Source: Catajapyx aquilonaris (taxonomy: Eukaryota). Taken from it: a stretch of DNA of 46,479 bases. Within the stretch, counting starts at the first letter, position 1. Each line of letters starts with the position of its first letter. Location of the stretch: contig JYFJ02003090.1 of NCBI GenBank assembly GCA_000934665.2, positions 1 through 46,479 on the forward strand. Reading direction: 5' to 3'. Below the pieces are notes generated by a model. It had not been told where the DNA came from. It saw nothing but the letters and a program-made list of their open reading frames with translations, and did not search any database. Position numbers and translations under genes: made by a program. Shown in pieces: positions 1 through 46,479 of the stretch.

Positions 1-3000
1 ACCGACACGTTATATGCTGCATCAGTATTCCTTTACTAAAGAATTCAACAGTATGCTGTATTCGCCTGCTCTGTGAATGACCCACGGAAGGTAATTAACT
101 AATTACAAATTCGAAATAAAATAATAATAATAATAATAATAATAACTGATTGACTGAATAATGAGCTGAATAAATCGGGACATGGCATAGAGACATGTAT
201 TAGTCAGATTGGTTGGCTAATTTTAAAAGTGGCGAAAACTAGATATTGCTGGTGATAAATTGTCTAATTGCTCATTGGTGTGAGTCACGATTTTGAAGGT
301 TTCGACCCAGAAATTGAGTGTCTGAATACATGCAAGGTCGCGAATATTGCAACAGAAGTGTGCTTCTTTTTTTTTTCTGAATGGAAATTCCACTCTAAAA
401 TTATGCCGAATCCACTAACAAACACGCGAGCTGGTAGAAGCAAGCTAATGTTATACTTTATAGCATAAATTTGCGGGCATTTTTAAAAACAAGATATCGG
501 TAATTGTTTAATCAAAACCGGAAAAACCGCGACGGCAGTAATATTACTTCATTATAAGAGAGAATAATATTGCTAATGTCTTATGTAAGATCAAGCCAGT
601 TCAAGAATGAAAATAATACACTTTGCAAAACATCATTTTTTCTGAGAACATTTGCATATCAAATTGCCATAATTTCAGCATATAGCCTAAACCCTAAAGA
701 AAGGTACCACTCTCTTGTCAAGTGTACATAAGATTAATTATAATTACTTAATAAGTGCAATCACTGGCCATATGAGTTCATTAGCTCCCAGAGTATCCAT
801 TGCTATAAGCACAGAAAATAATGTACATAAAACTAACAGTTACACTGAATTTTTATGATGCTGATTATGCAGACAAATGCACTGGTACTGTACCTGCTGC
901 CATACCGTATCACAAAGCAGCAGCCACATCACTGCACATACCTTTTAGAAACACCGGGGTGGCCTTCAGAGAGAAAAAATTTCCTCGAGGCCGTTGGTTT
1001 GGTGGAAGCAGACTCAACCGACAAGATGTGTATCACACTATCAGCTTCCTTTCCTCTCTTGTATGTGCAACTAAAACCTCACTTCCATCATGTCTCGTTC
1101 CTTCAGTTTTCCTTGGTCCTAACCAAGCAGCAGCTCCTCCGCATCTGCTGGCTCTCAACCATCTGAGAATTGAAAGGACTGGCCAATCAGCCAACACATC
1201 CTTGAAGACAACCGGCTTGTAGACAAAAAGCCCCTGAGGCTAAATCACTTTTTCCTATTCTGAAATGGGCGTGTGCGTGGCTCAGGTGTAATCAGAAATG
1301 AGCGGGAATCATGCCCACTCTTCCATGGAAAAAAAAGGTGACTCAGGCCGGAATCTCTATAGGGAGGGGTATCCTCTTGGCAGGTAATCACCTAACGACA
1401 TGGTGAAAGTACAATGGAAAGTACCTACATTATATGCTAACTGCAAGCAATAATTTTTTTTGAAGAAAATATGTATAGTTATTGTAAATCACTCTCAGGA
1501 TGGGGGGTACGGTAGGTGTCCTTTTCATCATTGGTGATGGAAAGAGCAGAGCTTGATTCCTTCCAGTTTATAATCAAAGCTAATGAATCACATCCCCCCA
1601 AGGATGTCCAGATCGTACTCTGCTTTAATTTTCATTGCCAGCTCTCCGATCTACACAGTACCTTGCACTACACAAATGAGCCGCTTCTGAGGCACAACCA
1701 TACCAACTGTTATGATGCATAAAATTATGTGCAGCATGGGACAATAGTAATTATTACTGCCTTTAACAACATGACATTTTACAACAAGTGCTCTCATGCG
1801 CACTTGTACATGCCGATGCCGCCTGGGGAATAATCATAAATCTATGCCTGTAAATTGACACTGTGATGAATGTTTAAGGAAGTACACATTCCATCAATCT
1901 GAGCAATGACACAATTATTAATAACTTGTAAGCAGGAAATGTGGGAACCAACACTGAATAATTTAAAAAAACCAATCACATGTTCTCTAATCTTAGTTTT
2001 AATTGTGCAACCCGTAATTGATCAGAGGTCGAGTTGAATTCCAGACAGTCTCGATAGATTATTATCTCTGTAGATTCGTGTCCGATATGCGAGGTTAATC
2101 GCCTCCTAAATTACACCCTATTGTCTCCATTCCCCTGATGAATATCAGTCATCATATGCCAAATGCATTCCAATCTGCCCCTCCGACCTACCACAGTTTT
2201 TGGAATCTATAATCTGTACGCTGCAGATATTTTATCACTGGAGTTATGATGCAATAAATAACTGTAAATTGGCCGAAAATGCCTTTTCCAAATTAATTCC
2301 CAAGATTTTTAAAAGTAAAATTGAACTCATAGTGTTGCTTCTCAATGTTACGTATACGTATGTTGAGCTAATTTCAATGAGATTGCCTTTTTCTGTGGAG
2401 GGCATGAGTTACATCCATTTAAACTGGATCACAAAAATAACAACTATATTTTTGTAACTTTCCAGACTGTTGAGAATTTTCAGACAAAGAAATGGACGGG
2501 AATGTCTCAAGGTTGGGGTGTGAGAATACAACTACTTCGGTCCCTTTGTAACACTTGTTGTACTGTACGAACACGTGAAGGTGATTGGACAGACACCAAA
2601 AAAATTGGATATTTAAAAAAAGATCAAGCAAAACTAGTTTGAGCCACTTCATATGGATTATGGAAAACATGATGTTGATTGTAACCCCAAAAAATAGAAC
2701 CTGACATTCAGCATCAGAAAATACATAAGAAATCAGCCAGAATGACCAGTGTTACAAAATCACTGTTGGCCAGGACAACTTGGCATGATGGTCATCAATA
2801 CCTAAATTGATGATACTACTTCAATGCCATTGCACACAAATGAGATGTGCACTATCAGACAAGTTCGCAGTACATCAGGACAAGTACAGATTATCAGGAA
2901 CAAAAAAAAAAAACACTCTTTATACACCAAATCAGGTCACAAAACAATTTTATTGTAAAGACAGAAAAAAAAAAATTACAACGAATTACATGGATTTAAC

Positions 3001-3657
3001 GTTATCGAAATATTGCATTGTACATCTGCTAGATATTCCAGTACGTCAACAACCTGCTCGGGCTAAATAATTCTGCATTGTCACTCTGCACCAATCTGTT
3101 GCAAATTCTGTTATGAAACACAATGGCAGACATACGTACAAATGTGATAAAGTTTGCATCCTTAAAAATAACATGAGTATGGAGTCGACAGTATGAGGAG
3201 AGGCAGAGGAGTGTGTAAGAAGACGAAAAAAAATTGTGCTCATGTACTATGAGGTGCAGAGTTTTCCCACACAACAGATACACCCTTTGGATCACGCAAT
3301 ATCAGAAAAAGCTGCTTGTAATTCCTATATATACAGTGTACCAGAAAAATAATTTATAGCAAAGACCATCTGAATAGATCACAAAATATCGACATTAAAA
3401 TGTAGTAAGAAGAACAAGCGAAACCTCATTTTGAGATTGCACACCCTACAAATGCAGCAGACGGACTCACACACTTTCTGAAAACTATTTCAACTACTAC
3501 CGTATTTTGAAATTGGCATTAAAAAACTGGGCAGGTTTCCACTAAGTGATGCAGTTTAATGCATTCTCGCTGAAAGACTCAATTAGGCGCTGATTAATGC
3601 AAAACATCGACACAGTTACTCTAATCGCCTGTCTATTCAACAATTGTATTTACACGC

Positions 3658-6600
3658 TCACTTGCTAAGGTAATCGAGAGAGCCAGAACATCTGATGAAC
3701 TGAACTACTGCATCAACAGAGCTCTCATTGGCAAGGCTGTACAGATTTTCTGAAATAAAAGTAAAAAATTTTGTATAGTATTATTTGCAGTCTTCTGTGA
3801 GGCTAATGAGGCGCACAGTACTTACGAGGAGGCACAAAGAAGGTGTCACCAGTGTGGCAGATGACCTCTTTCTCGTTCATCAGCAACTTCAGAGACCCAC
3901 TGAGCATACTACAGATCTGCAATTAAAATCCCCTCTGAGTAATTGTAGAAGCAGGAGAAATGATAAGGACCGAATTTGGCCATGTTTCCTTATGCCAAGA
4001 TTTTGACCTGGCAAAACAAGACCTGGAACATGTCTTTGCTTGACAACACACTTTCTTTCCCACTCGCACACATTATAGCAACATACCAGTGTCTCTTCAT
4101 CGCAGTAGGACGTGCTCTTTTTCTGCATGGCCGGGATCCTCATCTGCATAATTCGCAACTTTGCAATATCATCCATCCCAAACACTTTCCTGGCACTCAA
4201 GGGACTCTCATCATCCACAGGCTCTCCAGGATAAGACTGGAAGCTTGGCTCAGCCACATGCTGAACATGCTCTGCATCACGGAAAATTTAATGTGACTTT
4301 TAAAAAAACACTCACATTTGGAATCGTAAATAAAACATACTGTACTTACTGAAAGTAACCTCTCTCTTTGTGGCCTTATCATACACTCTCATGGTGGAAT
4401 TCCAACGACTGTCACCTACAAGGAATAAAAGCGTACAAATTATTACGAGACAATTTTTCGCCTCACCAAGATTTACAACTTGCAAGAACTAGACAGACCA
4501 AAAAAGAAGGCAAAAAAAGAATAAATTCCACAATGAACGACATGAACCGCAGACATGTGCATTATGATGTACTCACAGTTATCTTGGTCCCCATCTTGGC
4601 TCCTCTGTCCCTGTCCTCTCTTTTTGCCTCTTCCAGCAGGAGTCCTCTTCCCCATGCTAACCATGCTCTCTACACCTGAGGAGCTGTTAAATTCCTGCTC
4701 CGTACTCGACTTTCTTGCGGCTGGGCGACCTCTTCCCTTCTTTGCAGCCGATGGTTTCTTAGCAACCACAATTTTCTTGCCACTTCCTGGCTTGCGACCC
4801 CGCTTCGATGGTCCAGGGGTCACCACAGATTCCTGCTCATTCACTGACTCATCAGTCAGCGAGGAACGTGTCCGTCCACGTCTCTTTGGAGGAGGGGTAA
4901 TAACAACCTCTTCTTCAACATCAGTGACTGATTTGTTCGGCTGATTAGACGACCTCCTCCCTCGCTTCCTTGCAGAGGAGCTTCCAGCAGCATTTGTTGC
5001 AATCTCTGCGGCTGGCTGCCCTGTTTTGGAGCCAGGTTTCCTTCCACGCTTCTTCAGAGGCAGATCAGTTGGAGGTAGTTGCACCTTCTTCTTCGCAGCA
5101 TTCCGCTTATTCAGGAGGATACTGTTGGGTGTTGTGGAGTTCCTCTTTACTACCTGAAGCTCATTCAATGGTTTCCTCAGCTTTTCACGTTTCTGAGATG
5201 GCAGTTGTGGCTCGACCAGCTCTGTTGACTCAGTCTCCCATTCGGAGTCTGAGAGGGCACTGGGTGCAGCTAGCTTTGGCTTCTTCTTCGGAGTCTTCCT
5301 GTATCGCACCTGTTTATTAAAAAATTATTTATAACAGCATGTCCATTAAATATGTGTCAAGCACCCTGCCAGTGGCAACAGTTCAACACAAAAGTTTGAC
5401 GATTTGTTGCATAGCATGTAGTACCTTCTTCACATTCTGCTCCTCTTCTGATGTAGAGTCCTGCTCGGCAGGCACCAACCTCTTCCTGTTGTCGACATGA
5501 ATCGTCACTTTCTTCTGTGTCAGAGGTTCATAGGTCTCCGTCTCATCTTCTGAGCCACTGGCCATGTGGGAGGCTTCGGCATCGCTCATGCATCCAACCT
5601 CAACATTCCATGACTTGGACTTGCCATTTTCCAGGCGAGACGGTGGCAGTGAAGCATTTTCATTTTGGCGGGACGGGCTGGCAGTACTCGTGTTGGAACG
5701 AGACACCCTCCTTCCAACAGCAATTGTATGAACAGTGGCAACTTGCGATACACCTTCTTTTGAAGAACTTGGAGCATCTATGGCATTAGCTACGTTATTG
5801 GCTGTTCTTGCCTTTGCCGCGCTTTTGACAGTCTTACAAGAGGCACCCTTCAATGCAGCGGTAGGAACATTCTTGCCGGCACTTTCGACAGCTGACTTTT
5901 CAGTGCCACTTTCGTTGATGCGTTTCTGAGCAGGTTTTTTAGCAACGCTGTCTGGAAGGCTGCTTTTGATTGCTGATGCAGGATTGGCACTCTCAACGAG
6001 ACCCTCTTTGGCATTCAAGGTGCCGTTGGCAACTTTGGCAGCAGGAGTGTTGATAGGTGGGAATATATCCATATCATCGTCGGAAATCTCGAAATCAACT
6101 GTAAAGGGTTCAAAAGAAAATTGTTCAGTCAGAGAAGCATATCAGAAGATTCAGGCCATATTAGCAAGTTACTTGTAATGTAACATAACAAATTAACTTT
6201 GCCCTGTCAGAATTATTGGTTTACATACATGTGATTTCAAAATTTCCTGGCTTCTTGGCTGGCTTTTGAGCATCTATATCATTGTTTGCCTTGAGAGCCT
6301 GTCTGGGATTTGGCGGCATGAGCTTCTTGACAGTGCTGCTGACAGCTGGTTGCTCCTTCACAGACTTGTCTGCCAGCGGTGTTGCATTCTTGACAGGATT
6401 GTCTGCAACTGCTGCAGTTTTCTTAACGAAACTGGTTCTGGAAGCAGGATTTGGCTTCTTGATCGAGGATGCATGGGCCACGCTAGGACGACCAAGTATT
6501 TTGGGAATTACAAAGGTATGGTCTTCATCATCTGATTCATCCATGACTGCAAACGAAGTACAAATCAGTTAATTATTATGTATATTTTTAACTATGCAAA

Positions 6601-7871
6601 TTATAAGTGAAAGTACACAAAAACTGAGAGTTACAGGTTTGAATTTACTCACAAAGTCGTAGTGGACCTGTAGTTGACTCATCTGCACGTGCGGTAGAAA
6701 ATTCTAGATGCCTGAAACAAATCAAATCAGTAATTTTTGCATGGTAAAAAAACATACACGTGACAACATCCAGTTAGAATTTGGTGCCATCTAGGCTACG
6801 AATTATAAGAGTGCACAAGTATAGATCCACCCCTTTTGTTGAATCGGGGAGGAAACCAACAGGGTACCACATTGAAGTCAAAATATAGGGTAAGTTGGGG
6901 GCACGTGCATATATGTATTTTCTGATAAGTCTCGAATCTCATGCTGCGTAACCGCTCCAGCACTGTACGTAAGAGGTTAAGGCGTACTATCACGCTGTTA
7001 TTGCTCCGTTTTGATGAAATAATTGGGATGGTTTCTAAAAAGGGGGCCCCACTTGTCCCTAACTAGATATGGTCAGGAGCAAGTCCACACCTAATACGGG
7101 TATATGGATCAAAATCCAGTATTGGAGGAATACAGCTAGCCGTTGCCAAAAGAGGTGGCAAGATATCTTAATGTGGTCCGACTGGCGACAGGCTCATATT
7201 GAACACTGGTGTGAAAACACTTCCACATAAATGCAGCTTATAATTTCAGTACTGCTAGCTAACCTGTTGCAGAGTAGTGAACTGCAACTACTCTAAATCC
7301 TTACACAGTACCCCACTTTACCCTACAACACAATGCAACTACCTGCCCAACCAGAACATGGAAAAATCAGGATCAGCTTCTTATTGAACGATGAAAGTTT
7401 CCCCTAACGACGCCTTGCTTTCCTTTTTCACCCGCACACCCTGTACCCCAGCACCTCACCCATTCAATGTGTCATATTTACCTCGCAGCATTTCCATTAC
7501 TAGTGGACGTTCCCGCTTGGTTTTGCTGCGACTTCCCTCTGAAGATGGTGGACCAACAGGCTCTCCCACTGGGCTGCGGCTGAACCGACTCATTCCCCGA
7601 CTCCTCAATATGGGTGCTATCTGCTGACGGTTCCCCAACGTTTGCAATGGTGTCTTCAACCAGTGCCCTGTGCTCCATCCCGACCAGCGGCCCATCCTCC
7701 TCTAGGTCAGGCCCCATCCTGACAATCTGCAAAATGGCAACAAGCACTTTGTACCTTTTTTTGGCGACCGGAACTGTTCCGTAATGGGTCGATATGAATA
7801 ACCTGCTGTCAGTGCGTATCATCATCATCATCATTCATTTTTCCTTGGGGAATATGCCGTGAGTGTAATGA

Positions 7872-7927
<56 letters not shown>

Positions 7928-8061
7928 TACTATTATTATGTGGGGGGGCTAGGACCAACCCCACTCGTAATTAATTCTGGCCAAACATGTTCTAAATCGA
8001 ACAACCGACCCCCATTCTAGGACTTGGCGTCTTTTACCTTCTCCGTCAGCCTAGGCAGCAT
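3658..8061 (-). CDS. CENPC: CENP-C/Mif2-like kinetochore protein, 10 exons, ~828 aa; long low-complexity/basic region plus C-terminal cupin
   Basis: Phase-consistent GT-AG exons 8061-8038, 7726-7482, 6711-6653, 6546-6229, 6098-5425, 5309-4577, 4415-4350, 4271-4087, 3916-3826, 3749-3658 (2487 nt). The spliced C-terminus STMRVYDKATKREVTF...LSARKVFG...MRIPAMQKK...EETLICSMLSGSLKLLMNEKEVICHTGDTFFVPPQNLYSLANESSVDAVVQF matches by eye the CENP-C pre-cupin/cupin (human-type ...TGDSFYVPSGNYYNIKN...). The 5' exons are less certain than the 3' ones. Confidence 0.85.
7872..7938. repeat. (ATT)n microsatellite in CENP-C intron 1
   Basis: Seen directly. Confidence 0.95.
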
Positions 8062-8999
8062 CGGCGTGTTGTACCCTGTGCTCGCCCCCCTCCTCTAGAC
8101 CCAGGGGCCAGCCACGGGGCGGGCTAAAGACGCTTCAGTTGTCCTGCAAAGAGCCGGCGTCCGTCTTCCTTCTGTAGAACAACCAGGGACAACGACCGAC
8201 CCGAATCGAACATGGACGATGCCGCCTTTTCGCGCTCTCTCTAGTGGGGGAAAAGGGCGGGGCCTGTTGGATCCGAAAAACACATAGCAGCTGATGCCAC
8301 ACTGCTGCTGTGAATCCAAAAAAAAACGGCGATTGAGATACGGCCATTTGGAATTAGTTGGGCCGAAAATAAAAGGCCGGCGAATATCAAATGCGGCAAA
8401 AGGGATGCACCACAATAGTCGCGAGTAGTTAGGAAGACTATGTAAACATGTAAGTTGGAATGCCCCATGTATTGGCACAGCTGTAGCATCAACAGGTTAA
8501 TAACTAATATGGAAGTAGCAGTTTTCTTTGTGTTTAAGCTGCATAATGCCAGGTACAGATTCGGCGGCTGCAATTAAGAAAGATGACTGCCCATATTTTA
8601 CAACAATAGGACGATATTAATATCACAAATAGGCGTACATAAACAAAAATTGAAATTTTAATATTTAATGTTTAATTAATGGTAAAAATAAAACGGCCAT
8701 CTTGGAGGTCTTACCCAATAGCGTTCAAGATACGCTACGAGCTACAACATGGCGGGACATTGACGCCCTAATTACATTTAATTTGATTGCCAATTACTTA
8801 TTTTTATGACCAAATATTGTGCATGACAGTCTCGTACATTTTTTATTTAAATCTGTACTAAATATTTCATCTGGCTACTACCATTTTTTATTCTGTTTAA
8901 AAGGCGAAACGGTTGATGCGGGTTGATGTCCCGCATTCATTATTGTCATTACTCATTACCAGTGCTCATTACACATTGTGCTTTTCAGATGTGCCCACC
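8062..8999. promoter_or_regulatory. Probable bidirectional promoter and 5' UTRs shared by CENP-C-like and HAUS3
   Basis: Divergent ATGs 939 bp apart. CpG-rich, with E2F-like TTTCGCGC (8228-8235), GC box GGGCGGGGC (8255-8263) and YY1-like CGGCCATTTGG (8341), CGGCCATCTTGG (8694), CAACATGGCGG (8745). Confidence 0.55.
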
Positions 9000-9057
9000 A
9001 TGAGCACAAGTCAGGACGTCTTCAGTCCAACCTTCCCTGCAGATATTTCCAGGCAAG

Positions 9058-9122
<65 letters not shown>

Positions 9123-11357
9123 ACTTACAATAATTTCAGTAGTGGAAATGATTCAGATTTGGCCCCACAAGTTCAGACGAATGGTGAGCTGTTCCGTCTG
9201 AAGCTCATTGAGTTGGGTTGGCCTCCAGCCAAGTCTTGCAGACCAGGCGACTTCAGCTGGCTCTTTGAGAACCGTGCGGCGCTGCCCTTCCTCAACTGGT
9301 TCATGACCTGCGTCGACAAGGACAATGTGCTCACCACGGAGGAATTGGAGAGGTACATGTCGTGTCTTCATAAAATGTTTGGATGCCCCCATGAAGACCA
9401 AAACAAATATTATTTTCAAAAGGTACGCCCAGTTGGAGCGAGACGGAAAGGTTGTAAGTGTCGCAGAACACGGAGCTTTGGAGGTGGTGAAAGAAAGGGA
9501 AGAGGTACAGGCTGTGGAGGAAATATTGGCCGAGAGTGACCGCATTAAGGCCAAAACTGAAGTGACCAAGAAGCGCTCCAAGCGTATGGACGCCATGGCG
9601 GAGTATCTCAGGTATGAGCAGCTTAAAGAGTGATATAAGCAGATAACATTAATTATTTTGTAATTTCAGTTCTGAAGTGAATCGAGTGTCGGAGAACATT
9701 CAGAAACATGAGGCTCGAAAGGCTACTGCGGAGAAGGAATATGTGATATATAAAGAGAGGCTATCGTCCACTTTCTTAGAGCTGGGCGAGGCCGTATCGG
9801 ATTTGCAAGACGCCGTCGAATCTGTTTCTGCCGATGTTTTTGCGAATTGTGCAAATTCGGTAAGTACTTTCGAAACTGGATTCCTGGCATAAAGCGACAT
9901 GATCAGCAACCATGACCGTTGTCTGCAGGAGCAAATGCCATCCTTCATGTCTCTGATTGACCTGCGACCCTATCTGGAAGAAGAGAAAAATTTAATTGAT
10001 TCTCTCACTCAAATCAACAAGAAGGTAATTTCAGAACCTGGCAAGTTCTGTGAGTGTTTAGAGGAATCAGAAGAGGCGATTTGCTCGGATTATCCAGTTC
10101 GTTTGCGGGAGATTGTGTGCAAGTAAGTAGGTTGAGCTGCGAATTTGCACCATGAATTATGATAAAATTTAATTTACATAAACGAAAATAAAACTTGTTA
10201 CTAATTAGGCTGCATTTAGCCGGATGTTAATAGGCGCAGGTGATGTGGAGTACAAATGGTCTTAACGTAACATACATTTGATGCGTCTTTTTTAGTACCA
10301 CCATATGTAATAAGGCGACATTACGACATATGGTTCAGCAAGCTGCCACCGAAGCTGTTGAAAAAGAAATGGAAAAGCTTGTAGCCAATGGTGAATCAGT
10401 CGGGGACAGTTTGATCCAGCCAACAGATGCAACACTCACGTTCTTGAAGAAGTTTGAGGAAGACACTCTTCCAAAGCTGCTGGAGGATCATCAACGAGTT
10501 ATACTGCTTCAGGTGTTGAAAAAGGCAGCTCAGTGCAAACTCCAACGATTCAAGTGCCGCAACAAAATACAAGAATACTTAGTAAATGCTGCTCTGGACC
10601 AAAGGGCACGTTTGGAAATAACGAACCTTCTGCTAAACTTGGAAGACAATCAGGCTGACACTCTCATTTCCATGGTGAAAGAGACGAATTCATGGATTAA
10701 CGACCTGGCCGCATGGTACAGGAAACAGATTGTAAGTAAATTTTGGATGCAATTTTAGACTGAGGCTTTAACTATTGTCCTTCCAGGATCTGCAGGATTC
10801 ACATTGTCAACGTCAAGGACATCAACCGAAGGATTTGGTGAATACTTTGGAGCGATTGATGAAGTGCGAGAACAGTGGAGTTCTCAAGAGCGTTTCTTCC
10901 ATGATGTCACAGCTGGCCGCTTTGAAAGATAAGCAGACGACTAACTTTGGCATTATAGCCAAGGGCAACTGTAAACTGTAAGAATCTTGTTGGTCAGTGG
11001 ATCGGTCTAACTTTAATAACATTTAATTTCTCAACAGGCGACAAGAAAACGATGTACTTCTTAAGTGCTCATTTCCTGTGTCACTTACGCGACCGATATT
11101 GCTGCCACCATTGTTCCACCACCGCATGGCTTTGATCAAGACGAAGGTGAAGGAAGTTGAAAATGTCGCTATGAAAGATACCCCACCAATCGAACAAGAA
11201 CTTCAGGTGAGTAATCTTCGACGGTTGCACCAAGCCTGTTGATACTTACACATCTCAATTACAGGCTTACAAGCAACTAAGTAGCGGAAAAACGCTATGG
11301 ATCACATTTTTCCAGAAGCCCGAGTTAATGATGAAGCTCCATCGAAAGCCCCGATAA
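9000..11357 (+). CDS. HAUS3: HAUS augmin-like complex subunit 3 (Dgt3), 9 coding exons, ~575 aa
   Basis: GELFRLKLIELGWPPAKSCRPGDFSWLFENRAALPFLNWFMTCVDKDNVLTTEEL matches the HAUS3 N-terminal domain; coiled-coil body; C-terminal LWITFFQKPELM. Exons 9000-9052, 9140-9352, 9423-9611, 9670-9859, 9929-10122, 10296-10731, 10787-10977, 11038-11206, 11265-11357 (1728 nt, open). Start context CCACCATGA. Confidence 0.88.
9059..9120. repeat. (AAT)n microsatellite filling most of HAUS3 intron 1
   Basis: Seen directly. Confidence 0.95.
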
Positions 11358-12036
11358 TACGACTGTTCTGAAAATGTTACTGTTCTTGTTTTGTAATATT
11401 TATTACAGCACTAATTACAATTAAATACAATGAGTCACAAACAGCATCACAATATCTTACACTTACAGAATGTTTCCTGCACGCAACCTGTAAATAAATA
11501 GCACTGAGCATGTTTTTTTGTTTTTTTTGGTTTTCATTTGGATGAGGGCCTGTGCAGAATTTTGGAGAACCATCTCGATAGAGCTGTGTTAGCAGGTAGG
11601 GGAATAGTTTGGTTGATTGGATCACATGGTGGTTGAGAGCATCCCGATCCAGTAGTTGTCTCTTCTTTATTGCGAACACATGTTTTCAGGCCCAGCGCAG
11701 TGCAAGGATCTGTGTTGCTCTTTCCTGCGGCAAGATTACATTTGTTATCAGTCCTGGTACAACCCCTGTTGTTAGTCGTTTAGGTCATGCATACATGTTG
11801 TACGCTACTGTTATATGCTCAAGTTACTCATTGTACCAATACTGACCATACCGAAATGTTCTGACTTATTTTTTGATTCCAGGAGGACTACCCATCAGTA
11901 TTATAAATGCGAGATCACAGAAAGGTGCACTACCGGTACAAAAAGGTCTACTCTCACCAACAATCTACAATAGTTAGTACACCCGACTAATTAAAAAAGT
12001 CCTACGCCAACCAGTCCAGGGGAGGTTAATAACAAG

Positions 12037-15000
12037 TCAATCCATCGTCCAGGTTAATAGGTTAGCCGTGCTGAAGCAAACAGACAACACCACTGCAACC
12101 AAGACAACTGCACCATTTCCACTAGAGGCCACGGTGGAACCAATGAAAGTTTTCTCTGGTGCTGAAGAGGAGTTACCTTCGCTGTCACCGGTTGAAGGAA
12201 GCCACACGTTTTCACTTCCTCCACGACGGAGTGGGAGACGTGTCTCTCTTGGCTTGGGTTGGGTGTGATCTGGACCTTTTGATCCTGCCTCGACAGGAAT
12301 CATGTTGAGGTCTTCTAACGTAGAGTTGCTCAGAGGCACCTCCGACACATGCACAGGATTACTGAAGTCCACTCCGGACATTGACTCTTCTTGGGATGTG
12401 CCAGTGGAGTTGGCTTCTGCCCAAAAATTATTCACATGTACCAACTATACCCAAGTGGAAAGTACAAGAGTTGCGTACCTAGGTTAAGTTTCTCAATTAT
12501 TTCCCGGAGAAGGCTCTCCTCCAACGAGCTGCCAATGCGAGTTGAGTTGATCATCAGGCTACGTTTGAATAGCCTTTCAAACCGATGCAAGTTGTATTCT
12601 GGACGGTACAATGGAGTGTCATCTTCACCAAAGTCCTGTCAAAAATGAACAATTATTAATCATTGACAATCCCAAAGGTTGACATGTACTTACAACACAT
12701 CGTCCTCCAAGGCAATATGCGACTTTCCCTGCGATACCTCTGCTGCAGTCAGATCCTGATGGGAACCAGCCATCCTCACCGTTGACCATGTAGAACCGGT
12801 ACGACACCCGTTCGTCCTGACAAGCCACTTTGCATGGACGGTCAGGGTCATCTCGAGACGAAGACAACTGCATACCGAGACCAGACAAACCGCTGACTCG
12901 TTGCAGGTACTTGCTGCACACTGAGGTCGCGTACTCGAAAGGTGTCTTCAATCGTGGACAGTCCTATACACAGATATGTACATAGGTTTATTGTTGTTGT
13001 GTGTCTGTACAGTGTACGTACCGGCTTATCGGGACGACATAGCCGGACACTCGTGGTGAGTCCGAGGCATGATTGTCCGCTGCCTGCGATGGTGTTTCCT
13101 CCTCGACATTCCCTGGTCACCAGCTGAAGTCCTCGAGCAGGTGCAAGACATCCGAAGCGACAAGGACTGGAAGGTGTCCATCTGCTCCAATCTCTGGATA
13201 TCGGCAGGGAGTACAGGTCCTCTGCAAGACCTGTACCAGATCCGGATGCTGAACTCGGTACCAGGCCAACACCTGAACCGATATCCAGAGGATCAGGACA
13301 GGAGGTATCTTCCTGTCGATGAACACTGTGCGGATCGCACGAGAATTCCTGCAAATACACATGGTGCATCAGTATACGTACCATTGTTTTGGGTACGCCG
13401 TACTACAGTACCTGGCATCGACCACCGATGCAGTAAGCACCTCCAGAAGGTCTCCTTCCTTCCAGTTGACAAACGGTACCATCCGGAAAGAACCAACCTC
13501 TACTCTTGGAGCCTTCACCACGTTTGTAGCACCATACCGAGCACGCTCTTTCAGCTGTACAAACAATACAATATTGTTACGTTCAGGTTAAGTACAGCGC
13601 AGTTAACAGCAAAACGTACGGTCTGAACTGATGCTCTGGTATCCCTTTCCGGTCAGCTCGCCATCAACTTCAGATGCCCTTGCGCATATTTCGTCAGCGT
13701 ATTCCTGGATTGTGGTTCGTCGTACCGATGAACATTGCTGCCGAATACACATAGGTAATAAACAATGCACCTGTCTATCCGTATGATCGACCTACTTGCA
13801 CAGCATTGCAGGCGATGTATCTTTTGTCCACGCCCAGACACTGAGGGTGCGTCCTGGCTGTCTCGCATCGTCGACTGGCCAACATGATGCCGGTACTGCC
13901 AGACGAAAGCCGTCCGTCCTCGCCGTACAGACACCCAGATGCACAGTCGGTGAACGGAGACCAACGTCCCCAACCACTTTCGTGAGAATCCCTATCCTCG
14001 AATCCGGGTATGGGAGCGTCTCGATGGATGCATCGACCGGTACGGCACCACTGAAATCAAATGACTTTACATTTTAGATCAGTTCTGTACGGGTACGGGC
14101 GGTGCATACCATTCTGTCTCCGCATTTTGTCCCTTCCAAAGCAGGGTGAGACGTCCACGTGTAGTGTTCACGACGACAATGCAGATCGCGACACACGTCT
14201 GCCATCGGCTGCTGTGGTGCATGGTAGCTTCCTCTGCCGTACTTCAGCACACCTGAAACACACTTAGTTATGATACACACTACATACAAAAATGTAAAAA
14301 AACAAACACTAACATTGGTTATCCGCATCAAATCTCTCTCCAGGAAGTCTTCCATCAGCTCCGTGGTCCAAATGTGACGATGCAACGCTGCTGTCTCGAA
14401 GACATCTCGACTGCGACGTGCTGTTACAATCAACAATTGCGTAAGTACATCGCAATGATCGTGTGCACTGTGAGAAACTAACGCACGGAAAGTGACCGGG
14501 CATCAATATCAAAAAAACTCAATTACAACATCACACGAATGCTCGATTACTCATTGTGCTCACTATATACTTTCGCCCTCGATTAATTTGAGCGTGCAAA
14601 AAATGCTAGGCGAGAAGTGAATGAACCAAAACCGTCAAAAAGAATCAACAATGCATTTTGTTTGTTTGTTGTGTACAAGGGCGACTTACTCTAGAAACAT
14701 TTCCAAATATCGTCTGCTGCATGGTGACCATGTGATTTTACCGCTGCCTAATGTTGGAGACATGATGTAGCTGCCTGGATCACAATCGTTGTCTGCTTGA
14801 GGACCATCGTGTCTCATTCCCAGGCTGTGATGTTTGAAACAATCGGATCATATTAATAAAAAAAGAAGATCTGACCTAATTTGTTGTGAATGGTGTCTTA
14901 CTTGTGTCCGATCTCATGAGCCACGACATACACGCTCTCAAAGTGTCTTCCCTCGTTGACTGTACAGCTGCTGGATCTTGTACACATCCCAGCCACTGGA

Positions 15001-18000
15001 GCCAGACCTTCACATTGGATACATTGCAGCAATTAATAAAAGCAAACCCATAATAATTGTCATTATTTTTAAATGAATTTTGGTGTCACTTGTTTTCGAG
15101 CTACATGATCGATCATATTAATCATGTATATCCACTTGGCATCCTTTCTCGTACTTGACACTTTATTTCCGCAACACGTACGGCATAAATTTCTGCGATG
15201 ATTTACACCCTGAAGCAGTCAACTCCAAGATTAGCGATTGCACTTTCTTGCACTCTCCCTTTTTTAAAACCCCTCCTCCTCCGGTACAATGTGACAGCCA
15301 CACTTTCACCTTTTAACCTGGATGGGTTGTTTGGCTGCAAGTTGCTGTAGGAACTCACCTACGACTTGGTTGCTGATTTTTCCGTTTCGATTCACGACGT
15401 AGAGGTCGAGACCTGTGAGGATGAGGGCATGATCCCAGTGAAAGGGGTCGGCATCACTGGATGGGTTTTCACCACGTTGCCACTTGCAAAATGAGGTCAG
15501 GAAATGGTCAATGTCGTAAGGTCGAACCAGGGCGGGAGGGTCCGATGCTAAGATCTCCAGCCTCTTCAGTACAAACTGAACCGGGTAGCCCAGAGAGGCG
15601 TCGTTGTACAAGTGTTCAACCTTTATGGCGAAGGTGAAAGGAGAAGAGAAAGGGTCAGAGGTCGATCCCTGTGGGTGAAAGTGCAATATGGAGGATGGGA
15701 CTCACGGCGTTGACCAGGGTCAGCACGATGCGAGCCACTTCCTTCTCCGTGTCTGCCGGGAAGTTGATTTGCATGTGTTTGTACAGGTCACGGTCGACGA
15801 ACACTGCTGTTTCGATGTAAAGGTGTATCGGATCTTCGAACGAACCTTGTCGACGCTCGCGACGGAAAAACCTGCAGGAAGACGCCCAATATAAACAATG
15901 TGTTGGACACATTTAGTGAGCAAAGCCCATACCCGTTGGTATCACGTGGAAAGTACGGAAGGTACGAGCTTCGTCTCTTCCTCGTCGAATCCGAATGATG
16001 ATGTCGACATACTGTCTTGGCATGGTTTCGTCTCTGCCAAATTAAATGGGGCACATTGCCATCGGTGGACCTCTTGTGGAATCTCTGGGGCAATGGGGCT
16101 ATAGTGAAGTACTCATCTTTCGATGTGATGAAACCACGCTACATGATGTAAAATAAATTGGTATTACATACAGTATCGTACTATTCGTATCAAGTATCGC
16201 CCGGTCGCACGACCAGAGTCTGGTCGTGCGACCGACGCTCAAATCTTTTGTGGAACCACTGTACACGTTGACTGCCCAAATTTTGCATGACCTTCTGGAG
16301 GTCCACGCTCTTTCGGTGAATATTTTGAGAGCTAACCTCACCAAGGTTAGTATCTCACCTATAAAAACCAGCCTAATAACAAACTGACAGGTAGGGGAGT
16401 GGTGTGCGACACGAAATCGTGCAGGTATACAATGATAGGTACCAGGAAAAAAAAGGGTGAAGGATTTCAAGATGAAAAACACACCCAGCTCGTTCTAGTA
16501 GCATCATTTCACTCTAACAAAAATTTGTGCCACATTTCTCAATTACAGGATGTCGCATTATTGTATAGTTGCACACACACACACAAAAATCGAAGCTAAC
16601 CGTAATTTTTAGCACAAGCCGTTTTTTTAAAACCATCCGTGGTGGCAAAAGTGACACCCTCGATTAAAATATATTTAAAGGGAGGGTAATCTGCAATGCC
16701 ATCTAATTCAAAAAATGCCCTTGGAGTAGGCCAATGAGTGCCTTCCTCGACACGCCTGAAAACAAGACCGCAACAAAGGGCGCTGTGCAGTGTCCCAGGA
16801 CCAGTTTTCTGCTTCAGAGTCTCAAATATCCTGGCATTGACATTCCCATGTGCCGCATAACTCACCGCTGTATTTGGCCCCAAAAACTGACCATGACCAA
16901 AAAAATTTACAAACTTTCAAAAAAATGTTCGGCCCAATTTTTATGTGTAGGATACAAAATTTCCGTGTCTCGCAAAGAGTGTTACAAGGAGAGCGCGCTT
17001 TTGATACAATCGTTGTTTTTTTTTTGCATATATGAATTGATAATGGTGCATTCGGATGTTCTCAAGATTTGGGACGAAACGGGTTTTTGCGCAACATGCA
17101 AAATCCGATCACTTAATGTCACACGCCAGCAAGTATATGCATTGTGTCATAAACTGACATCACGCCAAACCTGTGTCGCAACTGCATATTTTAATAATGC
17201 AAAAAAATGAGGAGACACACGACAAAAGATGAGACTGAACCGCGTCGTTGATATGTAGGTCGTAATTCACGCCTTTTTGAACCCCGTGAGAGGAGTGGTC
17301 ACCATAATGTTTTTAAAAGACATTGTTTTTTTCCTTCAGTACTCATTATTATTTTCTCTCCCCATATATTCAAGTCGAGCAATTAATTTCTGGGAAGCGC
17401 ACAGCACCACTCTCACTGACCGCAATCCATCCGGTCGCTTACTTGCTTCGGCGTCTAAATCGATGTTAGTGACCTTCCTCTCTACGAAGCCTGCGTGAAT
17501 CTTGTCTAACATAGTGACACACTAACAGCAAAAGGTCGCCGTTTCCCAACACGTCACGGTTTTTGTGTACGTATGATACGTCCATAACAACAAAAGGCCC
17601 AACATATATGATGTGCTCGCTGGACCTAATATTATTATTATTTTTTTATTATTATTAGAGAGGTGGTGTTGTATGGGATGGGTGAACAATTCGTACAGAT
17701 TGTTAACTTGCAAAGCAGGTTCCTGCTCTTTTCAAGGTTGGGAGCCAATGTAACAAACGTTAGAGAGTCTTACTATAGGGTGGATCACCTTCGCGGTTTC
17801 TTATCTCGGAGATGATTCTCCGATTCATTTCCTACTTTGCATACGATGATTGGGGCATCAATGAAAGGGACAGGATGCTCTAAAAATTGTGTAGCCCACA
17901 TTATTCCTAATTCTATGCAATGAACACAATATACACAATATATGTCAGTAACAAAAATAACTCATTAATTGCAGTAGTTTGGAAATAAATATGTATACAA

Positions 18001-21000
18001 AATACTAGGCAAATTTATCACAGAAATATACCAACTCTTTTAGAAGAGCTTTGTTTATAAATAGCTAACTTTTCTGTTGCAGGTGTGAAAATCACGATGG
18101 CAGGGTAGGTTTTAACAATGATGGATATAACTTTCTTTGGCTAACGCACGCAATGCTTTACTACCCACACAACCTGCTTTCATAAATCAACATGTCAGTA
18201 ATGCTATGCTAACACAAACACAGCAGGACAAGAAGCAAGTCTACTGTACTACTGTTCGCCTACAGTAAAAAAAAACGTTGCATCTAGTAGGCTATACATT
18301 ACTTTACATGCACTTATCCTGCAAAAAAACGTGTATACCACCCATTTTTTTTAAAAAAATCCAAGGGATGTTGCACTTGTCTAGGGCGCAATAGCGAGAC
18401 CTGTCATTATTTCCGCCATAACCGGAATATCCGCTATGTGAGATTCCGCTGTAATGAGCTTTCACTGCGAACTTGAGCACAATTCCAGCTCGTATCTGGT
18501 AAAGGCCACCCTATTTTTGGTACTGTACACTGGGTGTGACAAACGTGCTTTATTCGTAGAAAGCCCATCAATAAACACGGTTTTTGACGCGTAACAACCG
18601 CTCAGCCATACATGTTGGCGTCACACATGAAAATAATTCTACTGCAAAAAAAAAATGCACGAAATACTAAAAACATGTACACACTTTGTTAATATTATAA
18701 ATTTTATACCTTTGTGGGCATTATATCAGGATGGCGGTTTTATGTGCTTTAATTTTTTAAGTGTGTTTATACGTACCATTCCTCCGCAAAGTCCGACTGC
18801 AACAGAGTCTGAAGACGTGGTGTTGAACCCATTTCGCACCACTTCTCCTTGGTAAAAGCAGCCTGCATCTTCCCATACCTCGTCGAATATGTCCGTGTAA
18901 TTATCTCTCCGAAGCAGCATGACAAAATTGTCTGCCAGAAGATTCCTCGAAGGCCACAGTGTAAAGTTGAATGTCTGGTTGAGAGCCTGTAAGGTCATCT
19001 GCTCCGGGAAGTTTGCTTCTTCGACTGACCTGCGACGACGGACTCGAGGCAGGAGGTCGGGGGTCACGATGGAAAAACTTGGCACTAATAATGTTGAGAA
19101 GGTGTTAAAATGTGACGAAACTGTTGCCTTGACATTCAGTGGTACTTACCGTGTTTGGAAGACCCAAAGTATAAGTGTCTCTCTTGAGGTGTTAGAAGTT
19201 GAAGTAAGTCAGCATCATTTAACTACAAAAAAAATGATTTTTTTTGAAAACCGGCATTAAATTATTTCTACTGTGTTGTCACATTATTATTATGGTTTTG
19301 ATATTTGTGGTGCACATGCATGCATTTTAGTACATTTGTGTTGAAGAGGATGTAGGCGGAGACTGCTCTTGTCTGATCATGTTCTGTATAATTTTATCTG
19401 AAAATCCAGGAGGTAATGCATATGAGGCTGTTTCCATGTACTTTCAAGCAACGAGCACAATTTTACATGAAATTGGACCAAAAGTTTGATATCACGTATA
19501 GCAGACTTTGTATTAAACAAGCTTCAGTGAATAATGGGACGACTTCCTGCCCAGTAGCCTGTTTTTTCATTGATGAAAATACCAGTTATTATATTATACC
19601 TAGTGCTATAAAATGACAACATTCATTGGCAAATTGTGCTAATAAAAATGTCTGCACACCAAAACATTATGGAGATTGATCATTTAATTAGTTCCTAATA
19701 CTCTAGCAGAGTCGCTTTCTGTTTCAAGCATAAAACTATTTTGAGACTCACTTCCTGTTTCTGGGCCACGTTCGTCGCGAAAATTTCACTTCTGATGTGT
19801 TTATTTCTAAACCACTCAAGATATTGTAATACGACGCTCGTAAATTACAACCAGCACACACAAAAAAAGAAATCTCAGTAACGCATTTTTTTTTTCCTCA
19901 TTCCCTTTTCGGGACATATACTTTCCCCGCTTCTCTCAGTATAACGGACTCGGTTACTATAGAAAGGAAATCCTTTCTGTCGGTTGCATATGTCAGAAGG
20001 GGTTCTCCAACATTTTTGCCAGCCTAAACTAAAGAGGCAACGCTCGTGATCAAAACGCATGTCCTCTCTTCTCATTTCCGTGCTCATTACCAGCCACGAG
20101 GAAGTCAAGTTCTAAATCTTTATGGTGGAAATAGTGTCACCAAAACTAATCCGTGACATAAACCATAAAAATGCGAACTACCTTTTTTTATTTTTCTTCA
20201 TTCGGGGGGTTACATAGCATGGCGGCATGTTTCTTTCGTGTCTTTTGTTTCAAGATGAGCTATCAATTTTGATAAGAAAACTTCCGCCAAAATTTTTTTT
20301 GCACCACCTCTTCGGATTGGATCTCAAAACTCACAAACCGTGATTGTCTTCCGGAAGGAAATGCAATTACTTATTCATATGACGCTGCACATCATGATGT
20401 TATGTGTGCGCGGCTTGTAGTTGAAACAAGTTCTAGGAAGTGTGTCCGATTGAATTAAATAACCTATTACAGTACGGCTCAATAATTCAGCCCCCCCCCC
20501 CCTTCTTAAGATGGCTTGATTGCCTCAAGGACGATTTCGCATTGTCGGGATTGTAGGTCAACAGCTTTGGCGAAAGCAATCACTATTGACTGCTGGGAGA
20601 TCAAGTTGAGCTGCTTCGGATACACAAAGGAAAATGCACCGGAAAACACTAGGGAACAATGGGAAACTAATTGGGGACAATTCACGATGGGTTTGGTCGC
20701 CCCTCCTGAGAGACCAATTTGCATTCCATGTCGCAAATTACAGCAGAAAATGTCATCATCGCTCGTAACGGCACAGGTTGCATGGCCTGTTCTTTTTTTA
20801 ATGCAGATATAAATTCTTTTGTATGGACAACACAAATATGAGATGTGTATACAATGCAATATGATAATAAGTCAGTGACACTAACGGATCCAATAATTTG
20901 ACCCTTCCTGTTTCCTCTTGCCCTCAGGTCATTCGTTCAAGTCGAAAAAATATTCAAGTGACAGTTTTCTGGGTGGTGAAATCGTGTTGGGTTTTTTTTT

Positions 21001-24000
21001 TTCAAACGCCAATCACTGCGGAAATCAGGCCACACAAGGGCAGTTATTGGTTCTGTAGATAGCCCTTGTTTCCAAGAGGCCAATTTCAATGTGGTTTGCA
21101 AAGCGTGTCTGCTCTTTGTTGTTCGAACATTGTGAAAAAAAAGGATATTGCAATCAACTGAAACTTTTTTTTTTGTTGCTGTTTGAATTACCCCCCAGCC
21201 ACAACTATTCGTCCTGTACTGAATACACCTTTAACTAGTAACGTGGGGTCCATAATGCGTGACTTTGTGCAAAAGTTTTCTCACGCTTGATGAATTGTGA
21301 CTTCAATGTGGGATAGAGTTTTCACGACTTCGCATAAAGAAAAAAAAACCCTGCACTAGTTCGTGACAAAGATACATTTGTGCGAACTATGTTGTAATTA
21401 TAACAACTTGGTCACATGCAAATTAATTAGGCGAACGCCACAGAATTTTGTCAGCATTCTTGAAATAGTAAGTGGGTATTTTTTCCGTGTCTTATATAAT
21501 TAGTTTCGGCTTACTAAAAATTTATAGTCAAACTATAATGTAGGACAACCTGATCATTATTTACACTGATGGGAGCATGACCTTCCTAGTTTAATTTTCA
21601 AGCCCACTTTAAAATGCTTCACGCTGAGGCACTCACATTGTTGCCATTTATTAGCAGACATTTTCCATTTGGTTCAGGTCAACTAACCCAAAACGGATCC
21701 CCACCCATGTGACCTCACAACAAGGGACTGTTGAGCCGTGTAAACCCATTTAGCTCCTGACAACTCCGAAAAGGCACTGACCACTTAAACAACCCCCCCG
21801 TGCCTCGCATGCTGTGCAAAAATGGTTCTCCACCCATCCTGTCCAACATTTAAAAAAAAAGGAAGAAAAAAAAACCCAGGGGCGCTTGTACTAAAAGTAA
21901 TTTCTTCAACGAGCGTGATTCCTCAAGATTCAGGTTATGTTTAAAAAAAAGAGGAGTGGCTGACCAATAAATGCAACGCCTTGCAACGTTATGATGGGAA
22001 ACAAGGTGTCACGCATTTTTTTTTTTTACTGCTCATGTGCTGGCTGCTATTGCCTAATAATTAATACCTTGACGCTAGTAGAGATGAGGCCGCCCTTTAT
22101 TATCACGACCGTGACCAGCTATTCTCATTACTATCCACAAAAATATCTTAGCGTGTTGCGATCGTCACCAAAAAAATAAATAAATATGCAAGCAAGAGCA
22201 TTAAATTCTGGATGCACACAGGGCGGTGCACATGCTAGAAGGTATGAATTATTTATCCCAGCAACCACCATCACAATGGTTCTGCAATGAACAATTGGCA
22301 ACAATTGAGGCGTTGACATGGGAAAGAGCGTAAGTCCCACAAAAAACATATTTTTACAGGGGCCAGGAAAAAAGCAGTTTAGAGAACATAGTGAGTCAGA
22401 TTCTATTACACAAAATCGTATTGTCGGATATTGTTGCAAAAAGTCATGAAAAGCAGTTTATGAATTTAACATTTCAATATATGCTACTTTTTTTCCTTTT
22501 TGAGCCACATTTTTCTTTGTGACTTATGCCCTTTCCAATGTTAACGCCTCAATTAAACTCTTAATCTAATGGACAATTTTTAGGTGGTATGCCACCCTGT
22601 ACTTAATGATTAAGTTTCATTTGCGGGGGGGATTTGGTGCAATCTCTTTCGACAGTGACATATTTTGCAAAAATTCGTCCCGGATCTTTGTCAATTGTCG
22701 GCCAAGTTCTTTTTTTGTCACGCCACCAAGATTGGAAGAGATAATCGACAGAGTGATACGGCACATGCAATACTCTCTCTCTACTAGAAGCTGGTTGGCA
22801 AATGAAAGGCATTTCATTCACTCCTCCCCTTTTTTGTCATTTGGGGGGGAGGGGTGGACAAATGATTTGTTTTTGTATCACTAACGGGTCGCGAAAATGG
22901 GTTATTCGGATGTACACGAATGAGCACGTATGTGGTCCACGGCGACGTGTGTGTGGCTTTTCTATTCTGAAGGAGTTCTTCAGACTGGAAACGATGCATA
23001 ATACACATACTCACCAGACCCTGACCATCCTCCCTGGTAAAGTGCAGCACATTGCAGTATATAATGAAGCTTATTATGTGCGTAATCAGCAATTAATGGT
23101 AATTGCATAATCGTGCAGTACAGAAACTCACGTAATGCCACAAAATGCTCCAAATTACTTCTGGCAGTCACTCTTTACAAGGTTGCACTCAGTAATGACA
23201 TCAGGAGACGTGATGTAAAAGGACTTTCAAACTGTACCACTGTACAGTATTCCATCTTTTCAATGTACGAATGTAGACTATAGTACAGTATTGTTTAGGC
23301 CTACATACATACATGGCATAGACTGGTAATGAAAGCAGCTGTTACTCATAATACAAAATTAGATATACAGTAACAGCCTCGCGGTTTTTAAGAGTATCTT
23401 TCAAATGCACATTTTGATTAGATCACTGAGCTATTAATGCATTTTGAAAGTGGGAGAGAATAAACGGAAAAAACCAAAAACAACACGGAGGAAATCCATC
23501 CATATTCTTCCCACATGTTTGTTTATGGAGTATAGTCCTGTTTTAGTTGTCAGTGAATTCACGTGCAATCCAGTTATGTAAACACCGCAAGTTAACATGA
23601 CACAAATTACCGGCTGTCAACACCTACACTCTTATACTCGTTGCATCATTCTTTTTTTCAATACTCTTGCATCGCCTAAAACCTTCACCATGAAGCTTAA
23701 AAACCTGCTTTTTTATTAAACATTTTCATGGCGGTACATACTTGTCTAAGGTCAGTAAATATGTCCTTACAGTATGTTTACAACTGTATGACACTTCCAA
23801 CAATATGTCACATATACATAGACACACTTGCGACGTCTAAACACCGTTCAGTTCAAATGTGAAGGCGGGAAATAGTGTTTGGCACCGACTATTAATCAAG
23901 CAGCAAATCGTTTAAAAAGAATTGATTAATTGCAACCCAGCGTGACCTTCCGCGTTTCTCAACTATAATGACGACCATACCTCTTCTTCTTGGCACACAA

Positions 24001-24085
24001 TTCCTCTGATAGACGCCAGCATGACCCAGCATCCGAGGAGGATGACCCTCGCCCTCCTCCACCTCCTCCACCCTCCCACATCCAT
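12037..24085 (-). CDS. stl: Stall-like ADAMTS (M12B) zinc metalloprotease: signal peptide, prodomain, catalytic, disintegrin-like, two TSP1+Cys-rich modules, hydrophobic C-terminal tail
   Basis: Signal exon 24085-23981 (MDVGGWRRWRRARVILLGCWVMLASIRGIVC). Prodomain exons 19222-19150, 19084-18777, 16138-15933, joined as GLCGGM|RGFITSKDEYFTIAPLP, with furin-type sites. Catalytic YIETAVFVD, HWDHALILTG, GLAPVAGMCTRSSSCTVNEGRHFESVYVVAHEIGH|NLGMRHDG (~14800-15007) and Met-turn YIMSP. TSP1 motifs WGRWSPFTDC and WSRWTPSSPC. Orthology to Drosophila stall rests on recalled similarity. Confidence 0.85.
16206..16233. repeat. Perfect hairpin (CGGTCGCACGACCAGA-G-TCTGGTCGTGCGACCG, ~16201-16233) at the edge of a probable intronic DNA-transposon relic
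   Basis: About 16-bp perfect inverted arms around a 1-nt centre, read directly from the sequence. Confidence 0.6.
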
Positions 24086-27000
24086 AATCTTCTTCTTCGG
24101 GACCCGACAGACTCCTTTCACCTCCAACAATGTGTTTCCATCTCAACCACGCACACCTTTAGTAACCACGCACAAGCCGCAAGCACATCCACCTTCCTCG
24201 AGCTCCAAAAGTCGACTGAGATCCTCCGGTTTGACTCTTGACACCATTTTTGTTGGGGCCTGCTGTCGAATGGCGCGCGTTCGCCGGAAGGGTTGCCGTG
24301 ATTGGGCGGATTTTTTAAATTTTTTGGAGACGCGTGTGTCATGGCCTGACGACCATTTTCGGGTACTCTCGAGTGGCAGAGCTGAACCGACAAGGTTGGC
24401 CCGCCCGGATCGTCATCGTCGTACACTGGAAAAGAGAACGCCCAACCTGCTCTTTGGCCCTTATTCCATCTTACCTGACTTATAATAATATCTGGGTTGT
24501 GGAGAGAAAGACAACGAAGAAAAAAATAAGTGCTTGTCAGAGATATGGTGCCGAACTAATCGTTTCAGAAAATAGCGATGCTTGGCTGTCCTGCTAAGAC
24601 AATGATGCTATATATGCGCTCTTTGTCATAATTTCACACTTTTCTAAGCCCATAATTTTGTGCATGGAGGTTGCACACTGATCTTATTGTTGGGAGAGGG
24701 GGGGGGGTGGAAGTACAGGAATTTACGCTGGTGAAGTTATCAGCGCGAGGTCGTATGAACCATACTGTGACACAAGTTGCTGCACAGTGCACTGTTAATA
24801 ATGGCTGTTCAACCCAAGTAACCATCAACAATATTGTATATAGTTTTATTGCTGAATTGAACAATAATTACTTTCCTCCTAATGTAATGTCCTGTAAAAT
24901 AGTAATTGGTACGTATAATGTAAAGGAGTGTTTCAAGCATGTAAAAGGTCTACCGGTATCTTAAGGCTGTTTCACATAACAGTAACGAACGTCAGCTGCA
25001 GCGAACACAACACGGTCTTCTCAGAAAACATTTTTTTTTGAAAAGCAGAAATATGCACGAGAACCAGCGAACATTATGATGTATGATGTGCAACATGTTC
25101 CTGTCCCCTTTAGGCATTGAAGTCTTCTGCGGTGGAATGGTCGAAAGTGGTTCTTGTGGGAAGGTAAGTGTGCAAAGTGATTTTTGTGAAACGCAAATTC
25201 TCGTCCTCATTGAGCACTCAAGTCTTCTGTGGTGACTTGGTGGAAAGTGCGGCTTTTGTGAGTGAGATATAGGAGACAAAAAGATGTTGAAAAATGGTAG
25301 GTCTACTAACTTAATTTCTATAGGCCGTCAGTGGTCAGTCTGCTGAAATCGATTCAGGCCCAGAGCTCTGATGCAAGCAGATCTATGTTATTCTCATATC
25401 CACAATAAGTTAACATTTTTTGCTTCCATATAATTATTGTAGTTTTGAGAGGTACTCCATTTTCACTTATAATAAAGGCGCACAATTATTTTGGATGCTC
25501 CCTCAAGAGACGATTTATAAATTCTTCGAAAGTATCTTCCGATTTGATAGAACATCTAATTCTGAATATATATCGCAATAATTTGCTCTAGGGAATGATT
25601 TATTGCGTAACTTTGGAGAATATGTTATTCAATATGATTGGGGTATAGGTTGTTTTTAACTGAGTAGAAAAGATTTGAAAACAATATATGCAAAACAACA
25701 ACAACAATAATCTTCTAGTCTTATTATGCTAACCATACATGCTGCATTGAATGTCTATCAATGGTGATATCCAACTAAAATACATTCAGGAAGACCTCTT
25801 TTTTCTACCGATATAATTCATCCGGGCATGTTAAAAATGCCATTATATGAAGCACCGTTAGAATGACGTCACATCCGACAACCTATCCTAATGTCATCTA
25901 AACATCGCTCACAACAAGGGCAATAAAGCTCATGATACCCATATAAAGTGCAGGGAGGTTAATAAAATTGATTGACAGATACCCATACAAATGATGCTCT
26001 TCAATGATACCACCAGCCAGGAAGAAGGTTTCACAATACAGGAACGAAGTGAACAACACGTAACTTCTGCTCTTTGGTTGAACTTGGACAGTGCATCACC
26101 CTGTATGAGCTAATTAGAGTTTCTAACGTAATAACAGCATTAATGACGAAAGTGCATCACGGACTGCATCGACAAGTTCGACAGATTATAAAATATGATG
26201 TAATGTACTTTCCATGTAACTAACAATGGTTTCAAAAAAAAATATGCAAGAATCTCAATCGAAACATGCATCCAGATATATGATGGCATATGGTGACATA
26301 TGAGAACACGACCTGCCGATCCTGTCATGGGAAACAAATTCTTACAGCGCACGCTTCTGTCAATGCATGACTCGGTGCAACAAATTGCACAGCGTAGAAA
26401 TATAATTGCGTCGTATGACTTCCCACTCATTCTTTTTCTACTTGCCTTCTTTTCTTTCTCTCCTGTTCTGATTTGCCATATGAACCCCCCCTCCAAAAAA
26501 TTGGGCACAACCACGAGCGCCAACGTGACCCACAAAGCACCTGGAAATGTCATTCTTCACGCGTCCCATCCTCCGCTGCTCATATCGTCCTTCATGTCCA
26601 CCAAACAGATCCGGTTATCATCCGCTATTTTTTTTTGATTTTTTTTTTTCCTCTCGGTGTGACTGATCTGAGGAATCATCTGCATCACTATCTGCATGTC
26701 ACGCCAGACACGACCAACCCAACGGTCGCATATGAAAGGCATCACAAACACCTCGGTGTCACTATCATCTCCAGGTGCCATCAGTTGCGTGTCACATAAA
26801 TTGCGGTTGCGCACCGTATTTTATTGCGGGATTTTTATGCCTTTCATTGTACAACTGCATTTCAATACCGTATTTTAAAACACCGTATTATATTTTATTA
26901 ATGTTTAATACAATTAGATTTTTATTGCATGGTATTATGTAAATAGTTAAACCGTGTTTTAAACATTACAGGAGATATTTAATACTTAATAAGTTATATT

Positions 27001-28528
27001 AATTTTTTATTTGGTATTATATCGGTAAACTACAAGTATTTTTGCAGGCCTTTCATTGTACAATATTATCAGTACATACGGTATAATGTATTGTACGCGT
27101 AAGTGCAGTATTATTCCAGCACTTTTAAGGACATAATGCTTAATAGCTCGATTATTACGGGACAGTTGGGTCCACTACAGTTACGGAGGAGAAAGTGAGG
27201 GTTAATTCCGCGTATACGATAGGCAATCGTCCAGTAATTCATTTACAACGGATTAACGACTTGGCACTTTCCTAACGGGTAATTAGGAGTAGTCCTGTCA
27301 CACGACAATGCCTCGGCAGTGGCACTGACATTAATAGAGCTCTAACTCGATGCTGTTATATATTGTTGTTTGGCCTACAGCTCAAAGAAAGAGATCACTC
27401 CATTTCAAAGACGTATGTTCAAAAATCTTCTCATTTGCAGAGTGATCAGAGTCACACTTTATTTGAAATTGAGTTATGCAGCGCTTTCTTGAGGTATTGT
27501 ACTCAGATGATCAAGTTTTTTTTTCTAATATTATTAACCTAAAATGCTGCCCTCAATTACACGATGCCGTAACAGCCTTTGCACTGAACCGAAAATAGCC
27601 TAAGAGCAATGACAGTAATCAAAAAAAGGTGACATACAGTATGCCTTGTTATGACTTGAGCGTCACTGGCATGCGTTTGTAACCCTAGCTGCGGTTGCGC
27701 CAAATCAAATCGGCAGAGCATAAGTTTACACGAGCTGCGAAACATGACGCAGTCCACTTACTAACAAAACCTTAATTAGACAGCGCCCTGCTCACTGACC
27801 CACAACGGCACTGACCCGATTACATTTTTTAACAATCCAAAAAGCAGCAGCACTAACTAGTGCACTTCTGCAATGAGACATTGACCAGTAACATCGGCTC
27901 ATCCCTGTTGTCCATATACCTGCAGAATAAGTCAGAAGAGTTGTACACACACAGAGAGTTCCTTAAATTATGCTGTGTTTTTCTTGCAAATAATAAGCTC
28001 TGCAGAACCTCTCCCGCGGTCATGCTTTCTAACGGAGGAGTAATCTTAAGACGATGGCTTATGTAACGTCGGTAGCGGCCCTGCATGCATGGGCTGCTTT
28101 CATTCATTTCAGAAGCACATGTCCCCGATTTTATGGAGACGGATTACTTGGGTCGTAACAATCAACCTTGAACTCTTTCCTGCTGCAAAATTAGCTGTAG
28201 TTGTAATACTCTGTAATACATTGCAGTTTGAATAATGAGCTGGGTGGAGATTCCTTTTGGTGAGTATGTCGCAGGAGTCAATTTTGTCACATCTCGAATG
28301 TATAGCATTGGTTTTTAATTGGTTGGACGGAATGAAAACGTAGTATTGCTATGGCCATGATCCATATTATGTCAGATTGGCAATCATTACAGGGCAGTCT
28401 TTTTTTAAAGATATATTGCTACTGTAACAAAAAAACTGATTTATTGATGAAAAATATTATATATGACTTACACCATAATGATCCTATACAGAATCATGGA
28501 CTTACACCATTGTTGACTGGGTGTAATA

Positions 28529-29070
28529 CAATTGAATCTGGATATGATAGACATCAAGGGACCGCGGAAATCACTCTTGTTATAACCGCAAGGTCTGTTA
28601 GTTATAGCCGAATACACAAACTAATTATGGAAATATGCTGGGACCGTCCTTTCGAATCTGTTATAGCCTATTAGGCTATAACAGATTAGGCTGTTTTCTT
28701 CTTCTTCTTTTTCATTTGCCCCGTGATGACCTGTTGGGTCTATAGGGGGTGGTGGATTACCACCATTGGTATTTTTGGAGCGAGTTTAAAAATATCTTAA
28801 TTAGTGTACTCCAAGGGTTGGTAGGAGGGGATGTGCAAAGTGCATGTGCGCTGTCGTTAATTAGTCATTTTGTGAACTCCCCCGGGTGGATTAGTCTTTA
28901 GGAAATTTCCACCCGAAATGAAGCCAGAGATGGCCCAACTCTGCACGGATAAAGGTGGGAACCCCGGGTGGGGATTGAACCCGGGACCTTCATATCCGTG
29001 GGCGCACGCGTTACCGCGACACGACTTCATCTCCAGATTAGGCTGTTATACGCGTATCTGGTCTCAACTG
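28529..29070. mobile_element. pogo/Tigger-like MITE, TA-flanked, interrupted by a SINE
   Basis: Imperfect TIRs TA|CAATTGAATCTGGATA ... TATCTGGTCTCAACTG|TA. A related partial copy lies at ~34255-34353 (ttatggaa..g.c.ggaccg.cctttc...tctgttatagcct...tcaactgTA). Confidence 0.6.
28696..29033 (-). mobile_element. tRNA-derived SINE
   Basis: 5' tRNA-like head with B-box GGTTCAATCC (28981-28972) and an upstream A-box-like sequence; (AAG)n tail at ~28696-28710; 14-bp TSD CAGATTAGGCTGTT at 28682-28695 and 29034-29047. Confidence 0.8.
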
Positions 29071-29259
29071 TATTTATAAAATTTCCTTTGATCATTCCTC
29101 AACTTGAACAAAAATGATTTTAGCAAAAATTAATTTCAATAACAAATTTAAGATAAGGAAATTTTCAGCAAATATTTAAAATGATCAAATTCACAACATT
29201 CGATAACTTTTGCCTCCTGGTCTGTAACTCGTTTATTAATTTATTGATGGCAATGAAAG

Positions 29260-29695
29260 GGTTCCGTCACACATAGCCCGAAACAAACTCGCCCAATGCA
29301 AATTCGCCCGAAGAAAATTCGCCCGACGTAAACTCGCCCGTCGAAAATTCGCCCGCCGTATGTATTCGCCCGATGTAAACTGGCCCGATGTAAACTGGCC
29401 CGATTTACCGGTACACACTCATCGCCTGGTGCGATTAACCAGCCCAGGCGAGTGTGTGTGTACCGGTAAATCGGGCGAGTTTACATCGGGCGAGTTAGCA
29501 TCGGGCGAGGTTGTATCGGGCGAATACATACGGCGGGCGAGTTTTCGGCGGGCGACTATGTACGTCGGGCGAATTTTCTCTGGGCGAATTTGCATTGGAC
29601 GGGCGAAAGTGCATCGGGCGAGTTGACGTCGGGCGAATTTTCTTCGGGCGAATTTGCATTGGGCGAAAGTGCATCGGGCGAAGTGGTATGACACC
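29260..29695. mobile_element. Foldback/MULE-type non-autonomous element built from ~15-bp TCGCCCG-core subrepeats
   Basis: Near-palindromic element: left arm of (A/T)TCGCCCG units, right arm of CGGGCGA units, centre ~29435, GG...CC ends, perfect 9-bp TSD CAATGAAAG (29251-29259 and 29696-29704). Confidence 0.85.
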
Positions 29696-29758
29696 CAATG
29701 AAAGATGTCACATTCCAAATAAAGTTTGAAATGCCCGCTTTTACGAGTCTGAGCAATT

Positions 29759-30063
29759 AATTTTTCGACCTAGTCCCCACCGACGTCGACGTCGATGACC
29801 CTCTGCAGACATGAAACAAGCCCAAGTGGACGCATTGGAGACGATGCAGTTCCGCGTTGTTTTGCCTCACCCACCCTACAGTCCAGAGACCTACCCCCTG
29901 TGACTTCTGGCTATTCCAGAAGCTGAAGGAACATCTGAAGGGCACCCGTTTTGCGTCCGACGAAGAGGTCGCCAATGCAGTCAGCAAACAGCCAGCCTCA
30001 TTCTTCTCTGACGGCATGCAAAAACGTTGACGTCGACGTCGGTGGGGACTAGGTCGAAAAATG
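29759..30063 (+). mobile_element. Small IR-bounded element carrying a degenerate mariner transposase fragment
   Basis: 33-bp inverted repeats TTTTTCGACCTAGTCCCCACCGACGTCGACGTC (29761-29793 and 30029-30061). The frameshifted interior reads VDALETMQFRVVLPHPPYSP-DL-P-CDFWLFQKLKEHLKGTRFASDEEVANAV..QPASFFSDGMQK, which includes the mariner YSPDL motif. AATT flanks both sides. Confidence 0.8.
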
Positions 30064-32361
30064 AATTGAAGGCATGAATTGCACAAGGGCCCAAGTCCGT
30101 CATTTTACGAAAACGGATTTAACACATGATAACACTCTAAACGCATGGGCGCATCTGTTATGACCGAGAAAAGGGCCGAAGTCCATATTCCTCGAGCGTA
30201 TGTAAAGATTTTTTTCATAACGATATCATGAGAGGTAAGGAGGAAACGGGAAGGTTCTTTGCTTCTCCTGAAAAATTTTGTCGTTTGGACTTGGGCCCTT
30301 GTGCAATTCACGCCTTCAATTGCTCCTCGGACAGCAGGCATTTCAAACTTTATTTTGAATGTGACTTCTTTCATTGTCATCAATTAATAAATAAGTTGCA
30401 GAGCAGGAGACAAAATTGAACAACCCTCGTAATTTTACACATGGCAAATCTGATAGCTACACACTTATTATCTGTCATACACAATATTATTTTGTCTATA
30501 GAGGTGCCCCCAGAAATATCGCTTGGATCTTCGGCGGTCATCTTTAATTATCTCGGCTGGATGATTAAATTATCGCAACTGGAAGATTCGTTTACACGTG
30601 TCAGATACACACACGACACGTGTTGGATTGGTAGTTCACACGAAATGCTTGAGCGTGAGATTGGTTGAATTTCTTCTAGTTGTGGTGGCTTGATCAGGCA
30701 GTTTCTCCAGCGGGAAAAGAGTTCCAATTCAAGCGGAATTATGTGTATGTCAACACAGAAATAAAGATACTTTACGGCACACTCTTTAAAATACACAGAA
30801 TCTGTTGGATGATAGCTGTTGCCACTTGCCATGACTGACTGCTATTTCAAGAGTTGCTCCTGGTAGTGCAAGACTAAAAATAGAAACGCTGTTTCCCCCT
30901 GTGGATTTCAGTTTCGATAATATCTGCACATATACCTATACTTTCAAATTATTCAGCTAGAGAAAATACGGACAGCAGATTTTATCTCGCCATGGGCAGA
31001 TTATGACTGCCAATTGAAACTGCCAAGCAATCGCTGATTAAAAGTATAGCTAGTGAAAAGTTTAACTGGAAGGTGTTTTCATTTATGCAAATTGTGCATG
31101 AAATGCCTGTTCTATAGTCTCGATGTGCTTTAAACTGTGGCACCTTCAGTGTAAAAAATATTGTATAAAAACTGCATGCAAATAAATATGTTTCTTAATA
31201 ATTACTCGTTTTCTCTAGCGCCATGTCATTACAGGGTCATTAGAAAAGGGGTAAAACCAGTGCCACTCTCTCATGTTGGACCAGGTAGGGTACAACGCTG
31301 TAAATAATGAAAATTATCTCTTGCTAAAGAAGTATCAAAATATATTTACAATTGAGATTCAATTACAATAATAATAAATCTGCATAAAACCAATATTATG
31401 TCCCAGTGCTGTGGAAGCATGTGCACCCTTTGACACAGGCAGTAGTTGCTCATATTATTGTTTTATGTTTTTTTGTACTTTCAGACAAGCTAAAATTATT
31501 TTTTTGAACAAATAAAACATGTCAAAGCCACACTTAAGCTATCTGGAATTGACATGATAGTTACACGCAACTTAAGAAAATAAGCTAAATCAAAACTAGC
31601 CTGTCTATAAGTTACAAAATTCAGATCATAGTGAGACAGATTACAGGTTTACTCTGTCTCCTTCTAGTCACTTAATTCAAAGAGCCATATTTAACTCTTC
31701 CCAATCCCCTCGAGGTGCATGCTGACAGCAATAGGCTACATTCTATTCCAGGGCTATTCAACTGGTGGACCGCTGCGCAATTTTGTCCGGACCACCAAGA
31801 TGTGTTACAACTACATATTACAAAAATAATAATGAAACTGGGACTTCCGAGAGGTCTTGGTGCAGATAGTCGCTGGTTTTCCAAGTGATCAGTTCTTGTT
31901 TGGTGAGAGTCGAAAGGGTAGTTTGGGGTACCCATGAAGAATAGCAAGAAAGTGGACGCAGACGACAGGATGAAAAATAAATATGGTACCAAAGCAATAT
32001 GTCACAAGACCATTTGGAAGCCTGCCTACAATTTGTCACAACTTCCCACATACCAGATTTCGCGATGTTGGTTGAGGAGGAAAAGTGCAACTTTTCTTAC
32101 TGAAGTGTGAACAGCGACTTACGCGCCAACTACAATCACAATCATATTATTATATATAGTGCGACTTTGCGCCATCTAGTAGTGTAATTTGCTACCAACG
32201 TACATGCCAATATGTCAGACAACTCCCCGCGCCATGTAGTATTGTAATAATTATTGTAAGTTAATGAGTGGTTTTTTTTCTTTTGGGTGTGTGTGTTTGT
32301 GTCCTGACCTTCATTGACCTCGGAAAGGTAAATCCTGGACCTGGAACATGCAAAACAAGGC

Positions 32362-33112
32362 TTATGGGATGCTCAAGATAATGTCCTCAACCTCATCGTT
32401 GCTGAACATGTGGACGTAATTGTCCGGGGTCATTACAGTGCAAACTTCCACGTTTGTCGAATTCAGAGCCTCAGGCTCCATCACCTGCTTCAGGAAGATC
32501 ATGGATGCTCGAAGGGCCTGACCCATGGTCATCGTCTGGAGAGAAATCATCAGCAACAATTAGTTGAAAAATGCGTCAAGGGGGACATTCACTGACCTCT
32601 AGGTAATTAGTTTCCCACCAGACCCTGCTCTGCGACATTGCTTCCCGACCCGATGACCCTGATGTCCAGAAACTTCTCAGCCATCCCCAAGGAATTCACA
32701 TGGTAGAGAAGCGGACCATCTTTGTCAATTCCTGCGATGAGGACATCATCCATGAAGGGACTGGACATGGCCCAAGCGACCGACTCCACACCCATCCGCC
32801 TGCCGTCGTGGAAGTACAAGTATAGCTCAGGCACTCCTGGCTAGCTTGGCGTATCTTCCATTGTGAGTCTTCCAGCAGGCCAGACACGGCACAAGCAACA
32901 TGATGGTCTAACTAATCAGGAGGAAGATAGTGCCACTTTATAAATCAGACACTGTCGTAACAATAATGAAAACTGTAGTACTTTGACAATCTTCTTGGTG
33001 GTGATAGGCTCCATGAGGGCAGGGGTTATCCTCTTCCCAACTACCAACATAACACCTTTCGGGGTTTTGATCCTGATGGCCGTGAAGGGATTGATCGCAG
33101 CCACCATCCCAG
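32362..33112 (-). pseudogene. PSMA5: Unprocessed pseudogene of proteasome subunit alpha type-5
   Basis: TAIRIKTPKGVMLVVGKRITPALMEP..KIVK|LDHHVACAVSGLLED...MGVESV..AMSSPF...IAGIDKDGPLLYH...VIGSGS...|TMTMGQALRASMIFLKQVMEPEALNSTNVEV..HMFSNDEVE follows PSMA5. Introns at 32981-32912 and 32596-32536 are retained. Frameshifts near 33090-33105 and 32815-32822, in-frame TAA at 32607-32609, and no N-terminal exon found. Confidence 0.8.
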
Positions 33113-34520
33113 CTGGAAACATTTGACGAACAAGGGGTTAGCAATTTCTTGGAACCGATGTACAGGCTACAGGGTCCCACTGGAACTGGCAGGTGGAACC
33201 ACCTGGTTCCAGGATCTGGTGTACACTTCCGTAGGGAGTTGCTAACCCTTGTTGACGAACTATTGAAACATTTTTCATCGTGTGACCTCTGGCGCATCAA
33301 GTGCATACATGAGAGTACAGCAAGGTTAGGGTTATATGTGTGTAGCACTTTTGTAGTAGGATTTGTGATTTTGAACCAATTAACCCGTGACAAGGTCTAA
33401 GAGGGTGGGGGTGCCTGGCCAACTGTACATGTAAATAAAAGGGGGGTGTACATGAATTGTATACGGTACAAGTGTCTATACCGGCGGGAGGGCGGGAATG
33501 AAATTAGTGAAAAAAAGTGTCCGCGGTAATTTATGATGGACGACCGCTTACTTGTTCATGTGATCATTCACGTTGAATGTACTCTTTACTTGTTCATGTG
33601 ATCATGAAGACCAGCCAACTTATTAGTCTCATAGAACGGCTGTCTGCCTGTCTGTGGACAGGTCAGACAGACTGCCCCTTCCCCTTGGGTGCCGAGGACA
33701 GACACACAGACAGACAGACAGACCCGTTCTGTAAGACTTTTTTCTTCGAAAAAGTCCCCTGGCCCGCTTGATGCCACGGAAATGTGGTACATGGCTGCAT
33801 TGTTTATAGTGTTGCCTTAGGGGTAACTGTAAGTGAGGAAATTAAATGATATTCTGCACTGCATTGTAGCCCACAGCATGAAATAATTTATTGCAATAAA
33901 TGAGTAATTATTACAGCTCACACAGCATTAGCATTTAATAGAGTGTGACTACTACTTTTCTGAATGATGCACTTAAAATCATTTTACATAATTATCAGAT
34001 TGTGGCATAAATTAAAATAGAGTAGCCTACAATAATATTATGCTTGCTTCAATGAAAATTAATATCATATGAACATCCTACAGCATTTAAAACCAGAAAA
34101 TAATGATAAAGAATGAGCCTGTCCACCACATCTTGTACGTGAATATAAACAGTGTTGAGTAATCAAAAACAGCATATTTTCTCTCCAAGGGGCCAAAAAA
34201 TGGTCTGTTATAGGTGAGGTGAGGTGAAAATGAGTATGTTACATCAGGAAAAACAATACACAGGGCTTATGGAAGTTTGCCAGGACCGACCTTTCTAGTC
34301 TGCTATAACCGAAAGTCTGTTATAGCCTAGGCTTTTCTATCCGGATTCAACTGTACATTATGTCATGGTTTCATGTGTTTTTTGTTGTGTTTCACTAAAG
34401 TTTTCTTTGCTCCTCGGACTATCCGACCGTTATTGTGTTCTGACCATGCCCTGGTCCAGTGGGTGATGGATAGTCGGGGTTCTACTGTACTGATGTATAT
34501 TGACGGAGGCAAACATATTA

Positions 34521-34990
34521 CCTAAGAGAAGTTGCGTCCATCTGCTGAGACTCAGTACACGGTTGGTGTGACAAGGTAGATGAACAGCAGCACACCCGCG
34601 ATGCAGAGCATGGACAGAAGGGCGGAGAGCCCAACGAAGGCCATGGCTGCAGTGAAGGGAGCGTTGAGGATGAAGTGGAAGTCGTCCAGCCTTCCCCTGC
34701 ACACCAGGTCCGGTCCGTCCCACCCCAGAAAACAGAACTTCCAGAGGTCAAAGTAGCCGGCCGAGTTGGAGTCACGGGTGTCATCCCCGATCCACTGTGG
34801 CTGGACAAACACCACCACGCATGTGATGGCCAGGCAAACGGTGAACACGACCCACAGCACACCAATAGCCTGGAAAGAGACACAAAAGTGTTCGTGGTTC
34901 GAATGGAAAGGACCCGTGTGTATATGGTGCCTTTGAGTCCCTGACGTAGCTGGTGGCGTAGAGCTGCTGAGAGGACTCCGGGTACTCCAT
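34521..34990 (-). pseudogene. Truncated LHFPL3/4/5 (Tmhs-like) tetraspan pseudogene
   Basis: LYATSYVRDSK|AIGVLWVVFTVCLAITCVVVFVQPQWIGD...AGYFDLWKFC...CRGRLDDF...FTAAMAFVGLS matches the LHFPL N-terminal half. Weak GC donor at 34930, TGA at 34552-34554 after TVY, then a frameshift before WTQLLL; no TM3-TM4 exons found downstream. Confidence 0.75.
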
Positions 34991-35691
34991 CTTGTTTTAT
35001 AGGTGGGTAGTACAGCTTTCTGGTGGTGCGTACTGTTCAGCTAAGTGCATAGGGACCTAGTGCTGACTTTCCCGAGTGGCGGAAAAGCAATTTGAGCTCA
35101 AACAAACGTGTAGAACAGAAGTTACAGACATTTTTAACCATACCCGCAGCATCCCATTTTCCGATTCCGCACGGCCATGCTGTATACACCAAATTCCCAA
35201 TAGTAGCACACTGATCGATACTATTGCGGGTTTTTTGCTCTCTGTATTTTACAGATATCACAATGCCAAGTCACTGAAGTCAGGATAATATTATTGGGAA
35301 TGAACCAATATTTCCAAGAGCACCACTCTGACACTATAATTATACAAAGTGATTTGATTGGCACAACTTGCTCAACTGTCTCGGATTTTTAAATATCTTT
35401 AAAGCAAAACTATAGGCTACTGACTTTCAGCTGATACTCACGATTCACTTCATTGCCTATTTTAAATTCATAGTTATAGGCAAGAGCACTATGTAATAGT
35501 GAAAATGAAATGAAAAAGTGGTTCATTTATTTGTAGGCAAAACATAAATATTCCTCATGATCACGTGAAGTCTTTCATATAGCCCTAATATTATTGTCCA
35601 CGTTATTGTCTCAGAACATTAAATTGTCGCATTCACATTTTTGTCACGAAGGATTATGGAAAGACACCATTTAGAGATTTAATAAATAAAT

Positions 35692-35694
<3 letters not shown>

Positions 35695-35760
<66 letters not shown>
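35695..35760. repeat. (CA)n microsatellite
   Basis: Uninterrupted CA tract of about 66 nt. Confidence 0.95.
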
Positions 35761-35763
<3 letters not shown>

Positions 35764-35764
35764 T

Positions 35765-36128
35765 GTCTTGACTAAGGCGTGGGGACGGACATTGATCACT
35801 TTTCACTGCGAGTGTAAACTGATCTAACCTAACCTAACCTAACCTAACCTAACCTAACCTAACCTAACCTAACCTACCCTAACCTACCGAACCCTACCTA
35901 ACCTACCCTACCCTAAGTAACCTAGGCTGAGAAAAATGGACTTTTGTGAAACCCTACAAATGAAAATAGTGGGGACATATGTCCCCACTAATTTACACAT
36001 GTCCCCACTGTAATGGTACACTTCGCGTGTGTGAGACTGTGGGGACCGACAAATGTCCCCACAATTGGAACTGGTCCCCACAGCTACAGTAAAACCACAG
36101 ACTTCCGTCCCCAGACCTTAGTCAAGAC
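35765..36128. mobile_element. MITE with 25-bp TIRs, internal (CCTAA)n array and GTGGGGAC/GTCCCCAC subrepeats
   Basis: GTCTTGACTAAGGCGTGGGGACGGA ... TCCGTCCCCAGACCTTAGTCAAGAC; CCTAA array at 35824-~35924. Confidence 0.75.
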
Positions 36129-36340
36129 CTGATCACTTTCAATGGCCATCATACCTGTAGGCCTACTGAATAATTAAAACGGCTTCAATTTATCATTTAC
36201 TCTCTCATTAATATTTCATTTTAAATACATTTGCATAACTTAAGAAGCAATAAATTACATTTTTCTCTCGTCTTAATAAGCTGCTTCGCTGGTATAAGTA
36301 TACCCGGTGTGGCCAAAACAATAATAATTTTTAAGGTCGA

Positions 36341-39300
36341 TTAGACCCGAATATCATATGTCACATCATGGTTTGGCTTTTCCTCATTTTTGGAGCATTT
36401 ACATTTTCTCTTTAGGGACGCGAAAAAACCTTCGGTCTTCTTTTCTTCCCTCTGTTGCCTGGCGAAAGAGAGAAACACTTGCTCCAAAGTAGTCTCGCTG
36501 ATCGAATAGTCTTCTACCATATCCACCTCATTCTTCAGGATTTCCATGGCTCGGAACAGGAAAGACAAAGACATCGTTGTACTAGTTACATGGTAATGCA
36601 GCAGTCCCTGGAAAGAATAATTATGAAATGCATACACTGCAGGCTGATATAAACGAGAGTGGTTGGGCTGTAGGGAGCATCTACAGGCGCGACCAGATCT
36701 GCACGGATATGAAATCCAGTGAATTAAATGACTCAGTTTGGCGGAGATGGCTATATAAGAATGGAAAAGAGTGAATGCTATTACGCGAATTTTATTACCT
36801 GATGTTCGTCTTTGAGAACACACGGTGTCAGTGTGGACTCCAATTTCCTTTTCAGAGCAGACACTTCACCTTCCTGATTGGCTACTTCGCTACCTAGTTT
36901 CAACTTTACCACAACTGTGAATCCTTTGCCAAACTTTGACTTGATGTGCTGAGTTCCTCCCAAGCACTGGAACTGGCCGTTCACCATTATGGCCAGCCGG
37001 GAGCACAGGGCCTCGCATTCCTCCATGCTAGAACAGGTGATGGTACAGGATTGAGGACCTATAGCGTAGGAGGTGGCTAAACCTTTACAGCACAGTACCT
37101 GTGCGAGGTGAGTATGACGGCCTGTCCAGTGGACTTGATCTGGGCCAAGACCTGCCAGAGTTTCCTCCTGGCCGAGGGGTCAACCCCGCTGGTGGGCTCG
37201 TCCAAGAAGACCACTTTTGGGTCTCCGATGAGGGCAATGGCGGTGCTCAGCTTCCTCTTGTTCCCACCGGAGTAGGTCCCGCAAGGCCTGGACCTGTGCT
37301 CTTCCAAGCCCAGGTTCCTCACCCACCTGCCCACCTCCTGGACACGGTCATCCCCACCACGTATCCCCCTCAGCGAGGCGTACAGCTCCAGCATCTCTTC
37401 TCCAGTCAGGACGTCGATTATGGCGTCGAATTGGGGGCAGTAACCGATGTCCGACAAGTACTGACAGGACAATTATACGTCAGCTTCGATTTACTAAGAG
37501 TCAAGTAAGTAGTAATAATTGGCTTACTGCTCTTCTGGCATCCGTCACATTCTTCCCCAAGAGATAGGCAGTGCCACTGCTGGGTATCTCGTCTCCGGTC
37601 AGCATCCTGAACGTCGTGGTCTTTCCAGCTCCGTTCACTCCCAACAGTCCGAAACACTCGCTGTGCTCGATTGCGAAACTTACGTTCCTCACTGCTGTGA
37701 AGTTTCCAAAATTTTTGGACAAATCCTGCACTACAAATGTGCTTGTACCCAGTGCTGCAAAATACAACTCATTGATGTTAGATGAATTGCACAAGGTTTT
37801 GTATTAATTAAGATGATCTTTTGAATACTTCCGAAGAGCAAATAACGTGTTTAAACAAAATCATTATTTAGGCTCATTTTTACAATACACGAGACTAATT
37901 TGGGTAATCTGTCAATAGCTACTGTAATTCCAAATTAATGCCACTGGCAAAAAATATATTTTTACATACCTAAGTCTTTAATCCTGTTGTTTTCATGTTG
38001 AACATCTTCATCCAGAGATGATTCTTCCGTTGTAATCTGTCGAGAAATAATCCTATTCCAGACGCGCTTCAGAATTCCACTCTCCAGGAGAAAAATTAAT
38101 CCCAAATATATGCATCCATCCAACATCATGAAAAATATCGCCCTTCCCACTCCGTAGCTGATTTTTCCCGTTACAAAGGAAAGATTGGAAGTGTCCATAT
38201 CCCAAGTAATGTAGTTGATAGGGTTATGACAAATTCCGTCCGTTGAGCATACACCTGCAGGAAATAAAATGTGAAGAAAATATATCTTCACTGAAATGTC
38301 ATGTACATACCGCAACATGCCAAGAAAGTTTCGGCCTCCTTGGTGGAATTGTATAATTGTTGATTGGAGCATACCGCTTTTATGATATCCGTGGCAGCAT
38401 AGCTACAGTTATTGGCTGTAGTAGCGGCAAACGAGAATTGAAGTAATCCATAACAGGCTGGAAATGCTGGAAAAAACTGCAAAATCCACTCAAGTGCAAC
38501 TGCCAAATGCTTCGGGGCAGCATTTCCTACAAGGTGTACAACCCATGCCGACATTGCTCCTCCTATACCTGTCAAAGTAAATAAAATAAATGAAGGTGTT
38601 ACTTTATCTTCAGACGAAACATGATTTTATAAGGATCATCATTTAATGTATAGCTTCTACAGTACTATATCTACGCAGCAGACTATGTTTGAACCATCAT
38701 CATCTGATTTTGTGCTCAGGTTAAAAGAAGCTGGCAAGAAACGAGGCTTAAAAATATTTCATACCTAGCATTACATGCAAGAATGTGATGAGAGCATATC
38801 CTCCAGCGACTGTTTTGGCGCGGAAACTTGCCAAGTATGACATTGTTGTTCCACCCCATCCAAATGCAAACAATAATAGAAACACGGCTCCTGCATAAGA
38901 AAAGACAGAAAATATTACCATGATATTTCTGAATTATTCCAGCTTTTCAAACCCATTAAATTGAAATACATTCTTTAGACGCACATAATTTTGTACTGTG
39001 TTAACAGTGAACAGTAAGACAAAAAGGTGACATACCCAGTCCATTTCCAGAAGTGAATATACCACGGTCGTCCACAGCAACAAAACAAATCAGTATGATG
39101 CAGACAGTTATGAGATATACGACCATATCCCACACAAGTGATGTCAACCAGTAAAGAATTGGCGAGACACCTGTCATTATCTGAAGCTGTTTAGAGTTCG
39201 ATGCCGTTTCTTGGATTGGAAACGTAATGAAAGTAGCAGACAGAATTGCCAAACCAAGGAACAAGAAGACGGCGAACATTATGCTGTAGGCAATAACAGC

Positions 39301-42300
39301 ACCTTCTCCTGAAGAATTTTCAAATACCATCTGCGAAAAATGACAACGAAACATTTATTATACATTCGTACTTGAAAAGCCAATAAGTTATGTAATACAT
39401 GCATTATGCATACATTACATGACTTGGTGAGCATGTTAGGGACTTTACATATTGATTTATGGTACATAAACACATTCATAATGCTCGAGACTAACAAACT
39501 AACCATGATATTTTCCGGGAATGGTTCGTTGATTGTCGTAATCGAATAATCTTCACCAACTACTTTCTTCAGTATGACATTGTCTACTAAATTGACAGAT
39601 ATTCCAATTCCGTGTATTGCAGATACTCCACTTATGGCAGTGATGGACTCGGTTTCGTCTTCAGTTCTGTTAAAGTCAGCCGCCACGATAAATTCTTTCT
39701 GGTAACGGTCATAATCTTTATTTGCGACCTTAAGGAATTCTGCGGTTAAATTCTGGCCAGTCTTGTTCTGGCCTAATCTTCCGACCATTTTCTCATATAA
39801 ATGCGAATATCCAGCTTCTTCTTTATTATCTGAACTGAAAAATATTGGGCCCATGTCTCTGTAGGCGTCCAGATTCAAAGCCAATGCCGGAAGTTTATCC
39901 GGCATAAAAGACCCCGATGGTCTCGTGCTCGTGTATAAGCACACCAGAGTGAGCAGAATTGGTAGGATTGCCTGAAGCATGGAGTGAAGCTCAGTTGACA
40001 AATAATTGCTTTATCATGCCACATAGTATATTATATATGTTAATGTAGTAGACATACCTGTAAAATTAACACCTTCCATTTTCTCAGTGAGTGCAGCATG
40101 AGTTTCCGGAATAGAGCGATGGTTTGTTGAACCAACAGGTTAAAGCCATGAGATTTACTCGGACCTGTAAGACCTGATGACAAAACACCTTTATTAGAGT
40201 TTTTATCCAGCACTACCTTGGCATACATTGCGGTGATTTCCGCTGACCAATCATGTACTCCGGTGTACACTATATTTATGCACGATCGGATGATCGGTAG
40301 TTATGTGCAACTTATGGACTTACCCAATGAACTGTTACTGTGTTCTGTTTCCAAGAGAGACCCATAAGAGTCGTGTTCGTCCAAAACTCCATTCATCACT
40401 TTATCTGCTATTTCTCCAACTCTGCAAAATGATCAAGTACATCAAAGCTATAGGAACGGTCAAACTGGCCATAGAAAGAATTATACTTTTGCGACTGTGA
40501 CATCACTTACTTTACGAACACTTCGTCCATGGTGGTAAGTGACACTCCGAATGCCGCTATTCTTAGGTTATTTTTATTGGCTTCCAGTGTTTCAAACAGG
40601 GATGGAAAGTCTGAGGTTTTGTCAGTCGGAAGCATGTAAGACACTTCTGATCCCATGACTGCTTTCAAGTGAGATTCGGGAATAATCGCCTGCACAGCTC
40701 CTGTCACTTTCTTCACGTCGCAGTTAGATTGTGTGGTCATCTTCAGTAAATACCCAGTACCTGTAACACAGAAAATACTTGTCTCGTGTACTTTGTACCT
40801 GTGCAGCTGCGATTCTTCGGTGATTTTCTAACCGTAATGCTTCTTGAGAAAGAGTGGGCTTCCGTAACACTGGACCTTTCCATGAGCCATGATGGCGATT
40901 CTGTCTCCCAAAACGTCGGCCTCTTCCATGAAATGCGTGGTTATGACGATCGTTTGTTTTCCTCTCAAATTCTGCAAATCATATTGGAAGTGTTGAGGTC
41001 AATAGAAAGGTGTTGCCAAAGTGAACTTACCAGAAGCATGTCCCAAACACCTCGTCTACCTTCCGGATCCATACCAGAAGTTGGCTCATCAAGCATCACC
41101 ACCTGTCCAGATTTTTTAATAAGTTGTATTAAATAATTTTAGAGCATTACAAAAACAACAATTATTATGTAATACCTTGGAGTCCCCTATCAAAGCGATG
41201 GCCAGGGACAACTTTCTTTTCTGTCCGCCCGACAATGTCGAAGAGAGATTATCACTCTTGTCGGTTATTCCCAACTTTTCAATCAATTCCTTTCCTTCTC
41301 TTATGGCCTCTGATCGTTGCAAGCCCTTTAGCTGAACCATAAAAAGTAGTTAGAACTGCCACAAATATTTATCACTAGTATCTCAAAATATTTTTTCATT
41401 TCACAAAACATTCAATAATTATTCAGAACATATAAATCGTACCATTCCAAACACTTGCAAGTGCTGCATGACCGTCAGTTCATTAAAGAGCATGTTGTGC
41501 TGAGGACACAGGCTCAAATACCTTTGCACTTTTTGCATGTTGGTGCGAATGTCGTAACCACTGATCTCTGCTGTTCCGCTTGTTGGCGAGTATAGTCCTG
41601 CGAAACAGCATAATTTTGTTGTCAGTTGTCGTGATGGGTTCATTGCTCCTTAAAACTTCTCCCAGTCCACCCTTTTTATGTCTTTTTCATATAGAGATTA
41701 AGTTTATAAAAATACCGGTGAGTATGGACATGAGCGTTGTCTTCCCAGCTCCGTTGTGTCCTAGCAAGGCAGTGATCTGACCCTCGTAAATGTTGAGACT
41801 GACCCCGTCCACTGCCGTCTTGGACTGTCCGGTCAGAGGAGTGAACACCTTGTGGATGTCCCGAATGGATATTCCCACTGGCAAGTCGGACGGCTCCCTT
41901 TCGAAACTACTCTCATCATTCTGGCTCTCGGAAGAAGTGTCAACTGCTACTCTCTTCATTTTTTGTCTCTTTGGACACCAGTATGTTGGCTGGGGGATTA
42001 AATGAACGAGTAATTTTGAAGCATCATTCATGCTTGCGTTTTGCTTACCAGAAATATGAAGTACCAGGGTTGGGCCACACCGTAATCACCAGGCATGACG
42101 GAGGAAACATACCATGTTATGACAAGGTACAAAACAATATCTATAAATAGCATGAGGAATACTAGCGATACGCTAAGTCCATCCACTTCCGAGCTTGGTG
42201 TGTCAATGTTATACCAGCTCAAAGGAAGCTCTGAAAAAGCCAAGTTGTCACTCATAGTGCTCGTATTAGGAACTGTGCGCCATTTTACTCACCCTTTCCG

Positions 42301-44148
42301 GCATATATTGACATTTCGTGCATTCCAAGTGCAAGAGCACCGTTAGGGAGAAGCGACAAAGCCAGTTTGATAGACAACGACATGTCATTATATGCCGCCT
42401 GGCTGTACGTCCAAGGACCAAAGAATGTCACCAACCACAAGATGAATCCTACTGCAGTCGCAAGGGTTGCTGTGGATTTAATACGGTCCTTGCTCGTTGA
42501 GGGTCCAAATATCAAGTTAGTAACACAACTTACGTTTTTTCATAATAGCACCCATACAGAAGCAGAAGGCAACCGAAGCTATACCATACATCATGAGGAA
42601 GACCCAAAACATGGACGGATCAGTCATCCTGAGGGCTCCACCAGGACTCTTTCCGTTGTAGTCAATTGACAATAGGATGACCGTCAGTGTTATGGAAAAT
42701 GTCAAGACCATCATGGCGTTGATCATCCAGCTAAACCAGCTCATAAATTCGGACATCCCCATCATTTTCATCAATTCCTGCAAGGAATGGTGTAATATTA
42801 GGAGACATGAAGTGTGACTGCTGCCCACCATAGCAGCTATACTATTACCTTGATTCCAGTTTCCTTTTCATTGACGACTCCTTTAATTATGGTTGGACAT
42901 AAGAATATGTAGCTCAAACATAACACCATTGGAATGGCAATTTGCATTCTATACTGAGCACCAAAATTCTGGGTGTAAGCCGGAGTAGGCATAGACTGGG
43001 CATTTATCTGCAAAAGTAGAAGGCAGACATGAAGACATGATCCAGTGTAAATTCTTCTCAACAAACCTACTTTTGGTAGCGACTGTTGGGGGCAGTTGCC
43101 GGAGCACAAAGTTTGCGTAATTCCTTTGTCGACTGCTATCTGAATTCCAGAGAATTTTCTATACAAGTAGTCCGTTTGTGGGGAACCTTGGAATATGTGA
43201 ACAAAGCTTGTAAAAATATTGATGTAGGCAATATTCTATAATGAACCTTGTGATAACGTTGCTGGGATTACATAAAGTATAACTTACCACCCCAGTTGTA
43301 ATATAATTCGTCTGTCCTCATCTCGAAATCTGGATACAACATGATCCGGTAAGTCACCCTCTTCTCAAACTTGGCTTCTTCAGGAAAAGGATGATCAAAC
43401 ACCACTCCTATCATGTTAGTATAGTACCCGGATCCAGAGTAGTTCATGTACATGGCTAATATATCATCCGTTGTATTCACCCCGATGAAGTCTGTAGATT
43501 TTAATAGCATTACTATCACAAGTATAGTATTAAAATGTATTTTTATCTTCCAGTAAAGGCACAGTATGCCTACAACATTAATCGTTGATTTTAAACGCCT
43601 TGTAGGCGGCCTACTGTTTGAAAATATCAAATTGTTAATAATAATAATAAAGAATACCCCAAGTGAAGGACGAAGATGGTGACACACAATCAAGGAGAAA
43701 AGAAACTATTATAATATTGTCGCCATACAAGAAAAATCCAGCGTGTCATAAAAATTAGTTGTGAGATAATAATCTGAATCAAAGATGATTCTGTCCTCTT
43801 ATTTGATTAGACGGAAAATATTGGCTTCCTGGTTCATTATGACTAAAACGACTTGGCTAGGCAAAACAGCTTCTAAAATGGTACTTATACAGTTACTGGG
43901 GTGTAAATAACTCAAACCCGCCAAAATTGGACACAGTGGATTTCTCTAGTATGACCACGCTATGCGAGGTGCTGCCCACAAAGCTTTAATATAATAATTA
44001 GTAGCTGAAGAGTATACACAAGTGTTTTTGTCTTACCAACAGGTGATGCTGCCGAACTATTTGCCAAATTTTCCACTGACTGCATTACACTATCTGTGAA
44101 CGTGTTTTGCGGGGCGTAAGCTATCTTGAAATCCTCTCTGCAAGGAAA

Positions 44149-44230
<82 letters not shown>

Positions 44231-44482
44231 CGTTGTGGGTGACATACTGTGCTCATACCTGTAATACTGAGGAAATGCATATCCCAAAATATCCCGTTCT
44301 TCGACCATACGATGCACCATCGCTGGGGTGTGATCGACGTAGTTGTATCCGCTTAATAACTGAATAAGTAAAGATAGCAGCGGAGCAAGCAAGAGTTCGA
44401 AGGCTGTCACTATGTAGTGTCTTCTTCTCAATATCAGATTCTTCCACATTAGCAGGAGAAAGTGATGCACGCACAGCATCAT
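36341..44482 (-). CDS. ABCA-subfamily (ABCA3-like) full ABC transporter, multi-exon, apparently intact
   Basis: N-terminal [17 protein letters not shown]1 with EKETGIK|ELMKMMG; NBD1 GHNGAGKTT (~41750), [21 protein letters not shown]2 with [15 protein letters not shown]2 [32 protein letters not shown]-terminal [18 protein letters not shown]. The junctions checked by hand are phase-consistent. Confidence 0.92.
44148..44230. repeat. (AAT)n microsatellite in ABCA intron 1
   Basis: Seen directly; it is the source of the poly-I and poly-L artefact ORFs. Confidence 0.95.
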
Positions 44483-45743
44483 GGTCACTCACTGTCAGTC
44501 GAGATGCAGAGAACCACCACTACACACAACACGCACAAACCTTTGGTTGCCTTTGGTGCAACTATACTATCCAGTCCGTATCAAAATTCAAATGGCAAGT
44601 GACGCTGCTGTAACATGCCCCATCACGAGTCCAAACTAACGCAAGCTTGAAAGCATGACGCGGATCGATGATTGTCACTCGGGTAATGCAACACTTGAGA
44701 ATGTGATATCTGCTATCATGTGTATGCCAGTTTGCTGTATGCTCTGCTCTAGATCTTTATCCTGCAGATGTTTGGATAGCCTTAACATATGGTAGCATTT
44801 TTCCTGCCCGCAAATTTTACCGCGACTGTGACTTCCATTGGTCGTGATGTAGCCAGTATGAAGATTATTATTATTATGTAGCCAGAATGATACAATAATT
44901 TATCATATAGGAATCTTCAGGCCGTATTTTTCTACTTTCACGTACTGGCTAATCTGGCCCATGCAGCTGTTTTTGTGCAAAATTTAGAAAATTAATGGCG
45001 ACATACTGCAAAGTTTTGCTAAATTCATGTCTTTATGATAACATATAGGATTCTCTTGTCTAATCAAAGTAAGAAGCGTAAATATAACTAGGAGGAGGAG
45101 ACGTGACGCAAATCTAGTATCCACAGACCTGATAATGTGTAGTGAAGGCAACACTACTGACATAGAGTCCGTGCTTATATCATATCCTGTTTCCGGAGAC
45201 ATTCATCATCTCAGAGAGCATGACATTGCCACGGGCAAAATATGTATGGTTCACATTCTGTCACATTGGGATTCAATGGGAAGAAGAGGAGCAAACCAAG
45301 GCCAGATCTATATTATTTTTACATGTAGCGAAAAGCAATCAAGGTCACGTGCTTATGAGTGCAATGTCATGGCTCCTCTTGCACACATAGCACCCAAATT
45401 AATAGAATTAGAGATAGGTCAACAACATTAAATCAATCAACAATTTCATAAACCCGTCAGACAAATACAAGATAATGTAGCATAGAACCTGTTGGAAATT
45501 TGCTGCTTAAAAAACTTATACATGAAAAGTCATTAATTTAAGAAAATCTAATATTTCGATGCTGGTATACTGTATTTTAATAATTTACATCGGTAATAAG
45601 TTACATAATTTCCTTTACAGTCGTGTGGCTCTCAGGCCAAGTATACCCTTGTGCTCGGTGTGACACAACTAAGGATTACAGGTATGTTCCAGAAAGATAA
45701 CGTACAATATATTATCATCAGTGATTTGGCCTTTTTTCCATTT

Positions 45744-46479
45744 TCAACAGTTACATTTTCTCTTCAGAGACCCAAAAAAACTTTCAGTCTTGTTTTCTTC
45801 CCTCTGTTGTCTAGCGAAAGATAGAAACACTTGCTCTAAAGTAGTTTCGCTGATTGAATAGTCTTCCACCATATCCACTTCATTTTTCAGGCTTTCCATA
45901 GTTTGAAAGAGGAAAGACCAAGGCAGCGTTGTACTAGTCACGTGATAATGCAGCAGTCCCTGAAATGATAATAATGAAATCCATACACTTCAGTGGGAAA
46001 AACGTGAATGTCACAATCGAGATGACATATAAATGAAGATAAAATCCCTAGACATGAACGCTATTGACGCAAGTGAACAGATTTCAACAAGTGGAACGAT
46101 TCGACTTCAGTGGAATATCCTATGACTTATCGCAATTTACTTGTGCATGCTCATATGAAATGGACTATATCAACAAATCTAACTGAAAGATTAATTTTGC
46201 AAACTCCGCATGCCTATTTCGAGTATTTAGCATGCTCTGTTTACCATATTACGGAAGAAATAATGCTAACGTCATGCTTCTGTTACCTGATGTTCATCCT
46301 TCAAGACACACTGTTCCAAAGTGGACTCCACTCTACTTTTCAGAGCCGACACTTCACCCTCCTGATTGGCAACCTCGCTGCCTTGCTTCAGTTTCAACAC
46401 GACTGTGAATCCTTTGCCAAACTTTGACTTGATGTGCTGAGGTCCTCCCAAGCACTGGAACTGACCGTTCACCATTATG
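45744..46479 (-). CDS. 3' end (last two exons) of a second, tandem ABCA paralogue continuing beyond the window
   Basis: [22 protein letters not shown]...DEHQ (55/63 aa identical to the neighbour by hand count) and last exon [45 protein letters not shown]; same intron position. Confidence 0.9.

What the first reader, a model, noticed from the sequence alone, without database searches (positions are those of the whole stretch)
3658..8061. CENP-C-like protein with intact cupin but no CENP-C motif: possible CENP-A-independent kinetochore
Seen: the spliced ~828-aa product has a convincing CENP-C cupin. Its only tryptophans (ACWST, KSWNV, SEWET, SRWNS) are not in the R-x-R...P..(Y/W)W context, and the introns just upstream of the cupin are too short (~60-160 nt) to easily hide such an exon. 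Established: the CENP-C motif docks on the CENP-A/CenH3 nucleosome and is the most conserved part of CENP-C; its loss is reported together with CenH3 loss in holocentric insect lineages. Inference: either this lineage has an unusual, possibly CenH3-independent or holocentric, centromere, or this is a neofunctionalised CENP-C paralogue.
Basis: partly seen in the sequence, partly recalled or inferred. Interest (0 to 1): 0.85.

Follow-up and report, generated by a model that had tools for sequence, protein, structure and literature searches.

The report
CENP-C-like gene lacking CENP-C motif
An arthropod gene that looks like the kinetochore scaffold CENP-C is transcribed and spliced as proposed and has no recognisable copy of the short motif that normally grips the centromere's special histone, as already reported for dragonflies, but whether this animal has lost that histone could not be tested.

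Summary
The 10-exon minus-strand model (8061..3658, 828 aa) holds. Spliced contigs of one public run bridge 8 of its 9 introns at exactly the modelled sites; the ninth has no cover. A published insect CenpC motif scores at shuffle level against the protein and against all six frames of the locus, introns included. The motif's absence is therefore well supported.

The cupin is less secure. Exon 9 gave sub-threshold hits to four cupin families. PF11699 was never listed, and PDB and a 1.84-billion-protein HMMER search found nothing. The CENP-C label rests on three things: the architecture, a metal-free cupin motif-2 with Tyr for His, and by-eye likeness to insect CenpC sequences in Drinnenberg 2014.

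That paper already describes dragonfly CenpC with a cupin, a decayed motif and no CenH3. It also failed to find the motif in monocentric Tribolium and cricket. The CenH3-independence and paralogue readings could not be tested, because no genome is held.

Verdict: a real gene, probably a motif-less CENP-C homologue, and a new member of a known kind.

The parts
3658..8061 (-). Coding span of the 10-exon gene. Exons are 8061-8038, 7726-7482, 6711-6653, 6546-6229, 6098-5425, 5309-4577, 4415-4350, 4271-4087, 3916-3826 and 3749-3658 (stop at 3660-3658). The product is 828 aa.
   Evidence: Splice model. Spliced contigs of run X1 bridge 8 of the 9 introns.
8062..8205 (-). 5' UTR as far as a contig reaches. 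It has no upstream ATG and an in-frame stop 12 codons before ATG 8061. The first ATG has a weak context (C at -3). The next ATG, at 7717, has A at -3 and G at +4.
   Evidence: Contig record 6 covers 8038-8205. UTR reading.
3096..3657 (-). 3' UTR covered by two overlapping contigs.
   Evidence: Records 1 (3096-3466) and 2 (3442-3749, spliced on to exons 9 and 8).
6500..6546 (-). Acidic-hydrophobic motif 1, aa 110-125 (FMDESDDEDHTFVIPK).
   Evidence: Sequence. By eye it resembles VIDDSDDDVTVVTPKR of mayfly CenpC and the VVVSDEEE / VIAVSDDEED stretches of dragonfly CenpC (supplement 3 of PMC4359364). A possible partner-binding site; this is inference.
6055..6098 (-). Acidic-hydrophobic motif 2, aa 216-230 (FDFEISDDDMDIFPP).
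   Evidence: Sequence. A second copy of the same kind of motif; this is inference.
4695..5054 (-). Basic array of five AT-hook-like RGR motifs, aa 526-645 (KKRGRKPGSK, RKRGRRSS, KRRGRTRSS, SKRGRKPGSGKK, KKGRGRPAARK). Exon 6 has a pI of 10.98.
   Evidence: Regex and pI. Drosophila Cenp-C has two predicted AT-hooks (PMC12724597). Libellula vibrans CenpC shows four KRGR(P/T) motifs in the visible part of its supplement cell.
4350..4415 (-). Exon 7, aa 685-706 (CDSRWNSTMRVYDKATKREVTF). It holds W689 and the stretch just before the cupin.
   Evidence: The W has no Arg at -9, no Pro at -4 and no aromatic residue at -1, so it is not a CENP-C motif.
3661..4271 (-). C-terminal cupin-like domain on exons 8, 9 and 10 (aa 707-828). 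The motif-2 skeleton G791-x5-P797-x-Q-x2-Y802-x3-N806 has Tyr where metal cupins have His. No His-x-His motif 1 is present; the region's only His residues are 708, 711 and 789.
   Evidence: Exon 9 matches Cupin_2 at E 2.3e-4, MPI_cupin_dom at 4.6e-3, AraC_binding at 0.01 and Cupin_3 at 0.038, all below their cutoffs. His count. The published insect CenpC cupins show the same P-x-G-x2-Y-x3-N/G pattern (by eye).
8206..8817 (.). Roughly 600-bp region shared with the divergently transcribed neighbour, with E2F-like sites at 8228-8235 and 8393-8400.
   Evidence: Pattern TTTSSCGC, recalled. Two of the window's eight matches lie here. These are consensus matches only.
9120..9539 (+). First coding exon region of the divergent neighbour, HAUS augmin-like complex subunit 3.
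   Evidence: PF14932 at E 4.6e-7, 30.0 bits against a cutoff of 29.4. A GT..AG joint at 9350|9421 in run X1.

Best explanation
This is an expressed arthropod gene for a CENP-C-type inner-kinetochore scaffold that has kept the C-terminal, metal-free cupin but has no CENP-C motif. Earlier notes on this genome point to a springtail-like hexapod. Shown: the exon model, the absence of the motif in the mRNA and in the introns, cupin-type sequence in exon 9, the RGR array, and the HAUS3 neighbour. Inferred mechanism: the cupin dimerises the protein. The disordered N-terminal two thirds carry two acidic-hydrophobic motifs that bind kinetochore partners. The basic exon-6 array of five AT-hook-like RGR motifs holds the dimer on DNA. 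The protein would thus reach chromatin through DNA and partner contacts, not through the arginine-anchor-plus-tryptophan docking on a CenH3 nucleosome. It is the same kind of protein as the odonate 'CenpC with decayed motif'.
For: Spliced contigs confirm 8 of 9 introns and both UTRs. The protein is 828 aa with four W. The motif scan sits at shuffle level in the protein and in six frames of the locus. Exon 9 hits four cupin-clan Pfam families and nothing else. The motif-2 skeleton has Tyr for His and there are no metal ligands, as in the stick-insect and dragonfly CenpC cupins printed in supplement 3 of PMC4359364 (by eye; for example NEKEVICHTGD here against NETERLCKPGD in Ladona fulva, 6 of 11 identical, ungapped). 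The order of parts is known for CENP-C: a disordered N-terminal region, AT-hooks, then a C-terminal cupin (Drosophila, PMC12724597; human domain map, PMC8245036). Dragonfly CenpC likewise has KRGRP repeats and no motif. The gene shares a region of about 600 bp, with two E2F-like sites, with the spindle gene HAUS3.
Against: No computed homology to any CENP-C was obtained. PF11699 was not listed for any of 8 exon pieces at E<=10. PDB phmmer gave 0 hits for exons 8 and 9 and only chance hits (E>2) for exon 4. HMMER of exon 8 against 1.84 billion proteins gave 0 hits. Three word-index searches found nothing. The cupin call rests on a 30-aa exon below Pfam's cutoff. The likeness to insect CenpC is by eye. 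The CENP-C motif, which PMC4359364 calls universal in CenpC, is absent. Nothing here shows localisation or function.
Confidence: 0.58

Rival explanations
1. It is the ordinary CENP-C of a monocentric, CenH3-bearing animal, whose nucleosome-docking motif has diverged beyond recognition. One candidate is the stretch around W379, where SRLENGKSKSWNVEV has Arg at -9 and Glu at +3.
For: R370...W379 has the same spacing as the human nucleosome-binding pairs R522/W531 and R742/W751 (PMC8245036). Drinnenberg 2014 could not find the motif in monocentric Tribolium and cricket either. CENP-C evolves fast: no relative of exons 6, 8 or 10 was found in any search.
Against: The stretch scores 14 against the insect motif, below the mean shuffle maximum of 16. 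It lacks the Pro at -4 and the aromatic residue at -1. With four W and about 6% Arg, one Arg at -9 is expected by chance roughly once in four to five proteins (my estimate).
Confidence: 0.2
2. It is a neofunctionalised CENP-C paralogue, and a second, motif-bearing CENP-C elsewhere in the genome does the canonical job.
For: Cenp-C duplications exist in Drosophila (titles and abstracts of 10.1101/134817 and PMC12724597). Earlier notes of this scan record cupin-only CENP-C paralogues in other eukaryotes (unchecked).
Against: There is no second copy in the 46-kb window. The gene keeps a full-length, CENP-C-like architecture and sits beside a mitotic gene. Nothing positive points to a second gene, and the genome could not be searched.
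Confidence: 0.12
3. It is not a kinetochore protein at all, but a nuclear AT-hook protein that happens to end in a small cupin-like beta domain.
For: All sequence searches for CENP-C homology came back empty. Generic cupin families, not PF11699, are what exon 9 matches.
Against: I know of no other eukaryotic family that combines a long disordered region, AT-hooks and a C-terminal metal-free cupin (from my own knowledge). The motif-2 pattern with Tyr for His matches the published insect CenpC cupins. The HAUS3 neighbour and the E2F-like sites fit a cell-division gene.
Confidence: 0.1

Closest known systems
[quoted passage not shown] 2014, eLife, PMC4359364
   Same: A C-terminal CenpC-type cupin is kept and no CenpC motif is recognisable. 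There are several KRGR(P) AT-hook-like motifs in a basic region and acidic Ser/Asp/Glu stretches next to hydrophobic residues.
   Different: Sequence identity in the cupin is low by eye, so this is not a close relative. The odonate case comes with a documented absence of CenH3 and with holocentric chromosomes. Neither is known for this genome, which earlier notes place nearer to springtails (unchecked).
Canonical CENP-C (human CENPC, Drosophila Cenp-C, yeast Mif2; stick-insect and mayfly CenpC)
   Same: The order of parts is the same: a disordered partner-binding N-terminal region, DNA-binding basic or AT-hook motifs, and a C-terminal dimerising cupin. The stick-insect cupin has the same P-x-G-x2-Y-x3-N pattern.
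   Different: The canonical proteins carry one or two CENP-C motifs whose Arg and Trp are needed for CENP-A nucleosome binding (R522/W531 and R742/W751 in human; R1101 in Drosophila). Here there is none.
CENP-C-less kinetochores of Lepidoptera, which are CENP-T/CCAN-based
   Same: If this lineage lacks CenH3, kinetochore assembly would likewise have to be CenH3-independent (PMC12678787 introduction).
   Different: Lepidoptera are reported to have lost CENP-C altogether. Here a CENP-C-like gene is kept and expressed.

Membership tests
CENP-C / Mif2 family | CENP-C motif: an Arg anchor and (Y/F/W)W docking on the CenH3 nucleosome, called 'universally found in CenpC proteins' in PMC4359364 | tested here: not met
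   Regex in six frames found none in the gene. The stick-insect motif gave a best score of 16 against a shuffle maximum of 16.0 +/- 4.1; six frames of the locus gave at most 19; the self-score is 113. Spliced contigs show no hidden exon.
CENP-C / Mif2 family | C-terminal CENP-C-type cupin (Pfam PF11699 CENP-C_C) | tested here: inconclusive
   The domain is split over three exons and only unspliced pieces could be submitted. Exon 9 hits Cupin_2 at E 2.3e-4 and three more cupin families, all below their cutoffs. PF11699 was not listed. PDB gave 0 hits. By eye the pattern matches the published insect CenpC cupins.
CENP-C / Mif2 family | N-terminal Mis12-complex binding and a CCAN (CENP-HIKM/-LN) binding region | tested here: inconclusive
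   There were no Pfam hits for exons 2, 4 or 5, and PDB phmmer of exon 4 gave chance hits only. Two acidic-hydrophobic motifs resemble stretches of mayfly and dragonfly CenpC by eye. The human CCAN-binding residues E302, F303, I305 and D306 are named in PMC8245036, but no alignment to them was computed.
CENP-C / Mif2 family | Cupin homodimerisation and kinetochore localisation | not testable with these tools
   This needs the spliced domain for folding and bench work for localisation.
Metal-dependent cupin enzymes | Motif 1 G-x5-H-x-H-x3,4-E-x6-G and the His of motif 2 (pattern recalled) | tested here: not met
   There is no HxH. The only His residues in aa 685-828 are 708, 711 and 789, and the motif-2 His position holds Tyr802.
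AT-hook DNA-binding motifs | An R-G-R-P core flanked by Lys/Arg (recalled definition) | tested here: inconclusive
   One motif has the GRP core (GRGRPAARK). Four are RGR variants (RGRKPG twice, RGRRSS, RGRTRS). Pfam listed no AT_hook hit for exon 6.

The most novel reading that the evidence does not exclude
A second hexapod lineage, outside Odonata and possibly springtail-like, has kept the CENP-C cupin scaffold but lost its CenH3-docking motif because CenH3 itself is gone or no longer used. The kinetochore would then be anchored by an AT-hook array on DNA plus CCAN partners. This would be an independent, non-insect transition to CenH3-independent chromosome segregation.
Probability: 0.22. Interest if true: 0.75.

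Novelty: new member of a known kind. Interest (0 to 1): 0.45.

Why it matters
CenH3 and the CENP-C motif that reads it are the usual foundation of the kinetochore. The held literature documents lineages that dispense with them in holocentric insects. A transcribed CENP-C-like gene without the motif in another arthropod lineage gives a concrete place to look for a further loss or rewiring. It also gives a protein in which DNA-binding AT-hooks may replace histone reading. The library held nothing on springtail CenH3 or holocentricity: 1 unrelated review for 'springtail' + 'CenH3', and 8 papers for 'Collembola' + 'holocentric', of which I read passages of two and found neither on this point. If CenH3 turns out to be present, the gene is still useful as an example of how far CENP-C can diverge in a monocentric animal.

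Tried and rejected
Relatives
- The search for homologous proteins with exon 6 (longer), exon 8 (longer) and the exon-10 ORF (near) found none. The exon 9 query was too short.
- HMMER of exon 8 against 1.84 billion representatives gave 0 hits.
- A metagenome scan with exon 8 matched 520 patterns, none confirmed. Exon 9 was too short.
- The protein atlas gave nothing usable for exon 8. An ABC-transporter exon, tried for a taxon hint, gave only bacterial ABC clusters.
- Look-alikes among the scan's own windows: none.

Genome-wide checks
- No whole genome is held, so CenH3, CAL1/HJURP, KNL2, CCAN subunits and a second CENP-C were not searched.

RNA evidence
- No RNA holder is listed. The one run that holds the stretch has an unknown library kind, but its contigs are spliced.

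Folding
- Complex prediction with the exon 8, 9 and 10 pieces as three chains gave no verdict (score 0.01, mark 0.34).
No cupin phylogeny, HHpred-like test or fold search was therefore done.

Candidate motif remnants
- SRW at W689 was rejected. It lies 4 residues before the RVYDKATKRE stretch that leads into the cupin, and it has no Arg, Pro or aromatic residue at the expected places.
- RRSSNQP (aa 559) was rejected, scoring 6.

Other
- Rfam found no RNA family in the window.
- The published CenpC sequences in the supplement were compared by eye only. Their cells are cut at 400 characters, so the cupins of Libellula and Ephemera were not visible.
Full report
**What is there.** The finding lies on the minus strand. 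Reading GT..AG introns gives ten exons: 8061-8038, 7726-7482, 6711-6653, 6546-6229, 6098-5425, 5309-4577, 4415-4350, 4271-4087, 3916-3826 and 3749-3658.

One public run (coded X1, library kind not on record) holds 37% of the sampled words of the locus. When its contigs were laid on 2500..9500, 13 aligned, 10 of them at 99% identity or more. They carry CT..AC joints, which are GT..AG on the gene's strand, at 8 of the 9 modelled introns. These skip 76, 170, 78, 161, 115, 106, 770 and 311 bases at exactly the modelled boundaries, one contig each. The 130-nt intron 6228..6099 lies in a bin with depth 0.1 and is unconfirmed. Because it is not a multiple of three, it must be removed to keep the frame.

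The contigs extend the mRNA to 8205 at the 5' end and to 3096 at the 3' end. ATG 8061 is the first AUG of the observed leader and has an in-frame stop 12 codons upstream. The only base difference, at 5455, is synonymous. The gene is therefore real, transcribed and spliced as proposed, and the short introns before and inside the cupin hide no extra exon.

**The missing motif.** Its only aromatic pair is FF794-795, inside the cupin. Four regular expressions for R-x-[ST]-x-R...P-x-x-[YFW]-W and looser forms (pattern recalled) found nothing in any of six frames within the gene. The six loose matches in the 46-kb window all lie elsewhere.

As a tool-derived reference I used the 21-residue CenpC motif of the stick insect Sipyloidea sipylus, printed in supplement 3 of Drinnenberg et al. 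2014.
- Its best ungapped BLOSUM62 score on the spliced protein is 16, against a self-score of 113.
- The maximum over shuffled copies averages 16.0 +/- 4.1, and 48% of 2000 shuffles reach 16.
- The best score in six frames of 3000..8400, introns included, is 19.

W379 does have Arg at -9, the spacing of the human nucleosome-binding pairs R522/W531 and R742/W751 (PMC8245036, passages). It lacks the proline and the aromatic neighbour, however, and scores 14, which is chance level. I conclude that no recognisable CENP-C motif is encoded.

**The cupin and the CENP-C label.**
- Of 8 exon pieces scanned against Pfam at E<=10, only exon 9 hit cupin families: Cupin_2 at E 2.3e-4 (21.3 bits, cutoff 27.2), MPI_cupin_dom at 4.6e-3, AraC_binding at 0.01 and Cupin_3 at 0.038.
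- PF11699 (CENP-C_C) was never listed.
- PDB phmmer gave 0 hits for exons 8 and 9.
- HMMER of exon 8 against 1.84 billion proteins gave 0 hits.
- Three word-index searches, a metagenome scan and the protein atlas gave nothing.

What the sequence shows directly is a cupin motif-2 skeleton, G791-x5-P797-x-Q-x2-Y802-x3-N806. Tyr stands where metal cupins have His, and there is no H-x-H motif 1. This is a metal-free cupin.

The stick-insect and dragonfly CenpC cupins printed in the supplement have the same P-x-G-x2-Y-x3-N/G pattern. The strand before it (NEKEVICHTGD) matches Ladona fulva NETERLCKPGD at 6 of 11 positions without gaps. That comparison is by eye, not computed.

**Rest of the protein.** Exon 6 is very basic (pI 10.98) and carries five RGR motifs at aa 526-645. 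One has a canonical GRP AT-hook core and four are variants. Two acidic-hydrophobic motifs, FMDESDDEDHTFVIPK at aa 110 and FDFEISDDDMDIFPP at aa 216, resemble stretches of mayfly and dragonfly CenpC in the same supplement.

Drosophila Cenp-C is described with two AT-hooks, an NLS, the motif and the cupin (PMC12724597, passages). Human CENP-C has N-terminal MIS12 binding, a CENP-HIKM/-LN region, two nucleosome-binding motifs and a dimerising cupin (PMC8245036). Apart from the missing motif, the architecture is CENP-C-like.

**Surroundings.** About 600 bp upstream, on the other strand, lies HAUS augmin subunit 3 (PF14932, E 4.6e-7, above its cutoff), which is also spliced in run X1. The shared region holds 2 of the window's 8 matches to the E2F consensus. 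These are consensus matches, not evidence of function, but they fit a cell-division gene pair. The window holds no second copy of the gene and no Rfam family. Further along are an ADAMTS-type protease gene, an LHFPL-type gene and an ABC transporter gene.

**Comparison with what is known.** Drinnenberg et al. 2014 (PMC4359364; passages, supplement rows) report the following:
- CenpC is absent from the insects that lack CenH3.
[quoted passage not shown] The authors attribute this to loss of CenH3.
- They failed to find the motif in monocentric Tribolium and cricket.
- Hymenoptera and cockroach have the motif but no cupin.

The state 'cupin kept, motif gone' is therefore already described, and absence of the motif alone does not diagnose loss of CenH3.

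The cupin here is too unlike the Ladona sequence to come from a close relative. Earlier notes of this scan name springtails as the nearest relatives of other genes of this genome (unchecked). The held library has nothing on CenH3 or holocentricity in springtails.

**Verdict.** The gene is real and the absence of the motif is real. The CENP-C identity is probable (about 0.6) but rests on architecture and on by-eye likeness. The CenH3-independent reading, the holocentric reading and the paralogue reading all remain open, because the rest of the genome could not be searched. I rate the finding a new member of a known kind, with moderate interest. It would rise sharply if the genome proved to lack CenH3.

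Noticed in passing
window 8206-9539: The CENP-C-like gene and HAUS augmin subunit 3 are transcribed divergently from a shared region of about 600 bp that holds two E2F-consensus matches (8228, 8393). This may be a bidirectional cell-cycle promoter for a kinetochore gene and a spindle gene.
   Followed up: partly
window 6969-7230 (intron 2 of the gene): Five loose-ended contig alignments of run X1 end here, and the run's three alignments at only 90-95% identity may be these. This suggests a dispersed repeat inside the 770-nt intron, with copies transcribed elsewhere in the genome.
   Followed up: no
window 6322-6406 (exon 4): A 33-nt tandem repeat of 2.7 copies at 74% match lies inside coding sequence, giving an imperfect 11-residue repeat in the disordered N-terminal region.
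   Followed up: no
window 7872-7939 and 9059-9121: There are long trinucleotide microsatellites: (ATT)x22.7 in intron 1, and (ATA)x21 just before the HAUS3 coding exon. A similar long run shows up as long poly-Leu/poly-Ile reading frames in the ABC-transporter gene region near 44.1-44.3 kb.
   Followed up: no
window 8061 and 7717: The first AUG has a weak context (C at -3, C at +4). The second in-frame AUG, 11 codons downstream in exon 2, has A at -3 and G at +4. Leaky scanning could give two N-termini.
   Followed up: no
window 12000-19200 (-), 34552-35040 (-), 36300-44500 (-): Other genes in the window are a reprolysin/ADAMTS-type protease (Pep_M12B_propep, E 8.6e-9), an LHFPL-type tetraspan protein (L_HMGIC_fpl, E 1.2e-17) and a large multi-exon ABC transporter (ABC_tran, E 1.5e-10).
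   Followed up: partly
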